This document shows, piece by piece, positions 1 through 64,000 of a stretch of DNA of 64,000 bases. The stretch is taken from NCBI RefSeq assembly GCF_041248615.1, contig NZ_CP158426.1. One strand, given 5' to 3'. Position 1 is the first letter of the stretch. Each line of letters starts with the position of its first letter. Made by a program: the position numbers and the translations under genes. The stretch comes from Escherichia coli (GTDB taxonomy: Bacteria > Pseudomonadota > Gammaproteobacteria > Enterobacterales > Enterobacteriaceae). The notes under the pieces were generated by a model that made no database searches, had not been told where the DNA came from, and saw only the letters and a program-made list of their open reading frames with translations.

Positions 1-780
1 ACCAGCACCTACATCCCGCACCCGCTGCTCAGCCAGCAGGCTTTTTCACGTTTTGTGCAGGACTATCTGGTATTTGGTAACGCCTACCTGGAGAAACGCA
101 CGAACCGCTTCGGTGAAATTATCGCCCTTGAACCGGCCCTGGCAAAATACACCCGACGCGGGTTAGACCTGGATAACTACTGGTTTGTGCAATACGGCAT
201 GACCACGCAGCCGTATCAGTTCACGAAAGGCAGTATCTTTCATCTGATGGAACCGGACATCAACCAGGAGATCTACGGCCTGCCCGGTTATCTTTCTGCC
301 ATTCCATCCGCCCTGCTCAACGAGTCCGCCACGCTGTTCCGTCGAAAGTATTACATTAACGGCAGTCATGCAGGCTTCATCATGTACATGACCGATGCCG
401 CGCAGAACCAGGAGGATGTGAACAACCTCCGCAATGCGATGAAAAGCGCCAAAGGCCCTGGCAACTTCCGCAACCTGTTTATGTACTCGCCTAACGGCAA
501 AAAGGACGGGCTTCAGATCATCCCGTTGTCAGAAGTCGCGGCGAAGGATGAGTTTCTGAATATCAAGAACGTGAGCCGGGATGACATGATGGCTGCGCAT
601 CGTGTGCCGCCACAAATGATGGGGATAATGCCAAATAATGTCGGGGGATTTGGGGATGTGGAGAAGGCTGCTAATGTGTTTGTTCGAAACGAGTTGCTAC
701 CTTTACAAAAAAGGATAGAGGAGGTCAATGATTGGCTAGGTGAAGATTTAATTACATTCAATTCATATTGCTTTGATTAA
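1..780 (+). CDS. Phage portal protein (P2 Q / 186 W-like), C-terminal part; 5' end lies left of the window
   Basis: Frame 1 is open from base 1 to the stop at 778-780 (track ORF 55-780 starts at an internal GTG). Gene points toward the cos-like sequence at 2045-2063, as the portal gene does in P2-family genomes. Product call is from position and recalled family resemblance. Confidence 0.5.
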   Translation, partial: TSTYIPHPLLSQQAFSRFVQDYLVFGNAYLEKRTNRFGEIIALEPALAKYTRRGLDLDNYWFVQYGMTTQPYQFTKGSIFHLMEPDINQEIYGLPGYLSAIPSALLNESATLFRRKYYINGSHAGFIMYMTDAAQNQEDVNNLRNAMKSAKGPGNFRNLFMYSPNGKKDGLQIIPLSEVAAKDEFLNIKNVSRDDMMAAHRVPPQMMGIMPNNVGGFGDVEKAANVFVRNELLPLQKRIEEVNDWLGEDLITFNSYCFD

Positions 781-790
781 TATTTAAGTT

Positions 791-823
791 AGCCCCAAGA
801 GAAATGAAAATTCTCAATGGGGC
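791..823. terminator. Inverted repeat between the convergent portal and RES genes (AGCCCCA...TGGGGCT with inner GAGAA/TTCTC)
   Basis: Nested palindrome read directly in the 52-bp gap between two convergent stops; weak T-run, so terminator function is tentative. Confidence 0.3.
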
Positions 824-832
824 TATTATCAC

Positions 833-1984
833 TTATTCAACTTCATCGTAATAAATCTCCCATTGATCATTCATACCAACAACCTGCTTTTCCTCGTAAA
901 TATACTGAACCTTGTCAATTTCTATTACTTTTGATGAACCATCTATAAATTCCATACATGAAGGATTAAAAACAACCAAGTTCTTACCTTTACCAACTGT
1001 ACTTGAAAATTGTATACCATCATACCCCTCTTTCCTTATACAATCAGATATTAGTTGGGACACACTATATCTTCCTTCTAAGGAAGGTGGAGTTGCAGTA
1101 TTAAAAATACCTGCCATCTTTGCATATGGTATCATGGATAATAAACTTTCATCACTCTCAATAAACTCTAAAAAATTAGGATAAGAAAAATCGAATACCT
1201 TTAATGCTTTTGCAACTCTAAATTTACCAATTGAAACAACATCTGTTGGATGAGGTCGAACTTCCGCAATTGCAGTATAACTATCTGTAGCACAATAAAG
1301 GTAAGAAACGCCTGCTCTATTAGCCCTGCCAGCAGTAGCCTTTAGTGGTGGCACGGCTCCTATTTCCTTATCTTTAAATGGAACAAATATTTTCTTTCCT
1401 TCACGGCTAAATCCCCTAAGTGCTGTTTTATAGCCAGCAGTCCCAACTCTGGCTCTATATACCACAGAACTTCCTTCTATTATCTTCGAAAAAATATCAC
1501 CATAACCTTTTATAATACTTCTTAGCTCACCTTCAAAATCATGGTAATTCTTTTCTGAAAGCTGTTTTGACAAAGAATCTAAAAATGGCTGATGTGCATT
1601 TCTGATAGACATATATGGCGTATTATATAGACCATCAGATCCATAGCCTGCATAAATATTTATTCCCTCACTATCAAATGCCATATCCCACAATTCGCTA
1701 TCGAGTTCCCCAAAAGATTCATCATGCTCCTGTATATCCTTGGTGAAAATAAAATCATCTTCCAATAGAAAACTCGGGTAATACTCCCCTCCAAAATGAG
1801 TATTGTAATCGACTTCATCATAATGATATCTCAGAATAGCTTTCAACAAATTACGTACTTCTGAAGAATCAGTATCTAAACAAACAGTATCTGCACAACA
1901 AAAAGCACAAATACCTCGTATATTTTGCGAAAAAATTAGTTTTTTTATATTTGATTCAACAATGTGACTTTCGCAGATATACAT
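833..1984 (-). CDS. RES-domain protein with Cys/His-rich N-terminal domain (putative NAD+-targeting toxin / abortive-infection effector); AT-rich cargo gene
   Basis: C-terminal half carries the RES signature: VYRAR, AGRANRAGVSYLYCATDSYTAIAEVRPH (R..N..G...LY.A.......E) and DGIQFSSTVGKGKNLVVFNP (conserved Ser, N.vvF). N-terminus has C-x20-C-x2-CC-x4-C. AGGAG sits 6 nt upstream of the second ATG (1984). Markedly AT-rich versus flanking phage genes. Confidence 0.6.
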   Translation of the reverse strand: MYICESHIVESNIKKLIFSQNIRGICAFCCADTVCLDTDSSEVRNLLKAILRYHYDEVDYNTHFGGEYYPSFLLEDDFIFTKDIQEHDESFGELDSELWDMAFDSEGINIYAGYGSDGLYNTPYMSIRNAHQPFLDSLSKQLSEKNYHDFEGELRSIIKGYGDIFSKIIEGSSVVYRARVGTAGYKTALRGFSREGKKIFVPFKDKEIGAVPPLKATAGRANRAGVSYLYCATDSYTAIAEVRPHPTDVVSIGKFRVAKALKVFDFSYPNFLEFIESDESLLSMIPYAKMAGIFNTATPPSLEGRYSVSQLISDCIRKEGYDGIQFSSTVGKGKNLVVFNPSCMEFIDGSSKVIEIDKVQYIYEEKQVVGMNDQWEIYYDEVE

Positions 1985-2044
1985 CATAATCTCCTTGAAT
2001 TTTACCTTACATGCTCATTATTGCCACTTTAGCTTGCGCGCGCA

Positions 2045-2063
2045 ATCGTATCCCCGCCACGCC
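2045..2063 (-). other. cos-like cohesive-end sequence of P2/186 type (bottom strand GGCGTGGCGGGGATACGAT)
   Basis: Bottom strand matches the recalled 19-nt 186 cohesive end GGCGTGGCGGGGAAAGCAT at 15/19 positions (first 13 contiguous). Lies in a GC-rich non-coding block with a perfect 12-bp palindrome TTGCGCGCGCAA at 2034-2045. Located between the early-region end and the portal gene, where cos is expected. Confidence 0.5.
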
Positions 2064-2349
2064 TGCCCGCTTTATGTAGCGGTTTTCATGCAGGTGCATG
2101 ATCTACGCAAAATCCCACCAGTTCTGGCGGGCCTTAGCAAAAACGATCCGCAAACGATCATGCGATCTCATGCGGCATAGTCATGCACTTACGGGGGAAC
2201 TGAAATCCAGTAACCGAATGATCGCTTGAAAAACGAAACATACGTACTTACAAAGCACAAAGCCTGCTTTGAGCGAAGCGGACATTAATAATGTTGCTGA
2301 CCATCCCTAGTACTTCTCATAATATATCCGTATGTTAATCAACAAAATA

Positions 2350-4242
2350 TTAATTTGTCCCATCACTAAAGAATTTGATTGCGTCAGTTAGTACATAGTC
2401 AATGAAAAATTTTACGTGAAAGACCTGAAAAACGCTATTTTCTGAGTTTTTAATGAAATCTACAGCTATATCTTTTAGGTTGATCAACCAGTTATATTCT
2501 TCAATCAGTCTAGTTCTGGCATCCGCATCAGAATAACGACTCCGTAAGCTAAATGCCAGTTTCCTCATGATAACTGGATCAAGTTTCCTATAGCTTTCAA
2601 TGAAAACATCAGCAGGAACTAAGTGTAAAAAAGGTACATCATGAAGATTTAACTGTCTATTATTAGAATGACTCAATTCAGATAACAACGATAATTTTCC
2701 CCTTTGTAACTCATCTCTGAACTGCAATGCAAATTCCGAAATTGAATCATCAAACCGTTTCTTCCTTTCTATTTTAATATGTTCAATAATGAGCTTAAAG
2801 TCATCACTATCCCTGTCAAGAAAACCTAAACCACGCCATGCCCTTAATTCGTTATAATGTGTTTGCGCATATTCCTTATGTACATCTTCAGCTCTAAGTC
2901 TATTATAATAATTATTTATATTCTGTTTTGTCTCATTTATGAGATCATGAACATCATCTGTTGTTAGACCTTCTTTCGCCATTTCCAGCAAAATACTCGC
3001 TGTCATCAGAAGTTCACCTAAGGAAGTGATCTTACCTGAAAACAGGTTATCCTTAGCAATAGCGTACTGCTCATAAAGCATAGTTTCATTTAGTTCTCTA
3101 TAGTTCCACAAATACTCCCATGCTTGGGAATCGCTGCTTCTAAAAAATCGCGTAATATCCAACTGAGCAAGAAGATCACCCGTTACCTTTCCATCACAGA
3201 TTAGTTCTCTCCAAGACGCACCATCCAGTAACTTCTCGGTTAATACAGGAGACGAATATTTCTCGACAATCATGTCATACTTACTTTTGACACGTTCTTT
3301 ACCCAAAAACATACCATAATTAACATTGCCGATTGAATTGAAATCCTCGTAACTAAGATTCCCTCCCCGGTACTCCATCGAAAAAATTAACAATTGATGA
3401 AAAAACACCCTTATAAATTCATCGTTACTTACATATTTATCTCCCAAAAGGGAAATAATTCGTTGTACATCGAGAAAGAACTGCCTCAAGTGTCTTAGAT
3501 TATTATAATTCGCTGACACATAGAGGTCCTCTATTGTCTGCATATCTTCTTTAAATATATTAGCAACATGCAAACTACTAATTACGTTCAAAAAAATCTT
3601 ACAAGCACTATGTAAATCTGACGTTACTTCAAATGTTTTACCTACTAGCTTTTCTTTTGTTCTCATGTATTCATTGCGAGATTTCTCATCATCATTATTT
3701 ATTCGCTTTTCTCTATTGATTATTTCATCTTCATTGGCAACCAAGATCGCTTTGTATCCGTTTACCTCTACAAAGTGATTTATATATCCAAATAAGATTG
3801 GTAAATCTACACCAGCTCTCTCGACATCATCAAAGACCAGCACAAAACCATCTGGTTTTCTAGTAAAGTCGCTAAGATTAATGGTGGGAACATTGCTATT
3901 GACATCTACGTCAGATTTATTATCGCCATTAAGATCGATCTTGAAAGTAGCCTTAAGCGTATTTTTTAGTACATTTGCACCAAAGATAAGGGCTTTGTTT
4001 GATAGGACAGGATGCAGTTGACGATAGAACTCATCTTCAATCTGCTCAATAGAGTTGACGCCATACAAGCTCACTTTTAGAAATTTGAACTCTGAATGTT
4101 TCTGCCTATATTCTTCAAGAACTCGTTCAATGAACCAAGTTTTACCTGATCCCCAAGCACCTTTAAGCATAATGGCGTATTGAGGTTCAGTTTTAAGGCT
4201 AAGGTAATATTCTAGATAGTCTTTGATGTACGTATTGTGCAT
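2350..4242 (-). CDS. KAP-family P-loop NTPase (candidate anti-phage defence cargo in the tin/old-equivalent hotspot)
   Basis: Walker A GAWGSGKT in the KAP-type GxWGxGK[ST] context and Walker B-like hhhhDDVER (VLVFDDVER); about 630 aa. AT-rich. Start taken at the MHNTY Met (4242); the track ORF extends to 4293 with no RBS. Confidence 0.65.
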   Translation of the reverse strand: MHNTYIKDYLEYYLSLKTEPQYAIMLKGAWGSGKTWFIERVLEEYRQKHSEFKFLKVSLYGVNSIEQIEDEFYRQLHPVLSNKALIFGANVLKNTLKATFKIDLNGDNKSDVDVNSNVPTINLSDFTRKPDGFVLVFDDVERAGVDLPILFGYINHFVEVNGYKAILVANEDEIINREKRINNDDEKSRNEYMRTKEKLVGKTFEVTSDLHSACKIFLNVISSLHVANIFKEDMQTIEDLYVSANYNNLRHLRQFFLDVQRIISLLGDKYVSNDEFIRVFFHQLLIFSMEYRGGNLSYEDFNSIGNVNYGMFLGKERVKSKYDMIVEKYSSPVLTEKLLDGASWRELICDGKVTGDLLAQLDITRFFRSSDSQAWEYLWNYRELNETMLYEQYAIAKDNLFSGKITSLGELLMTASILLEMAKEGLTTDDVHDLINETKQNINNYYNRLRAEDVHKEYAQTHYNELRAWRGLGFLDRDSDDFKLIIEHIKIERKKRFDDSISEFALQFRDELQRGKLSLLSELSHSNNRQLNLHDVPFLHLVPADVFIESYRKLDPVIMRKLAFSLRSRYSDADARTRLIEEYNWLINLKDIAVDFIKNSENSVFQVFHVKFFIDYVLTDAIKFFSDGTN

Positions 4243-4563
4243 TTTTAGTCCATTTTGATAAAATACATAAACATAGATGGTAAGTAGAGCCAAAGGCCAA
4301 CTATGGAAAACTCAATCGGTAGTGTACATTGTAAGGTTATTATTGGTAAATATTATAGGAATACCCATAATCTAACAAAATTCAGATTATCCGTTGCAAA
4401 TTAGTCTGCCATTCGCTAATTGACGAAAGATAGCACAAGAAACGTTCGCTTCTGGCACAAAGCGGACGATCACTTATAAAAATGACCGCCCACCTTACGC
4501 CTTATTTCACTCGTTGCCCAAACTAGCCCCCATTAGAATGAATCCTCCTAGGGGCAACGTTTC

Positions 4564-4797
4564 TTAATGCAGCCAGCTGTCATCTTCCCACACTTTCTGC
4601 ATAATTTTCATTACTTGTTTTCTTTCTTCGTCCAGTTGCAGTCCGGTTAGTTCCACACCGTTAGAGCTACCTTTGCGGATACGAATTACCGTTTTGGAAT
4701 ACAGGGGGCGCAGATTGCGGTAAAGCTCGGATTCAAGGGCGTCCAGGGTAGACTGGCTAATCTTCTGCTCTTTATCGATCATTATTTCAATGCGCAT
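4564..4797 (-). CDS. DinI-family protein (resembles E. coli DinI and the DinI-like domain of phage 186 Tum)
   Basis: MRIEIMIDKEQ...LDALESEL...IRIRKG...LTGLQLDEERKQVMKIMQKVWEDDSW aligns by eye with DinI (MRIEV.IAK...IDAL..EL......V.VR...LSV.G...E...I.EILQETWE.ADDW). GAGGTG RBS 7 nt upstream of ATG at 4797; track ORF 4564-4869 is an upstream extension. Confidence 0.6.
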   Translation of the reverse strand: MRIEIMIDKEQKISQSTLDALESELYRNLRPLYSKTVIRIRKGSSNGVELTGLQLDEERKQVMKIMQKVWEDDSWLH

Positions 4798-4807
4798 AAA
4801 AGTCACC

Positions 4808-4996
4808 TCAGCTGATGACATCCATTGAGCGGTTGTATTCGTGGCTTCTGATTTTTGCCATGAGTTCATCAGTCAATTCAGAAACCCACTGCAGAGCCAG
4901 CCCCTTCTCTTCATCACTACACTCACTAGCCGCTACAAGCTTAAGAAAAAAATCAATGCGCTGGAGCTTCAAAGACTCCAAAAAATAGTCCTGCAT
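4808..4996 (-). CDS. Small phage protein of unknown function, first gene of a two-gene unit with the DinI-like gene
   Basis: 62-codon ORF with AGGAGG RBS 5 nt upstream of ATG; its stop lies 10 nt before the DinI-like start. Confidence 0.45.
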   Translation of the reverse strand: MQDYFLESLKLQRIDFFLKLVAASECSDEEKGLALQWVSELTDELMAKIRSHEYNRSMDVIS

Positions 4997-5039
4997 CTTT
5001 CCTCCTATGACACCACACGCAATTCTGTATGTATAACCA

Positions 5040-5055
5040 CTGTTTATATTTACAG
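5040..5055 (-). promoter_or_regulatory. LexA-box-like motif (bottom strand CTGT-N8-ACAA) upstream of the small-protein/DinI-like pair
   Basis: Top strand TTGTTTATATTTACAG; on the coding strand this is CTGTAAATATAAACAA, one mismatch from the CTGT-N8-ACAG SOS box, about 45 bp upstream of the start codon. Confidence 0.3.
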
Positions 5056-5149
5056 TATATAATAATCCTACTGATGTAAAACGTTTTTTTACGCTTATCA
5101 GCCTGATATGCCTGGTATTATTAAGAGCACGAATTGTTAACCCGCGTAA

Positions 5150-7564
5150 TTAATACAGGTTCCGCCACTGATCATCTTCCTGCAAACGTTGGTTCCGATA
5201 GAAGATACGCAGGCCTGCTCCTGACGGAATACTGCCGCCACGAAGGAGTAAATAGACCTCTTTCTCGCTGCCATCAAATCCTCTGGACTTCAGTTCATAG
5301 ACAAGCTGCTGTCGCTGATGGTCTGTAATTCGCTGTTTGTAGTCTTTACGCCGTTTCGGTTTCACCAGGCGTAACCTTGCAGCCAGTTCCCGGCGCTCTT
5401 TTTTGCTCATACTGTGCAGGTATTCGTGCAACTCCTTGTCATCCATGCGGGTGATATCCGTTCTGGTATCTCCATCAGCTGATTTGTCTTTCCCTTGTTG
5501 GTACAAATTTTCAGCAAGGGGACAGTTATTGCCACGAGTCCAAGGGGCGCAAGCGCCCTGGTCGGCTGCCGCCTCCTGAACGTCAACGGCCTTACGAACC
5601 ATTTTCCACTTCACTGCATGAGTGCAGATCTTGCCCTCTGCAATGGGTGACCAGATGCCATAAATACGAATGCCGTGATCGCCATAGGCGGTCGGCTCTT
5701 CGTTAATTTCATAAGCAGTTCTGATGAGGTGATATTTGCGGGGAACCAGTACGCCGCCCTGCTTCATGATGTAAGTGGCAAAACAACCAGCATCAGCAGC
5801 AGCCAGGATTGCATCAAGGCGCGGGTTATCCAGTACCGGCGCACCTGCTTTTTTGTCCCCCTGTTGCCTTGCCGCCTGACCAGCCAGCAATCGCAGTTCA
5901 CGGTAAGCCTGACGCCCCGGAATGCCAAAGAAGCGGAATTGCTGAACACGATGCAGAGACGCCCAGGCATTAACGTATTCAGCGTTATCACGCAGGGATT
6001 TACCCGTTTCCTTGCTGATCTCGCCAGCCAGACCACGCCCGTCAATGTTCTTACTGATGTATTTCGCGATGTAGCTTGTTGGCGTACCTTTGCGCGGGTT
6101 TATCAGCTCAGACTTAAAGCGTGGTCCCGTGTTATTCCCCAGCTCCTCGCGGTCTTCACGAATGGCAAACTTACGCAATAAAGCAGTAATGGCGCGGCGA
6201 TCTTTTTTGCGCATAAAACACAACAGGTGCCAGTGAACTGTACCGTCATGATGCGGCTCAGCCACCCGCACGCCATACCACCGCAATCCGGCTTTGTGCA
6301 TCGCCTTACGAAATGCAGCAAACATGCCGACCAGATAATCACTGCTTTGTTTTACCGTCGCATTTGTCCAGGTTGGGTTGGGCCTGCCGTTATTTAGCGT
6401 GGAATGGAAACGTGACGGACAGGTGATGGTGTAGAAAACGGCGCAGTCACCGCGCATTTCCGCGATAAGCTCCAGACCTTTAACACAGGCCATCATCTCA
6501 TTGCGGCGATGCGCAGGGTTGCTGCTGCTGGCGTTTACCACATCCTCCATGTCCAGCGTGTCGCCGTCTTCGTTCACCAGTTCATGAGAACGGAAAAACT
6601 CCAGCGACTTACGGCGCTGCTCACGTTTATGCATCACGGCTTCATAGCTGACATAGGGGGATGCTTTTTTGCTAACCAGGCAGACAGCGCGCAACTGCTC
6701 TTCCCGCCATTCGCAACGCATCTTCCATAATTTCCGATACCACCAGTCGGCGCACAACATACGCGCCAGCGAACCCGGAATGAGTTCATAGGGCACGGGT
6801 TTACGGCGGTTTCTTTTCCGGCGGAGTTGCTCAAACGCAGGTGGGATGACATCCAGACGCAGGGTTTCCGCCGCCACCCTTTCCCATGTCTTGCGGATTT
6901 CTTCTGGCTTAACGTCATCGGTGGCATACAAATCGCCACAAGCTGCATCAAGGCACATGCTCATATGCGCAGCAACAAGGGTGGACAGGCGTTTCACCTG
7001 ATCCTGACTCATTTCAGGCAGAATCAGCAGGCCGTCCAGCCCTTCATGGCTTGCCATAAAGCGAAAAGAAGTGGATAGCTGACTGTCGCGTACATGCTCC
7101 AGCCGTTCCAGACATGGCTTAATCGTCTCACGCAAATAGCGGGAATAAGCCTTTGGCCTGCCAAGGCTACTGAAGTATTCAATACGTTGCATCAGCGGCT
7201 TGCTGATATGGGAGGGCTGGGCGCTGACGTCTGCCAGAATGACCATGTCCGGGTTAAAACGCTGCTGCTCATGCGCCAACTTTGCCCGGCTAATGAGCTT
7301 ATCCTGCTCCATTTCGCGCTGGACAGGATCACGGGATTCATTAAAGAAATAACGCTCCCAGACCTGATCACTCAGTGCCTCGCGGCGCAGTTGTTCCTGC
7401 TCGTTATCGGCAGCGTACAGAGTGATCAGGTTTGAAAGCGCAGAAACCGGCGCAACTTCCGCCGGGTCCAGATAAGGGTTAATAGCCTTTTTCGGGCTGT
7501 TCCATGAGAATGCTGCGGCGGCCTCGTTAAAGCCGCTGCAGTTGTTCATATCAGCATGGCTCAT
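5150..7564 (-). CDS. Phage replication initiation endonuclease (P2 gpA / 186 A family, rolling-circle)
   Basis: 804-aa ORF; size, early-operon position and C-terminal region resemble P2-family A proteins. Start overlaps the Dam stop by 4 nt. Confidence 0.8.
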
Positions 7565-8418
7565 GCACGCACTCCGTACACGGCAGAACTATCCACGCCA
7601 CGCGAAGGATCAAATCCCACCCAGCAGCGCGCCCCAGAAACAGCGATGATTTCTGTTGCAGATTTACTCTCACCAGTTGCTACGCCGATGCTGCGTTTTG
7701 CCTTGATGTAGTGGTGAGTAAAATTGCGATACAGCGAACGGATCAGGGATGTGTCACTGTTAGAAACAATGACCGGATGTCCTTCTGATGACCGATGTTC
7801 AAGAACGGATGCCAGGTGATACTGGTCATCTTCAGTGAAGCCGTCAGTGTGATAACCGGAAAACGTGCCGTCATACGGCGGATCGCAATACACCACATCC
7901 CCCGCCTTCAACATCGCCAGCGTTTCATCAAAGCTGGCGCAGATAAACGTTGCCCGCTGGGCTTTTTCTGCAAATGCGCGAATTTCTTTTTCAGGGAAAT
8001 ACGGATTTTTATAATTACCGTAGGGAATGTTGAAATGCCCGCTCTTGTTATAGCGACATAAACCACGGTAACCGTGACGATTGAGATACAGGAAATATAC
8101 CGCTTTCATGAAATCAGTAATTTCAGTTGAGTAATTAAACTCCTGCCTTATGTTGTAATAAGCCACCTCCCTGTTTGCTTCCTCAAATAAAGCTCTGGCG
8201 CGAGATATAAACAATTCACAATCAGCGGCAACCTTTTTATAGAGGTTGATTAAATCAGGATTAATATCCGCAACCAGATAGCTGGGGTAATCCGTCTCCA
8301 TCATCACTGCACAGGAACCCGCGAAAGGTTCAACCAGTCGCGGGCCAGCAGGAAGGTGTTTTTTCAGTTCTGGCATAATGGCGGTTTTATTTCCCGCCCA
8401 TTTCAGGATGGTGCTCAT
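7561..8418 (-). CDS. Dam-family N6-adenine DNA methyltransferase (phage-encoded)
   Basis: N-terminal [11 protein letters not shown]...EPFAGS (SAM-binding) and catalytic DPPY (VYCDPPY); start at the internal Met overlaps the upstream stop (ATGA). Confidence 0.85.
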
Positions 8419-8642
8419 ACAGCACCTCCGTTGTAATGTTTGCCTTTCAGCTCTGCGATTTCCTGACAGGTAATGCAAAGCTGCACTCCAAGAATGGCGC
8501 GGCGTCGTGCTGGCGGAATTGGCGCTTCACATTCAATACAAAGCACGCGGGACACGCCCGGCGTTTTGGCACGGGCAGCACGGATATGACGCTGGCGTTC
8601 TTCTTCAACGCGCTGCTGTACGAGATCCATTGCATCAGCCAT
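8415..8642 (-). CDS. TraR/DksA-family C4 zinc-finger protein (P2 orf82-like)
   Basis: 75 aa with CIECEAPIPP...CITCQ four-Cys motif; typical early-operon position. Confidence 0.7.
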   Translation of the reverse strand: MADAMDLVQQRVEEERQRHIRAARAKTPGVSRVLCIECEAPIPPARRRAILGVQLCITCQEIAELKGKHYNGGAV

Positions 8643-8881
8643 CAGTGGATCTCCTGCGCTTCGTTCTGGATTGCTTCAGCAGTCACACGCAGCAGTTCTG
8701 CCGCTTCGACGTGGTTTAGCTGGCGGGATGTGATATGACACGCAAGACTATCAAGGCGGGCAGCCATTGCTTCAGCCCTTGCCCGGCGTTCTTCCAGACG
8801 AGCCTCTGTCAGTAAAATATTAAGCCCTGCGTCATCCGGTCCGGTTTTGGTCGTGAGGGTTTCAATATTACGCATAATCAA
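8642..8881 (-). CDS. Hypothetical phage early protein
   Basis: 79-codon ORF translationally coupled to the downstream gene; no recognisable motif. Confidence 0.4.
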   Translation of the reverse strand: MIMRNIETLTTKTGPDDAGLNILLTEARLEERRARAEAMAARLDSLACHITSRQLNHVEAAELLRVTAEAIQNEAQEIH

Positions 8882-8942
8882 TTCTCCTGAATTTAGATAA
8901 AGGGATGCCTGGCGGGTTTACGCCATTAATTTCATTAGTTGG

Positions 8943-9284
8943 TTAATTCGGCATGGTTAGCCGTCTGGGAAATAAGCTCACCACTGCACGAAAATGATTC
9001 ATTGCTTTAATCAACTCCCGCTTTTCGTCAGTGGTCAGCTCATTAATGCTGATGCTATGACGTTCAGCTGGAATTTTTGCCATAAAGAATATGGCAGCCA
9101 GTGCCCGTTTATTTTGTTCGCTATTAATATCCCGTGGATCACGCATATCTTTAATAAACCGTTCAAGCTCTGACTCAATATTCAGACCAAAAACTTTCGC
9201 CCTTAACTCCGCAATGTGATTAAGTCCATTCAGGCGTTCACCGGGGCTTAATGGAACAGTCGCCGCAGCGCCTTCAATAGCCAT
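8943..9284 (-). CDS. Hypothetical phage early protein
   Basis: 113-codon ORF in the early operon; start uncertain. Confidence 0.4.
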   Translation of the reverse strand: MAIEGAAATVPLSPGERLNGLNHIAELRAKVFGLNIESELERFIKDMRDPRDINSEQNKRALAAIFFMAKIPAERHSISINELTTDEKRELIKAMNHFRAVVSLFPRRLTMPN

Positions 9285-9448
9285 TTGTTCCCCCGTTTTT
9301 TCGTAGATAGTTCTGCCAGCAATTCATCTTGTGAACGGCACGGATGCCAGCGTTTACCATCCTCACCCATGATCCAGCCGTGACCGTAGTGCATTGCCGG
9401 GCTTTGTTTAACAAGCAGCGATGCAAATGATGGTTCTTTCGTAAGCAT
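9248..9448 (-). CDS. Hypothetical small phage early protein
   Basis: 66-codon ORF starting 8 nt after the CII stop with GAGGTG upstream; overlaps the next ORF, so the call is tentative. Confidence 0.3.
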   Translation of the reverse strand: MLTKEPSFASLLVKQSPAMHYGHGWIMGEDGKRWHPCRSQDELLAELSTKKRGNKWLLKALRRLFH

Positions 9449-9455
9449 AAGCACC

Positions 9456-9965
9456 TCACAGCAAACCGAATGAAGCACCGAGGCCAGTCACGGTATCAAC
9501 TGCACTCGCCATCGCAGGGTTAGCCTGTAAACGGGCCTGCAATGAAACAGCAGCCAGCGCCATCAGTCGTGTTACAGAGTTAATGCTGCTGATAGCATCA
9601 CGACGACCTGCACTGGTTTTTACATCGCCAGATACCGCACCTGCAGCAACACGCCCGATCTCTGCGGTTGCACTCATGACGTAATGCGGCAGTTTCTCTT
9701 TTGCTACCTCATTAATCGGAACACATGGCAGGCAGTGAATCTGTGCCAGAAAACCATCTACCAGCGTTGAATCTTCAGTCAGATCGGTAAGCAACCAAAT
9801 TTCTGGTGCGGTTAATAAATGAGGTTGAGCTGGGTTCAGTTTGTTCCGCAGAATCTGCACATTCATACCTGCACGTTCTGCCAGTTGCACCAGATTGTGG
9901 CGCAGTGCGAATGCACGACAGGCTTCATCAAAATGTGGATGTTTGGAAACTTGGTAATCAAACAT
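9456..9965 (-). CDS. CII-like lysogeny-establishment transcriptional activator (phage 186 CII family)
   Basis: N-terminus [24 protein letters not shown]...[25 protein letters not shown] closely matches the recalled 186 CII sequence; first gene-pair position of the lytic operon. Confidence 0.8.
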
Positions 9966-9997
9966 GGTCAATGCCTCTGATGTATTTCAGAATCGAA

Positions 9998-10219
9998 CTA
10001 ATTAAGGTTTAGATTGCATTCTGAAAGCGCATCAACGGTCATGGCTGCTATGTTGATCATCACTTTTTCGCGTTTTTTATCTTTGCGCAAACGGTGACGG
10101 ATAAGGCGTCCATCAGCCAACATGTCATTGATGGTATCGATGGACAGCCCTGTCAGCTCGCTATAGCGTTCAATAGTCACATGAGGCGTGGTAAGAGTGA
10201 TTGAAATGTTAGGTCTCAT
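9998..10219 (-). CDS. Apl/Cox-like excisionase and lytic-operon repressor
   Basis: 73-aa basic protein, first gene of the lytic operon and divergent from CI, as apl/cox in 186/P2. Confidence 0.55.
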
Positions 10220-10344
10220 GATGCAACATTCCTCGTTTAATGATGATTAATCAGGACGAATACGGATCGTTTGTATTTTGTGAACACCATAAACATACGA
10301 TCGCACAATGAAATCGTCAAGACAAAAGTTCACTTGGAGTGACC
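10220..10344. promoter_or_regulatory. Immunity switch region between apl and cI (expected pR/pL promoters and CI operators)
   Basis: 125-bp divergent intergenic region containing repeated ACGATCG-type elements; assignment by analogy to 186. Confidence 0.45.
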
Positions 10345-10914
10345 ATGAATTTGGAGAAAGGCGGACGAGGCGCTATAGAGCGCATGGTAGAAGCTTATGG
10401 ATTCAAGACTCGACAGGCGTTGTGCGATCATTTAGGAATCTCTAAAAGTACACTCGCCACACGCTACATGCGTGACTCATTCCCCGCAGAATGGGTAATC
10501 CAGTGCGCCCTTGAAACGGGCACCTCGCTTAATTGGCTCACAACCGGGCATGGTTCAAAGCAAACTTCAGGTAATACAAATACTATGGAAGTTGCTAAAT
10601 ATGTATTATCTGATGGGGCCTTGTGTGAAGACGGTTTTTATATTTTCGATAGGGGATTTCTACCGTCGGCATTCAAGAGTCTTTTTGTAATCACAGATAA
10701 TAATTCTGAATGTATTTGTGATAAGGAATTTGATGATATACGTGATGGTAAATGGGTAATAAGTATTGATGGTGAAATAACGATCCGTGACATTACTCGT
10801 TTACCCGGCGGAAGAATCTTCGTCGAGGGTGGAAACAGAGCGTTCGAATGCAAGATAGAAGACATTGAAATAATTGGTAAAATTATAAGTTTAACAGTCA
10901 AGTATGTTAAATAG
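10345..10914 (+). CDS. CI immunity repressor (phage 186 CI family)
   Basis: ERMVEAYGF...CALETGTSLNWLTTGHG...GKWVISIDGEITIRDITRLPGGRIFVEGGNRAFECKIEDIEIIGKII parallels the recalled 186 CI sequence; GGAG RBS before ATG at 10345 (track ORF starts at GTG 10339). Confidence 0.85.
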   Translation: MNLEKGGRGAIERMVEAYGFKTRQALCDHLGISKSTLATRYMRDSFPAEWVIQCALETGTSLNWLTTGHGSKQTSGNTNTMEVAKYVLSDGALCEDGFYIFDRGFLPSAFKSLFVITDNNSECICDKEFDDIRDGKWVISIDGEITIRDITRLPGGRIFVEGGNRAFECKIEDIEIIGKIISLTVKYVK

Positions 10915-10929
10915 TACCGGGAGGAAACT

Positions 10930-11121
10930 ATGCTTGGTAAGGTATTTTTTGTGGTTTTGTCATGTTCTTTGTTATTAAACCCACTAACTACCTATGCTAG
11001 AAATTATCCCTGTTCAGGGAAAAAGGGAGGTGTTTCTCACTGTACCTCAGATGGCAAATTCGTTTGCAATGATGGAACTATTAGTAAATCCAAAAAAATC
11101 TGTACTAAAAACTCACGATAA
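10930..11121 (+). CDS. Small secreted Cys-containing peptide (possible moron) between cI and int
   Basis: 63 codons; strong RBS GGGAGG 6 nt before ATG; N-terminal signal-peptide-like segment ([23 protein letters not shown]) followed by about 40 residues with four Cys and many Lys. Confidence 0.5.
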
Positions 11122-11309
11122 CTTTTGCTTTTATATCTGCGCCTAAAATAAAAATGAGCCGCAGGTTAACCGCAAAAGTTACATGCTCACATAGCAAAAA
11201 GAATAGCCAACTTAATTATGGCTTCAGTGAGATGTATGGTCGTAGGATTTCATACATTGACACTGGTTATACATACAGTGAAAATGCTCTCTACTGGAGG
11301 GCATTTTTT

Positions 11310-12362
11310 ATGGCAGTACGAAAACTCACCACAGGGAAATGGCTTTGCGAATGTTACCCCGCCGGACGTAATGGGCGTCGTGTGCGTAAACAATTCGCCA
11401 CCAAAGGCGAAGCACTGGCCTTCGAGCGATACACCATGGGGGAAATAGAAGCAAAGCCCTGGCTGGGCGAATCAGTGGATCGTCGGACACTGAAAGATAT
11501 GGTTGAGCTATGGTTCAAATTACATGGCAAATCTCTTACTGCCGGACAGCATGTCTACAACAAGCTGCTGTTGATGGTTGACGCCTTGGGAAATCCCCTT
11601 GCAACTGATCTCACCTCAAAAATGTTTGCTCACTATCGCGATAAACGCCTTACTGGTGAAATCTACTTCAGTGAAAAATGGAAGAAAGGAGCAAGCCCAG
11701 TTACTGTTAACCTGGAGCAAAGCCATCTAAGCAGCGTTTTCAGAGAACTTTCCCGCCTGGGTGAATGGACACTTCCAAACCCATTAGAGAAGATGCGCAA
11801 ATTCACTATCGCAGAAAAGGAAATGGCATGGCTTACACATGAGCAGATTATCGAATTACTGTCTGACTGCAAACGTCAGAACCCAATTCTGGCACTGGTG
11901 GTAAAAATATGTCTAAGTACAGGTGCACGTTGGCGAGAAGCAATCAATCTTGCTCGCTCACAGGTCACCAAGTACCGAATCACCTTTGTGAGAACGAAGG
12001 GTAAGAAAAACAGAAGCATCCCTATCAGTAAAGAGCTTTATGAAGAGATAATGGCGCTCGATGGGTTCAATTTCTTCACAGACTGCTATTTTCAATTTTT
12101 ATCCGTGATGGAAAAAACGTCTATCGTTCTCCCTCGCGGTCAACTGACACACGTTCTGCGCCATACGTTTGCGGCGCACTTCATGATGTCGGGTGGAAAC
12201 ATCTTGGCCTTACAAAAAATTCTCGGACATCACGATATAAAAATGACTATGCGTTATGCGCATCTGGCACCGGATCATTTGGAAACGGCGCTCCGTTTCA
12301 ATCCACTGGCAACGTTACCAAATGGCGACAAAGTGGCGGCAGCGGTTGGCATTACCCCGTAA
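11310..12362 (+). CDS. int: Phage tyrosine integrase
   Basis: Catalytic residues in TGARWREA, HVLRHTFAAH and MRYAHL; GGAGG RBS before ATG at 11310 (track ORF starts upstream at 11154); last prophage gene, about 100 bp from host rcdA. Confidence 0.9.
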   Translation: MAVRKLTTGKWLCECYPAGRNGRRVRKQFATKGEALAFERYTMGEIEAKPWLGESVDRRTLKDMVELWFKLHGKSLTAGQHVYNKLLLMVDALGNPLATDLTSKMFAHYRDKRLTGEIYFSEKWKKGASPVTVNLEQSHLSSVFRELSRLGEWTLPNPLEKMRKFTIAEKEMAWLTHEQIIELLSDCKRQNPILALVVKICLSTGARWREAINLARSQVTKYRITFVRTKGKKNRSIPISKELYEEIMALDGFNFFTDCYFQFLSVMEKTSIVLPRGQLTHVLRHTFAAHFMMSGGNILALQKILGHHDIKMTMRYAHLAPDHLETALRFNPLATLPNGDKVAAAVGITP

Positions 12363-12421
12363 TAACCACCACTGACCACCACATTAAGTTATTGTTTTTC
12401 ATCTAACTTATTGTTTTTATT

Positions 12422-12447
12422 AACCCATTTAGATAAGTGGGTTTTTT
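12422..12447 (+). terminator. Rho-independent terminator after int / att-junction hairpin (AACCCA-N10-TGGGTT + TTTTTT)
   Basis: Stem-loop followed by a six-T run; its 3' part TGGGTTTTTTGTT equals the recalled 3' end of the E. coli RybB sRNA terminator. Confidence 0.5.
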
Positions 12448-12466
12448 GTTATCTAAAATTTATCTA

Positions 12467-13003
12467 CTACCCTGCAACCCTCTCAACCATCCTCAAAATC
12501 TCCTCGCGCGATAGCGGCTTACGGTCGGTGACAAAATGCAGCGTCATCCCCTCAATAAACGCATCAAGCGCGCGGGCGGTTCCGGGTTCAAACCATTGTT
12601 CGAGCGTTTGCTGACTGCGCTGCATCCAGTTTTGCATTACCGTTTTTAATAGCGGTTTTCGGCTAGCCAGCGCGTAGAGCTGATACATCAGCTCCATATT
12701 ATCCGGCGTTGCAACCTGTGAGCTGTAGATCATATCGGTGATAGCCTGGCATGCGCCTTGAGCATCACTAACATCGCTAAAAAATGCCTGATATTGCCGG
12801 GACATGATCTCAGTAAAACTGCTGAACGCCTCCAGCAACAACTCATCAATTCCTGAAAAATAGTAGGTCATCGATCCCAACGGTACCCCGGCAAGGGTAG
12901 CAATTTTGCGGTGCGTAACAGCATGTATTCCATAAAGTTTCACCGCCTCCAGCGTGGCCTGGATAATTTTTTCTCGCCGTTGCGGATCGTTAGCGCGACG
13001 CAT
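12467..13003 (-). CDS. rcdA: TetR-family transcriptional regulator RcdA (YbjK)
   Basis: Trimmed to internal Met gives 178 aa, matching K-12; N-terminal TetR HTH; synteny. Confidence 0.9.
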
Positions 13004-13086
13004 GTCATTTCCTCTCTCTGCAATTGTGTACAAATGTACACAACCTTGCTAATGTTGTCTTCCCTCTTCTTATTTTGACGTGATCT

Positions 13087-14295
13087 ATGACCGTAAATTC
13101 TTCACGTAATGCATTGAAACGCCGAACCTGGGCGCTGTTTATGTTCTTCTTTTTGCCGGGCCTGTTAATGGCGTCCTGGGCAACCCGTACGCCTGCTATC
13201 CGCGATATTCTTTCTGTTTCGATCGCTGAAATGGGCGGAGTCCTCTTTGGTCTGTCGATCGGTTCAATGAGCGGTATTCTCTGCTCGGCGTGGTTAGTGA
13301 AACGCTTTGGCACGCGTAATGTCATCCTGGTCACGATGTCCTGCGCATTGATCGGGATGATGATACTAAGTCTGGCACTCTGGCTGACATCGCCCCTGCT
13401 CTTTGCCGTTGGTCTCGGCGTCTTTGGGGCAAGTTTTGGTTCTGCGGAAGTGGCGATAAACGTTGAAGGTGCCGCCGTTGAGCGAGAAATGAATAAAACG
13501 GTTTTGCCGATGATGCACGGTTTTTATAGCCTGGGCACGCTGGCAGGCGCAGGTGTCGGGATGGCACTTACGGCCTTTGGCGTTCCAGCAACGGTGCACA
13601 TTTTATTGGCGGCGCTGGTAGGCATCGCGCCTATTTATATCGCCATTCAGGCAATCCCTGACGGTACGGGCAAAAATGCTGCCGATGGCACCCAGCATGG
13701 TGAAAAAGGCGTACCTTTTTATCGGGATATCCAGTTGCTGCTGATTGGTGTTGTGGTGCTGGCGATGGCCTTTGCCGAAGGTTCTGCCAACGACTGGTTA
13801 CCCTTATTAATGGTTGACGGTCACGGTTTTAGCCCCACTTCCGGCTCGCTGATTTATGCCGGTTTTACCCTGGGGATGACCGTTGGACGCTTCACTGGCG
13901 GTTGGTTCATCGACCGTTACAGTCGCGTTGCCGTGGTTCGGGCCAGTGCGCTAATGGGGGCGTTGGGTATTGGGCTGATTATTTTTGTCGATAGCGCCTG
14001 GGTCGCTGGGGTGTCTGTTGTACTCTGGGGACTGGGTGCCTCGCTGGGCTTCCCGCTGACCATTTCTGCCGCCAGCGATACCGGCCCCGATGCACCAACC
14101 CGCGTCAGTGTGGTAGCAACGACCGGTTATCTGGCTTTCCTCGTCGGGCCGCCGCTGCTGGGCTATCTCGGCGAACATTATGGATTACGTAGTGCAATGC
14201 TGGTTGTACTGGCGCTGGTTATTCTCGCGGCTATTGTCGCGAAAGCCGTCGCCAAACCCGATACCAAAACGCAGACGGCGATGGAGAATAGTTGA
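13087..14295 (+). CDS. ybjJ: MFS inner-membrane transporter YbjJ
   Basis: 402 aa, polytopic hydrophobic; synteny. Confidence 0.85.
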
Positions 14296-15110
14296 TGAGC
14301 ATTAAATTAATTGCGGTAGACATGGATGGTACTTTCTTAAGCGATCAAAAAACCTATAACCGTGAGCGGTTTATGGCTCAGTATCAGCAAATGAAAGCAC
14401 AAGGCATTCGCTTTGTGGTCGCCAGCGGGAATCAATATTATCAGTTGATCTCTTTCTTCCCTGAAATTGCTAATGAAATTGCCTTTGTGGCTGAAAACGG
14501 CGGCTGGGTAGTGAGCGAAGGCAAAGATGTTTTTAATGGCGAGCTGTCGAAGGATGCATTTGCTACTGTCGTGGAACATTTGCTGACGCGCCCGGAAGTG
14601 GAAATTATTGCCTGCGGAAAAAATAGCGCCTATACACTCAAAAAATATGACGATGCCATGAAAACGGTGGCGGAAATGTATTATCACCGTCTGGAATACG
14701 TCGATAACTTTGACAACTTAGAAGATATCTTCTTTAAGTTTGGTCTGAATCTTTCCGATGAACTGATTCCACAAGTACAAAAAGCATTACATGAGGCCAT
14801 CGGCGATATTATGGTGCCGGTCCACACCGGCAACGGCAGCATCGATCTGATTATCCCCGGCGTACATAAAGCCAATGGCCTTCGCCAACTGCAGAAATTA
14901 TGGGGAATAGACGACAGCGAAGTGGTGGTCTTTGGCGATGGCGGTAACGATATTGAGATGCTGCGTCAGGCAGGCTTTAGTTTTGCAATGGAAAATGCCG
15001 GCAGCGCGGTCGTCGCAGCAGCAAAATACCGGGCAGGCTCCAATAACCGTGAAGGCGTACTGGATGTGATCGATAAAGTTCTTAAACACGAAGCGCCATT
15101 TAACCAATAA
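14295..15110 (+). CDS. ybjI: HAD-superfamily (Cof-type) phosphatase YbjI
   Basis: DMDGTF motif, 271 aa; synteny. Confidence 0.85.
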   Translation: MSIKLIAVDMDGTFLSDQKTYNRERFMAQYQQMKAQGIRFVVASGNQYYQLISFFPEIANEIAFVAENGGWVVSEGKDVFNGELSKDAFATVVEHLLTRPEVEIIACGKNSAYTLKKYDDAMKTVAEMYYHRLEYVDNFDNLEDIFFKFGLNLSDELIPQVQKALHEAIGDIMVPVHTGNGSIDLIIPGVHKANGLRQLQKLWGIDDSEVVVFGDGGNDIEMLRQAGFSFAMENAGSAVVAAAKYRAGSNNREGVLDVIDKVLKHEAPFNQ

Positions 15111-15195
15111 AAACGGCAGCACGCCCGGCAACACAATGCCTGAATGAAGGCTGCATAATTCGCGGAAATTAACCCGCTGCATTATTTCAGGCAAA

Positions 15196-15480
15196 ATGAT
15201 TATGAAAAATTGTCTACTGTTGGGCGCGCTTTTAATGGGCTTTACTGGTGTGGCGATGGCGCAAAGTGTCACCGTCGATGTGCCGAGTGGATACAAAGTG
15301 GTTGTGGTTCCTGAATCAGTCAGCGTTCCACAAGCGGTCAGCGTCGCGACTGTGCCGCAAACCGTCTATGTGGCTCCTGCGCCAGCTCCGGCTTACCGCC
15401 CGCATCCTTATGTTCGCCATCTTGCCAGCGTAGGTGAAGGGATGGTTATCGAACACCAGATTGACGACCATCACCATTAA
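15196..15480 (+). CDS. ybjH: Small secreted protein YbjH
   Basis: 94 aa with signal peptide; synteny. Confidence 0.8.
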   Translation: MIMKNCLLLGALLMGFTGVAMAQSVTVDVPSGYKVVVVPESVSVPQAVSVATVPQTVYVAPAPAPAYRPHPYVRHLASVGEGMVIEHQIDDHHH

Positions 15481-15520
15481 TTTGAGAATGCCTGATCGCA
15501 CAAAGCAATCAGGCATTTTT

Positions 15521-16753
15521 TTACCCTTCGTGAGAATTTCCCATCTGTTTATCTTTTAAAAAGATAACCATCAGCGACAGCCACAAAATTCCGTTGACAA
15601 GGTTGAAGAGATTAAACAGTCCGTTGCCCCCGTTCAGCCAGGCATGTTTGCTGATTTCAATACCGACGGTAAAGATCAGCATTTGCAGCATTCCCATCGC
15701 CGCAGAAACCGTACCTTTACTCATATCGCTGGCAAACAGAGTTAATCGCACCAGTCCCGCATTCGCCAGACCAATACCGAAAGCATAAATACTTAACCCG
15801 GCGGTCATCCATAAATACGCGTGCGATGAGATAACCGTTGCCGCAGCAGCGACAAACAGACCAATCATAATCGGCCAGCCGCCCATAATAATCAGCGAAC
15901 GTACGGTGCGGCGCGAGGTCAGACGCGCTAGCAGCAAGTTACCCGCAATTAACGCCCCGAAAATAGGCACTTGCAGCAAGCCATATTCATAGCTGCTCAA
16001 CTGCTCACCGGTAATGATGATAATCGGCGACTGGGCGATCCACGCCAGCAACGGCAGGCTAACGAATCCCAGCGCCAGCGCCCCCGCCACAAAGCGACCG
16101 TTCTTCAGCACCAGCTTATAGTCACGACCGAGTTCTTTCAGCGACAGTTTCTCGCCTATACGCGTGGCGGTTTCAGGCATGGCTCGTTGCAGACCGAAAA
16201 AGGAGATCGCTGCCAATGCGGCAAACAAGACAAACATCCCTTCCCAGGGCAGCACATGGATCCACGCCGCGCCCACCAGCGGGCCAAGTAGTGGAGCAAT
16301 CAGCGCCACGTTCGCCATCAGCGCGGTGATCTTGATACAAACCGCCTCTTCGAAGGATTCCTGAATTGCGGCGTATCCCACAGCGCCAATGAAACAGAGG
16401 CTTATGCCCTGCAAGAAGCGCAACAGGGTGAATTGTTCAATGTTTTGCGCCAGTAATATTGCCAGACAGGTGATGATAAACCACACCACCCCCGCCAGCA
16501 TCACCGGACGGCGACCAATACGATCCGACAGCGGCCCCAGGAGCCATTGTAAAAACATCCCGCCCGCCAGATACGCAGTCATCGAAGTAGGAACCCAATC
16601 AATGCCCGCCTGATATTGTTCCACCACGGCCAACATACCGGGTTGAATCATATCGTTGCCGATATAGGTTGAAAATTCGTAAAGCACCAGACAGAGAGGG
16701 AAAAGTAACGCCTGACGTCCAAGCCTGGCACCGGAAACTAATTTATTTTGCAT
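15521..16753 (-). CDS. mdfA: MFS multidrug efflux transporter MdfA (Cmr)
   Basis: 410 aa after trimming to MQNKL; synteny. Confidence 0.9.
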
Positions 16754-17037
16754 GCAATTTCTTCGCCAATAATAATCGCGCAAAGTTTAATAAAAGCGCA
16801 GCTAACGAGAAAGCGAATTTTGTAGCTGAAACCACGGTTAAGCACATTCTTACATTATTGCGAGTATAGCTACGCTTTCTTTAAGTTTTATTTAACCTAT
16901 GCCCGTTACAATCACCCACCGTAAACAGGCCGCTTGAGGGAAATAAGACGATGCCGCTTTACCCAGTTTAACCTGCACTTTATTCTCAACGACTTGCCTG
17001 TATTGGCTCCCTTTTAATCACTTTGCGTCGGGAAGTT

Positions 17038-17634
17038 ATGCTGGAAAATTTGAATCTCTCTCTATTCTCTCTTATTAACGCGACGCCAGACTCTGCGCCG
17101 TGGATGATCTCGTTGGCGATTTTTATTGCTAAAGATTTGATTACCGTGGTGCCGCTGCTGGCTGCGGTACTTTGGTTGTGGGGGCTTACAGCACAACGGC
17201 AACTGGTGATAAAAATCGCTATCGCGCTGGCGGTCAGCCTGTTTGTGTCCTGGACGATGGGGCATCTTTTTCCGCACGACCGACCCTTTGTCGAAAATAT
17301 CGGCTATAACTTCCTGCATCATGCGGCGGATGACTCATTCCCGAGCGATCACGGTACGGTGATTTTCACCTTTGCACTGGCATTTTTATGCTGGCATCGC
17401 CTGTGGTCCGGCTCACTTTTAATGGTGCTGGCCGTCGTCATTGCCTGGTCGCGCGTTTATCTTGGCGTCCACTGGCCGCTGGATATGCTCGGTGGATTGC
17501 TGGCAGGTATGATTGGCTGCCTTAGCGCCCAGATTATCTGGCAAGCGATGGGGCATAAACTCTATCAACGTCTGCAATCGTGGTATCGTTTCTGTTTTGC
17601 ATTACCGATCCGCAAAGGCTGGGTGCGTGACTGA
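17038..17634 (+). CDS. ybjG: Undecaprenyl-diphosphate phosphatase YbjG (PAP2 family)
   Basis: 198 aa after trimming; PAP2 motifs (SFPSDH...); synteny. Confidence 0.9.
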   Translation: MLENLNLSLFSLINATPDSAPWMISLAIFIAKDLITVVPLLAAVLWLWGLTAQRQLVIKIAIALAVSLFVSWTMGHLFPHDRPFVENIGYNFLHHAADDSFPSDHGTVIFTFALAFLCWHRLWSGSLLMVLAVVIAWSRVYLGVHWPLDMLGGLLAGMIGCLSAQIIWQAMGHKLYQRLQSWYRFCFALPIRKGWVRD

Positions 17635-17691
17635 TCTCTGCTAAAAAGTGTAGTATTGAGCGGCTCGCTTCAATAACTATTCAGAGGGATT

Positions 17692-18450
17692 ATGGAAACA
17701 CGTCGCGAAGAGCGTATCGGGCAGCTGCTGCAAGAATTAAAACGCAGCGATAAGTTACATCTTAAAGACGCCGCCGCCCTGCTTGGGGTTTCAGAGATGA
17801 CGATTCGTCGCGATCTGAACAACCACAGTGCGCCCGTCGTTTTGCTCGGCGGCTATATTGTTCTGGAACCGCGCAGCGCCAGCCATTACCTGTTAAGCGA
17901 TCAAAAATCCCGCCTGGTGGAAGAAAAACGCCGGGCGGCAAAACTGGCTGCGACGCTGGTAGAACCCGATCAGACCCTCTTTTTTGACTGTGGCACCACC
18001 ACACCGTGGATTATTGAAGCGATTGATAATGAAATCCCTTTCACCGCCGTTTGTTATTCGCTAAATACCTTTCTGGCACTGAAAGAGAAACCCCATTGCC
18101 GCGCGTTTCTTTGCGGTGGTGAATTTCACGCCAGCAACGCCATTTTCAAACCCATCGATTTTCAGCAAACGCTGAATAATTTTTGCCCGGATATCGCTTT
18201 TTATTCCGCTGCGGGCGTGCATGTCAGTAAAGGCGCTACCTGCTTTAATCTTGAAGAGTTGCCGGTAAAACACTGGGCCATGTCGATGGCGCAAAAGCAT
18301 GTGCTGGTTGTCGACCACAGTAAATTTGGCAAGGTGCGTCCGGCGCGCATGGGTGACCTGAAACGCTTTGATATTGTGGTGAGCGATTGTTGCCCGGAAG
18401 ATGAGTATGTGAAGTACGCGCAGACGCAGCGTATTAAGTTGATGTATTAA
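17692..18450 (+). CDS. deoR: Deoxyribose operon repressor DeoR
   Basis: 252 aa, N-terminal HTH (METRREERIGQLLQELK...); synteny. Confidence 0.9.
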   Translation: METRREERIGQLLQELKRSDKLHLKDAAALLGVSEMTIRRDLNNHSAPVVLLGGYIVLEPRSASHYLLSDQKSRLVEEKRRAAKLAATLVEPDQTLFFDCGTTTPWIIEAIDNEIPFTAVCYSLNTFLALKEKPHCRAFLCGGEFHASNAIFKPIDFQQTLNNFCPDIAFYSAAGVHVSKGATCFNLEELPVKHWAMSMAQKHVLVVDHSKFGKVRPARMGDLKRFDIVVSDCCPEDEYVKYAQTQRIKLMY

Positions 18451-18496
18451 TGACGTATTACCGGATGACGTTTCGCGCCATCCGGTTATCAGAAGA

Positions 18497-19699
18497 TTAA
18501 GAGAACCAGCTGCCGAACCACTGATGGAATTTCATCATCACGAAATCCCACATCCGCCCAAAGAATCCGCCCTCTTCCACATTTTCCATCACGATCAGCG
18601 GACGCTGCTCAATGGATTTACCGTTAAGCTGGAAATCAATGGTCCCGACAACCTGACCTTTTTTCAGCGGTGCGGTAAGCTGCGGTTCCGTTAACGTGTA
18701 GCTCGCTTTCAGGTTTTTCAGCTGCCCACGCGGTATGGTCACTGAGCCCGCTTCACCTGCCCCGAGATTCACTTCGCTCTTATCACCAAACCAGACGCGC
18801 TGAGTCACAAAGGTGGCATCAGGTTTAATTGGCGTCACGGTTTCAAAGAAGCGGAAACCCCAGGTCAATAATTTCTCAGACTCATTAAAACGGATACGGT
18901 CAGTTTTCGCACCCAGTACTACGGAGATCAAACGCATATCGCCCTGGGTAGCCGAAGCAACCAGATTATATCCCGCGCCTGCCGTGGTTCCTGTCTTCAT
19001 GCCATCAACATTCAGATTGCTGCTCCATAGCAGACGGTTACGGTTAGGCTGTCGAATTTTGTTGAAGGTGAACTCTTTCTCTTTATGAATGGCGTACTCT
19101 TCCGGCACATCGTGGATTAATGCTTTACCCAGCAATGCCATATCGCGCGCGGTACTGAACTGCCCCGGCGCATCCAGACCGTGCACCGTCTGGAAGGTAG
19201 TGTTGGTCAGACCCAGTTTTTTGGCATAACCATTCATCAGACCAATAAATGACTCCTGGCTCCCGGCAACGTAATCGGCCAGCGCAATACAGGCGTCATT
19301 ACCGGACTGGATAATCACACCTTTGTTCAGGTCTGCCACTGAAACCTGATCGCCCGGTTTAAGGAACATTACCGATGAACCACGCAGTGCCGGATTTCCC
19401 GTCGCCCAGGCATCTTTACCGACCGTCACCATATCGGTGAGTTTAATCTTATCGGCCTTAAGCGCCTGCCCAACCACATAGCTGGTCATGATTTTAGTCA
19501 GGCTCGCGGGGTCCAGTTTTTCATCCGCATTGCCTTCTGCCAGCACTTTACCGCTGGCGTAATCCATTAAAATCCATGCACGCGCATCCACGCTCGGCGC
19601 TTCAACGGTTTGTTCCGCCGCGAATGCCGTTGGGGCAAAAAGGAATAAAAATGCAGAACCCGCTGCAAGACCACGAAGGAGAGAGGAGTATTGCGTCAT
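18497..19699 (-). CDS. dacC: D-alanyl-D-alanine carboxypeptidase DacC (PBP6)
   Basis: 400 aa after trimming; signal peptide and SxxK active site (ASLTK); synteny. Confidence 0.9.
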
Positions 19700-19945
19700 A
19701 AATGCCACCCGAGTATCCATTCAAAAAAAATACGTTATATCGCCGTATGATAAGTTCGGTGATTAATAACGCACACACAAACTTAAAGAAACCGTAAGTT
19801 GGTAAAGTTTTTAAAGTTTATGCAATATCCTGCCGCTTCGCTGCTTCTGGTGTCATTTTTTTGCCAGCTGTTGCTTAAAAGTTAACTTTACTTCACCATC
19901 GGAGTCCTGTTCAGCCTGTGGCTGCCTGTCGGAAAAGGGGTGAGT

Positions 19946-20572
19946 ATGATTACGCTGTGGGGTCGGAATAATTCAACCAACGTAAAAAAAGTATTGCTGA
20001 CGCTCGAAGAACTGGAACTACCTTATGAGCAAATTCTCGCGGGCCGTGAGTTTGGGATAAATCACGATGCTGATTTTCTGGCGATGAACCCTAACGGGCT
20101 GGTGCCGTTGTTGCGTGACGACGAAAGTGATCTCATTCTTTGGGAATCAAACGCCATTGTCCGCTATCTGGCGGCACAGTACGGGCAAAAACGCCTGTGG
20201 ATCGACTCACCGGCACGTCGTGCGGAAGCAGAAAAATGGATGGACTGGGCAAACCAGACGCTCAGTAATGCTCATTGCGGGATCCTGATGGGATTAGTCA
20301 GAACACCACCGGAAGAGCGCGATCAGGCCGCCATTGATGCCAGTTGTAAAGAGTGCGACGCCCTGTTTGCCCTGCTCGATGCGGAACTGGCAAAAGTAAA
20401 ATGGTTCTCTGGCGACGAGTTTGGTGTGGGCGATATCGCTATCGCTCCGTTCATCTACAATTTGTTTAACGTTGGCCTGACCTGGACACCGCGTCCAAAT
20501 CTGCAACGCTGGTATCAGCAACTCACTGAACGCCCCGCAGTGCGCAAAGTGGTGATGATTCCCGTTAGCTAA
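19946..20572 (+). CDS. gstB: Glutathione S-transferase GstB (YliJ)
   Basis: 208 aa; GST fold; synteny. Confidence 0.85.
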
Positions 20573-21684
20573 TTGCGTGGGCTAACTTTAAGTAATTCCC
20601 CACTGGACTCGTCGGTGAGAACGTATAAATAACCGTCGGGTCCAGTGCGAACATCACGAATTCGCTGCCCTCTGTCCGTTAAAATACGGCCATCTTCTGT
20701 CACTTTGTCGCCGTTGACGCTCATCACAATGACATCTTTATCTTTCAGCGCGCCAATAAATAATTTTTGCTGCCACTGGGGGAATTTATCGCTGTTATAG
20801 AAGGCCATGCCGCTCACGGCGGGCGAATCTTTCCAGTAAAAAACAGGTTGCTCGGTCCCGGCGACGATCTCCCCTTTCGCTTCCGGTATCTTAAAGCCTG
20901 AATAGTTGATTCCCCAGGTTGCCAGCGGCCAGCCGTAGTTTTTGCCTTTTTGCGGGATATTAATTTCATCGCCACCGCGCGGGCCATGTTCATTCAGCCA
21001 TAGTGCATTACTCCACGGATTCATCGCCATTCCTTGCGGATTACGAATGCCATAAGACCAGATCTCGGCGCGCGCACCGGATTCCTTTATAAAAGGATTA
21101 TCATCCGGGATTTCGCCCTGGTCGGTCAGACGCACCAGTTTGCCCTGTAATTTATTCAGATCCTGCGCCGTCGAGCGCTGATTGTTTTCGCCCAGAGCAA
21201 TAAAAAGATAACCTTTACCGTCGAATACCAGCCGCCCGCCAAAATGGTTGCCGGTAGACAGTTTTGGCATCTGGCGAAAGACGGTGCGGAAGTCGGTCAC
21301 CTTTGAGAGATCATCACTTATGCGGCCATAACCCACAGCAGTTCCGGCTTTGCCATCATCGCCAACTTCGGAATAACTTAACCAGATGCGGCGAGACTGA
21401 GCAAAATCAGGCGCTAAAACCACATCCAGCAGGCCACCCTGCCCGTGCGCCCAAACTTCCGGCACTCCGGAAAGCGGCGCAGATAATCCTTTTCCTGCTT
21501 GCCAGTGACGCAACTCGCCGCCGCGCAGAGTGATTAACATACCGTGATTGTCGGGTAAAAAGGCCAGCGCCCAGGGATGGTCGAGTTTGTCCTGCAGTAC
21601 TTCGACATTTACCGTTGCAGGAGCCGCCCAGAGAGCGGAAGAAAGACAAATAAGGGGCACAAGGAAAAAGGATTGTCGATGCAT
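20569..21684 (-). CDS. yliI: Soluble aldose sugar dehydrogenase YliI (PQQ-dependent)
   Basis: 371 aa with signal peptide; synteny. Confidence 0.85.
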
Positions 21685-21794
21685 AACGCCTCCGGATTGA
21701 CTCTGGCTTAAAGCGTAGTCAGTGGAGGAGATAACAAATTCATTTTTACAAAAACTTAAACATGAAGGGGGAGACGCTTTCTCCCCCTTAGTTT

Positions 21795-22178
21795 TCAGGC
21801 CTTCTCAAGCATGGCGTGCTTCTGCAGGCTCTGGATACTCAGCGTTAAGCTCATCAGACAATTTTCAAGCTTATCGGCGTTGACGGTAATAACAGTCGGG
21901 CAATCATGGTGCCCACTCATCAAACATACTGCGGCTGTCGCTAATGCTTCTTCAGCATGATGAAGAGCACTCCACTCTTCCTGATCCAGATGAAGATTCA
22001 ACCGCAGCGATTTATCGTGCAGTTCGCGATTCAGTTTAAAAAAGTTATCTCGTAGATGATTGCTTTCGCTGACGGACATGTATCCTTTTGCCTTCCTCAG
22101 TTGCACGTATGCGGCGAGGTCAACGCGTGCGTCGATCAACCGGTTCAGCAGGTCGATTCGCTGTCTGTCAACGAACAT
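21795..22178 (-). CDS. bssR: Biofilm regulator BssR (YliH)
   Basis: 127 aa after trimming to MFVDRQ; synteny. Confidence 0.85.
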   Translation of the reverse strand: MFVDRQRIDLLNRLIDARVDLAAYVQLRKAKGYMSVSESNHLRDNFFKLNRELHDKSLRLNLHLDQEEWSALHHAEEALATAAVCLMSGHHDCPTVITVNADKLENCLMSLTLSIQSLQKHAMLEKA

Positions 22179-22390
22179 ACTTCGATCCTCCTCTTTCCAG
22201 CCTTGTTGCAATTAAATAGTATGGCTATTTTTTGAGCAAAATGCTGTCCAGGATCAATTCTTCACGCCGAATTAACAAAATTTACATTTCCTTCGCCTCC
22301 GCCAGCGAATGAGATTGCGATACAAATTTTATCCAGAACTCTGTAGAATCCCTGCCCTGACCTTTCCTGTAACTGAATATTTTTTAAGCT

Positions 22391-23716
22391 ATGAGCAAAG
22401 TAACTCCCCAGCCGAAAATCGGCTTTGTTTCCCTTGGCTGCCCGAAAAACCTTGTCGATTCAGAGCGTATTCTCACCGAACTACGCACTGAAGGTTATGA
22501 CGTGGTACCGAGCTATGACGATGCGGACATGGTGATCGTCAACACCTGCGGCTTTATTGACAGCGCGGTACAAGAATCACTGGAAGCCATTGGTGAAGCG
22601 TTGAATGAAAACGGCAAGGTAATTGTGACCGGTTGTCTGGGGGCAAAAGAAGATCAGATCCGCGAAGTCCACCCGAAAGTGCTGGAAATCACCGGGCCTC
22701 ATAGCTATGAGCAGGTTCTGGAGCATGTTCATCACTACGTGCCAAAACCGAAACACAACCCATTCCTGAGCCTGGTGCCAGAACAAGGTGTGAAACTGAC
22801 GCCGCGTCATTATGCCTATCTGAAAATTTCTGAAGGCTGTAATCACCGCTGCACCTTCTGCATTATTCCGTCTATGCGCGGCGACCTGGTGAGCCGTCCG
22901 ATTGGCGAAGTGTTAAGTGAAGCGAAACGTCTGGTAGATGCTGGCGTTAAAGAGATTCTGGTGATCTCGCAGGATACTTCCGCCTATGGCGTTGATGTTA
23001 AACATCGTACTGGCTTCCACAACGGCGAGCCGGTAAAAACCAGCATGGTCAGCCTGTGCGAACAGTTATCGAAACTGGGGATCTGGACACGTCTGCACTA
23101 CGTTTACCCTTATCCGCATGTGGACGACGTCATCCCACTGATGGCAGAAGGCAAAATCCTGCCGTATCTGGACATTCCGTTGCAGCACGCCAGCCCGCGC
23201 ATTCTCAAACTGATGAAGCGTCCGGGTTCTGTAGATCGCCAACTGGCGCGCATCAAACAGTGGCGCGAAATCTGCCCGGAACTGACCCTACGCTCAACCT
23301 TTATTGTCGGCTTCCCTGGCGAGACGGAAGAAGATTTCCAGATGCTACTCGACTTCCTGAAAGAAGCGCGTCTGGATCGCGTTGGCTGCTTTAAATACAG
23401 CCCGGTTGAAGGTGCAGACGCCAATGCCCTGCCTGACCAGGTTCCGGAAGAAGTGAAAGAAGAACGCTGGAACCGTTTCATGCAGCTGCAGCAGCAGATT
23501 TCCGCCGAGCGCCTGCAAGAGAAAGTGGGCCGTGAAATTCTGGTGATTATCGACGAAGTGGACGAAGAAGGCGCGATTGGTCGCAGCATGGCAGATGCAC
23601 CGGAAATCGACGGCGCGGTTTATCTCAATGGTGAAACCAACGTTAAGCCGGGTGATATCCTGCGTGTGAAAGTCGAGCACGCCGATGAGTACGATTTGTG
23701 GGGTAGCCGGGTTTAA
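22391..23716 (+). CDS. rimO: Ribosomal protein S12 methylthiotransferase RimO
   Basis: 441 aa, radical-SAM CxxxCxxC (CNHRCTFC) plus MTTase N-terminal and TRAM domains; synteny. Confidence 0.9.
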
Positions 23717-23889
23717 TTAATCTTAAGGCAGATCTAACAAGGATATTGTTCTTCGATCTGCCTCTGCTACCCTTCCCGATGTCCTACCCTTACGCACAAA
23801 ATCCCCTGACGCATAAATCGAGAAAAATGAATCGTACTCGAGGCAACTCTCACTTTTTCACACCAAATTAAAGTTTTGATCGCAATTAC

Positions 23890-23926
23890 TTGAAATAAGC
23901 GTAATGGTTACTATAGTAAACATTAC
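23890..23926 (+). promoter_or_regulatory. Sigma70-like promoter (TTGAAA-16-TATAGT) overlapped by a 26-bp near-perfect palindrome: likely autoregulatory operator of the toxin-antitoxin operon
   Basis: Palindrome GTAATGGTTACTA/TAGTAAACATTAC at 23901-23926 (one mismatch) spans the -10 element; RBS AAGGA and ATG follow at 23942. Confidence 0.5.
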
Positions 23927-23941
23927 CACAAGGATGGATGT

Positions 23942-24328
23942 ATGGGTGTGTATAAGGCAAGACGATTCAGCCAAAGCACGAAAAAACTTGGTATTCACGA
24001 TAAAGTTCTCATGGCTGCCGCTGAAGAAGTGATGCAGGGCATATGGGAGGCTGATTTAGGTAGCGGTGTCATCAAAAAACGTTTACCCCTCCAACAAGGA
24101 AAGAGTGGTGGAGCCAGAACAATTATCTTTTTTAAATCAGCAAATCATGTGTTTTTTTATGATGGTTGGTCCAAGAGTGGTCTAAGCAGTAAAGGAACCA
24201 AAGAAATCGAAGATGATGAACTGGCGGCCTACAAAAAAATGGCAAATGCATTTCTGGCCTTTAGCAATAAGCAAATAGAGGATTTGATCGAAACTGGCTT
24301 TTTGATTGAGGTGAAAAATGAGCGATAA
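23942..24328 (+). CDS. HigB2-like (Gp49/RelE-superfamily) toxin of a type II toxin-antitoxin pair
   Basis: GSGVIKKRLPLQQGKSGGARTIIFF resembles the recalled HigB-2 core (GTGGLRKIR...GKRGGSRIIYYF); toxin-first order with an 11-nt overlap into an HTH gene; absent from this position in K-12 as recalled. Confidence 0.55.
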   Translation: MGVYKARRFSQSTKKLGIHDKVLMAAAEEVMQGIWEADLGSGVIKKRLPLQQGKSGGARTIIFFKSANHVFFYDGWSKSGLSSKGTKEIEDDELAAYKKMANAFLAFSNKQIEDLIETGFLIEVKNER

Positions 24329-24647
24329 ATTACAAATGATGCTGGAAGATGCAAAGGAACTGAATGCACTGGGCCTGATGTCTGATAGTGAAGTTGATGC
24401 CATTGCCGTCATGGTCAAAGCTCGTGAAGTCAGCGCCCGTATAGCCAAAGTCAAATCAATGACGGGTGAAGAGATCAAAGCCATCCGCACCCGATACGGC
24501 ATGTCACAATCCGTGCTGGCACATACAATGGGAATGTCAAAAGAAAGTGTCTCGAAATGGGAACGTAATGAAATAAAACCGAGCGGCCCGGCATTACGTA
24601 TTTTGAATACATTGGCAATAAAAGGGCCGGAAGTTTTTGCAAAGTAA
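24318..24647 (+). CDS. HigA-like XRE-family HTH antitoxin
   Basis: C-terminal helix-turn-helix (GMSQSVLAHTMGMSKESVSKWE); overlaps the toxin gene. Confidence 0.6.
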   Translation: MSDKLQMMLEDAKELNALGLMSDSEVDAIAVMVKAREVSARIAKVKSMTGEEIKAIRTRYGMSQSVLAHTMGMSKESVSKWERNEIKPSGPALRILNTLAIKGPEVFAK

Positions 24648-24677
24648 AATGTTTGCAAATGATTTACCACATTCATT

Positions 24678-24701
24678 AGTACCCCTTGATTAAGGGGTAC
24701 T
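24678..24701. terminator. Bidirectional hairpin between the antitoxin gene and dgcI (AGTACCCCTT-GATT-AAGGGGTACT)
   Basis: Perfect 10-bp stem read directly between two convergent genes. Confidence 0.5.
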
Positions 24702-24716
24702 AACACTATTCTAATT

Positions 24717-26045
24717 CTACTGCCAGCTAATCTGCGCCCTGCCGTTTTTCTTACTCTTATACAGCCGCTCATCCGCCAGCATTTTCAAGCGTTCGACGGT
24801 AGTACATTCATTTGAATGCGCTACACCGATACTGGTGCTTAAATTAATGCTTCCCACCTGGAAATGAACGATTTCTTTTAGAATCGATAGCAACTCTTCC
24901 AGCGTTCCACCCGTATAAATCACCGCAAATTCGTCACCGCCGAAGCGGTAGACTTTACCTTTATCTACCGGGATCTGTGATTTAAGGATTTTCACCACTT
25001 TCATCAACACTTCATCGCCCAGCAAATGACCGAAGGTGTCGTTGATGTTTTTGAATTTATCGACGTCAAACAGGCACAAATAACCGCCTTTTTCCGGTAG
25101 CGCTTTTAAATCTTCGTCAAAGGATTTTCTGCCCATCGCTTTGGTCAGGTCGTCCAGGAACGCCGAGTTATACAGACTGTAGAGTTTTTTGACATCGGCA
25201 GCCGAAAAGAAAAGCCCGCCATCCAGTACGCGTTCAAAATGGTTATTAATAATGGCTTCTTTCTCCACAATACCACGATTAATCACTCTGCGTACCAGAT
25301 AGAGGCAACTGACACCCGATATCACTGCCACCAATGCGGCAAAGAAAATAATCAATGTACAGACCCGCAAATAAACATCTTTTTTATACGCAAATACGTA
25401 CAATCCGGTCGGCAAATAGGCGAAGTGCTCCATCGCTTCCGAAACGGTGAAGATGGCGTTTTTAGCATTATATTCATCACCGGTCACCGGTTTACCGTTC
25501 TTAAACAGAGAGAACATCAGGTTCTCGCTATCCATCGCCAGCGATTTTGACAGTAAAGAAAAACGCTCCAGACCAAGCAAAAATATCAGACTACGATTAT
25601 GAGTTACCGGATAGAGGTAATAGACGAAGGTTTTACCGTCAAAAGAGATAAACCCTGTATTTTTGACATGTCGATACTTCACAATCTGCATAATATCTGC
25701 ACAATAATTTTTCTCGAACTCCTTTACCTGAATACATTCGTCACTGGAAATCAGATAAGGACCGACATCGTACAAATAAGAGGGTGAAAGCGAGTCGGCG
25801 TAAGCTGTGCGTAAGCCAACCAACAGCTGTTCCTCCGTGGGGTTTAGCGTGTTGATAAGATCAATTGCCACGCTACGCCGATATTCAGCAATATTTGCCA
25901 CCGCAAAAGCAGTATCAATAACGGACTGTTTCAGGCCATACACCCGTTCCTTTACCATTTGAGTGTAGATCCCGCAGGCAACTGCTGAAATCATGATAAA
26001 AATCAGCAGACTGACTGTAAGTACGAACTTATTGATTCTGGACAT
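24717..26045 (-). CDS. dgcI: Diguanylate cyclase DgcI (YliF), GGDEF domain
   Basis: 442 aa, N-terminal membrane/periplasmic region and RFGGDEF motif; synteny. Confidence 0.9.
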
Positions 26046-26052
26046 ACGTAAA

Positions 26053-28401
26053 CTACTCTTTTACTAATTTTCCACTTTTATCCCAGGCGGAGAACGGCAT
26101 GGGTTTCTGGTACAGATACCCCTGAGCCTGAACACATCCTAATTTGATTAATTCGCGCGCAACGTCTTCGCTCTCTACGCCTTCCGCAATCACCGGGATC
26201 CGGTTATAGCGTGCCAGATCGAAAATAATGCGCACAATTTTTCCCGCAGTACCGAAAATATCGCCGGTAAATTGTGAGTCCACCTTTATGCTATCTGGAT
26301 TAATTTCATAAAAACGTTTCAGGTTTGACAAACCGGTGCCAAAGTCATCAATCGATATCCGTACCCCTTGTTTACGCAGTTGTTCAATATTGAGATAAAA
26401 ATGTTCATTAATTCGCTCGATCACGGTTTCAGTGATCTCAACACAGAGGCTGTTCGCCTTCAGGCCATTTTCTTTCATGATGGTGGTAAAACGCTCATGA
26501 AAGTGTGGTTCGTTTAACTGCCAGGGCGAAACATTAATATGCAGTAAGAAATCATCCTTCAGCGACGCACGCTGACTAAAATGTCTGAATTCACCCATTG
26601 CCGTTTTAATAATCTGATAACCCAGCTCATTGATAAACCCGATATCTTCAGCAATGGTAATGAACTTTAGCGGTGAAATGATCCCCCGCTCCGCAGACAC
26701 CCAACGGCACAACGCCTCCGCGCCCAGAATGGCGCGGGTGTTAATATCAACGATCGGTTGATAGACGAGGAATAGTTCGCCAATTTCCATTGCATGGCGA
26801 ATATTACGCGCAATCCAGATATTCTCTTCTATTTCGTTGAGTTTCGCGTCATCACAGAAAATAAACTCGGAGAACATATGGTCACGGATACTGGAAATCG
26901 CCAGTTTCAGTTTTTCTGCGTAACTCCAGGCGTTTTCTCCCTGCAAAGGTTCACAAATGGCAGACTTATGGATGCGCAGATTGCGGTAGCCAAAGCTGCT
27001 GTCAAAATCGTTTATCATCGCTATTTTACGGGTAAATGTCTGTACATTTTCCCGGCACAGAAGTAAATAGAGATCGGCATTGAATGTCACGATATCGCAG
27101 CATTGCGCATATTTCTCGGCAATTCGCTGACACAATTTCCTGACGATTTTATTGCGTTCATCAACACCAAACACCGCTTCCACGGCTTCCAGACCACACA
27201 GTTTGATGATCCCCAAAGCCAGATACTGATTATTGTTGGACTCAATAATCGCCATATTTTTAATAAAACCGCTTTCCTGATCGTAAGAGATCAGTGAGAG
27301 CAATTTATTTGACCGTTCAATTTCGGCATCTTTCATTTCCGCGATCGAATTTTTGATGCTGATAATCTCTTTCGCATCGCCTTCGCGAATTTTCAGAGCC
27401 TCGATCTGATCCGTTGAGTCGGGCAAAAACGCCAGCGTATTAACCAGCTCGGTCATTTCAGAAAATTGCCGACGGAACACACGAGTGGTCATTAAATAAA
27501 CCACCAGCAATACGATAATAATGAAAGCAAACGGCAGATAAAAAAGTTTATCTGATGCGTTCAATAAATTACCGCCAGGATAATAAAAATAGATTTCGAA
27601 TAATGCGTTGTTTGGCACCGCTGATGTTTTTTCGATATATTCAGTATCGACAGAATCAATAATATTATAATTACCTTCGCTATTATAAATAATCAGTTTT
27701 TCACGCGCGAGTTGATTCTTGGCAATGATCTCATGGCCTTGTTTCAAAAATAGAACTTCATCATTAGCGCTGATTTGATCAAGATACTCGTTCAGATATC
27801 GCCAGTTTAAATCGACATGTATTTTATCCACCGCTAACAAATCGTGATCTTTGCCGTTGATGCGTAGCGTAAAAGAGATACATTTTTTACCCGGACGATC
27901 AAAGCAATTGTAGGCCGGATTCCAGCTGTTGTTAGAGTCATCTGAAGCCACCGACCATGGTCGTTTCGATGGATTAAAATCGGCAAAAATAACCCGCCCT
28001 GACTCGTCGACAAGCGGTCCATTTACTTCTTCCTGATGATAAACAACGATTTTATCATTCGCCCTCCGCGAAAAGAGATAATATTTATTATCATCAAGTA
28101 CCAGTCCCACCGAGTCTAAAAATGGCATCATTTCCATTTTAAGGATCACAGCGCGTTGAATCTCCTCTGTATTTTTTAATAAATACAGTGAGTCCTTTAA
28201 TGTCAGGGCCGAACGTTCAATATCTTTAAAGAAATAGCCAACGTTTTTCTGAATAAGTTCAAAGCGGCTATCGGCACGTTTTACCGCGCGTTCCGATACC
28301 AGTTGATAGTTAATGATGAAAAAAAGGCCAATAAATGACAGTGCTGCCAATAAAAATAAAATTATCAGCCTTATCTTTATCTTTTCGTATAAACTCAGCA
28401 T
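26053..28401 (-). CDS. pdeI: c-di-GMP phosphodiesterase PdeI (YliE), EAL domain
   Basis: 782 aa after trimming; EAL-domain motifs; synteny. Confidence 0.85.
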
Positions 28402-28578
28402 GTTAATACATTTAACAAAATAACTGTCTGAACGCTGTGCCGCTGCAAAAACAGTCCCTTGCTGCGGCTTTTTAACCAAATTACCCGATTCTACAAAATC
28501 AGCAGAAAGTTACAACACTTGCTTAGGGCAATAATTTCCTGTGAGGTGATTACCCTTTCAAGCAATATTCAAACGTAA

Positions 28579-29490
28579 CTATCCTTTAATTTTCGGATCC
28601 AGCGCATCGCGTAAACCATCACCCAACAAATTGAACGCCAGTACAGTCAGAAAAATAGCCAGGGCCGGAAAAATAGCGACATGCGGCGCGATAACCATAT
28701 CCGCTCGTGCCTCATTGAGCATTGCTCCCCACTCTGGTGTCGGCGGCTGCGCACCGAGGCCGAGAAATGACAGGCTGGCGGCAGAGATAATCGAGGTACC
28801 GATGCGCATGGTGAAAAACACCACGATAGACGAGACGGTCCCAGGCAAGATATGACGCAATAAAATGGTCATATCGCTGGCACCAATACTGCGTGCTGAC
28901 TCAATAAAGGTTTGCTGTTTCAACACCAGCGTGTTGCCGCGCACCAGTCGGGCAAACGCGGGGATGGAAAAAATGGCGACTGCAATAATCACGTTAGCAA
29001 TGCCGCTTCCCAACACCGCAACAACAGCGATCGCCAGTAAAATACCCGGGAAGGCAAACAGCACATCGCAAATGCGCATGATCAGCCGATCCCACCAGCC
29101 TTCATAATATCCAGCCAACAAGCCCAGCAACGTCCCGATCGCCGCACCGATAAACACGGCAAACACGCCCGCCGCCAGCGAGATTTGTGCACCAACCAGG
29201 ACACGGCTGAAAATGTCACGCCCCAGTGAATCAACGCCAAACCAGTGCTGCAAAGAAGGTCCGTTATTCAGATTGTCATAATCGAAATAATTTTCGGCGT
29301 CATAGGGAGCGATCCAGCGTGCAAAAATGGCCACTACAATCAATAAAATAACGAATAATGCGGCGGTCATCGCCATATGCTGACGGCGAAATCGTCGCCA
29401 GAATTCATGCCACGGTGTACGTACCTGGTCAGGTTTGACCAGTGGCATGGCGTTTAACGCCGCCTGACGTCGCCAGTTAAATAGTCGCAT
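28579..29490 (-). CDS. gsiD: Glutathione ABC transporter permease GsiD
   Basis: 303 aa permease; synteny. Confidence 0.9.
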
Positions 29491-29492
29491 CC

Positions 29493-30413
29493 TTACTTGT
29501 ACCTGATAGCCGGGTTAATGGCGGCGTAAAGCACATCCACCACTAAGTTGATAAGAATAAATTCCAGCGAGAAAAGCAGAATTTCCGCCTGAATCACCGG
29601 GTAATCGCGCATTTCTACGGAGTCAACGAGTAAGCGTCCAAGTCCGGGCCAGTTGAAAACTTTCTCCACCACGATGGAACCACCGAGCAAAAAGCCAAAC
29701 TGTAAGCCCATCATGGTCACTACCGGGATCATCGCGTTGCGTAGCCCGTGTTTGAGGACAACCCAGGTTTCGCTCACCCCTTTCGCCCTCGCGGTACGCA
29801 TATAATCTTCGCTTAAAACATCGACAAACGACGCGCGGGTAAAGCGCGCCATCACGGCTGCCACTGCCGCGCCGAGCGTCAGGGAGGGTAAAATGTAGTG
29901 CTGCCAACTGTCTGCTCCCACGGTAGGCAGCCAGCCCAGTTCAACGGAGAATACCTGAATTAAAAGCATCCCCAGCGCAAATGCCGGAAACGAGATCCCC
30001 GACACCGCAATGGTCATACTCAATCGATCCGGCCAACGATTACGCCAGACGGCGGCGATAATTCCCGCCGCCATACCAAATATCACCGCCCAGACCATAC
30101 TGGTTATGGTCAGCCACAGCGTTGGCATAAAGCGGCTGGCAATCTCATCGGCAACCGGACGACGCGACACCATCGACAGGCCAAAATCCCCCTGCACAGC
30201 ATTGCTGATATAGTGCCAGAACTGGTGATACAGCGGCTGATCCAACCCCAGCTGCTGACGCACCAGTTCTATAACCTGCGCATCAGCTTCGGGCCCGGCA
30301 ATCAATCGCGCCGGATCGCCGGGCAGCATATGCACAAATAAAAACACCAGCACCGAGACGATAAACAGCGTCGGAATCAACCCCAGCAAGCGTTTGATAA
30401 CGTAATTAAGCAT
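29493..30413 (-). CDS. gsiC: Glutathione ABC transporter permease GsiC
   Basis: 306 aa permease; synteny. Confidence 0.9.
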
Positions 30414-30430
30414 TCCACTCCCTGCGTTGC

Positions 30431-31969
30431 TTATTGCAAATCCGCGTCTTCAAAGCTGAAGCCGGTGTCTGGCATGATCCAAAAACCGGTCAGGTTTTTA
30501 CTGTGTGCCGACACCAGTTTTTCTACCACCAGCGGGATCCACGGCGACTCTTGCCAGATGATATCCTGCGCCGCCTTATATAAACGGGTCTTTTCTGCCG
30601 GATCATTAGTTTTCAGTGCCTGAGCCAGGAAATCATCCACCTGTTTATTGCTGTAAAACGCGGTATTAAACAGCGTCGGTGGCCAGTTCTGCGAGGCAAA
30701 CAGCGGCGATAGTGCCCAGTCCGCTTCGCCGGTTGAAGCCGACCAGCCAGTGTAGAACATCCGCACGCCGCTCTCTTTTTGCCCTTTACCTTCAACTTCT
30801 GCCGCCCGCTGTCCGGCATCCATCGCAGTCACCTGGGCTTTAATCCCGACCTGCGCTAACTGCTGCTGGGTAAATTGCAGCACTTTCTGCGCGGTGCTGT
30901 GGTTATGTGACGACCACAGCGTGGTACTGAAACCGTTGGGATATCCCGCCTCTTTCAGTAATTCGCGCGCTTTCACTGGATCGTAAGGCCACGGTTTATA
31001 ACTTTGCGCGTAGGCGATACTCGGCGGTACCACACCAGTAGCTGGCGTTGCATAGCCCGCGAAGGCTACTTTCACCAGCGCCGGGCGGTTAATGGCGTAA
31101 TTCAGCGCCTCACGGACCTTCGGGTTATCGAACGGCTTTTGCGTCACGTTCATACTGATATAACGCTGCATAATTGACGGACTGGCCATCAACTCGATAT
31201 TTTTGTTTTTCTCCAGCAGTGCGGCCTGCTCGTAGGGAATGGGGAAAGCAAACTGCGCTTCACCGGTTTGCAGCATTGCCGCGCGGGTATTGTTATCCGC
31301 CACCGGACGCCAGGTTATGCTGTCCAGTTTGGGCAATCCTGGCTGCCAGTAACCCGCGAATTTTTTCACCTTCACAAAATCGGTCTGATTCCAGGTATCC
31401 AGTTCATACGGCCCGGTTCCCACCGGATGAAAACCAATCTCCTTGCCATATTTTTCCAGCGCTGCCGGCGAAATCATCGCGGTCGCCGGATGGGCAAGAA
31501 TATTAATAAACGCTGAGAACGGCTGTTTGAGGGTAATCTTTACCGTTGTTGGATCGATCGCTTCCGTTTTGGCAATATTCTTATACAGGTTGTAGCGTTT
31601 AAGATGATTCGCCGGATCGCTGGCCCGGTCCAGATTCGCTTTTACCGCCGCTGCGTTGAAGTCGGTGCCATCCTGGAATTTAATGCCTTCCCGCAATTTC
31701 ACGGTGTAAGTAAGGCCGTCATCGGAAACGGTATAACTCTCCGCCAGCACGTTTTTCAGTTTCATCTCTTTATCGAGACCGAACAGCCCCTGGTAAAACG
31801 ATTTCGCTACGGCCTGAGATAACGTGTCATTTGCGTCATACGGATCGAGCGTGGTGAAGTTCGATCCTACCGCCACCACCACATCTTTGGCAGCGAATGC
31901 ACAAGATGCCATCAACGCTGTCGCAATGCCCAGCGCCACTAACCCACTACGGTGTACAGCTCTTGCCAT
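30431..31969 (-). CDS. gsiB: Glutathione-binding periplasmic protein GsiB
   Basis: 512 aa from MARAVHRSG with signal peptide; the 601-aa track ORF is an upstream extension. Confidence 0.9.
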
Positions 31970-31988
31970 TTTATTCTCCGCCTGAATG

Positions 31989-33860
31989 TTATCTACGCAT
32001 GAATGCGTATTCTGATTGTGGTTGTGCGACGTAATGCCCCGGCCCGACGCATTGCAACGAGACGGCTGCCACCTCTTCGCCACGCAGATGAATATTGCTG
32101 GGAAGATCGTCCGACAGCAGTACACGCTGCGGTCGTTGTCGGGACGGTTCAGCGACCGGAACTGCCGCCAGTAATTTACGCGTATAAGGATGCTGCGGGT
32201 TTTCGAAGACCGCGCGCCGTGGACCAATTTCAACAATTTGTCCGAGATACATCACCGCCACACGATGACTAATCCGCTCTACCACGGCCATATCGTGGGA
32301 GATAAACAGATACGCAATGCCGAAATCACGCTGGAGATCGAGCAACAAGTTGATAATCTGCCCGCGAATAGAAACATCCAGCGCCGAGACGGCTTCGTCG
32401 GCAATGATCACTTTTGGATTCAATGCCAACGCGCGAGCAATGCAGATGCGCTGGCGCTGACCGCCGGAAAACTCATGCGGGTAACGCCAGGCATGTTCAG
32501 GTAACAGGCCCACGCGCTCCAGCAACCACGCAACGCGTGCAGCCGCTTCTTTACCTGGCAATAAACCGTGTACGCGCAGCGGTTCGATAATCGAATCACC
32601 GATGGTCTGACGTGGGTCCAGCGAAGCGTAAGGGTCCTGAAAAATAAACTGAATATCCCGGCGCAATGCCTGAAGTTTACCGGATGACAAGGTATCGATT
32701 CGCTGACCGTTAAAGATAATTTCGCCGCCCTGCGATTCGACCAGGCGCAGCAACGCCCGCCCGGTAGTGGATTTACCGCTGCCAGACTCGCCCACCAGCG
32801 ATAGCGTTTCGCCAGGCCAGAGATCAAAACTGACTTTCTCAACGGCATGCACTTCCCGCGTTACGCGATTCAACAAACCGCTGCGCAAAGGGAAACGGGT
32901 GACCAGATTACGCACCCGTAAAACAGGTTCGCCATCCACCACCGTTTTCTGCTCGATGGGTGGTTCCTGTTTGGCTGGATGTTCAAGCGATATCAATGGG
33001 AAACGTCGGGGATAATCTAACCCTTTCATCGCACCAAGTTGCGGAACAGCAGCTAACAGCGCACGGGTGTAAGGATGTTGCGGTGCATGAAAAATCTGTT
33101 CGACGCTACCCGTTTCCACCGCCTCGCCCTGATACATCACCAGTACCCGATCGGCAATCTCTGCCACCACGCCCATATCGTGAGTGATAAAGATAACGCC
33201 CATCGACATCTCTTTTTGCAATACTTTGATTAATTGCAGGATCTGCGCCTGAATAGTGACATCCAGCGCGGTGGTTGGCTCATCGGCAATCAGCACCGCC
33301 GGGCGGCATGACAGTGCCATCGCAATCATCACTCGCTGGCGCATCCCGCCAGAGAGTTGATGCGGATAACGTGAAAGAATGGTTTGTGCCTCCGGAATGC
33401 GTACCTGATCCAGCATCCGCTTCGCCTCGACCATTGCTTCTTCACGACTGGCGTTTTGATGCAGACGAATTGATTCGGCAATCTGTTCACCCACAGTAAA
33501 TACCGGGTTCAGCGATGTCATCGGCTCCTGAAATATCATCGCCATATCCGCACCGCGCACATGGCGCATTTGTGCAGCGCTCTGCTCGCTAAGTTCAATC
33601 ACTTCGCGACTGCGCCGCCGCAACAGCATTTGATCGCACTGCACTAAACCGCCCGCCTGTTCCAACAGGCGCATCAATGCCAGCGCAGTCACTGACTTAC
33701 CGGAGCCAGATTCGCCAACAATTGCCAGCGTCTCACCGCGTTGCAGGCTAAAAGAGAGATTGCGGACCGCAGCTATTTTCTGCTGGTCCTGCATAAAGGC
33801 AATATTCAGATTTTCAACCGCCAGCACATCACCGGCATCAAGTTCATCACTGTGTGGCAA
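31989..33860 (-). CDS. gsiA: Glutathione ABC transporter ATP-binding protein GsiA (two ABC domains)
   Basis: Two Walker A motifs (GESGSGKS twice); 623 aa if initiated at the TTG corresponding to the recalled K-12 N-terminus (M)PHSDELDAG. Confidence 0.85.
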
Positions 33861-34812
33861 CGGTGTCCCCTTTTTCACGGTAGATACCGGTGGTTGGCGT
33901 ATCGCCTGCGTAGCCCCAGGCGCGATACATTCCTTCGGTGTTAAACGGTAGCGCGATATTACCTTCATGGTCGATAGCGATTAAGCCACCGCTACCGCCA
34001 AGCGCAGGGAGTTTTTCCATTACTACCCGCTCGCAGGCTTCCGCGAGACTTAATCCGCCGTAATCCATTAACGCGGCGATGTCATATGCCGCCAGCGCGC
34101 GGATGAAGACTTCGCCCGTACCGGTACATGAAACCGCCACACTGGCGTTATTGGCGTAGCATCCGGCCCCCACTAAGGGACTATCGCCAACTCGTCCGGG
34201 TAATTTATTGGTCATTCCGCCTGTGGACGTGGCTGCCGCCAGATTGCCGTCTAAATCCAACGCCACGGCCCCCACGGTGCCCATTTTCTGTTTTTCATCC
34301 AGTGGCGCACCGCTATGGTCGAGGACTGTTGCCCCTTCCTCACGCGCTGCCATTAGTTGTTCATAACGCAAAGGCGTGGAGAAAATCTCCGGTGAGACGC
34401 GCTCCATGCCATGAGCAAACGCAAAATTTTCTGCCCCTTCGCCAATCATCATCACATGCGGGCTTTGCTCCATCACCAGCCGGGCGGCAAGAACCGGATT
34501 ACGCAGATGACTAACGCCCGCCACCGCACCGGCTTTCAGGGTGTTACCATCCATCACACAGGCGTCCAGTTCATGGGTTTCATCACGCGTAAAGACAGCG
34601 CCAATTCCGGCGTTAAACAGTGGACACTCTTCCAGCAGACGCACCGCTTCCGTCACCACATCCAGCGCACTTTCGCCCGCTACCAGCATTTTCTGCCCGG
34701 TTTCAACAATGGCAGACAACGCCTCGATGTAGCGTAATTCCTGTTGCAGACTCATCTGCGCGCGGCTAATTGCACCTGCGCCACCATGAATTGCAATGAC
34801 TGCTTTGCCCAT
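33847..34812 (-). CDS. iaaA: Isoaspartyl dipeptidase / L-asparaginase IaaA (Ntn hydrolase)
   Basis: 321 aa; autoproteolytic GTVGAVA region; synteny. Confidence 0.9.
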
Positions 34813-35015
34813 AGTATTCGTCCATTAAGGGTGGCTCGCCACTTTTGCTATAAATATCAGAATTTTTATGAATTACTCATTCAATTTTTGAATATAGAAA
34901 GATGGATATGGCATGTAAAGGCAGGAGCCAACGCTACGCCCGAGGTGGCATACAGTCTGTGGCGTTTTTCTGACATAATAGGCAAATTCGATTTTGCCTC
35001 CGCAGGAGTGTTTTC

Positions 35016-36251
35016 ATGGAATTTACCACCGGATTGATGTCGCTCGACACCGCGCTTAATGAGATGCTTTCTCGCGTTACCCCACTGACCGCCCAGGAAA
35101 CGCTGCCACTGGTTCAGTGTTTTGGTCGTATTCTGGCGAGCGATGTCGTTTCGCCGCTTGATGTCCCGGGGTTTGATAACTCCGCTATGGACGGCTACGC
35201 GGTGCGTTTAGCCGATATTGCCTCCGGGCAACCGCTGCCCGTTGCCGGTAAATCCTTTGCCGGTCAGCCGTACCATGGTGAATGGCCTGCGGGTACCTGC
35301 ATCCGCATTATGACTGGCGCACCAGTACCCGAAGGCTGCGAAGCGGTGGTGATGCAGGAACAGACCGAACAGACTGACGCTGGCGTGCGTTTTACTGCTG
35401 AAGTGCGTAGCGGGCAAAATATTCGCCGTCGCGGTGAAGATATCTCTGCGGGTGCGGTTGTTTTCCCGGCGGGAACTCGCCTGACTACCGCAGAGCTGCC
35501 AGTAATTGCTTCACTGGGGATTGCCGAAGTTCCGGTGATTCGTAAAGTGCGTGTAGCGCTGTTTTCTACCGGTGATGAACTCCAGTTGCCAGGCCAGCCG
35601 CTGGGCGACGGCCAAATCTACGATACCAACCGTCTCGCCGTACACCTGATGTTAGAACAGCTGGGATGCGAGGTAATCAACTTAGGGATTATCCGCGACG
35701 ATCCCCATGCCCTGCGCGCCGCATTTATTGAAGCCGATAGCCAGGCGGATGTGGTGATCAGTTCCGGCGGTGTTTCAGTGGGTGAAGCGGATTACACCAA
35801 AACCATTCTTGAAGAGCTGGGGGAGATCGCCTTCTGGAAGCTGGCGATTAAACCAGGTAAACCGTTCGCGTTCGGAAAACTTTCTAATAGCTGGTTCTGC
35901 GGCCTGCCGGGCAACCCGGTTTCAGCAACGCTGACCTTCTATCAACTGGTACAGCCTTTGCTGGCAAAACTAAGCGGCAATACCGCCAGTGGCCTGCCCG
36001 CGCGCCAGCGTGTACGCACAGCGTCCCGCCTGAAAAAAACGCCAGGACGCCTTGATTTCCAGCGCGGCGTGCTGCAACGCAACGCCGATGGCGAACTGGA
36101 AGTGACGACCACCGGGCATCAGGGTTCACATATATTTAGCTCCTTTAGCCTCGGCAACTGCTTTATCGTACTGGAGCGCGAGCGCGGCAATGTGGACGTG
36201 GGCGAATGGGTGGAAGTAGAACCGTTTAACGCATTGTTCGGAGGCCTGTAA
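35016..36251 (+). CDS. moeA: Molybdopterin molybdenumtransferase MoeA
   Basis: 411 aa; synteny. Confidence 0.9.
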
Positions 36252-37000
36252 TGGCGGAACTCAGCGATCAGGAGATGTTGCGCTACAACCGGCAAATCAT
36301 TCTGCGCGGTTTTGATTTTGACGGTCAGGAGGCGCTAAAAGATTCTCGTGTGCTGATCGTCGGCCTCGGTGGACTTGGCTGTGCAGCTTCGCAGTATCTG
36401 GCAAGCGCCGGTGTCGGCAATCTGACACTGCTCGACTTCGACACGGTTTCGCTCTCGAATCTGCAACGCCAGACTCTGCACAGTGATGCCACGGTCGGGC
36501 AACCGAAGGTGGAATCCGCCCGTGACGCCCTGACGCGGATCAACCCACATATCGCGATTACACCCGTCAATGCACTGCTGGATGACGCAGAACTTGCAGC
36601 ATTGATTGCTGAACACGATCTGGTGCTCGATTGTACGGATAACGTTGCGGTACGCAATCAACTGAACGCAGGCTGTTTTGCCGCGAAGGTGCCGCTGGTT
36701 TCCGGCGCGGCAATTCGTATGGAAGGTCAAATCACGGTCTTCACTTATCAGGACGGCGAGCCTTGCTATCGCTGCCTTAGCCGTTTGTTTGGCGAGAACG
36801 CGTTAACCTGCGTAGAAGCAGGCGTGATGGCACCGTTGATCGGCGTAATTGGTTCGTTGCAGGCAATGGAAGCGATCAAACTGCTGGCAGGTTATGGCAA
36901 ACCGGCCAGCGGGAAAATCGTCATGTACGATGCGATGACCTGTCAGTTTCGCGAAATGAAACTGATGCTTAACCCGGGGTGTGAGGTGTGTGGGCAGTAA
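36251..37000 (+). CDS. moeB: Molybdopterin-synthase adenylyltransferase MoeB
   Basis: 249 aa, ThiF/MoeB fold (GLGGLG) and C-terminal CxxC pairs; synteny. Confidence 0.9.
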   Translation: MAELSDQEMLRYNRQIILRGFDFDGQEALKDSRVLIVGLGGLGCAASQYLASAGVGNLTLLDFDTVSLSNLQRQTLHSDATVGQPKVESARDALTRINPHIAITPVNALLDDAELAALIAEHDLVLDCTDNVAVRNQLNAGCFAAKVPLVSGAAIRMEGQITVFTYQDGEPCYRCLSRLFGENALTCVEAGVMAPLIGVIGSLQAMEAIKLLAGYGKPASGKIVMYDAMTCQFREMKLMLNPGCEVCGQ

Positions 37001-37086
37001 TTGCCACCTCAGGCCAGATAAGACGTAGCAGGCATCGGTGCACTCCGCCACGTCATCAGCAATTTATGAGGATGCAGAACGTCCGG

Positions 37087-37749
37087 TTAAATCGACGTTC
37101 TGCCAAACGCTCCCTGCCAGTCCTGCTCAAACTTCGCCACAGCGGCATCAACCGCCGGATAGCTAATCATCTGTTGTGCCACATCCAGCGGCAGAGTAAT
37201 TGATTCACACCCTGCCAGTAAGCAGTCCAGCGCCTGACGCGGGGTTTTGAAACTCGCGGCTAACACTTTCGCCTGCGGCGCATGCATTTTCAATAACTGG
37301 TGTAAGTCGGTCACAGTCTGAATACCGCTACCGCCCTGAGCATCAATACGATTAACGTAAGGCGCAACATATTCCGCACCTGCCAGCGCCGACAGTAGCC
37401 CTTGTGCTGCGCCATATACCGCGGTTCCCAGCGTCGGAATCCCTTCCGCTTTTAACATCTTAATAGCTGCCAGCCCCTCAGCGGTCACCGGAACTTTCAC
37501 CACGATATCCGCAATAATAGAACGCAATTTACGTGCGTCATTCACCATCCCTTCAGCAGTGGTAGCCATTACCTGGGCAAACAGACGCCCCTGACCGCCC
37601 ATCGCCTCGTGAAGTTGCGGAAGCACAACCTCCAGCGGTTTTTTACCCGCTGCGATAATGCTTGGGTTAGTGGTTACACCCGCCAGCGGAAAAATACGTG
37701 ACAGCGCCTTCACCGCAACAACGTCTGAAGTATCCAGATACAGTTCCAT
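37087..37749 (-). CDS. fsaA: Fructose-6-phosphate aldolase 1 FsaA
   Basis: 220 aa from MELYLDTSD; the track ORF is a longer upstream extension. Confidence 0.9.
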
Positions 37750-37879
37750 AACCATCCTCAAAATGTACTTTTTGTCTGAATGTAGACTATCACGGGAAAA
37801 CTCTCTGAACAGTTGACGCACATCAATCCAGCTTTCATTCGAAAGTATTTTAATGTTTGAACGAAACAGAGAGGCAACT

Positions 37880-38779
37880 ATGATTTTCAATATTCAACGC
37901 TACTCGACCCATGATGGCCCCGGTATCCGCACGGTCGTATTTCTTAAAGGCTGTTCGCTGGGCTGCCGCTGGTGTCAGAACCCGGAAAGCCGCGCCCGCA
38001 CGCAGGATCTGTTGTATGACGCACGACTGTGTCTGGAAGGCTGCGAGCTGTGCGCTAAGGCCGCGCCGGACGTGATTGAGCGCGCGTTGAATGGTTTGCT
38101 TATTCATCGGGAAAAGTTAACCCCGGAGCATCTGACGGCGCTAACCGACTGCTGCCCGACACAGGCGTTAACCGTGTGTGGTGAAGTGAAAAGCGTTGAG
38201 GAGATCATGGCGACCGTTTTGCGCGATAAACCGTTTTACGATCGCAGCGGCGGCGGCTTAACGCTTTCTGGCGGTGAACCCTTTATGCAGCCGGAAATGG
38301 CGATGGCGCTTCTGCAAGCCAGCCACGAGGCAGGCATTCATACTGCGGTAGAAACCTGCCTGCATGTGCCGTGGAAATATATCGCCCCTTCTCTGCCCTA
38401 TATCGATCTGTTTCTTGCCGATTTAAAACACGTTGCCGACGCACCGTTTAAACAGTGGACCGACGGTAACGCCGCCAGGGTGCTGGATAATCTGAAAAAA
38501 CTCGCTGCGGCGGGGAAAAAAATCATCATCCGCGTACCGCTGATTCAGGGCTTTAACGCCGACGAAACCTCTGTGAAAGCCATTACCGATTTTGCCGCCG
38601 ACGAGCTGCACGTTGGCGAAATCCATTTCCTGCCCTACCACACGCTGGGCATCAACAAATATCACTTACTTAATCTGCCCTATGACGCCCCGGAACAACC
38701 GCTTGATGCGCCAGAACTGCTCGACTTTGCCCAGCAGTATGCCTGCCAGAAAGGGTTAACCGCGACCTTACGAGGATAA
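37880..38779 (+). CDS. pflE: Glycyl-radical enzyme activase PflE (YbiY)
   Basis: Radical-SAM CxxxCxxC (CSLGCRWC); GAGG RBS before ATG at 37880; synteny. Confidence 0.85.
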
Positions 38780-38784
38780 CAACC

Positions 38785-41217
38785 ATGACCACACTGAAAC
38801 TGGACACGCTCAGCGATCGCATTAAAGCGCACAAAAATGCGCTGGTGCATATTGTGAAACCGCCGGTCTGTACCGAGCGCGCGCAGCACTATACCGAGAT
38901 GTATCAACAACATCTCGACAAGCCCATTCCGGTACGTCGCGCGCTGGCACTGGCGCATCACCTGGCGAATCGCACCATCTGGATCAAGCACGATGAGTTG
39001 ATCATTGGCAACCAGGCAAGCGAAGTTCGCGCCGCGCCGATCTTCCCGGAATATACCGTCTCATGGATCGAAAAAGAGATCGATGATCTGGCAGATCGTC
39101 CCGGTGCTGGCTTTGCGGTGAGCGAAGAGAACAAACGCGTTCTGCATGAAGTGTGCCCGTGGTGGCGCGGTCAGACCGTACAGGATCGCTGCTACGGCAT
39201 GTTTACCGATGAGCAAAAAGGTCTGCTGGCGACCGGCATCATTAAAGCGGAAGGCAATATGACCTCCGGCGATGCGCACCTGGCGGTCAATTTCCCGCTG
39301 CTGCTGGAAAAAGGGCTTGATGGTCTGCGCGAGAAAGTAGCGGAACGTCGCTCGCGCATCAACCTGACGGTGCTGGAAGATTTACACGGTGAGCAATTCC
39401 TGAAAGCGATTGATATCGTGCTGGTGGCAGTCAGTGAACACATTGAACGTTTCGCTGCCCTGGCGCGTGAAATGGCCGCGACCGAAACCCGCGAAAGCCG
39501 TCGCGATGAACTGCTGGCGATGGCAGAAAACTGCGATCTTATCGCCCACCAACCGCCGCAGACTTTCTGGCAGGCGCTGCAACTGTGTTACTTCATCCAG
39601 TTGATTTTGCAGATTGAATCTAACGGTCACTCCGTATCTTTTGGTCGTATGGACCAGTATCTGTACCCGTATTATCGTCGCGACGTTGAACTCAACCAGA
39701 CGCTGGATCGTGAACACGCCATCGAGATGCTGCATAGCTGCTGGCTGAAATTGCTGGAAGTGAACAAGATCCGCTCCGGCTCGCACTCAAAAGCCTCTGC
39801 GGGAAGTCCGCTGTATCAGAACGTCACTATTGGCGGGCAAAATCTGGTTGATGGTCAACCAATGGACGCGGTGAATCCACTCTCTTACGCGATCCTTGAA
39901 TCCTGCGGTCGCCTGCGTTCCACTCAGCCTAACCTCAGCGTGCGTTACCATGCAGGAATGAGCAACGATTTCCTCGACGCCTGCGTACAGGTGATCCGTT
40001 GCGGCTTCGGGATGCCGGCGTTCAACAACGACGAAATCGTGATCCCGGAATTTATTAAACTCGGTATTGAACCGCAGGACGCTTACGACTATGCAGCGAT
40101 TGGTTGTATCGAAACCGCCGTCGGTGGCAAATGGGGCTATCGCTGTACCGGCATGAGCTTTATCAACTTCGCCCGCGTGATGCTGGCGGCGCTGGAAGGC
40201 GGTCGTGATGCCACCAGCGGCAAAGTGTTCCTGTCACAAGAAAAAGCGTTGTCGGCAGGTAACTTCAACAACTTCGATGAAGTGATGGACGCGTGGGATA
40301 CGCAAATCCGTTACTACACCCGCAAATCAATCGAAATTGAGTATGTCGTCGACACCATGCTGGAAGAGAACGTACACGATATTCTCTGCTCGGCGCTGGT
40401 GGATGACTGTATTGAGCGAGCGAAAAGTATCAAGCAAGGCGGCGCGAAATATGACTGGGTTTCTGGCCTGCAGGTCGGTATTGCCAACCTCGGCAACAGC
40501 CTGGCGGCAGTGAAGAAACTGGTGTTTGAACAGGGCGCGATTGGTCAGCAACAGCTGGCTGCCGCACTGGCGGATGACTTCGACGGCCTGACTCATGAGC
40601 AACTGCGTCAGCGGCTGATTAACGGTGCGCCGAAGTACGGCAACGACGATGATACTGTCGATACGCTGCTGGCTCGCGCTTATCAGACCTATATCGACGA
40701 ACTGAAACAGTACCATAACCCGCGCTACGGTCGTGGTCCGGTTGGCGGCAACTATTACGCGGGTACGTCGTCTATCTCCGCTAACGTACCGTTTGGCGCG
40801 CAAACTATGGCAACGCCGGACGGGCGTAAAGCCCACACCCCGCTGGCAGAAGGCGCAAGCCCGGCTTCCGGTACTGATCATCTTGGCCCTACTGCGGTCA
40901 TTGGCTCAGTGGGTAAACTGCCTACGGCAGCGATTCTCGGCGGCGTGTTGCTCAACCAGAAACTGAATCCGGCAACGCTGGAGAACGAATCTGACAAGCA
41001 GAAACTAATGATCCTGCTGCGTACCTTCTTTGAAGTGCATAAAGGCTGGCATATTCAGTACAACATCGTTTCCCGCGAAACGCTGCTGGAGGCGAAAAAA
41101 CATCCCGATCAGTATCGCGATCTGGTAGTGCGCGTCGCGGGCTATTCCGCCTTCTTCACCGCGCTCTCTCCAGACGCTCAGGACGATATCATCGCCCGTA
41201 CTGAACATATGCTGTAA
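38785..41217 (+). CDS. pflF: Glycyl-radical enzyme PflF (YbiW), PFL-like
   Basis: 810 aa with C-terminal glycyl-radical motif ([10 protein letters not shown]); synteny. Confidence 0.85.
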
Positions 41218-41362
41218 TCTCCTCAGCCCGGCGGCGGCGTCGCCGGGCCAAATCATTCACACCATCAATTTTAGCCTCGCTTTCATTCGAAATATAATTT
41301 GTGCTCTGCGTCACATTGTTATTACACTGTTACGGTTTCATTTTCGAGCCAGGAGCACACCT

Positions 41363-42178
41363 ATGAGCGTAAAAGTTATCGTCACAGACATGGACGGTAC
41401 TTTTCTTAACGACGCCAAAACGTACAACCAACCACGTTTTATGGCGCAATATCAGGAACTGAAAAAGCGCGGCATTAAGTTCGTTGTCGCCAGCGGTAAT
41501 CAGTATTACCAGCTTATTTCGTTCTTTCCTGAGCTAAAGGATGAGATCTCTTTTGTCGCGGAAAACGGCGCACTGGTTTACGAACATGGCAAGCAGTTGT
41601 TCCACGGCGAACTGACCCGACATGAATCGCGGATTGTAATTGGCGAGTTGCTAAAAGATAAGCAACTCAATTTTGTCGCCTGCGGTCTGCAAAGTGCATA
41701 TGTCAGCGAAAATGCCCCCGAAGCATTCGTCGCACTGATGGCAAAACACTACCATCGCCTGAAACCTGTAAAAGATTATCAGGAGATTGACGACGTACTG
41801 TTCAAGTTTTCGCTCAACCTGCCGGATGAACAAATCCCGTTAGTGATCGACAAACTGCACATAGCGCTCGATGGCATTATGAAACCCGTCACCAGTGGTT
41901 TTGGCTTTATCGACCTGATTATTCCCGGTCTACATAAAGCAAACGGTATTTCGCGGTTACTGAAACGCTGGGATCTGTCACCGCAAAATGTGGTAGCGAT
42001 TGGCGACAGCGGTAACGATGCGGAGATGCTGAAAATGGCGCGTTATTCCTTTGCGATGGGCAATGCTGCGGAAAACATTAAACAAATCGCCCGTTACGCT
42101 ACCGATGATAATAATCATGAAGGCGCGCTGAATGTGATTCAGGCTGTGCTGGATAACACATCCCCTTTTAACAGCTGA
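41363..42178 (+). CDS. ybiV: Sugar phosphatase YbiV (HAD Cof-type)
   Basis: 271 aa, DMDGTF motif; paralogous to ybjI in this window. Confidence 0.85.
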
Positions 42179-42186
42179 CCTCTCTA

Positions 42187-42209
42187 CCGGAGCCATGCGC
42201 TCCGGTTTT
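42187..42209 (+). terminator. Rho-independent terminator of ybiV (CCGGAGC-loop-GCTCCGG + TTTT)
   Basis: Hairpin and T-run read directly after the stop. Confidence 0.55.
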
Positions 42210-42329
42210 CCCTTCTTTTTACATCCTGTACATCACATCAAATCATTAAACTTGCATTAACTTATTTATAACTTATATTGTCACATGCAAATCATCATAG
42301 TTTCGAATGAAAGTTAATGCGAGGTGGTT

Positions 42330-43595
42330 ATGGCTTCTACTTTTACCAGCGACACATTGCCTGCCGATCACAAAGCAGCTATCCGTCAGATGAAGCACGC
42401 GCTGCGGGCACAGCTTGGCGACGTCCAGCAGATCTTTAATCAGCTAAGCGATGACATTGCTACGCGAGTGGCTGAAATCAACGCACTCAAAGCACAGGGC
42501 GATGCCGTCTGGCCGGTGCTGTCTTATGCCGATATCAAAGCAGGTCATGTTACTGCAGAGCAGCGCGAACAGATTAAACGTCGCGGTTGTGCGGTGATAA
42601 AAGGCCATTTCCCCCGCGAACAAGCGCTAGGCTGGGATCAGTCGATGCTGGACTATCTGGACCGCAACCGCTTTGACGAGGTCTACAAAGGCCCCGGCGA
42701 TAATTTCTTCGGGACGCTCAGCGCTTCACGTCCCGAGATTTACCCCATCTACTGGTCGCAGGCGCAAATGCAGGCCCGCCAGAGTGAAGAAATGGCGAAT
42801 GTGCAGTCGTTTCTCAATCGTCTGTGGACATTTGAAAGTGATGGAAAGCAATGGTTTAACCCGGATGTGAGCGTCATCTACCCTGACCGTATCCGCCGCC
42901 GTCCGCCCGGAACGACCTCCAAAGGTCTTGGAGCGCATACCGACTCCGGGGCGCTGGAACGCTGGCTGCTTCCAGCGTATCAGCACGTTTTCGCCAACGT
43001 CTTTAATGGCAATCTGGCGAAATACGATCCCTGGCATGCGGCACATCGTACGGAAGTTGAAGAGTACACGGTGGACAACACCACCAAATGTTCCGTGTTT
43101 CGGACATTCCAGGGCTGGACAGCGCTCTCTGATATGCTGCCTGGTCAGGGGCTGCTGCACGTCGTGCCCATTCCTGAAGCCATGGCGTACGTACTGTTAC
43201 GTCCGCTGCTTGATGATGTGCCGGAGGATGAACTGTGCGGCGTAGCGCCCGGAAGAGTATTGCCGGTATCAGAGCAATGGCATCCACTGTTAATTGAGGC
43301 GTTAACCAGCATTCCAAAACTCGAAGCCGGAGACTCCGTCTGGTGGCACTGCGACGTCATCCATTCCGTTGCCCCCGTTGAAAATCAACAGGGCTGGGGC
43401 AACGTGATGTACATTCCTGCGGCACCGATGTGCGAGAAAAATCTTGCCTACGCGCACAAGGTGAAGGCCGCACTGGAAAAAGGCGCATCGCCGGGCGACT
43501 TCCCGCGCGAGGACTATGAAACAAACTGGGAAGGACGCTTTACGCTTGCCGACCTCAACATTCACGGTAAGCGAGCGTTGGGAATCGACAGCTGA
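42330..43595 (+). CDS. ybiU: DUF1479-family protein YbiU
   Basis: 421 aa from MASTFTSD; synteny. Confidence 0.8.
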   Translation: MASTFTSDTLPADHKAAIRQMKHALRAQLGDVQQIFNQLSDDIATRVAEINALKAQGDAVWPVLSYADIKAGHVTAEQREQIKRRGCAVIKGHFPREQALGWDQSMLDYLDRNRFDEVYKGPGDNFFGTLSASRPEIYPIYWSQAQMQARQSEEMANVQSFLNRLWTFESDGKQWFNPDVSVIYPDRIRRRPPGTTSKGLGAHTDSGALERWLLPAYQHVFANVFNGNLAKYDPWHAAHRTEVEEYTVDNTTKCSVFRTFQGWTALSDMLPGQGLLHVVPIPEAMAYVLLRPLLDDVPEDELCGVAPGRVLPVSEQWHPLLIEALTSIPKLEAGDSVWWHCDVIHSVAPVENQQGWGNVMYIPAAPMCEKNLAYAHKVKAALEKGASPGDFPREDYETNWEGRFTLADLNIHGKRALGIDS

Positions 43596-44665
43596 GTGTC
43601 GTACAGCCCTTCCCGTTCCACGGCGGTGTTCCCTTTTCCTGGGCGAACCCGCCGCACTGACTCCCGCATCGCCAATCGTCCGTGCAGCAGCAGCGAGCCC
43701 ACCGGAGCATCCGGGCGAATCAGCCGCTGTTGCAACATTTGCACCGCTTCATTGCCTAGCTCATCGCGTGGCACATGCACAGCCGTCAGGGGAACATCCT
43801 CGATTGCCGCAAGGTTAAAGCCGTCGATACTCATCACCGAGACATCCTGTGGTACGCGCAGACCACGACGATGTAGCGCATTTACCGTTCCCGCCGCCAT
43901 AAAATCCCCGCCGACCAGAAACGCCGTCGGCAACGTCTTGCCATTGGCGGCATCCAGCCACGCTCCGACCTTTTCTTCCGCTTCTTTAGCGCTAAAACTG
44001 CTGATATTCAGCAAATGACGGTCATGGTGAAAGGCCAGATTATGCTGACGCCATGATTCTTTAATCCCTGCAAACCGCTGCTCCATAGTGTAGCGGCGCA
44101 GGCACATCACATTCATCACCTCCCGGTGACCCATTTCAAACAGATAGCGGGCGGCGAACGCGCCAATTAACCGATGGTCCGGCGCAATCGCCGGGAGGCG
44201 CATTCGTTCATCACGGCAGTTGATCAGCACACAAGGCTTAGCGAGATCGGCGGCCAGATCATGGATGTGCGGATCGTCAATCCCCAGCAGGATCGCCGCC
44301 TGCGTATCTGCTTCATTCATCCGCGAGAGAAATAGCGCGGGATCGCTGTCAAACTCCTCCAGCGCGCAGTAACGCAGCCGCACTTCATGCGGCGATAACG
44401 CTTTGCTGATGCTCTGGATCACACGGTAATAAAAGATATCAGATCGTTGGTCAAAAGCGCGTTGCGGCGCGAAAATAATCAGGTTGTTCAGCAACATACG
44501 ACCTGCTGCCATGCCATCCATCACGCCCAACTCACGCGCGCAGGCCAGCACCTGTTCGCGAGCGCGTGCACTGGTATTCGCTTTGCCAGCCAGCACCCGC
44601 GAAACCGTACTCGGCGATAGCCCGGTACGTGCGGCGATATCGGCGATTTTCAGCTTCTTGTCCAT
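43562..44665 (-). CDS. LacI-family transcriptional regulator (accessory island)
   Basis: N-terminal HTH (KIADIAARTGLSPSTVSRVLAG) and periplasmic-binding-like effector domain; start at MDKKLKIADIA; 3' end overlaps ybiU by 34 bp. Confidence 0.75.
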   Translation of the reverse strand: MDKKLKIADIAARTGLSPSTVSRVLAGKANTSARAREQVLACARELGVMDGMAAGRMLLNNLIIFAPQRAFDQRSDIFYYRVIQSISKALSPHEVRLRYCALEEFDSDPALFLSRMNEADTQAAILLGIDDPHIHDLAADLAKPCVLINCRDERMRLPAIAPDHRLIGAFAARYLFEMGHREVMNVMCLRRYTMEQRFAGIKESWRQHNLAFHHDRHLLNISSFSAKEAEEKVGAWLDAANGKTLPTAFLVGGDFMAAGTVNALHRRGLRVPQDVSVMSIDGFNLAAIEDVPLTAVHVPRDELGNEAVQMLQQRLIRPDAPVGSLLLHGRLAMRESVRRVRPGKGNTAVEREGLYDTQLSIPNARLP

Positions 44666-44959
44666 TTTGTGATCTGCCTCTAATTCGGAAATGACAGAAT
44701 TTTCATGAGCAAAAAAGCCCATTCTGTCTGGCATTAAATCCATTTCAGTAATGTATATCAGTCACTCATGGAAAAACGTGCACAAAACCCGCTTTCTTTC
44801 GCTTTTAGGGTCTCTTACTGTGAATTGGTAGAACAACTTCCATACAAAAATAATGGGAAAACGAACAATAAAGACTTTATTTATCAAAAAGTTAAAAGTG
44901 GTGTGACAACTCCATTCTGACGTTGCCGCACAAACCCTATACCATTCTGTGGAGTGCAT

Positions 44960-46261
44960 ATGAGTCAGGGTATCAATAACGATATGACTGCCAGTAAACC
45001 GCGCCATATCGTCAAAAATCTGCGTTGGTGGATACTGGTCCTTTTTTTGCTCGGTGTTACTGTCAACTACATCACGCGTAACTCGCTGGGTATTCTCGCC
45101 CCCGAACTGAAAAGCAACCTGGGGATTACCACCGAACAATATTCCTGGATTGTAGGTGCTTTCCAGCTCGCCTATACCCTATTCCAACCGTTGTGTGGAT
45201 GGCTGATTGACGTCATTGGCCTCAAACTGGGCTTTATGATCTGCGCGGGACTGTGGGCGCTGGCCTGTCTGATGCATGCGGGGGCGGGAAACTGGGTACA
45301 TCTGGCGCTGTTGCGCTTCTTTATGGGCGGTGCGGAAGCCGCGGCACCCCCAGCAAACGCCAAAACCATCGGTGAATGGTTTCCAAAATCAGAACGCCCG
45401 ATCGCCGCAGGCTGGGCAGGCGTCGGTTTTTCCATCGGTGCCATGCTGGCCCCACCGATTATCTATTTTGCCCACGCTTCATTCGGCTGGCAGGGTGCAT
45501 TTATGTTCACTGGCATCCTGGCGATGCTGTGGGTGGTGCTGTGGTGGGCGTTCTATCACAACCCGGATAAGCATCCTAACCTCAGCAAAGCCGAGCTGGA
45601 CTTTATCCGCCAGGATAACGAAGCGCCCCCTGTCAAGTTACCCTTTCTGACCGCACTGAAAACCGTAGGTAAAAATAAACGCTTTTACGGTATCGCTATC
45701 CCGGCCTTTATGGCAGAACCGGCGTGGGCGGTGATGAGTTTCTGGGTTCCGCTATACCTGTCCAAAACCTATGGCATGGACCTGAAGCAGATCGCATTAT
45801 TCGCCTGGTTGCCGTTCCTCGCCGCTGATCTTGGCAGTATTGCCAGCGGCTATCTGACCAAACTTTACACCCGCCTGTTTGGGCTGAGTCGTGTGAACTC
45901 CGTTGTCGCATCATCGGTCAGTGGCGCATTCCTGATGGTTTCGCTGGCGGTGATGGCCTTTACCAATAACCCGTATATCGCCATCGTCCTTATTTCCATC
46001 GGCGGCTTCGGTCACCAGATCATCTCCTGCATGCTGAGCGCACTGGTGGTGGAATCCTTCGACAAAGGTCAGATGGCCACTGTTAACGGCATGCGCGGTT
46101 CTGCCGCGTGGATCGCAAGTTTCCTGTTCTCCCTGATTATCGGGGTTACCGCTGACAAAATCGGCTTTAACCCCCTGTTTATCGCCATGGGCTTCTTTGA
46201 CCTGATTGGTGCTTTCTTCCTGGTCACCTTTATTGCTGAACGTCGCGCAAAACGCGCCTGA
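44960..46261 (+). CDS. MFS transporter of the anion:cation symporter type (ExuT/hexuronate-transporter-like)
   Basis: Twelve hydrophobic segments; blocks resembling the recalled ExuT sequence (FYGIAIPAFMAEPAW, IALFAWLPFLAADLG, TNNPYIAIVLISIGGFGHQ); GGAG RBS before ATG at 44960. Confidence 0.7.
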   Translation: MSQGINNDMTASKPRHIVKNLRWWILVLFLLGVTVNYITRNSLGILAPELKSNLGITTEQYSWIVGAFQLAYTLFQPLCGWLIDVIGLKLGFMICAGLWALACLMHAGAGNWVHLALLRFFMGGAEAAAPPANAKTIGEWFPKSERPIAAGWAGVGFSIGAMLAPPIIYFAHASFGWQGAFMFTGILAMLWVVLWWAFYHNPDKHPNLSKAELDFIRQDNEAPPVKLPFLTALKTVGKNKRFYGIAIPAFMAEPAWAVMSFWVPLYLSKTYGMDLKQIALFAWLPFLAADLGSIASGYLTKLYTRLFGLSRVNSVVASSVSGAFLMVSLAVMAFTNNPYIAIVLISIGGFGHQIISCMLSALVVESFDKGQMATVNGMRGSAAWIASFLFSLIIGVTADKIGFNPLFIAMGFFDLIGAFFLVTFIAERRAKRA

Positions 46262-46275
46262 GAGTGGATGTAAAC

Positions 46276-48639
46276 ATGAAAACGCTGAAAAACTGGACCC
46301 TGCACAAACAGTCTGCCCACCACGTTGAACTGCTGGTCGATGGCCAGCATATCCTGTGCCTGTACGTGCTGGAAGAAAATCTGTTCCGCGTGCTGTTAAA
46401 ACGCAAAGGCGAGCTGGCGCTGGATCGCACCTGGAGTATTGCTCCGGCGCAGGATGTGCCATGGGAAGGGCGCAGCCGCGAAGATCTCAGCGGCTTTAGC
46501 CTGCCCGCGTGGACATTGATCCAGCACGACGACACCGTGGTTATCGCCACCGAGTCACTGCGTGCAACCGTTCACCAGCCGCTGTGGCTGGAGTGGCACT
46601 ATCGTAACAACGAAGGCGAATGGCTGCCGTTGGTGAATGACCGCCCGACCAGCGCTTATCTGCTGAATGCCCACGGCGATGGCGTGGCACACTATCAGAG
46701 CCGTCGTAAAGATGAACGCTTTTATGGCCTCGGAGATAAAGCCGGCGACCTGCAACGCAACGGTAAACGTTACGAGATGCGTAACCTCGACGCGATGGGC
46801 TACAACGCCGTTAGTACTGACCCGCTGTACAAACACATTCCATTCACCATCACCCGCCGCGATGACATTAGCTTCGGCCTGTTTTATGACAACCTCAGCA
46901 GCTGCTGGCTGGATCTGGGCAACGAGATCGACAACTACCACACCGCCTATCGCCGCTGGCAGGCGGAAGCGGGTGATATCGACTACTACCTGTTTACCGG
47001 CGAACGCGTACTTGATATCACCAAATCCTTCGTACGCCTGACCGGAAAAACCCTGTTCGGACCGAAATGGAGCCTGGGCTACAGCGGTTCAACTATGCAC
47101 TACACCGATGCGCCGGACGCACAAAATCAGTTGATGAACTTTATCCGCCTGTGTGAAGAACATGCAATTCCCTGCGATTCGTTCCAGCTCTCTTCCGGTT
47201 ATACCTCAATTAACGGCAAACGCTATGTGTTCAACTGGAACTACGAAAAAGTGCCGCAGCCGAAAGTGATGAGCCAGGCATTTCACAATGCTGGTTTGCA
47301 CCTGGCCGCCAATATCAAGCCGTGCCTGTTGCAGGATCACCCACGCTATAACGAAGTGGCAGAAAGAGGACTGTTCATCCGTGATTCAGAAACAGATGAA
47401 CCAGAACGTTCCAGCTTCTGGGATGACGAAGGTTCTAACCTCGACTTTACTAATCCGCAGACCATCCAGTGGTGGCAGGAAGGCGTGACCACACAGCTTC
47501 TGGAGATGGGTATCGACTCCACCTGGAACGACAACAACGAATTCGAAGTATGGGACGGTGAAGCACGCTGTCACGGCTTTGGTCAGACGATCGCGATCAA
47601 ACATATTCGCCCAGTGATGCCACTGCTGATGATGCGAGCCTCGATGGAAGCCCAGCAGCGTTTCGCTCCGGAAAAACGTCCGTACTTGATCTCCCGCTCC
47701 GGCTGCGCGGGAATGCAGCGCTACGTGCAGACCTGGAGTGGCGATAACCGCACTAGCTGGGACACTCTACGCTACAACACCCGCATGGGTCTGGGGATGA
47801 GCCTCTCCGGGCTGTATAACCTCGGTCACGACGTCGGCGGTTTCTCCGGTGATAAGCCGGACCCGGAACTGTTTGTACGCTGGGTACAAAACGGCGTGAT
47901 GCATCCGCGCTTTACGATTCACTCATGGAACGATGACCATACCGTAAACGAACCGTGGATGTATCCGGGCGTCACTCCGGCGATCCGCAGCGCTATTGAG
48001 TTGCGCTATCGCCTGCTGCCCTACTTTTATACCCTGATGTGGCAGGCATACGCCGATGATGAACCAATGCTACGTCCGACTTTCCTTGACCACGAGCACG
48101 ACGTTCAGACTTTTGAAGAGTGTGATGACTTCCTGCTTGGTCGCGATATTTTGGTTGCCAGCGTCGTAGAGCAAGGCGAGCGCCAGCGCCGTGTATGGCT
48201 GCCAGATAACGAAACTGGCTGGTACGATTTCTACAACGGCGAATGGTTCAGTGGCGGTCAGTGGATCACCCTCGACGCACCGCTGGAGAAACTGCCGCTG
48301 ATGGTGCGTGCCGGGGCTGGTCTACCGCTCAGCAAACGCATCACCTATGTGAGCGCAGAACAAGACGATACCCGCGAACTGAAACTGTTCCCGCTGAAAG
48401 GTGTGGGCACAACGTCCGGCCTGCTGTTTGAAGACGATGGCGAAAGCTGGGGCTACCAAACTGGTAATGCGCTTTGGGTGGAATGGGAAATGGTTTGCGA
48501 TGGGGCGACCATCAACCTGAAAGTCAACGCGCGCGGGGATTATCGACCTGCATGGAGTGCACTGAAAGTGTCATTACCAGTGGAAGAAAAACGCACGCTG
48601 CTGGTCAATGGTGTTGAAGGGAGTGAATGGATGCGTTAA
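46276..48639 (+). CDS. Glycoside hydrolase family 31 enzyme (alpha-glucosidase/alpha-xylosidase-like), substrate unknown
   Basis: About 790 aa with GH31-type nucleophile region (IDSTWNDNNEFEV) and acid/base region (LGHDVGGF); begins 15 nt after the transporter stop, so probably cotranscribed. Confidence 0.7.
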   Translation: MKTLKNWTLHKQSAHHVELLVDGQHILCLYVLEENLFRVLLKRKGELALDRTWSIAPAQDVPWEGRSREDLSGFSLPAWTLIQHDDTVVIATESLRATVHQPLWLEWHYRNNEGEWLPLVNDRPTSAYLLNAHGDGVAHYQSRRKDERFYGLGDKAGDLQRNGKRYEMRNLDAMGYNAVSTDPLYKHIPFTITRRDDISFGLFYDNLSSCWLDLGNEIDNYHTAYRRWQAEAGDIDYYLFTGERVLDITKSFVRLTGKTLFGPKWSLGYSGSTMHYTDAPDAQNQLMNFIRLCEEHAIPCDSFQLSSGYTSINGKRYVFNWNYEKVPQPKVMSQAFHNAGLHLAANIKPCLLQDHPRYNEVAERGLFIRDSETDEPERSSFWDDEGSNLDFTNPQTIQWWQEGVTTQLLEMGIDSTWNDNNEFEVWDGEARCHGFGQTIAIKHIRPVMPLLMMRASMEAQQRFAPEKRPYLISRSGCAGMQRYVQTWSGDNRTSWDTLRYNTRMGLGMSLSGLYNLGHDVGGFSGDKPDPELFVRWVQNGVMHPRFTIHSWNDDHTVNEPWMYPGVTPAIRSAIELRYRLLPYFYTLMWQAYADDEPMLRPTFLDHEHDVQTFEECDDFLLGRDILVASVVEQGERQRRVWLPDNETGWYDFYNGEWFSGGQWITLDAPLEKLPLMVRAGAGLPLSKRITYVSAEQDDTRELKLFPLKGVGTTSGLLFEDDGESWGYQTGNALWVEWEMVCDGATINLKVNARGDYRPAWSALKVSLPVEEKRTLLVNGVEGSEWMR

Positions 48640-48818
48640 ATCATTACCGGGGCCGGGAGGCGACTGCGCCTTACCCGGTCCAGCCATCGAATCCTTTACC
48701 TCAGTATTTCACGCTGCAGGAAGGCAGCAAACCTGTAAACCCCGGGAGCTTAAATAAGTAAGTGACCGGGGTGAACAGGTGAAGCCAATGCATCTGCCGC
48801 ATGAAAGACGGCGGGAAA

Positions 48819-50414
48819 TTAACCGTCGATCCCTTTACTACGCAGGTAATCTTCGTAATTACCGCTAAAGTCGATCACGCGTTCCGGGGTGATTTCCAGA
48901 ATGCGGGTCGCCAGGGAGCTTACGAACTCACGGTCGTGTGAAACAAAGATCAGCGTGCCCTGATACAGTTCCAGCGCCATGTTCAGCGACTCAATAGATT
49001 CCATATCCAGGTGGTTGGTCGGTTCGTCCATGATCAGAATGTTCGGCTTCTGCATCATTAACTTACCAAACAGCATCCGCCCTTTTTCTCCACCGGAAAG
49101 CACTTTCGCTGGCTTTTTGATGTCGTCCTGGCTGAACAGCAAACGACCGAGAATGCTGCGTACCGCCTGCTCATCATCGCCTTCCTGCTTCCACTGACTC
49201 ATCCATTCGAACACGGTAAGATCATTTTCAAACTCATATTCGTGGTCCTGGGCGTAGTAACCAATGCGTGCGTTTTCAGACCATTTTACGGTGCCGCTGT
49301 CCGGTTGCAGATCGCCCACCAGCGTTTTCAGCAGCGTTGATTTACCGACGCCGTTGGTACCCAGTACCGCCAGTTTTTCACCCACTTCCAGCAGCAGGTT
49401 GAGATTTTTAAACAGTGGACCGTTATCAAACCCTTTGGTCAGACCTTCCACTTCCAGCGCGTTACGGAACAGTTTCTTATCCTGCTCAAAACGGATGAAC
49501 GGGTTCTGACGGCTGGAGGCTTTCACCTCTTCCAGTTTGATTTTATCAATCTGGCGCGCGCGCGAAGTTGCCTGGCGAGATTTCGAGGCGTTGGCGCTAA
49601 AGCGGCTAACGAAAGATTGCAGCTCAGCAATCTGCGCCTTCTTCTTGGCGTTATCAGCCAGCAGACGTTCACGCGCCTGGGTCGCCGCCGTCATGTACTC
49701 ATCGTAGTTGCCCGGATAAACGCGCAGCTCGCCGTAATCCAGATCCGCCATGTGGGTACAAACCATGTTAAGGAAGTGACGGTCGTGCGAGATGATGATC
49801 ATGGTGCTGTCACGCTCGTTCAGCACCTGTTCCAGCCAGCGAATGGTGTCGATGTCGAGGTTGTTGGTCGGTTCGTCGAGCAGGAGAATGTCCGGATCAG
49901 CAAACAGCGCCTGCGCCAGCAGCACACGCAGCTTCCAGCCAGGAGCAACTTCACTCATCGGGCCGTAGTGCTGTTCCACTGGAATTCCCACGCCAAGCAA
50001 CAGTTCACCGGCGCGAGCTTCCGCAGAGTAACCGTCCATTTCGCCGTATTTCACTTCCAGATCGGCCACTTTATAGCCGTCTTCTTCACTCATTTCCGGC
50101 AAAGCATAGATGCGGTCACGCTCCTGCTTCACTTCCCACAACTCTTTATGCCCCATGATCACCGTATCCAGCACAGTGAACTCTTCAAAGGCAAACTGAT
50201 CCTGACGCAGCTTACCAATGCGCTCGTTGGGATCGAGGGAAACGTTACCCAACGTCGGCTCTAAGTCGCCGCCGAGGATCTTCATAAAGGTGGATTTACC
50301 ACTACCGTTCGCGCCAATCAGGCCGTAACGGTTGCCGCCGCCAAATTTGACGGAAATGTTTTCAAACAACGGCTTACTGCCGAACTGCATGGTGACGTTA
50401 CTGGAAACTAACAC
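48819..50414 (-). CDS. ybiT: ABC-F family ATPase YbiT
   Basis: Two ABC cassettes (GANGSGKS and GTNGVGKS); about 530 aa; synteny. Confidence 0.9.
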
Positions 50415-50632
50415 AGGCGTATCCTGAAAAGAGATATGACAAACCGCGCATTATGCCATAAGTCTGAAAGAAGATCCTGCTCCTCGCTTAAGGTCTACAC
50501 TCAAGCCAAAGGCAAAAAATGTGATTTCGTACACATCTGATTTCACTGTGAGCAGGAATGAACTTATAATGCGCTTCCAATACTCTAATATTCTCAACCC
50601 AATGGCCTGCCAGGCACAAAATCTCGCTTAAC

Positions 50633-51553
50633 ATGAATATGAAATTGAAAACATTATTCGCAGCGGCCTTCGCTGTTGTCGGCTTTTGCAGTACCGCCTC
50701 TGCGGTAACTTATCCTCTGCCAACCGACGGGAGTCGCCTGGTTGGTCAGAATCAGGTGATCACCATTCCTGAAGGTAACACTCAGCCGCTGGAGTATTTT
50801 GCCGCCGAGTACCAGATGGGGCTTTCCAATATGATGGAAGCGAACCCCGGTGTGGATACCTTCCTGCCGAAAGGCGGTACTGTACTGAACATTCCGCAGC
50901 AGCTGATCCTGCCGGATACCGTTCATGAAGGCATCGTCATTAACAGTGCAGAGATGCGTCTGTATTACTATCCGAAAGGAACCAACACCGTTATCGTGCT
51001 GCCGATCGGCATTGGTCAGTTAGGCAAAGACACGCCTATCAACTGGACCACCAAAGTTGAGCGTAAGAAAGCAGGCCCGACCTGGACGCCAACCGCTAAA
51101 ATGCACGCAGAGTACCGCGCTGCGGGCGAACCGCTTCCGGCTGTCGTTCCGGCAGGTCCGGATAACCCGATGGGTCTGTATGCACTCTACATCGGTCGCC
51201 TGTACGCTATCCATGGCACCAACGCCAACTTCGGTATCGGCCTGCGTGTAAGTCATGGCTGTGTGCGTCTGCGTAACGAAGACATTAAATTCCTGTTCGA
51301 GAAAGTGCCGGTCGGTACTCGTGTACAGTTTATTGATGAGCCGGTAAAAGCGACCACCGAGCCAGACGGCAGCCGTTATATTGAAGTCCATAACCCGCTG
51401 TCTACCACCGAAGCCCAGTTTGAAGGTCAGGAAATTGTGCCAATTACCCTGACGAAGAGCGTGCAGACAGTGACCGGTCAGCCAGATGTTGACCAGGTTG
51501 TTCTTGATGAAGCGATCAAAAATCGTTCCGGGATGCCGGTTCGTCTGAATTAA
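50633..51553 (+). CDS. ldtB: L,D-transpeptidase LdtB (YbiS)
   Basis: 306 aa, signal peptide, YkuD-domain catalytic SHGCVRL. Confidence 0.9.
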
Positions 51554-51570
51554 TCGTCAAAACGTAAAAC

Positions 51571-51598
51571 AAAGGCGGACTCATCATCCGCCTTTTTT
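51571..51598. terminator. Hairpin plus T-run between convergent ldtB and ybiR
   Basis: GGCGGA-loop-TCCGCC followed by TTTTTT. Confidence 0.5.
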
Positions 51599-51610
51599 AT
51601 TTGCCAGACC

Positions 51611-52729
51611 CTAGTTGGCTGGGAGTATAACCAACAAAACATATCCCACCAGCGCCGCCCACAACAGCATCGGTATTGAATAGAGATGGAAACGCCACCA
51701 GATACGGCGATCGTTCGCCATCCTTAACGCAATCAAATTTGCCAGCGATCCGGGTAATAAACCAAAGCCCCCCACGTTTACCGCCCATGCCAGCAGCAAC
51801 GACGGCGGCACATAGTTCAGCAACAATATGGTACTCGGCACGTTACTGATCACCTGCGATAAACCGATTGCCGTTAACCATAACCCGGGTTCGGATAAAT
51901 GACTCACGTTACTTAACACCCCCTGCAAAGCTGGCAGTTGGGTTAGTAAATGGACGTCGATAAACATCGCCATAAATACCAGCAGCAGCGTCCAGTCCAC
52001 ACTAAGCACCACGCGACGTGCCAGCAGCGCAAAGCCCACCGCCACAATCACCAGTCCCCACAGCTCTTGTTTTAACTCCAGCGCCATCAGAAAGACGATA
52101 TACAGCCCCAGACAACTCCACACCAGCCGCGGTTTCCACTCCGGCGTTTGCACCCCCGTATGGTATTGCAGCGCCTTTCCAGGGAAACAACACCAGCACA
52201 GGAGCAGGAGCGTCAGCATCATTGCGCCAGCCAGCGGTGCCATTTGGACAATAAATCCGGCAAACGAAAGACCAGAACGTCCCCAGATAAGAATATTTTG
52301 CGGGTTGCCAATTGGCGTCAGTAGCGAACCAGCGTTGACTGCCAGCGCCTCAAAAATAATCAGCCGATTAACCGGGATCTCACACAGTCTTTTTAGCGTG
52401 ATAGTCAGCGGAACAACTATAAACAGCGCGACATCGTTGGTCAGAAAGGTAGAAAGCAGCGCCGCCGCCAGCACCATAAACATCGCCAGCCGTCGCTCCG
52501 TAGCAAAGCGGCGCACCATTTTGCGCCCCAGCACATCAAAATAACCGCTTAACTCCACACCTTTGGTCAGCAGCATCAGGCCGCTTAAGGTGATGATGGT
52601 GTGCCAGTCGATAGCAGCAGGCCAGGATTTCGGTGCAAAGGGAACGAAAAAACTTAATCCGATGCCAACAAGAATTAATAACTGAAAAAAACGATCGCCT
52701 TGCAGCGTGCGTAAAAAAGGCAGGCTCAT
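51611..52729 (-). CDS. ybiR: Inner-membrane transporter YbiR (ArsB/NhaD-type permease)
   Basis: 372 aa polytopic protein; overlaps the mntR stop; synteny. Confidence 0.85.
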
Positions 52730-53193
52730 TTGGCACCGTGTTTCTGGGTAAACAAACGAAAGGCATCCAGCGTCTCTTCACTAACATGGTGCTCCATGCC
52801 TTCCGCGTCGCGACGGGCGATTTCCGGACTGACGCCCAACACCAACAAGAAATTTTCGACTATCTGATGTCGCTCGCGGCTTTCCTGCGCCAGTTTCTCT
52901 CCTTCTGCCGTTAAAAACACGCCACGCCAGGGGATCATTTCAATCAGCCCCATGGTTGCCAGCCGCTTAAGCATTTTCGCCACCGTCGGTTGCGAAACCC
53001 CCAGACGAGCAGCCATGTCTACCTGACGAGCTTCCCCCACTTCCCTGATCAAGTCAGAAATCAGCTCAACGTAATCATCAATAAGCTCGCGCCGATGCGC
53101 CTCTCTGACCTGGCGGAACCCTTCAACGTGCTCTTCCACGTTCACTAACTGAGTCACTTTTTTTGCTGTTGGCGTACCTGCGCGACGACTCAT
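52726..53193 (-). CDS. mntR: Manganese-responsive regulator MntR (DtxR family)
   Basis: 155 aa; synteny. Confidence 0.9.
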
Positions 53194-53284
53194 TGTGCTT
53201 CCTCATTATGGTGACGCATACATAGCGTTCTCATTTCGTGCGCACATTGTAAACCAGAGTTGCGAAGGTACAAAAAATTAACGT

Positions 53285-53320
53285 TTTAGCAATAGCTATA
53301 TAATATAGCCTGTGCTATAT
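53285..53320. promoter_or_regulatory. Putative MntR operators upstream of mntS (ATAGC/GCTAT-type palindromes)
   Basis: TAGCAATAGCTA (53287-53298) and ATAGCCTGTGCTAT (53305-53318) read directly; MntR repression of mntS is established knowledge. Confidence 0.45.
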
Positions 53321-53378
53321 CTGTATGTAATGCAATCATCCCTCAAGGATCGACGGGATTAGCAAGTCAGGAGGTCTT

Positions 53379-53507
53379 ATGAATGAGTTCAAGAGGTGTA
53401 TGCGCGTGTTTAGTCATTCTCCCTTTAAAGTACGGTTAATGCTGCTCTCTATGTTGTGCGATATGGTCAACAACAAACCGCAGCAAGATAAACCTTCCGA
53501 TAAATAG
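53379..53507 (+). CDS. mntS: Small protein MntS (42 aa; formerly the rybA locus)
   Basis: AGGAGG RBS then ATG; translation MNEFKRCMRVFSHSPFKVRLMLLSMLCDMVNNKPQQDKPSDK matches recalled MntS; below the ORF-track size cut-off. Confidence 0.85.
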   Translation: MNEFKRCMRVFSHSPFKVRLMLLSMLCDMVNNKPQQDKPSDK

Positions 53508-53778
53508 CGGCGTCGCGGTACGCCGCTTCACTCCTGCTTTTATGCAGGCACAACGCGTTTTGCCCTGAAAAACCCCACTTTTTGTCGGATTTGCAATCCC
53601 CTTCGCAAAAGATTTGTTCGTCAGTAGTTGACCTGAACGGCAGCTCGCTCTATCTTCTTGCAGCCCTGCGTATATTGCGGCTCGCGGATGCGGACCCCTT
53701 TCCCCTCTTCACGCACTCTTGCAGGTATTGACCCTTGACGCCAGGGTAAGCACATGGCGTTTGTTACGATAGTGGCAT

Positions 53779-55362
53779 ATGAATTTAACCCTCAAAGAAT
53801 CGCTTGTTACCCGTAGCCGGGTATTTAGCCCGTGGACTGCGTTCTACTTTTTACAGTCGCTATTAATTAACCTCGGCTTAGGTTACCCCTTCAGTTTGCT
53901 CTACACCGCCGCATTTACGGCTATTTTGCTTTTGCTATGGCGAACATTGCCTGGCGTACAAAAAGTTCTGGTCGGTATCAGTTCGCTGGTGGCGGCTTGT
54001 TATTTCCCTTTTGCTCAGGCCTACGGCGCGCCTAACTTCAATACATTGCTGGCATTGCACTCCACCAATATGGAAGAGTCGACCGAAATCCTGACGATTT
54101 TTCCGTGGTACAGCTACCTGGTCGGCTTATTTATTTTTGCGCTCGGCGTAATAGCAATCCGGCGAAAAAAAGAGAGTGAAAAAGCGCGCTGGAATACCTT
54201 CGATAGCCTGTGTCTGGTATTCAGTGTGGCGACATTTTTTGTTGCTCCCGTGCAAAACCTGGCCTGGGGCGGCGTATTTAAACTGAAAGATACTGGCTAT
54301 CCGGTATTTCGTTTTGCTAAGGATGTCATCGTCAATAATAACGAGGTGATTGAAGAGCAAGAACGGATGGCAAAACTTTCCGGAATGAAAGATACCTGGA
54401 CGGTCACTGCCGTTAAGCCGAAGTATCAGACCTATGTGGTGGTGATCGGTGAAAGCGCGCGTCGCGATGCCCTCGGTGCCTTTGGCGGTCACTGGGACAA
54501 TACCCCGTTTGCCAGCAGCGTTAACGGTTTGATATTTGCTGACTACATTGCCGCCAGTGGCTCCACGCAGAAATCGCTTGGCTTAACGCTCAATCGCGTA
54601 GTCGATGGCAAACCACAGTTTCAGGATAACTTTGTCACCCTGGCAAATCGCGCGGGCTTCCAGACCTGGTGGTTTTCCAACCAGGGCCAAATCGGCGAAT
54701 ACGATACCGCCATCGCCAGCATCGCCAAACGAGCAGATGAAGTGTACTTCCTGAAAGAAGGTAATTTTGAAGCAGATAAAAACACGAAAGACGAAGCGTT
54801 ACTGGATATGACCGCTCAAGTGCTGGCGCAAGAGCACTCGCAACCGCAGCTGATTGTTTTACATCTGATGGGCTCACATCCGCAGGCCTGCGACCGGACA
54901 CAAGGCAAATACGAAACCTTTGTGCAATCGAAAGAAACGTCGTGCTATCTCTATACCATGACGCAAACAGACGATTTACTGCGCAAGCTGTACGATCAGT
55001 TACGCAACAGCGGCAGCAGCTTCTCGCTGGTTTACTTTTCTGACCACGGTCTGGCCTTTAAAGAGCGTGGCAAAGACGTGCAATACCTTGCCCATGATGA
55101 TAAGTATCAGCAAAATTTCCAGGTGCCTTTTATGGTCATTTCGAGCGACGATAAAGCGCATCGGGTGATTAAAGCCCGCCGCTCTGCCAATGACTTCTTA
55201 GGCTTTTTCTCGCAGTGGACGGGAATTAAAGCGAAGGAAATTAACATCAAATACCCGTTTATATCTGAGAAGAAAGCCGGGCCGATATACATCACCAACT
55301 TCCAGTTACAGAAGGTGGATTACAACCATCTCGGAACCGATATTTTCGACCCGAAACCTTAA
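53779..55362 (+). CDS. ybiP: Putative phosphoethanolamine transferase YbiP (membrane sulfatase-family)
   Basis: 527 aa, N-terminal TM helices plus sulfatase-like domain; synteny. Confidence 0.85.
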   Translation: MNLTLKESLVTRSRVFSPWTAFYFLQSLLINLGLGYPFSLLYTAAFTAILLLLWRTLPGVQKVLVGISSLVAACYFPFAQAYGAPNFNTLLALHSTNMEESTEILTIFPWYSYLVGLFIFALGVIAIRRKKESEKARWNTFDSLCLVFSVATFFVAPVQNLAWGGVFKLKDTGYPVFRFAKDVIVNNNEVIEEQERMAKLSGMKDTWTVTAVKPKYQTYVVVIGESARRDALGAFGGHWDNTPFASSVNGLIFADYIAASGSTQKSLGLTLNRVVDGKPQFQDNFVTLANRAGFQTWWFSNQGQIGEYDTAIASIAKRADEVYFLKEGNFEADKNTKDEALLDMTAQVLAQEHSQPQLIVLHLMGSHPQACDRTQGKYETFVQSKETSCYLYTMTQTDDLLRKLYDQLRNSGSSFSLVYFSDHGLAFKERGKDVQYLAHDDKYQQNFQVPFMVISSDDKAHRVIKARRSANDFLGFFSQWTGIKAKEINIKYPFISEKKAGPIYITNFQLQKVDYNHLGTDIFDPKP

Positions 55363-55397
55363 AACAAAAAATCCGCCCCGAGAGGCGGATTTTTTAT
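55363..55397. terminator. Bidirectional rho-independent terminator between ybiP and ompX
   Basis: ATCCGCC-CCGAGA-GGCGGAT flanked by A-run and T-run. Confidence 0.65.
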
Positions 55398-55410
55398 ATC
55401 ACCGAAGTGA

Positions 55411-55926
55411 TTAGAAGCGGTAACCAACACCGGCAATCCAGGTGCCTACGTCAACGCTACGAATACGGCTCTGCTCGTAAGAGAAGTCCAGAGCAACGTT
55501 TTCCATCGGGTTGAACTGCAGACCAGCACCGTAGGAGAAACCGTAGTCGCTGGTGTCGTGTTTGTAGGTCGGGTATTCAGTGGTCTGGAATTTACCATAA
55601 CCCACACCCACTACACCGTAGATGCTTGCCCAGTCGTTAATGCGGTAAGCCGGACCAGCAGTGATGCCGTAGTACTGGTTTTTGTTGTAGTCACCAGAGC
55701 TTGCAGTACGGCTTTTCTCGGTGTAAGTGAAAGAACCGATCACACCCAGCGGGCTGTTGTCTTCTTCATAGCGGTATTTCAGGTTGAAACCGCCCATTTT
55801 GTTCATTTGGCCCTGAGCGTCGCTCTGTGCGTAACCGCCAGTTACGGTAGAAGTTGCAGCTACGGAAGTACCTGCGGTGAAAGCCAGAACTGCGGCCAGT
55901 GCTGAAAGACATGCAATTTTTTTCAT
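55411..55926 (-). CDS. ompX: Outer membrane protein OmpX
   Basis: 171 aa from MKKIACLSALAAVLAFTAGTSVA; beta-barrel; C-terminal F. Confidence 0.9.
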   Translation of the reverse strand: MKKIACLSALAAVLAFTAGTSVAATSTVTGGYAQSDAQGQMNKMGGFNLKYRYEEDNSPLGVIGSFTYTEKSRTASSGDYNKNQYYGITAGPAYRINDWASIYGVVGVGYGKFQTTEYPTYKHDTSDYGFSYGAGLQFNPMENVALDFSYEQSRIRSVDVGTWIAGVGYRF

Positions 55927-56278
55927 AACCACCTCAAATGTGATTCAAATAAGTCCTAAGTTTTAAATATATCAAAAATTAATGGGAAACTCTTCGCGAT
56001 TTGTGATGTCTAACGGGCCATTTCATGTAACAGAACGTTTCCATACACCGCTATCCATCTAAATTTAAATCACTTTTTCAGAGAACTGCGTAAGTATTAC
56101 GCATGTTTTCCCTGTCATTCATCCAGATTATTCCTAATCACCAGACTAATGATTCCATCAATCCTGGCGCATTTTAGTCAAAACGGGGGAAAATTTTTTC
56201 AACAAATGCTCAACCAGCATTGGGTATATCCAGTACACTCCACGCTTTACTTAAGTCTAGATATTTGTGGGAGAAAGG

Positions 56279-57166
56279 ATGCCTGGTTCATTACGTAAAA
56301 TGCCGGTCTGGTTACCAATAGTCATATTGCTCGTTGCCATGGCGTCTATTCAGGGTGGAGCCTCGTTAGCTAAGTCACTTTTTCCTCTGGTGGGCGCACC
56401 GGGTGTCACTGCGCTGCGTCTGGCATTAGGAACGCTGATCCTCATCGCGTTCTTTAAGCCATGGCGACTGCGCTTTGCCAAAGAGCAACGATTACCGCTG
56501 TTGTTTTACGGCGTTTCGCTGGGTGGGATGAATTATCTTTTTTATCTTTCTATTCAGACAGTACCGCTGGGTATTGCGGTGGCGCTGGAGTTCACCGGAC
56601 CACTGGCGGTGGCGCTGTTCTCTTCTCGTCGCCCGGTAGATTTCGTCTGGGTAGTTCTGGCGGTTCTTGGTCTGTGGTTCCTGCTACCGCTGGGGCAAGA
56701 CGTTTCCCATGTCGATTTAACCGGCTGTGCGCTGGCTCTGGGGGCCGGGGCTTGTTGGGCTATTTACATTTTAAGTGGGCAACGCGCAGGAGCGGAACAT
56801 GGCCCTGCGACGGTGGCAATTGGTTCGTTGATTGCAGCGTTAATTTTCGTGCCAATTGGAGCGCTTCAGGCTGGTGAAGCACTCTGGCACTGGTCGGTTA
56901 TTCCATTGGGTCTGGCGGTCGCTATTCTCTCGACCGCTCTGCCTTATTCGCTGGAAATGATTGCCCTCACCCGTTTGCCAACACGGACATTTGGTACGCT
57001 GATGAGCATGGAACCGGCGCTGGCTGCCGTTTCCGGGATGATTTTCCTCGGAGAAACACTGACACCCATACAGCTGCTGGCGCTCGGCGCTATCATCGCC
57101 GCTTCAATGGGGTCTACGCTGACAGTACGCAAAGAGAGCAAAATAAAAGAATTAGACATTAATTAA
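56279..57166 (+). CDS. rhtA: Threonine/homoserine exporter RhtA (DMT family)
   Basis: 295 aa from MPGSLRKMPVW; synteny. Confidence 0.9.
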   Translation: MPGSLRKMPVWLPIVILLVAMASIQGGASLAKSLFPLVGAPGVTALRLALGTLILIAFFKPWRLRFAKEQRLPLLFYGVSLGGMNYLFYLSIQTVPLGIAVALEFTGPLAVALFSSRRPVDFVWVVLAVLGLWFLLPLGQDVSHVDLTGCALALGAGACWAIYILSGQRAGAEHGPATVAIGSLIAALIFVPIGALQAGEALWHWSVIPLGLAVAILSTALPYSLEMIALTRLPTRTFGTLMSMEPALAAVSGMIFLGETLTPIQLLALGAIIAASMGSTLTVRKESKIKELDIN

Positions 57167-57335
57167 ATTTACATTTCTGCATGGTTATGCATAACCATGC
57201 AGAATTTCTCGCTACTTTTCCTCTACACCGTCTTTATATATCGAATTATGCAAAAGCATATTTATTCCGAAAATTCCTGGCGAGCAAATAAATAAGAATT
57301 GTTCTTATCAATACCTCTAACTGATTGAATTTTAA

Positions 57336-57968
<633 letters not shown>

Positions 57969-58008
57969 ATCCATCGCTGATGGTGCAGAACTTTAGTACA
58001 CGATAAAA

Positions 58009-58040
58009 GCGGCTTCCTGACAGGAGGCCGTTTTGTTTTG
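58009..58040 (+). terminator. Rho-independent terminator of dps
   Basis: GC-rich hairpin (GCGGCTTCCTG/CAGGAGGCCG) followed by TTTTGTTTTG. Confidence 0.55.
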
Positions 58041-58194
58041 TAGCCCGCCTCAACGCACTTATTTAGTGCATCCATCTGCTATTCCCAGCTGGTTAAGTAA
58101 ATTTTTTGTATCCACATCATCACACAATCGTTACATAAAGATTGTTTTTTCATCAGGTTTTACGCTAAATAATCACTGTGTTGAGTGCACAATT

Positions 58195-58320
58195 TTAGCG
58201 CACCAGTTTGGTGCCCCAGAATGGTGCATCTTCAAGGTGTTGCCCTATAAATCGTGCATCACGTTTTTACCGCATCTCGATAAATCAATGAGTTGCAAAA
58301 CTGGCACGATTTTTTCATAT
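58195..58320 (+). promoter_or_regulatory. glnH control region: NtrC-type sites (GCACCA-N-TGGTGC) and sigma54 promoter TGGCAC-N5-TTTCA
   Basis: GCACCAGTTTGGTGC and TGGTGCA elements at about 58200-58230 and TGGCACGATTTTTTCA at 58302-58317. Confidence 0.55.
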
Positions 58321-58356
58321 ATGTGAATGTCACGCAGGGGATCGTCCCGTGGATAG

Positions 58357-59118
<762 letters not shown>

Positions 59119-59150
59119 TAACGCTACGCCTGTAAAGCGCACTGGCAGTT

Positions 59151-59205
59151 CCCTCTCCCCGCCGGGGAGAGGATTAGGGTGAGGGGCGCAAACCCGCTCC
59201 GAGGC
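59151..59205. repeat. GC-rich palindromic intergenic element between glnH and glnP (CCTCTCCCC-GCC-GGGGAGAGG)
   Basis: Perfect 9-bp inverted repeat followed by a second GC-rich segment; possible intra-operon attenuator or mRNA-stabilising hairpin. Confidence 0.4.
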
Positions 59206-59256
59206 CATTAATTACCCTGAATTTGATTATTTACACCACGGTAACAGGAACAACAT

Positions 59257-59916
59257 ATGCAGTTTGACTGGAGTGCCATCTGGCCTGCCATTCCGCTTCT
59301 GATTGAAGGTGCCAAAATGACCCTGTGGATTTCGGTCCTCGGTTTGGCTGGCGGTCTGGTGATCGGATTGCTGGCAGGTTTTGCACGCACCTTCGGTGGT
59401 TGGATAGCCAACCACGTCGCGCTGGTCTTTATTGAAGTGATCCGCGGCACACCTATCGTCGTCCAGGTGATGTTTATCTATTTCGCCCTGCCGATGGCGT
59501 TTAACGACTTACGCATCGACCCGTTTACTGCGGCGGTGGTCACCATCATGATCAACTCCGGCGCGTACATTGCGGAAATCACGCGTGGTGCGGTGCTGTC
59601 TATTCACAAAGGTTTTCGTGAAGCAGGACTGGCGCTCGGTCTTTCACGTTGGGAAACCATTCGCTACGTCATTTTACCGCTGGCACTGCGTCGTATGCTG
59701 CCGCCGCTGGGTAACCAGTGGATCATCAGCATTAAAGACACCTCGCTGTTTATTGTTATCGGCGTGGCGGAACTGACCCGTCAGGGGCAAGAAATTATTG
59801 CCGGTAACTTCCGCGCCCTTGAGATCTGGAGCGCCGTGGCGGTGTTCTATCTGATTATTACCCTGGTGCTGAGCTTTATTCTGCGTCGTCTGGAAAGAAG
59901 GATGAAAATCCTGTGA
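59257..59916 (+). CDS. glnP: Glutamine ABC transporter permease GlnP
   Basis: 219 aa; synteny. Confidence 0.95.
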
Positions 59917-60635
59917 TTGAATTTAAAAACGTCTCCAAGCATTTTGGTCCAACCCAGGTGCTACACAATATCGATTTGAACATTGCTCAGGGCGAAGTCG
60001 TGGTGATTATCGGGCCGTCCGGTTCCGGTAAATCGACCCTGCTGCGCTGCATCAACAAACTGGAAGAAATCACTTCCGGCGATCTAATCGTCGATGGCCT
60101 GAAGGTTAACGATCCGAAAGTTGACGAGCGCCTGATTCGCCAGGAAGCAGGTATGGTGTTCCAGCAGTTTTACCTCTTCCCGCATCTGACGGCGCTGGAA
60201 AACGTCATGTTTGGTCCGCTACGCGTGCGTGGCGCGAACAAAGAAGAGGCGGAAAAACTGGCGCGTGAGCTGCTGGCGAAAGTCGGCCTGGCAGAACGCG
60301 CTCACCACTACCCTTCCGAGCTTTCTGGTGGTCAACAGCAGCGTGTGGCGATCGCACGCGCGCTGGCGGTAAAACCGAAAATGATGCTGTTCGATGAACC
60401 GACTTCCGCTCTTGACCCGGAACTGCGCCATGAAGTGCTGAAGGTTATGCAGGATCTGGCTGAAGAAGGGATGACGATGGTGATCGTGACACACGAAATC
60501 GGTTTTGCCGAGAAAGTAGCTTCGCGCCTGATCTTTATCGACAAAGGCCGGATTGCGGAAGATGGCGATCCGCAGGTGTTGATCAAGAACCCACCGAGCC
60601 AGCGCTTGCAGGAATTTTTGCAGCACGTCTCTTAA
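59913..60635 (+). CDS. glnQ: Glutamine ABC transporter ATP-binding protein GlnQ
   Basis: 240 aa, Walker [10 protein letters not shown], signature LSGGQQQR. Confidence 0.95.
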
Positions 60636-60642
60636 CTTCTCA

Positions 60643-60668
60643 GCCTCCCTTTCCCCCGAAAGGGAGGC
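60643..60668 (+). terminator. Stable hairpin after glnQ (GCCTCCCTTT-CCCCCG-AAAGGGAGGC)
   Basis: 10-bp perfect stem directly after the stop; no T-run, so termination efficiency is uncertain. Confidence 0.4.
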
Positions 60669-60751
60669 ACACCAGATTCCTCTCATTTAAAATCGCCCCT
60701 CCCCCAGCATCTATACTTATCTTTTTGCTCTGTTTTCTCACTGGAGGAGTC

Positions 60752-62977
60752 ATGCGGTGGATCCTGTTCATCCTCTTCTGCCTGCTGGGCGCACCTGCCC
60801 ACGCGGTATCCATACCCGGCGTTACAACCACAACGACAACGGACTCAACGACTGAACCGGCCCCGGAACCGGATATCGAACAAAAAAAAGCGGCCTATGG
60901 CGCACTGGCGGATGTGCTGGATAATGACACCTCGCGTAAAGAGTTGATCGACCAGTTGCGCACCGTCGCCGCGACGCCCCCTGCGGAACCCGTACCGAAG
61001 ATCGTGCCGCCGACGCTGGTTGAAGAGCAAACCGTGCTGCAAAAAGTCACCGAAGTCAGCCGCCATTATGGTGAAGCCCTTTCCGCCCGCTTCGGACAAC
61101 TTTATCGCAATATCACCGGCTCCCCGCATAAGCCGTTTAATCCACAAACCTTCAGCAATGCGTTGACCCATTTTTCAATGTTAGCGGTATTAGTGTTTGG
61201 TTTTTACTGGCTGATTCGCCTGTGCGCACTTCCGCTGTATCGCAAAATGGGTCAGTGGGCGCGGCAAAAAAATCGTGAGCGCAGTAACTGGTTGCAGCTT
61301 CCGGCGATGATTATCGGGGCGTTTATTATCGACCTGCTGTTACTGGCGCTGACATTGTTTGTCGGCCAGGTATTAAGCGACAACCTGAATGCGGGCAGTC
61401 GCACCATCGCTTTCCAACAAAGTTTGTTTCTCAACGCCTTTGCCCTGATTGAATTTTTCAAAGCTGTACTACGCCTGATTTTTTGCCCAAACGTGGCGGA
61501 ACTGCGCCCGTTCACGATTCATGACGAGACCGCCCGTTACTGGAGCCGTCGCCTGAGCTGGTTAAGCAGCCTGATTGGCTATGGCCTGATTGTGGCCGTG
61601 CCGATTATCTCTAATCAGGTGAATGTACAGATAGGTGCGCTGGCGAACGTCATCATTATGCTGTGCATGACGGTCTGGGCGTTGTACCTGATCTTTCGCA
61701 ATAAAAAAGAGATTACCCAGCATTTGCTCAACTTCGCGGAGCATTCGCTGGCCTTTTTCAGCCTGTTTATCCGCGCCTTTGCGCTGGTGTGGCACTGGCT
61801 GGCAAGCGCCTATTTTATCGTGCTGTTTTTCTTTTCGTTGTTCGATCCGGGCAACAGCCTGAAATTTATGATGGGTGCAACGGTGCGCAGCCTGGCGATT
61901 ATTGGTATCGCAGCATTTGTTTCCGGTATGTTTTCCCGCTGGCTGGCGAAAACCATCACCCTCTCGCCACATACTCAGCGTAACTATCCCGAGCTGCAAA
62001 AACGGCTGAATGGATGGCTTTCGGCGGCACTGAAAACGGCGCGTATTCTGACCGTCTGCGTGGCGGTAATGTTGCTGTTGAGCGCATGGGGATTGTTCGA
62101 TTTCTGGAACTGGCTGCAAAACGGTGCGGGGCAGAAAACCGTAGATATCCTGATCCGTATCGCACTCATTCTTTTCTTCTCGGCGGTTGGCTGGACGGTG
62201 CTCGCCAGTTTGATCGAAAACAGGCTGGCTTCGGATATTCATGGCCGCCCACTACCCAGCGCCCGTACGCGTACCCTGCTGACGCTGTTCCGTAACGCGC
62301 TGGCGGTGATTATCAGTACCATCACCATCATGATTGTGTTGTCGGAAATCGGCGTTAATATCGCGCCATTGCTGGCAGGTGCCGGTGCATTGGGGCTGGC
62401 TATCTCTTTTGGTTCGCAAACGCTGGTGAAAGATATTATCACCGGGGTATTTATTCAGTTTGAAAACGGCATGAACACTGGAGATTTGGTGACTATCGGG
62501 CCGTTGACCGGCACTGTGGAACGGATGTCGATTCGCTCCGTGGGCGTGCGTCAGGATACCGGGGCGTATCACATCATTCCGTGGTCTTCGATAACTACCT
62601 TTGCTAACTTCGTCCGCGGCATTGGTTCGGTGGTGGCAAATTACGATGTTGATCGCCATGAAGATGCTGATAAAGCCAATCAGGCACTGAAAGATGCGGT
62701 AGCTGAATTGATGGAAAACGAAGAAATTCGCGGGTTGATTATCGGTGAACCGAACTTTGCCGGGATTGTCGGCTTAAGCAATACCGCATTTACACTGCGT
62801 GTTTCGTTCACCACGCTGCCACTCAAACAGTGGACGGTCCGCTTTGCCCTCGACAGCCAGGTGAAAAAACATTTCGACCTGGCGGGTGTTCGCGCGCCGG
62901 TACAGACTTATCAGGTGCTGCCTGCTCCGGGCGCGGCCCCGGCTGAACCGCTGCCGCCGGGGGAGCCAACGCTTTAA
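60752..62977 (+). CDS. ybiO: Mechanosensitive channel YbiO (MscS family)
   Basis: 741 aa from MRWILFILF with GGAGG RBS; signal peptide, multiple TM helices, MscS-like C-terminal domain. Confidence 0.9.
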
Positions 62978-63900
62978 CGTTGGCGATTGACAAAACGGCG
63001 GCGCTGCTCGTCGTTCATAAAGGTCCAGGCAATAAAGCGACTCTGCTTTTGCCCCTGGGCCATCTCTTTTTTAACCACCTTCACCGCGCCAACGTCCGTC
63101 AGGGCACGATACAATGGCGGTAAGTTTTCACCACGAGATACCAGTGAGGTAAACCACATCACCTGCTTCGCGAAGCCTTTGCTCTCTTCAATCATCTTTT
63201 TGATAAAAGCGACTTCACCGCCTTCACACCACAACTCCTGTTGCTGACCACCAAAGTTCAGTGCATTGTCTTTGTTCAGCCCCAGGTTACGGCGTTTACG
63301 TTCACTACCTGCCCGTGCCGCAGCGGCGGAATCGTGGAATGGCGGGTTACACAAGGTCGCGTCGTATTGCTCGTTTTTATGGATGATGCCATTAAAAATC
63401 GCCCCACTCTCTTTTTGCCGACGCAGACGAATAGCGCGGTTAAGCCCCGGATTAGCACTGATGATCGCCTGCGCACTGCTTAACGCCTGACTGCTGGTTT
63501 CACTACCGGTAAAACGCCAGCCATATTCATGTACGCCAATCAGCGGGTAAATACAGTTCGCACCAACGCCGATATCCAGAATGCTGGCATTAGCTGGAAT
63601 TGTTCCGCTTGCTTCTGCCAGTAAATCGGCAAGGTGATGAATATAATCCGCCCGGCCCGGTACTGGTGGGCAGAGAAAACCGTCGGGGATATCCCAGTTC
63701 GCTACGGCGTAAAAATGGGCCAGCAACGCCTTATTGAGCGCCTTCACCGCCAGCGGATTGGCAAAGTCTACGCTTTGCTCCCCGGCGGGTGTAAGCGTGA
63801 GGAATTGCCTGAGTTCAGGATTGACCTGACAAAGCGTGGCGAGATCGTAGCGGCTGTGATGACGGTTGCGCGGATGCAACCCCGGTTTCTGGGCGGACAT
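62974..63900 (-). CDS. rlmF: 23S rRNA m6A1618 methyltransferase RlmF (YbiN)
   Basis: 308 aa; NPPF motif and SAM-binding motifs; synteny. Confidence 0.9.
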
Positions 63901-64000
63901 AGCATTCTCCTTTAAGCAGCGGCGTAAGATACCCGCATAACGCGACAGGGTAAATATCTGGCTGCGTTTATCATTCCCAAAAACCTTAACATGACTATGG

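Follow-up and report, generated by a model that had tools for sequence, protein, structure and literature searches.

A transporter–GH31 glycosidase unit between ybiU and ybiT of Escherichia coli, predicted to use an alpha-linked glucuronate glycoside

A three-gene unit that K-12 lacks

In the window (the whole 64,000-nucleotide stretch of Escherichia coli DNA that was analysed), ybiU is followed by a gene for a LacI-family regulator, by genes divergent from it for an MFS transporter and a glycoside hydrolase of family GH31, and then by ybiT. An identical sequence is present in NZ_OW967178.1, where RefSeq names the three genes LacI family regulator, MFS transporter and glycoside hydrolase family 31 protein. 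The locus comprises:

42330..43595, + strand: ybiU (DUF1479), left flank; the terminal 34 bp are shared with the 3' end of the regulator gene
43562..44665, - strand: LacI-family repressor, 367 aa (MDKKLKIADIA...), likely ATG at 44665
44960..46261, + strand: MFS transporter of the anion:cation symporter type, 433 aa, an ExuT paralogue
46276..48639, + strand: cytoplasmic GH31 glycosidase, 787 aa, a predicted alpha-glucuronidase
48819..50414, - strand: ybiT (ABC-F ATPase), right flank (NCBIfam PRK15064, 1067 bits)
43583..48825, no strand: segment missing from K-12, as shown by a blastn comparison of the BW25113 locus with the window

The transporter ORF spans 44954-46261 (+) and that of the glycosidase 46264-48639 (+), with likely ATG starts at 44960 and 46276, both as in RefSeq; the glycosidase starts 14 bp past the transporter stop. 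A sequence-only reading of this DNA had described a LacI-type repressor divergent from a transporter-hydrolase operon, and every feature was found where it had been placed. Pfam domains (LacI HTH with Peripla_BP_3, MFS_1, and GH31 domains with DUF5110) bear out the family assignments. The reported 34-bp convergent overlap of the regulator and ybiU 3' ends lies at 43562-43595; in other genera this overlap is 34 bp or 4 bp. Also correct was the statement that ybiU and ybiT are neighbours in K-12, where the unit is missing. In BW25113 ybiU adjoins ybiT directly: homology to the window ends at 43582 and restarts at 48826, and the 5,243 bp between these points stand where K-12 has a 257-bp spacer of REP/BIME elements and a hairpin.

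Distribution and origin of the locus

The unit had been called accessory, and so it is within E. coli: at least 80% of its length is covered in 575 of 5,426 complete genomes (10.6%), one of them labelled ST69, and it is chromosomal in all. These copies form two allele groups about 2% apart, a difference typical of old E. coli polymorphism. Outside the species, the order ybiU-LacI-MFS-GH31-ybiT-ldtB recurs in at least nine other Enterobacteriaceae genera. It is kept in Pseudocitrobacter, Enterobacter, Citrobacter, Silvania, Kosakonia, Siccibacter and Pluralibacter, and also in Kluyvera and Cronobacter, without a full ybiU match in these two. Even the tail-to-tail overlap of the regulator with ybiU is conserved in other genera. 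Nucleotide identity to these genera is 72–84% for the three genes and 74–86% for the flanking core genes, and the divergence comparison found no near-identical donor. At the ybiU-ybiT locus there are no integrase, transposase, tRNA or other mobility genes, no direct or inverted repeats flank the segment, and its G+C matches that of the flanks. Strain HS-02 carries a pseudogenised remnant, about 90% identical, at the same site.

The earlier description of about 5 kb inserted between ybiU and ybiT is thus half right: the additional DNA relative to K-12 is there, and the foreign island is not. Given the synteny, the flank-equal divergence, the lack of mobility features and the HS-02 remnant, we consider it more likely that the locus is ancestral to Enterobacteriaceae and was lost by most E. 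coli lineages, the K-12 state being a deletion, than that it was recently inserted. A mobile genomic island at ybiU-ybiT was rejected on the same features. Horizontal acquisition by some E. coli lineages would explain why K-12 and about 89% of complete genomes lack the unit, and why other Escherichia species are not among the 80 best loci of a species-representative scan; a related trio is, moreover, demonstrably mobile. Against the shared gene order, the ordinary divergence and composition, and the two old allele groups, we regard such an origin of the ybiU-ybiT copy as improbable.

The mobile trio is a second copy, found on an integrase island at selC, for example in E. coli BL21(DE3). Its gene content and gene order are identical to those of the ybiU-ybiT copy, with amino acid identities of 78% (LacI), 89% (MFS) and 85% (GH31), and it shares the active-site signature and the LacI palindrome described below; its ExuR/UxuR-like box is degenerate. 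This copy adjoins tRNA-Sec and a tyrosine integrase within a mosaic island and has the hallmarks of a mobile element. It may correspond to the aec-35 to aec-37 cluster of island AGI-3 in APEC strain BEN2908, which Chouikha et al. reportedly described in 2006 as a 'carbohydrate uptake' cluster.

An ExuT-like transporter

The transporter (Pfam MFS_1) is 43% identical to K-12 ExuT over its full length (E 9e-120), and its closest solved relative is the D-galactonate transporter DgoT. The best NCBIfam model is TIGR00893, at 267 bits under a cut-off of 395. The DgoT TM1 Arg and the proton-coupling DgoT Glu have their equivalents in R40 (within ITRN) and E126, and Thr stands at the DgoT Asp46 position, as it does in the ExuT motif LTRN aligned with it. 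These features place the protein in the anion:cation symporter family (TC 2.A.1.14; ExuT, DgoT), and the earlier view that it is ExuT-like rather than a GPH-family carrier holds. An ExuT orthologue was considered and rejected: the protein encoded next to uxuA-uxaC in Erwinia shares 81% identity with this one and only 42% with ExuT, and K-12 exuT itself sits elsewhere, beside uxaCA.

The regulator and predicted control sites

The regulator has the Pfam domains LacI HTH, Peripla_BP_1 and Peripla_BP_3. With a helix-turn-helix, a periplasmic-binding-protein-like effector domain and a conserved palindrome that co-occurs with the gene, it falls within LacI/GalR. Its NCBIfam matches, to RbsR, CytR, PurR and GntR, are all below threshold, and no equivalog was reached. 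The longest ORF spans 43562-44743 (-), and RefSeq places the start at 44722. We prefer the ATG at 44665 as the likely start because the longer ORFs cross the conserved predicted operator; an alignment of upstream regions also gives 44665 as the conserved start codon, and the orthologues are 356–360 aa long. The predicted control sites are:

44691..44706, no strand: predicted operator of the LacI-family repressor, ATGACAGAATTTTCAT, from a window scan with the consensus palindrome ATGAAAAAATTTTCAT
44823..44838, no strand: ExuR/UxuR-like box 1, AATTGGTAGAACAACT, with 3 mismatches to AATTGGTATACCAATT
44896..44911, no strand: ExuR/UxuR-like box 2, AAGTGGTGTGACAACT, resembling the K-12 exuR-upstream site AAGTGGTATAACAAAT

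With up to 3 mismatches, the palindrome ATGAAAAAATTTTCAT was found in 48 of 51 loci that have the regulator gene and in none of 9 that lack it, and the predicted operator coincides with a conserved block in the promoter alignment. In the 64-kb window, box 1 alone matches AATTGGTATACCAATT with up to 3 mismatches, where 0.27 such matches would be expected; this ExuR/UxuR consensus was checked against K-12 upstream regions. Compared with the K-12 sites upstream of exuR, uxuA, uxuR, uxaB and exuT, box 1 fits the consensus equally well or better. It overlaps a promoter-like match, a sigma-70-like -35/-10 pair at 44825-44854 (+), and its block is conserved across genera. Box 2 is weaker, with 5 mismatches to the consensus, and forms a conserved block in Enterobacteriaceae promoters. 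ExuR/UxuR-like boxes also occur in orthologous promoters, for example ATTGGTACACCAAT in Serratia and AATTGGTTAACCAAAT in Erwinia.

A GH31 enzyme with a remodelled active site

The glycosidase, RefSeq WP_001589946.1, has no evident signal peptide when its N-terminus is read from the sequence. Pfam identifies N-terminal, TIM-barrel and C-terminal GH31 domains and DUF5110 (PF01055, E 3e-88; PF13802; PF21365; PF17137), and nothing in the Pfam results indicates homology to GH67, GH115 or GH4. The closest solved relatives are the ER glucosidase II alpha subunit (E 6e-80), then FjDex31A, with MalA also among them (to 1e-62); YicI and YihQ follow in the same comparison at 2e-36 and 1e-31. Identity is 25% to YicI (PRK10658 score 230 against a cut-off of 606) and 28% to YihQ over the catalytic core (PRK10426, 137 against 553). 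The best NCBIfam match is MalA, at 307 against 800, so the enzyme stays below all three NCBIfam GH31 equivalog cut-offs. As had been proposed, it stands apart in specificity class from YicI and from YihQ. A YicI-type alpha-xylosidase was rejected on these values and because the partner is an anion:cation symporter-type MFS, not a GPH-family carrier like YicJ. YihQ binds the sulfonate through Arg301/Trp304/Tyr508; the Trp304 position is Phe319 here, which together with the low score and the lack of yih-type genes in 83 loci (see below) led us to reject a YihQ-type sulfoquinovosidase.

The residues on which the functional prediction turns are encoded as follows:

47530..47532, + strand: codon of Asp419, predicted catalytic nucleophile (WNDNNE), aligned with the Asp of WNDMNE in glucosidase II
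47743..47745, + strand: codon of Asp490, predicted general acid/base (WSGDN), aligned with the Asp of WTGDN in glucosidase II
47317..47319, + strand: codon of Lys348 (N-I-K-P), which replaces the 'DP' Asp of glucosidase II
47191..47199, + strand: codons of Ser306-Ser307-Gly308, which replace the GH31 Asp-Ile-Asp/Glu motif

Asp419, Asp490 and Lys348 are invariant in the clade. The enzyme shares with classical GH31 alpha-glucosidases the four-domain architecture, nucleophile, acid/base and O2/O3-side residues, and it retains the other canonical -1 subsite residues (W382, W417, R474, W487, F523, H549). In contrast, the O4/O6 side has been rebuilt in the whole subfamily: the classical DI(D/E), Ile, 'DP' Asp and Met have become S306-S307-G308, N346, K348 and N420. 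By alignment, the Ser-Ser-Gly position corresponds to Asp443 in CtGII and Asp306 in YicI, and Lys348 is matched to CtGII Asp482 by spacing. In CtGII, Asp443 is among the residues that recognise the -1 glucose, and Asp482 contacts its 6-OH (PMC9061262). With the O4/O6-contacting Asp residues replaced, a classical alpha-glucosidase of MalA or glucosidase II type was rejected. This active-site argument is one of sequence alignment to structures about 30% identical. No extra cationic pocket was found among the residues specific to the glucuronate-linked orthologue group, and the subfamily signature also occurs in members with uninformative neighbourhoods (P0121, P0124) or with a CUT1 ABC transporter (P0131). 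Asn346 occupies the position of Asn459 in GH31 glucan lyases, where it replaces Ile (PMC12441222).

Gene neighbourhoods across bacteria

We compared 83 GH31 loci from Enterobacterales, Pseudomonas, Aeromonas, Vibrio, Pasteurellaceae, Marinomonas, Halomonas and Alphaproteobacteria. In 79 of the 83 the gene lies right after transporter genes and seems to share their operon: an ExuT-like MFS is immediately upstream in 58 and TRAP dctQM in 21. MFS and TRAP transporters are unrelated to each other, and both types are associated with carboxylates. The best solved relatives of the TRAP binding protein are 4N8Y, 4N15, 4OVR, 4X8R, 4MIJ and 4MHF (E 1e-71 to 1e-65), which we take to be glucuronate/galacturonate binders.

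All 27 loci that lack the LacI gene and have enough flanking sequence place the GH31 gene among uxaC, uxuA, uxuB, kdgK and a gene for a UxuR-like regulator, and this linkage persists in GH31 relatives only 43–47% identical. UxaA and UxaB are essentially missing (one weak UxaA-like match, 35% identity), which points to glucuronate rather than galacturonate. In the loci of one such relative (P0126) the GH31 gene is nested between dctM and dctP, in a manD-kdgK-eda-dctQ-dctM-GH31-dctP cluster with uxuB-uxaC; the gene of another (P0128) lies near uxaC, where a PIG-L-type deacetylase and another glycosidase are encoded as well. A GH2 enzyme similar to beta-glucuronidase is also encoded in 10 alphaproteobacterial clusters. 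Erwinia-type loci have no transporter next to uxuA-uxaC other than the MFS. No uronate gene adjoins the unit in the LacI-type loci, E. coli included, and there the link to glucuronate rests on orthology and the predicted operator boxes. Sulfoglycolysis genes of the yih type are linked in 0 of the 83 loci.

The sequence-only reading had expected an anionic alpha-glycoside as substrate. Comparative genomics backs this strongly, through the transporters and the uxaC-uxuA-uxuB-kdgK-uxuR neighbours. The two examples it had offered, uronic-acid and sulfonated-sugar glycosides, part here: the uronic acid is sharpened to D-glucuronate, and the sulfonated sugar finds no sulfoglycolysis genes to support it. 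Overall, its interpretation was partly supported.

A proposed pathway for alpha-glucuronides

Taken together, the three genes probably make up a stand-alone catabolic module whose substrate is a small alpha-linked glycoside containing D-glucuronic acid, and we favour an alpha-glucuronidase role for the GH31 enzyme. The MFS would take up the anionic glycoside uncleaved, as a proton symporter like DgoT and ExuT. In the cytoplasm the GH31 enzyme would hydrolyse it with retention, Asp419 acting as nucleophile and Asp490 as acid/base, and the free D-glucuronate released would be consumed by the core-genome UxaC-UxuB-UxuA-KdgK-Eda route. Candidate substrates are plant-derived: 4-O-methyl-alpha-glucuronosyl-xylose (aldobiouronate), alpha-glucuronosyl-inositol and alpha-glucuronosyl-glycerol. 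The divergent LacI-family protein would repress locally at the palindrome ATGACAGAATTTTCAT, and the ExuR/UxuR-type boxes overlapping the operon promoter would tie the operon to the hexuronate regulon. We infer the substrate identity, the direction of transport, the repressor-operator pairing and the ExuR/UxuR binding. Placing glucuronate in the -1 subsite is the economical view, since the whole subfamily shares both the link to glucuronate and the altered subsite, and the transporters and regulators vary.

In a different arrangement, glucuronate would be the leaving group, and the sugar removed by the GH31 enzyme would be neutral and alpha-linked (glucose, xylose or GlcNAc); it would come from a di- or oligosaccharide that contains glucuronate and whose uronate end is recognised by the transporter. 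Examples would be alpha-Glc-(1-4)-GlcA of acidic exopolysaccharides and alpha-GlcNAc-(1-4)-GlcA of heparosan-like chains. This would explain the neighbourhood data too, and GH31 includes many neutral-sugar specificities. The GH2 enzymes of the 10 alphaproteobacterial clusters fit an oligosaccharide with glucuronate as the aglycone of the GH31 step just as well, the alpha cap being removed before the beta-glucuronidase acts, and the deacetylase and second glycosidase of P0128 also suit it. However, the residues that bind O4 and O6 of a neutral hexose are gone from the -1 subsite, with Lys in place of the Asp that faces C6, and it is this subsite that is conserved together with the glucuronate link, whereas the +1-side contexts vary. 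The modules of E. coli, Serratia and Pseudomonas also contain no partner glycosidase. We therefore consider glucuronate as the leaving group unlikely, if still worth weighing.

The transporter leaves room for another doubt. Both the MFS and the TRAP system are paralogous to carriers of free hexuronate and might import the monomer, which counts against glycoside import. The MFS could then be a second ExuT, with the GH31 enzyme loosely connected to it and trimming endogenous or occasional alpha-glycosides outside any dedicated glycoside pathway. Its identity to ExuT, the presumed ligands of the solved relatives of the TRAP binding protein and its place as sole transporter in Erwinia-type loci would all agree. 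Yet a glycosidase in the cytoplasm depends on import of its substrate, the GH31 gene comes straight after two types of transporter across several phyla-level groups, and in P0126 it is embedded within the TRAP genes; exuT is already present in K-12, and the module has a LacI-type sensor of its own, distinct from ExuR/UxuR. A mere second ExuT is thus very unlikely.

An ordinary operon for neutral alpha-glucosides (of the maltose, nigerose, kojibiose or isomaltose type), with its carrier family owed to chance of descent, would accord with the name 'alpha-glucosidase' that these proteins bear in sources, with alpha-glucosidases as the nearest solved structures and with the best NCBIfam match. We give it little credence, given how far the MalA score falls below its cut-off, the loss of the canonical glucose-binding Asp, the consistent setting in glucuronate catabolism with carboxylate transporters, and the ExuR/UxuR-like boxes in the promoter. 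That the enzyme is a lyase instead of a hydrolase, as Asn346 in the glucan-lyase position might suggest, is scarcely credible, since the enzyme retains the acid/base Asp490, its conserved partner UxaC uses free glucuronate, the product of hydrolysis, and no anhydro-sugar reductase is linked in the loci examined.

If glucuronate is indeed bound in the -1 subsite, the enzyme would act like an alpha-glucuronidase, a role predicted from gene neighbourhoods and active-site changes, while standing outside GH67, GH115 and GH4. Alpha-glucuronidase activity is not known from family GH31. It is quite conceivable, though we put it tentatively, that the subfamily represents the first GH31 alpha-glucuronidases, retaining and distinct from GH4/GH67/GH115, within a widespread 'alpha-glucuronide' pathway that has an ExuT-like or TRAP importer.

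Comparison with known systems

Three known systems resemble the proposed pathway in part. The E. coli uidR-uidABC (gus) operon likewise pairs an importer of intact glucuronides with a cytoplasmic glycosidase that feeds UxaC-UxuB-UxuA. It is under dual control by a local repressor and UxuR; for the unit, dual control is predicted. The gus system differs in taking beta- rather than alpha-glucuronides, in its GH2 rather than GH31 enzyme, in the GPH-family GusB in place of an anion:cation symporter-type MFS, and in the TetR-family UidR in place of a LacI-family repressor; the unit also lacks a porin gene.

A second parallel is the glucuronic-acid (aldouronate) utilisation cluster of Geobacillus stearothermophilus T-6 with the GH67 enzyme AguA, reportedly described by Shulami et al. 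in 1999. There an intracellular alpha-glucuronidase and an importer of glucuronosyl-oligosaccharides occur with uxaC, uxuA, uxuB, kdgK, kdgA and uxuR, an arrangement also seen for GH31 in Vibrio, Marinomonas, Pasteurellaceae and Alphaproteobacteria. AguA is an inverting GH67 enzyme, whereas GH31 is a retaining family, the T-6 importer is of the ABC type and not MFS or TRAP, and no xylosidase or xylanase genes are linked to the GH31 loci.

The third is YihQ of the yih cluster, a GH31 enzyme for a C6-anionic glucose analogue that is encoded beside an importer and downstream catabolic genes, and a precedent for reshaping the GH31 C6 pocket. Unlike the enzyme described here, YihQ keeps the canonical Asp and has Trp304 where this one has Phe; the carrier family differs as well, and the sulfoglycolysis genes have no counterpart beside the unit's GH31 gene.

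Implications

If the proposed pathway is correct, it would add a new specificity to the heavily studied family GH31 and would be a second case, after the sulfoquinovosidases, of a GH31 C6 pocket rebuilt to take an anionic sugar. The pathway would be widespread in plant-, gut- and sea-associated Proteobacteria, and the methylglucuronoxylose pathway of Enterobacter asburiae JDR-1, which is genetically undefined, could be part of it. Candidate genes would also be available for enterobacterial use of the acid-resistant glucuronosyl-xylose fragments left by hemicellulose hydrolysis, a question reportedly open since 2009 that matters for biomass conversion. For E. coli, it would mean a nutrient available to about 15% of strains, BL21(DE3) included, that K-12 cannot use: a strain-variable nutritional trait that could affect the use of gut or plant niches. 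The evolutionary reading changes as well: at this old locus of the enterobacteria, the arrangement in K-12 is probably derived, by deletion.

The ybiU-ybiT locus in the window and among E. coli genomes

The gene order in the window is ybiW, ybiV, ybiU, a LacI-family regulator, an MFS transporter, a GH31 glycosidase, ybiT, ldtB and ybiR. The three genes between ybiU and ybiT (the trio), taken from ORF calls and Pfam family assignments, and their right flank are as follows:

43562-44743, minus strand: LacI-family regulator, longest ORF
44954-46261, plus strand: MFS transporter ORF
46264-48639, plus strand: GH31 glycosidase ORF
48819-50414, minus strand: ybiT, the right flank of the trio

The sequence-only reading had described these genes between ybiU and ybiT, and Pfam supports all three families; the regulator and the 3' end of ybiU converge and share 34 bp, as also claimed there. 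In K-12 strain BW25113, ybiU adjoins ybiT with no trio between them, as that reading had stated for K-12. Alignment to K-12 places the breakpoints at 43582 and 48826, so that 5,243 bp in the window occupy the place of a 257-bp K-12 spacer (1084-1340 of the BW25113 locus, L003), which is made up of a GC-rich hairpin and palindromic units of REP/BIME type.

E. coli isolate 362 (NZ_OW967178.1) carries a sequence 100% identical to the window locus, and its RefSeq annotation gives the trio genes only generic names. At ≥80% coverage the trio is present in 575 of 5,426 complete E. coli genomes, and in all of them it is chromosomal and single-copy at the ybiU-ybiT site. Two allele groups can be distinguished by their identity, one at 99.3–100% (487 genomes) and the other at ~97.9% (89 genomes). 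A third state of the locus, in which ybiU is also gone and ybiV adjoins ybiT, is found in E. coli Ecol_276 (L004; NZ_CP018953.1, 7982-10589); when the genome ranking was sampled at 30 even intervals, 7 rows showed this state. Several trio-less K-12-type loci (rows H10, H12 and H19 of the match list) have an IS110-family IS621 annotated inside the matched ybiU-ybiT stretch. E. coli IH5 (row H90; NZ_CP168949.1, 5054186-5055163) has a 978-bp piece across the MFS-GH31 junction, 99.5% identical and annotated beside a phage Bbp16-family capsid gene; the IH5 record has matches in three places.

A second LacI-MFS-GH31 trio lies on a selC-associated island in E. coli BL21(DE3) (L103; NC_012971.2, 6353-11382), directly past tRNA-Sec and a tyrosine integrase. 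Its amino-acid identity to the window trio is 78% for LacI, 89% for MFS and 85% for GH31. Besides BL21(DE3), ~330 complete genomes have the selC copy, ~223 with this version alone and ~110 with both, so that 800 of the 5,426 carry at least one version of the trio. Island AGI-3 of APEC holds a cluster, aec-35 to aec-37, that was reportedly studied genetically (Chouikha 2006), and the selC trio is possibly this cluster.

Origin of the trio

A profile of the GH31 clade was run against one genome per species, and the best 80 loci were annotated by tblastn with the island and K-12 reference proteins. The ybiU-LacI-MFS-GH31-ybiT-ldtB arrangement is shared by Pseudocitrobacter, Enterobacter, Citrobacter werkmanii, Silvania, Kosakonia, Siccibacter and Pluralibacter, and in Kluyvera, Cronobacter, Cedecea and Mangrovibacter the trio adjoins ybiT-ldtB. 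The tail-to-tail contact between the regulator and ybiU is kept in other genera, with an overlap of 34 bp or 4 bp. Nucleotide identity to those genera is 72–84% for the trio genes versus 74–86% for ybiW, ybiV, ybiU, ybiT and ldtB. The G+C content of the trio segment is unremarkable, and a search of the locus borders for an integrase, transposase, tRNA, flanking repeats or mobility genes found none. The ybiU-ybiT site of E. coli HS-02 (L104; NZ_CP172818.1, 2326-5618) holds a decaying copy of the trio locus, ~90% identical in nucleotide sequence to the window: both the regulator and the MFS gene are frameshifted, and GH31 is reduced to a 5' stump. In Cronobacter sakazakii (L002) the trio adjoins moeB, since the fsa-ybiY-ybiW-ybiV-ybiU block is missing, and a 714-aa TPS-domain gene (two-partner-secretion type; 11111-13255) lies between GH31 and ybiT.

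The trio had been framed earlier as an inserted island, a view contradicted by the cross-genus synteny, the flank-like divergence, the lack of mobility features and the decayed copy in HS-02. The simplest reading of these comparisons is that the trio is an ancestral Enterobacteriaceae locus under loss in E. coli, with the K-12 spacer as a scar. E. coli may instead have re-acquired the trio long ago through recombination in the flanks, because the best 80 loci of the species-representative scan included none from another Escherichia species. At their 3' ends, ybiU (final four codons) and ybiT (final one or two codons) differ between the window and K-12 forms, and these C-termini were uninformative about the polarity of deletion or insertion, as both variants are present in other genera.

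The GH31 enzyme and its active site

The island enzyme has a complete GH31 architecture (Pfam). Among solved structures it lies nearest to ER glucosidase II (E 6e-80), FjDex31A and MalA; YicI and YihQ are only distantly related (E 2e-36 and 1e-31, 25% and 28% identity, respectively). It scores below all three NCBIfam GH31 equivalog cut-offs. These scores and identities speak against a close relationship with YicI or YihQ. Judged on sequence features, the enzyme came out as neither a classical alpha-glucosidase nor a YicI or YihQ, and we class it as a GH31 member outside these three types. Homology to known alpha-glucuronidase families was not found, the PDB (2026 copy) returned no close structure, and NCBIfam (June 2026) holds no model specific to it. 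Orthologues 74–88% identical are common in Enterobacterales. An orthologue is also common in Cronobacter, where it is a different gene from gluA/gluB (the diagnostic alpha-glucosidase), as those amplicons of ~1.7 kb are too short for a 2.4-kb gene.

Both catalytic residues are retained, D419 as nucleophile (WNDNNE) and D490 as acid/base (WSGDN), together with W382, W417, R474, W487, F523 and H549. The active site departs from the canonical pattern at four points: D-I-(D/E) has become S306-S307-G308, the following Ile N346, the 'DP' Asp K348, and the Met that follows the nucleophile N420. All or nearly all homologues with at least ~37% identity share these changes. In Chaetomium glucosidase II, Asp443 helps recognise the -1 glucose, and the 6-OH contacts Asp482 and Trp517 through water (PMC9061262). 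The two Asp residues are 39 residues apart in both glucosidases II, and from this spacing we infer S306 as the counterpart of Asp443 and K348 as that of Asp482. Because S306 and K348 hold these positions, the side of the pocket facing O4 and C6 would be rebuilt, with the charge reversed opposite C6. The informative substitutions are subfamily-wide and not confined to the orthologue group linked to glucuronate genes, for which only ~14 specific columns and no clear cationic pocket were found. A lyase reading, raised by Asn346, was judged unlikely.

Gene neighbourhoods and transporters

Neighbourhoods were compared in 83 loci (the best 80, with Cronobacter, Serratia and one Erwinia-labelled genome added) after ORF calling and clustering into families. 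The gene immediately before GH31 encodes an ExuT-like MFS in 58 of the 83 and TRAP dctQ-dctM in 21; the remaining 4 are truncated contigs or ORF-calling failures. Of the 83 loci, 51 encode the LacI regulator, and a uronate gene is adjacent in 0 of these 51. LacI-less loci with an ExuT-like MFS occur in Erwinia, Pantoea, a Klebsiella sp., Izhakiella, Aeromonas and Zophobihabitans, and LacI-less TRAP loci in Vibrio, Marinomonas, three Pasteurellaceae genera, Pseudovibrio, Pannonibacter, Nitratireductor, Roseospira, Cohaesibacter and Martelella. Both kinds place GH31 amid uxaC, uxuA, uxuB (or an SDR-type mannonate oxidoreductase), kdgK and an UxuR-like regulator. UxaA and UxaB are essentially absent from the loci (one weak UxaA-like match, 35% identity), which points to the glucuronate branch and not the galacturonate branch. 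The best solved relatives of the TRAP binding protein are 4N8Y, 4N15, 4OVR, 4X8R, 4MIJ and 4MHF, which we take to be a glucuronate/galacturonate-binding group, the PDB titles being silent on the ligand.

Among more distant GH31 members, one at 45% identity is nested in uxuB-uxaC / manD-kdgK-eda-dctQ-dctM-GH31-dctP, and another is again directly paired with an MFS. Three further members have uninformative neighbourhoods or lie beside a CUT1 ABC system; of these, P0121 and P0124 are on short contigs and uninformative. The cluster of the distant homologue P0128, on metagenome contig L101 (9001-16905), is under an AraC regulator; after GH31 come genes for a GDE_C/GH63-like glycosidase, a PIG-L family deacetylase and a GPH-type MFS, and then uxaC. 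This cluster may serve the use of an N-acetylhexosamine-glucuronate glycoside. In ten alphaproteobacterial loci (L072, 5833-7635; L075, L078, L080, L081, L083, L084, L087, L089 and L090), a GH2 protein lies by TRAP-GH31-uxuB-uxaC, and its best NCBIfam match, beta-glucuronidase, scores 238 bits against a cut-off of 544. The neighbouring GH2 and GH31 genes hint at a substrate with alpha and beta linkages around glucuronate.

The window MFS is 43% identical to K-12 ExuT over its full length. Its closest solved relative is DgoT, whose Arg and Glu equivalents are retained. The Erwinia counterpart is 81% identical to the island MFS and 42% to ExuT; we class the island protein as a paralogue of ExuT, not an orthologue.

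Promoter and predicted operators

Conserved blocks were read from an alignment of 23 Enterobacteriaceae promoter regions. A palindrome, ATGAAAAAATTTTCAT, is conserved just 5' of the conserved start codon of the regulator. The predicted sites in the window are:

44691-44706: predicted LacI-type operator ATGACAGAATTTTCAT, from the window scan and the promoter alignment
44823-44838: ExuR/UxuR-like box AATTGGTAGAACAACT, the sole window match with ≤3 mismatches to the consensus AATTGGTATACCAATT
44896-44911: second, weaker putative ExuR/UxuR-like box

With ≤3 mismatches, the palindrome is found in 48 of the 51 LacI-encoding loci, as far as Yersinia, Dickeya and Pseudomonas syringae, versus 0 of 9 LacI-less loci, and because of this distribution we assign it to the LacI-family repressor. 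Orthologues of the regulator are 356–360 aa long, with the conserved start at ATG 44665 (window protein 367 aa), and the palindrome being its assigned operator argues for this start over the longer annotated ORFs. Both the longest ORF and the RefSeq start run over the predicted operator of the gene itself (44666-44743).

Against the ExuR/UxuR operator consensus used here, one match with ≤3 mismatches was observed in 64 kb versus 0.27 expected. The box at 44823-44838 equals the best-matching K-12 sequences upstream of exuR, uxuA, uxuR, uxaB and exuT in its fit to the consensus, and it overlaps a sigma-70-like -35/-10 pair. Boxes with 2–3 mismatches are also present in Serratia, Pectobacterium, Hafnia, Yersinia, Budvicia and LacI-less Erwinia-type promoters.

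A predicted module for alpha-linked glucuronate glycosides

From these comparisons we conclude that the module would serve the uptake and hydrolysis of an alpha-linked glucuronate glycoside. A small glycoside of this kind would be imported and hydrolysed by GH31 in the cytoplasm, and D-glucuronate would pass to the core Uxa/Uxu pathway; the local LacI-type repressor and, as a further prediction, ExuR/UxuR would control expression. We favour glucuronate as the glycon, and GH31 as a predicted alpha-glucuronidase, because the altered -1 subsite and the link to glucuronate are subfamily-wide, while transporters, regulators and partner enzymes vary, and because a Lys stands in for the C6-facing Asp. 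The main rival is that GH31 removes a neutral alpha-sugar and glucuronate is the aglycone, which the ten alphaproteobacterial clusters with a beta-glucuronidase-like GH2 enzyme would fit. In the literature library that was searched, GH31 and glucuronidase did not occur together in the title or abstract of any paper. An earlier regulon prediction or mutant phenotype is possible, and membership in the hexuronate regulon may already have been predicted (Suvorova 2011).

In the species-representative scan, trio carriers are largely plant-, insect-gut- and rhizosphere-associated taxa, which makes the aldobiouronate of glucuronoxylan, the glucuronosyl-inositol of plant sphingolipids, or glucuronosyl-glycerol from glucuronosyl-diacylglycerol plausible candidate substrates. 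PMC3586718 describes glucuronosyl-diacylglycerol as a plant lipid. The trio was also found in E. asburiae (L012). Enterobacter asburiae JDR-1 is reported to import methylglucuronoxylose and cleave it intracellularly, by genes reportedly unknown (Bi et al. 2009). In its logic the island module would be the alpha-anomer counterpart of uidABC.

Follow-up and report, generated by a model that had tools for sequence, protein, structure and literature searches.

The open reading frame at 53379..53507 of the window, i.e., the whole 64-kb stretch of DNA that was analysed, is the mntS (rybA) gene of Escherichia coli, lying behind its MntR-controlled promoter and unchanged with respect to K-12. The gene, its regulator, its operators and its mode of action, by which Mn export through MntP is inhibited when manganese is low, are already published. 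The value of this work for annotation is one of completeness, a real 42-codon gene and its operators being missed by ORF-length cut-offs, and the clean footprint of the mntS promoter/operator block in seven genera is a part of its small added value.

Identity and Distribution of the Gene

The first-pass annotation had recognized mntS in a 42-codon ORF preceded by an AGGAGG ribosome-binding site, and both elements are indeed present (Table 1), in a stretch that it had delimited by the edge of MntR box 1 (53285) and the end of the stop codon (53507). Alignment with K-12 mntS, which it had proposed as a check, was run: protein comparison gave 42/42 residues identical to K-12 MntS (b4705, YP_009029995.1), once known as the ORF of RybA, and the NCBIfam equivalog NF033226 (small_MntS) scored 96 bits against a cut-off of 36 (E = 6e-28), covering residues 1-39 of the 42, by which the identification is borne out. 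No frameshift, premature stop or mismatch to MntS was found in the ORF. At the DNA level, MG1655 and the window showed zero differences from 53180 to ~53542, a segment comprising the mntR start, the intergenic region, the ORF and the hairpin described below, and the five substitutions that separate them all lie 3' of the ORF, beyond ~53542, in the 3' UTR.

The 42-aa ORF was listed only when the minimum length was set at 20 aa (min_aa=20), the default of the ORF lister being 60 aa, and a length cut-off is thus a plausible reason for the absence of mntS from the ORF track. A second annotated small gene below typical ORF-length cut-offs is present in the window: the yliM ORF (22 codons, 21 aa; 55979..56044, minus strand), intact and identical to that of K-12, lies between ompX and rhtA.

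The locus was found in 5421 of the 5426 complete E. coli genomes, and 5114 of these carry the 281-bp core (operators, ORF and hairpin) with an identity of 99% or more; PGAP labels the locus mntS in thousands of E. coli genomes of RefSeq. Beyond the species, a single protein search yielded 136 homologues of MntS in Enterobacteriaceae, almost all of them 41-43 aa long, and in an alignment of 12 homologues the residues M1, N2, E3, K5, R6, C7, H13, S14, P15, F16, C27, K33 and P34 were invariant. The features by which MntS proteins are recognized have been given as length, PF motif, helix layout and the lack of an AXA signal-peptidase motif (Wright et al., 2023). The peptide falls within the range of 40-45 aa, carries the PF motif as Pro15-Phe16, begins with a polar stretch that leads into a hydrophobic helix, and is devoid of an AXA motif; its gene is moreover divergent from its neighbour mntR (the MntS-MntR dyad), with 185 bp from mntR to the mntS ATG. 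A Pfam-A search of the 42-aa protein matched no family, despite the precomputed PF26599 (MntS) domain borne by homologues in databases, which looks like a difference between library versions and not like counter-evidence to the MntS identity. A sequence search of the PDB with MntS returned no solved structure.

Table 1. Features of the mntS locus in the window, with their conservation in the alignment of seven genera.
Feature	Position	Strand	Description	Invariant columns or positions, seven genera
mntR	52726..53193	-	Mn2+-sensing DtxR-family repressor, 155 aa; NCBIfam equivalog NF008273, 269 bits vs cut-off 153	
mntR-proximal intergenic DNA				28%
Conserved mntS promoter/operator block	53269..53332	+		52/64 (81%)
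MntR box 1	53284..53301	.	TTTTAGC-AATA-GCTATAT, imperfect 7-4-7 inverted repeat; covers part of the -10 and the bases directly before it	12/18
-10 hexamer, mntS/rybA promoter	53299..53304	+	TATAAT, read from sequence; across the box 1/box 2 junction	
MntR box 2	53303..53320	.	ATATAGC-CTGT-GCTATAT, perfect 7-4-7 inverted repeat; spans the transcription start	16/18
RybA/mntS transcript	53312..53651	+	340 nt, mapped from K-12 rybA b4416 (852725..853064, minus strand) by collinear alignment	
mntS 5' UTR				28%
Shine-Dalgarno sequence	53369-53374	+	AGGAGG, 4 nt before the ATG, read from sequence	
mntS CDS	53379..53507	+	ATG start, 42 aa MNEFKRCMRVFSHSPFKVRLMLLSMLCDMVNNKPQQDKPSDK, TAG stop	codon positions 1/2/3: 24/36, 33/36, 11/36
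Terminator-type hairpin	53506..53527	+	8-bp GC-rich stem AGCGGCGT/ACGCCGCT, 6-nt loop; overlaps the stop codon	
Second small hairpin, 3' UTR	53533..53548	+	CCUGC-UUUUAU-GCAGG; E. coli lineage, stretch not conserved in other genera	

MntR Boxes and Promoter

Two ATAGC/GCTAT-type palindromes had been reported upstream of the ORF, and both are there. Box 2 is exact; in box 1, the 10-base core ATAGC-N4-GCTAT contains a single mismatch, and two are counted when the 7-nt arms are taken in full. The boxes, of 18 bp each, are parted by a single A, so that their centres are 19 bp apart, and together they cover the -10 and the annotated 5' end of the RNA, which is consistent with repression. The scan for the MntR motif that had been suggested as a check was run as well: the 64-kb window contains two copies of the exact core ATAGCNNNNGCTAT, where shuffles predict 0.06, and two or more copies were seen in 0/100 shuffles. 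With one mismatch allowed, 3 copies were found in the window against 1.44 expected, a count that is not significant alone. The reading of the palindromes as MntR operators is supported, since their architecture is that of the mntH, mntP and dps sites and their footprint is seen in seven genera.

The TATAAT hexamer lies 7 nt upstream of the annotated 5' end of the RNA, and this position, 53312, falls in the spacer of box 2; the transcription start was taken from the K-12 RefSeq coordinates of rybA, mapped via alignment. No good -35 was seen at mntS, the best candidate being TTAACG at 53278-53283, which would leave a 15-bp spacer, and it is because a good -35 is absent that the promoter of mntS went uncalled in a consensus scan. 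Both the -10 and the hairpin were read manually, and this reading was backed by the cross-genus comparison.

Conservation Across Genera

Variation within E. coli was too low to inform, and six further genera were therefore compared instead, the DNA alignment thus comprising E. coli, Salmonella, Citrobacter, Klebsiella, Kosakonia, Kluyvera and Enterobacter. The synteny ybiR-mntR <-> mntS-opgE was kept in the contigs of all six. In the window, the product of the mntR gene carries the Pfam domains Fe_dep_repress and Fe_dep_repr_C, and mntR is also its label in K-12 and in RefSeq. The conserved promoter/operator block stands out clearly from its flanks, where 18/64 and 10/36 columns (~28%) were invariant. 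In the ORF, variation was concentrated at third codon positions (Table 1), from which it follows that mntS evolves as a protein-coding sequence; as read from the alignment, this pattern is the signature of selection on the MntS peptide. A Shine-Dalgarno core of the GGAGG type is present in all seven genera, and it is because this core is shifted by a few bases in the alignment, in Klebsiella and Kluyvera, that only 5 of the 13 columns at 53369-53381 were invariant.

Amid the variable intergenic DNA, the motif ATTGTA at 53246-53251 was invariant. Read on the minus strand as TACAAT, it is a candidate -10 of mntR, for which TTGTAC (53273-53268) may be the -35. Since the MntR boxes are situated upstream of this candidate -10, autoregulation of mntR is not obvious.

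The RybA Transcript and Its Terminator

The mntS ORF lies inside the RybA transcript annotated in K-12, a point that was absent from the first-pass annotation. Northern blots have revealed species of 205 to ~400 nt with a common 5' end (PMC4361602). The ORF is closed by a terminator-type hairpin, the stem of which is kept in all seven genera, and the segment 53500-53560 folds with -21.9 kcal/mol (z = -2.15). In E. coli, the tail that follows the hairpin, TCACTCCT, is a poor, degenerate T-tract, and the hairpin was not called there by the terminator scan. In Klebsiella and Kosakonia, with the tails CATTTTTCTG and TTCATTTTTC, it was called as an intrinsic terminator in both; the T-tract after the mntS hairpin in other genera was TTCATTTTT, as compared with TCACTCCT in E. 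coli. The poor T-tract of E. coli fits the published species of 205 to ~400 nt with a common 5' end. The lost T-tract, together with the extra hairpin in the 3' UTR, may explain the multiple long RybA species, and may also underlie read-through toward opgE.

No conserved RNA structure beyond the terminator hairpin was seen in RybA, either in the folds or in the seven-genus alignment, and the fold of the 5' UTR (z = +0.93) gave no support for a structured regulatory RNA. Further downstream, a promoter-like element, TTGACC-17-TATCTT, is found at 53628-53656, upstream of opgE, for which it probably serves as the promoter, and is kept in Klebsiella and Kosakonia; the 340-nt rybA annotation ends within it, at 53651.

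Proposed Mode of Action

From a mechanistic point of view, the arrangement of the locus suggests how mntS would respond to manganese. When manganese is high, Mn2+-loaded dimers of MntR, the product of the divergent gene next door, would occupy both abutting 18-bp operators; with the -10 and the start site thereby covered, RNA polymerase would be blocked and mntS kept off. We infer this steric occlusion as the natural mode of mntS repression, in agreement with the published repression of mntS transcription by MntR:Mn (PMC4361602; 10.1101/2023.06.02.543501; legend to Fig. 1 of PMC9806134). When manganese is low, MntR would leave the operators, the RybA/mntS RNA of ~200-400 nt would be made, and the strong Shine-Dalgarno sequence would drive translation of the 42-aa MntS, which would bind the Mn exporter MntP and inhibit efflux, so that scarce manganese stays in the cell. 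Binding to MntP and inhibition of its Mn export have been described (Wright et al., 2023, preprint 10.1101/2023.06.02.543501), an inhibition that had already been inferred genetically (Martin et al., 2015; PMC4361602). MntS was also described to self-associate as manganese rises, which may act as an off-switch (Wright et al., 2023, preprint 10.1101/2023.06.02.543501).

The gene identity, the operator architecture, the siting of both boxes on the core promoter and the conservation come from the present sequence, and MntR-dependent repression, MntP binding and the idea that MntS may be switched off by self-associating with manganese are taken from the literature; the mntP gene itself lies outside the 64-kb window.

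Alternative Interpretations

The label "manganese chaperone-like", which the first-pass annotation had attached to MntS, is outdated, as no chaperone activity was found by Martin et al. (2015; PMC4361602), and the functional label of mntS should read "MntP inhibitor" and not "chaperone". The original, 2011-era hypothesis, in which MntS is a manganese chaperone that passes Mn2+ to apo-enzymes, has been largely refuted and is now very improbable. It was explicitly considered, and MntS does aid the Mn activation of several enzymes when manganese is scarce (PMC4361602); potential ligands are found in Cys7, His13, Cys27 and Asp28, the first three being invariant in the 12 homologues, and Mn-dependent self-association leaves room for direct Mn binding; purified MntS was nevertheless of no help in metallating apo-MnSOD in vitro, a result that its authors did not consider definitive, and the title of Fig. 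9 in the same paper contains the words "not as a metal chaperone" (PMC4361602). Total cellular manganese is, besides, altered by MntS, MntS toxicity depends on MntP, and MntS binds MntP, all of which count against a chaperone. As regards the RNA, it is unlikely that the locus is mainly or additionally a base-pairing sRNA, RybA, with the ORF secondary (a dual-function RNA). The Mn phenotypes depend on the protein and are independent of Hfq (Martin et al., 2015; PMC4361602), the ORF is conserved in the manner of a protein, varying mostly at third positions, and in the seven genera the low invariance of the 5' UTR is accompanied by only 12% of invariant columns in the 3' UTR outside the hairpin. 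The fold of the full 340-nt RybA was no better than that of shuffles (z = -0.20), and an Rfam scan of 52500-54500 at E <= 1 returned no family. These observations have to be set against the K-12 RefSeq annotation, in which a 340-nt ncRNA, rybA, runs across the ORF, against the report that RybA affects genes of aromatic amino acids during peroxide stress (Gerstle et al., 2012, RNA Biol 9:458, as cited in PMC4361602), and against the statement of Martin et al. that their own data leave an sRNA role possible (PMC4361602); the degenerate T-tract of the E. coli terminator and the extra 3' sequence or structure, absent from other genera, point in the same direction. The sequence data gathered here are neutral with regard to the separate sRNA role claimed for RybA.

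The interpretation of the palindromes as incidental, AT-rich promoter sequence and not as MntR operators carries almost no weight. The region is indeed AT-rich, with several short self-complementary hexamers, and the count with one mismatch allowed lacks significance, but both exact cores of the window lie in promoters of genes reported to be regulated by MntR, and their number far exceeds the expected one. Furthermore, the same 7-4-7 design is found at mntH and mntP of K-12, the block is near-invariant in seven genera as the flanking intergenic DNA varies, and MntR sites are marked in PmntS in the legend to Fig. 1 of PMC9806134. The reading of mntS as a protein-coding gene, controlled by MntR through two operators and acting on MntP, is the one retained, as very probable.

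Prophages Between mntR and mntS

In ~30 of the 5426 complete E. coli genomes, a ~32-kb prophage of the P2 family is located between mntR and mntS. It was first seen as an E. coli genome match that covered the query in part, and its annotation shows an integrase, CI, CII, Ogr and a P2-type capsid. The site is occupied in NZ_OZ547246.1 (locus coordinates 7663/39460) and in NZ_CP046006.1, and comparison of the junctions revealed a shared core, GCT(A/T)TATAATATAGC, which corresponds to ~53295-53309, i.e., to the mntS -10 and the box 1/box 2 junction. The integrase-side junction was present in 30 of the 5426 genomes, including an unrelated swine isolate, and the cargo-side junction in one genome only. 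The integration keeps TATAAT and box 2 beside mntS, and replaces box 1 and the native upstream promoter DNA with phage DNA; in the window, the site 53295-53309 is unoccupied. A comparison of the integrase/attP arm with deposited phage genomes gave no close DNA match (11% coverage at 82% identity at best), and a search of the available literature found no paper describing prophage integration at this mntS/mntR site. We propose tentatively, as a possibility that is still rather doubtful, that the 15-bp box junction, GCTATATAATATAGC, is also a P2-family attachment site and that lysogeny could alter the Mn shut-off of mntS. In the genomes that carry the prophage, a small minority of E. coli, the operator junction of mntS is the place of integration.

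Comparison With Known Systems

The locus has the same promoter, operators, Shine-Dalgarno sequence and terminator hairpin as mntS of K-12, and the same neighbours, mntR, ybiR and opgE, in the same order; in MG1655 coordinates, it runs in the opposite orientation to the window. It is also collinear with the K-12 annotation of RybA (b4416).

MntS has been described as homologous to the signal peptides of a subset of SitA proteins, SitA being a component of the SitABCD Mn importer; these signal peptides are 40-45 residues long, and MntS has in common with them the PF motif and an arrangement of two helices with a kink (Wright et al., 2023). In SitA, a substrate-binding domain comes after the signal peptide, whereas the mntS ORF ends at 42 codons, has no AXA cleavage motif and is followed by no periplasmic binding domain. 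SitA itself, a periplasmic Mn-binding protein, was ruled out as the product of the ORF, which stops at codon 42 and is followed by opgE, of the sulfatase family. At most, MntS may be a relic of a SitA signal peptide, and not SitA.

Regarding the operators, the mntH and mntP regions of K-12 were scanned with the same ATAGC-N4-GCTAT core, and the mntS palindromes are, by their sequence, members of the mntH/mntP/dps family of sites. Upstream of dps (57465..57968, + strand), a perfect MntR-type box, ACATAGCCGGTGCTATAC, is found at 57400-57417, 48-65 nt before the start codon; it contains the second exact copy of the core (57402-57415, 50-63 nt upstream of the ATG). This position agrees with the reported repression of dps by MntR-Mn2+ (Yamamoto et al., 2011, as cited in PMC5553809). 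In K-12, a single perfect site, AAACATAGCCTTTGCTATGTTT, with the ATAGC-N4-GCTAT core seen at mntS, lies a short way upstream of mntH; this box (3724-3737 in the mntH upstream region) lies inside the small ORF ypeD (b4819; 3688-3777). Two sites are found upstream of mntP, TTTAGCCAAAGCTATG with one mismatch and ACATAGCTTAGGCTATAT, which is exact, the former having the same TTTAGC variant half-site as mntS box 1. The mntP sites are 40 bp apart and upstream of the gene, whereas only 1 bp parts the mntS boxes, which cover the -10 and the start of transcription. Unlike mntS, mntP is induced by MntR (10.1101/2023.06.02.543501), and the position of the mntS boxes on the -10 and the start site makes for an arrangement that fits repression.

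Follow-up and report, generated by a model that had tools for sequence, protein, structure and literature searches.

The 403 bp between dps and glnH in Escherichia coli (57969–58371 of the 64,000-nucleotide stretch of contig NZ_CP158426.1 analysed here, referred to throughout as the window) raise the question of how the glutamine transport genes that follow are controlled, and of whether the control region known from strain K-12 accounts for all of the elements that can be recognized in this spacer. The open reading frames around the promoter region are ompX, rhtA, dps, glnH, glnP, glnQ and ybiO of an E. coli chromosome, and the operon downstream of the promoter consists of glnH, glnP and glnQ (58372–60635, plus strand). 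The GlnH product is identical to K-12 GlnH (WP_000843866.1), and the Dps protein is also that of K-12, as judged from the RefSeq annotation of the best-matching genomes. An initial annotation had read the region 58195–58320 as a sigma-54 promoter with NtrC-type palindromes that places glnHPQ under nitrogen control, which matches the published glnHp2 promoter and the NtrC and sigma-54 binding data on this spacer. The region corresponds to the already-known glnHp2 control region of E. coli, which this strain retains intact, and it almost certainly serves the glutamine ABC-transporter operon glnHPQ as a sigma-54 promoter that depends on NtrC and IHF. Three elements were absent from that annotation, namely an IHF site at 58283–58295, the sigma-70 promoter glnHp1, and an NtrC-like dyad at 58054–58070 (Table 1). 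A search of 57900–59300 against Rfam gave no match at or above the gathering score, and the weak sub-threshold matches were on the dps terminator only.

The comparisons across the family use a scan of species-representative genomes that gave at least 80 loci from about 30 genera of Enterobacteriaceae, which together with the window make up the 81 sequences listed. Conservation is expressed as the frequency of the majority base over these 81 sequences.

Table 1. Features of the dps-glnH spacer, the glnHPQ operon and the prophage end of the window. Coordinates are window positions, conservation is the majority-base frequency over the 81 sequences listed, and a dot marks features to which no strand is assigned.
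Feature	Coordinates	Strand	Details
dps intrinsic terminator	58006–58039	+	13-bp stem followed by a T-run; upstream edge of the glnH control region
Third NtrC-like palindrome, CGCACTTATTTAGTGCA	58054–58070	.	3 mismatches; centre at −267 of glnHp2 and ~−116 of glnHp1
Sigma-70 promoter glnHp1	58106–58178	+	CRP site from PMC1865078; start near 58178
Degenerate CRP site, ttgTATCCacatcaTCACAcaa	58106–58127	+	Centred at −61.5 of glnHp1 (PMC1865078)
glnHp1 −35 box, TTGTTT	58142–58147	+	Putative; read by eye from the published CRP site
glnHp1 −10 box, TAAATA	58165–58170	+	Putative; read by eye from the published CRP site
glnHp1 block			Conservation 0.89–0.90
NtrC site centred at −122, CGCACCAGTTTGGTGCC	58199–58215	.	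2 mismatches to TGCACC-N5-GGTGCA
NtrC site centred at −109, TGCCCCAGAATGGTGCA	58212–58228	.	1 mismatch to TGCACC-N5-GGTGCA
Isolated GTGCA half-site	58254–58258	.	~−73 of glnHp2; conservation 0.95
IHF core, AATCAATGAGTTG	58283–58295	+	WATCAA-N4-TTR; −46 to −34, between enhancer and promoter
Sigma-54 promoter glnHp2	58302–58317	+	Exact sequence, PWM, published ChIP-seq site OS06
−24 box, TGGCAC	58302–58307	+	Conservation 0.95
−12 box, TTTCA		+	Conservation 0.998
Rest of spacer			Conservation 0.63
glnHp2 start and 43-nt leader with Shine-Dalgarno	58329–58371	+	Start from PMC1865078 primers
glnH	58372–59118	+	Open reading frame; RefSeq annotation of identical proteins
glnP	59257–59916	+	Open reading frame; RefSeq annotation of identical proteins
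glnQ	59913–60635	+	Open reading frame; RefSeq annotation of identical proteins
Prophage portal fragment	55–780
Prophage replication protein A	5150–7564
Prophage D12 adenine methyltransferase	7561–8478
Prophage CI repressor	10339–10914
Prophage integrase	11154–12362

The sigma-54 promoter glnHp2

The motif TGGCACGATTTTTTCA lies on the plus strand at exactly 58302–58317, as had been annotated. The GG of its −24 box (58303–58304) falls at −26/−25 of the published start, and the −12 box follows at the correct spacing of 10 nt from GG to GC, with TC at 58315–58316 (−14/−13) standing in place of the GC. The proposed fit to the −24/−12 pattern thus holds for the −24 box, the spacing and the matrix score, but not for the −12 box, which is without the consensus G.

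Plain consensus counts are uninformative for either type of element: TGGCAC-N5-TTGCW with one mismatch has 3 matches in the window against 3.6 expected, and TGCACC-N5-GGTGCA with up to three mismatches has 31 against 31.6, with no enrichment in either case. A position weight matrix and cluster tests were therefore used instead. The matrix was built from 41 intergenic-sense sigma-54 ChIP-seq sites (Table 1 of PMC4591121) with glnH left out, and by this leave-one-out measure the glnH 17-mer scores 16.25 bits, the highest value in the 64-kb window when both strands are scored, and at about the median of the training sites (range 9.1–21.2, median 15.9). The next-ranking matches, at 28877, 38733, 35946 and 39143, are missing from the main text of PMC4591121 and are taken as chance. 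Elsewhere in the window, TTGGCGAAGAAATTGCA at 16753–16769 on the minus strand is identical to the ChIP-seq site OS07 upstream of ybjG, for which rcdA is given as the downstream gene, and is a second genuine sigma-54 binding site.

Published sigma-54 binding data also bear on this promoter. The sigma-54 ChIP-seq site OS06, CTGGCACGATTTTTTCA, has a PSSM score of 10.79 and is listed by EcoCyc as 'confirmed' (PMC4591121), and it is identical to the window sequence at 58301–58317. The Salmonella orthologue, TGGCATGATTTTTTCATT, whose −12 box is the same TTTCA, is bound in ChIP-chip, and Salmonella glnHPQ expression is 7.1-fold rpoN-dependent by microarray (PMC3844500). RpoN also gives a gSELEX peak at 847362 (PMC8743547), corresponding to about 58237 in the window.

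Unusually, glnH stands alone among the 42 ChIP-bound intergenic-sense sigma-54 sites of E. coli in having a −12 box without the G, which is present in the other 41, and the weakness of glnHp2 would come from this T in place of the G of the −12 GC. If the G is restored, the matrix score rises to 22.7 bits, higher than that of any training site. Nonetheless T58315 is kept in all 81 of the Enterobacteriaceae sequences listed, 80 of which have TTTCA and one (L078) TTCCA; the only variation in the −24 box is C or T at its final base. This pattern suggests that the weakness of the −12 box may be selected for. The missing G matches the published picture of glnHp2 as a weak, IHF-dependent promoter, and the −12 GC is a consensus feature rather than an absolute requirement, the identical TTTCA-bearing sequence being bound in vivo and a confirmed promoter.

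The transcription start at 58329 is derived from the primers described as amplifying '−289 to +63 of glnHp2' (PMC1865078), both of which map to the window, and the motif-centre+19 rule of PMC4591121 gives 58328, in agreement to within 1 nt; the latter study gives a distance of 44 bp between OS06 and glnH. The TGGCAC motif is 68–71 bp before the ATG in nearly all of the listed genomes (74 bp in L079), and the leader has a conservation of 0.94 across genera in the 81 listed sequences, its variation being too low for covariation to show. The leader contains a small GGGG-AUCG-YCCC hairpin that includes a GATC (Dam) site, as well as two GGA motifs, one of them within the Shine-Dalgarno sequence. 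A role of these in mRNA stability or as a CsrA-type site would be a guess, and the hairpin (−10.4 kcal/mol, z −0.45) folds no better than shuffled sequences.

The proximal NtrC dyads

Two NtrC dyads are located 74–103 bp before the TGGCAC box, where the initial annotation had described GCACCA/TGGTGC-type elements, and GCACCAGTTTGGTGC at 58200–58214 is an exact GCACCA-N3-TGGTGC dyad. The two sites share 4 bp, and their positions of −122 and −109 relative to the start at 58329 are within the ~100–150 bp upstream that is expected of NtrC enhancers. The dyad centres at −122 and −109, the GG at −26/−25 and the TC at −14/−13 are reportedly at the positions given in the 1991 footprinting paper.

Although the number of NtrC-like matches in the window is no greater than expected, their clustering is exceptional, with four NtrC-like 17-mers within 60 bp in none of 300 Markov simulations of the window, and a pair with no more than two mismatches exactly 13 bp apart in two of 300. 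The sites are also well maintained in the family. A 17-mer with at most three mismatches occupies the aligned −122 position in 70 of the 81 sequences listed and the −109 site is present in all 81, and the half-sites have conservation values of 0.80–0.94 compared with 0.60–0.69 for the spacers within the sites (0.89 against 0.69 for the left half-site of −122 and its spacer; 0.94 against 0.60 for the right half-site of −109 and its spacer). Applied to the glnAp2 region, the same pattern finds exactly the published sites at −140 and −108 (PMC1865078), and no others.

Direct binding of NtrC at glnHPQ is stated in PMC4066584, with the 1991 footprinting paper cited, and NtrC control of glnHp2 is also stated in PMC1865078. 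The NtrC ChIP-seq peak at 847261–847341 of NC_000913.2 (PMC4066584) maps to about 58258–58338 of the window, and its centre is ~80 bp downstream of the dyads, which is within ChIP resolution and is not a base-pair match. The NtrC gSELEX peak is at 847362 (PMC8743547), as for RpoN, and maps to the same window position of about 58237.

Two larger arrangements were considered and rejected. The first is an array of four sites at 13-bp steps, whose outer 17-mers (58186–58202 and 58225–58241, three mismatches each) are unconserved (0.43–0.48) and found in few genomes. The second is a full NtrC site at 58242–58258, whose centre is 30 bp further downstream than that of the −109 dyad; its left half is unconserved and the 17-mer averages 5.3 mismatches. 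The well-conserved right end of this stretch, the isolated GTGCA half-site, is possibly a low-affinity NtrC contact.

The glnA control region provides a close comparison. In both systems a CRP-activated sigma-70 promoter (glnAp1 in the case of glnA) lies upstream of a sigma-54 promoter with NtrC dyads more than 100 bp upstream, and the dyad consensus is common to the two. However, glnAp2 has its strong sites at −140 and −108, 32 bp from each other, and requires no IHF, whereas at glnH the two sites are offset by 13 bp and overlap, with an IHF site located between the pair and the promoter. The −12 box of glnAp2, TTCGCT, has the canonical G that glnHp2 is without.

The IHF site

The IHF core in the window is an exact match to the consensus and has a conservation of 0.85 over the 81 listed sequences. 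A core with at most one mismatch is present in 73 of the 81, and in all 73 it is positioned 19 bp before TGGCA. An IHF footprint and a positive ChIP-qPCR at glnH have been described, the amplicon corresponding to window 58220–58325, and the glnH signal fell below threshold in the genome-wide GeF-seq of the same study (PMC8407004). The IHF bend is required for looping at glnHp2, in the same way that Klebsiella nifH, Pseudomonas Pu and E. coli pspA have an IHF site between enhancer and promoter and need the bend for looping (PMC2709558), although the activators of these three are NifA, XylR and PspF, and that of glnHp2 is NtrC.

Conservation and spacing across the Enterobacteriaceae

Among the 80 other genomes listed, the half-sites, the −24 and −12 boxes, the IHF core and the spacings are conserved, whereas the spacers and flanks vary. 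dps is upstream in 79 of the 80 listed loci, and the median identity of the upstream regions to that of the window is 62%. The 13-bp separation of the two proximal dyads is nearly fixed in the 81 listed sequences, and the −109 site starts 90 bp before TGGCA in 74 of them. One genome, L054, has a shortening of 11 bp, or one helical turn, between enhancer and promoter.

Comparison with K-12 and other E. coli strains

The dps-glnH spacer differs from that of K-12 by 12 substitutions in 403 bp (97.0% identity), compared with 98.2% identity for the surrounding collinear block. Six of the 12 are within 58195–58320, at 58207, 58235, 58239, 58269, 58281 and 58289, and none is at a specified motif position: the change at 58207 hits the middle base of the spacer within the −122 dyad, that at 58289 hits an unspecified (N) position in the IHF core, and the other four are between elements. 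The K-12 and window promoters thus share the locus, the −24/−12 17-mer, the NtrC half-sites, the consensus positions of the IHF core, the leader and an identical GlnH, and differ by these spacer substitutions. The earlier description of the control region as conserved is accurate for the elements but not for the region as a whole. A comparison of seven E. coli haplotypes gives 19 polymorphic positions, none of them on a specified motif base. The sparing of motif bases is only suggestive, as for the six changes in the region it has a chance of about 1 in 10.

The spacer haplotype is a rare one, with nine of 5,421 complete E. coli genomes at 99% identity or more; isolate 362 (NZ_OW967178.1, Madrid) matches at 100%. 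T at 58083 and A at 58235 differ from all six of the other haplotypes sampled. In E. coli IAL7255 (NZ_CM130730.1, H30) an IS element, annotated as an integrase core domain protein, is inserted in the spacer at the equivalent of ~58131. The insertion separates the CRP-like site from the −35 box of glnHp1, and the far-upstream dyad is thereby cut off from the remaining control region.

Among the other differences from K-12, collinearity is absent over the segment 1–12437 of the window, up to rybB. This segment represents one end of a P2-like prophage (Table 1), and its cargo includes a KAP-family NTPase (2350–4293) and a RES-domain protein (833–1987), two genes that could be a defence hotspot. 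A 5.2-kb islet at 43589–48825, between ybiT and ybiU and missing in K-12, contains genes for a LacI-family regulator, an MFS transporter and a GH31 alpha-glucosidase-like enzyme. There is ~1 kb of extra DNA at 23722–24717 between dgcI and rimO, and at 60636–60643 the glnQ-ybiO spacer is without ~150 bp that K-12 has.

A far-upstream NtrC-like dyad

When the 81 sequences listed are aligned, NtrC-like 17-mers recur in exactly three places, namely the two known sites and 58054–58070. Of the 81, 80 have the far dyad, with a mean of 1.64 mismatches that makes it the best of the three and a consensus of TGCACttttATgGTGCA, and its half-sites have conservation values of 0.97 and 0.93 compared with 0.65 for its spacer. 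The E. coli copy, with three mismatches, is the weakest in the family.

The far dyad is ~145–158 bp upstream of the known dyads, and its distance to the −109 site is 157–160 bp in 77 of the 80 listed genomes. Two of the exceptions, L043 and L074, are longer by 11 and 12 bp, and the apparent third, L054, is an artefact of the search window; in this genome, which has the shortened enhancer-to-promoter interval, the far-to-proximal distance is kept at 160 bp. The distance between the far dyad and the dps stop codon ranges from 3 to 172 bp (77–85 bp in Escherichia, 59 in Klebsiella grimontii, 90 in Raoultella terrigena and 172 in Salmonella), and where it changes the far dyad still starts ~317–319 bp before the glnH ATG. 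Because the dps distance is variable and the −109 register is kept, the far dyad tracks glnH and not dps. The possibility that it is conserved simply by abutting the dps terminator was rejected, the terminator stems varying freely whereas TGCAC/GTGCA is kept.

Between the far and proximal dyads is glnHp1, which is placed by its published CRP site; a simple sigma-70 scan gave no promoter in the dps-glnH spacer. The proximal dyads are at about +22 to +51 of glnHp1. The most economical reading, which we infer from this arrangement, is that 58054–58070 would be a third NtrC site that aids oligomer assembly and that brackets and represses glnHp1. A literature search gave no account of a site at 58054–58070, the original 1986–1992 papers and RegulonDB being outside its reach, and the novelty of the far dyad is uncertain. 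Together with the family-wide invariance of the −12 T, it is the sole element described here that is possibly new.

How these elements may work together

The most probable scenario for glnHp2 is that RNA polymerase with sigma-54 would sit as a closed complex on TGGCAC-N5-TTTCA (58302–58317), and that upon nitrogen limitation phosphorylated NtrC would occupy the overlapping −122 and −109 dyads (58199–58228) and oligomerize. IHF at 58283–58295 would bend the DNA such that the NtrC ATPase contacts the polymerase and the open complex forms, with transcription starting at ~58329. The missing −12 G would make the promoter intrinsically weak and so reliant on bending by IHF and proper helical phasing, although this role for the weak −12 box is inferred. 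The binding of sigma-54, NtrC and IHF is taken from the literature on the identical or near-identical K-12 sequence, and is predicted for this strain by its sequence; the elements themselves, their matrix strength, their conservation and their fixed geometry are direct observations of this study.

The far dyad allows a bolder proposal, which we put forward tentatively and regard as improbable on balance. It would be an undescribed functional third NtrC site, 158 bp (~15 helical turns) upstream of −109, and an NtrC loop of ~150 bp around glnHp1 would help to assemble the glnHp2-activating hexamer at low concentrations of phosphorylated NtrC and at the same time shut off glnHp1. The invariant weak −12 box would then be part of the same design, firing only from an assembled, IHF-bent enhancer complex.

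An alternative, doubtful to a similar degree, is that the dyads are mainly an operator or roadblock for glnHp1, and that with the far dyad NtrC loops out and silences glnHp1 when glnHp2 is on, much in the way that glnAp1 is repressed by NtrC; such a function would come on top of the enhancer role and not replace it. The placement of glnHp1 by a CRP site centred at −61.5 is consistent with this, as are the dyads on both of its sides (145 and 158 bp, centre to centre), the near-universal far dyad with its 157–160 bp register and outliers of +11 and +12 bp, and the published likening of the glnH promoter architecture to glnAp1/p2 (PMC3870243). However, the literature search gave no experimental report of NtrC repressing glnHp1 or binding 58054–58070, the far dyad is weakest in E. 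coli itself, and the conserved spacing could simply reflect the conserved glnHp1 block that lies between the dyads.

It is very unlikely that a protein other than NtrC binds the dyads, be it a different enhancer-binding protein or a repressor that recognizes a similar TGCAC-N7-GTGCA sequence. The protein cannot be named from sequence alone, and published binding data cover neither the far dyad nor the isolated GTGCA half-site, but the pattern recovers precisely the two sites of glnAp2 at which NtrC has been footprinted, with no further match in that region, both the ChIP-seq and the gSELEX peaks of NtrC are on the dps-glnH spacer, and direct NtrC binding is stated with the 1991 footprinting as its source (PMC4066584). 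The last alternative holds that both the sigma-54-like motif and the dyads match their consensus by chance and that glnHPQ is transcribed here from sigma-70 promoters only. It could appeal to the mismatch-tolerant consensus counts, which equal the shuffled expectation, and to the absence from the −12 box of the G that 41 of the 42 bound sites have, but it is already effectively refuted by the top matrix score in the window, the rarity of the clusters in simulation (0 and 2 of 300), the invariance of position and sequence in the 80 other genomes listed, and the published ChIP and gSELEX data on the identical sequence.

Implications for glnHPQ control

The NtrC- and IHF-dependent glnHp2 promoter is thus the reading that we retain for 58195–58320, and the confirmation that a textbook control region is intact in one more strain adds nothing new in itself. 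The by-products may be of modest use to specialists in sigma-54 and Ntr regulation. These are a family-wide footprint of glnHp2, a probable weakening base that appears to be under strong purifying selection, spacing that appears to change by whole helical turns only, and a conserved third NtrC-like dyad that flanks a sigma-70 promoter. If this third dyad is functional, then the accepted two-site architecture of glnHp2 would be revised, and the switch between glnHp1 and glnHp2 would have a concrete mechanism.
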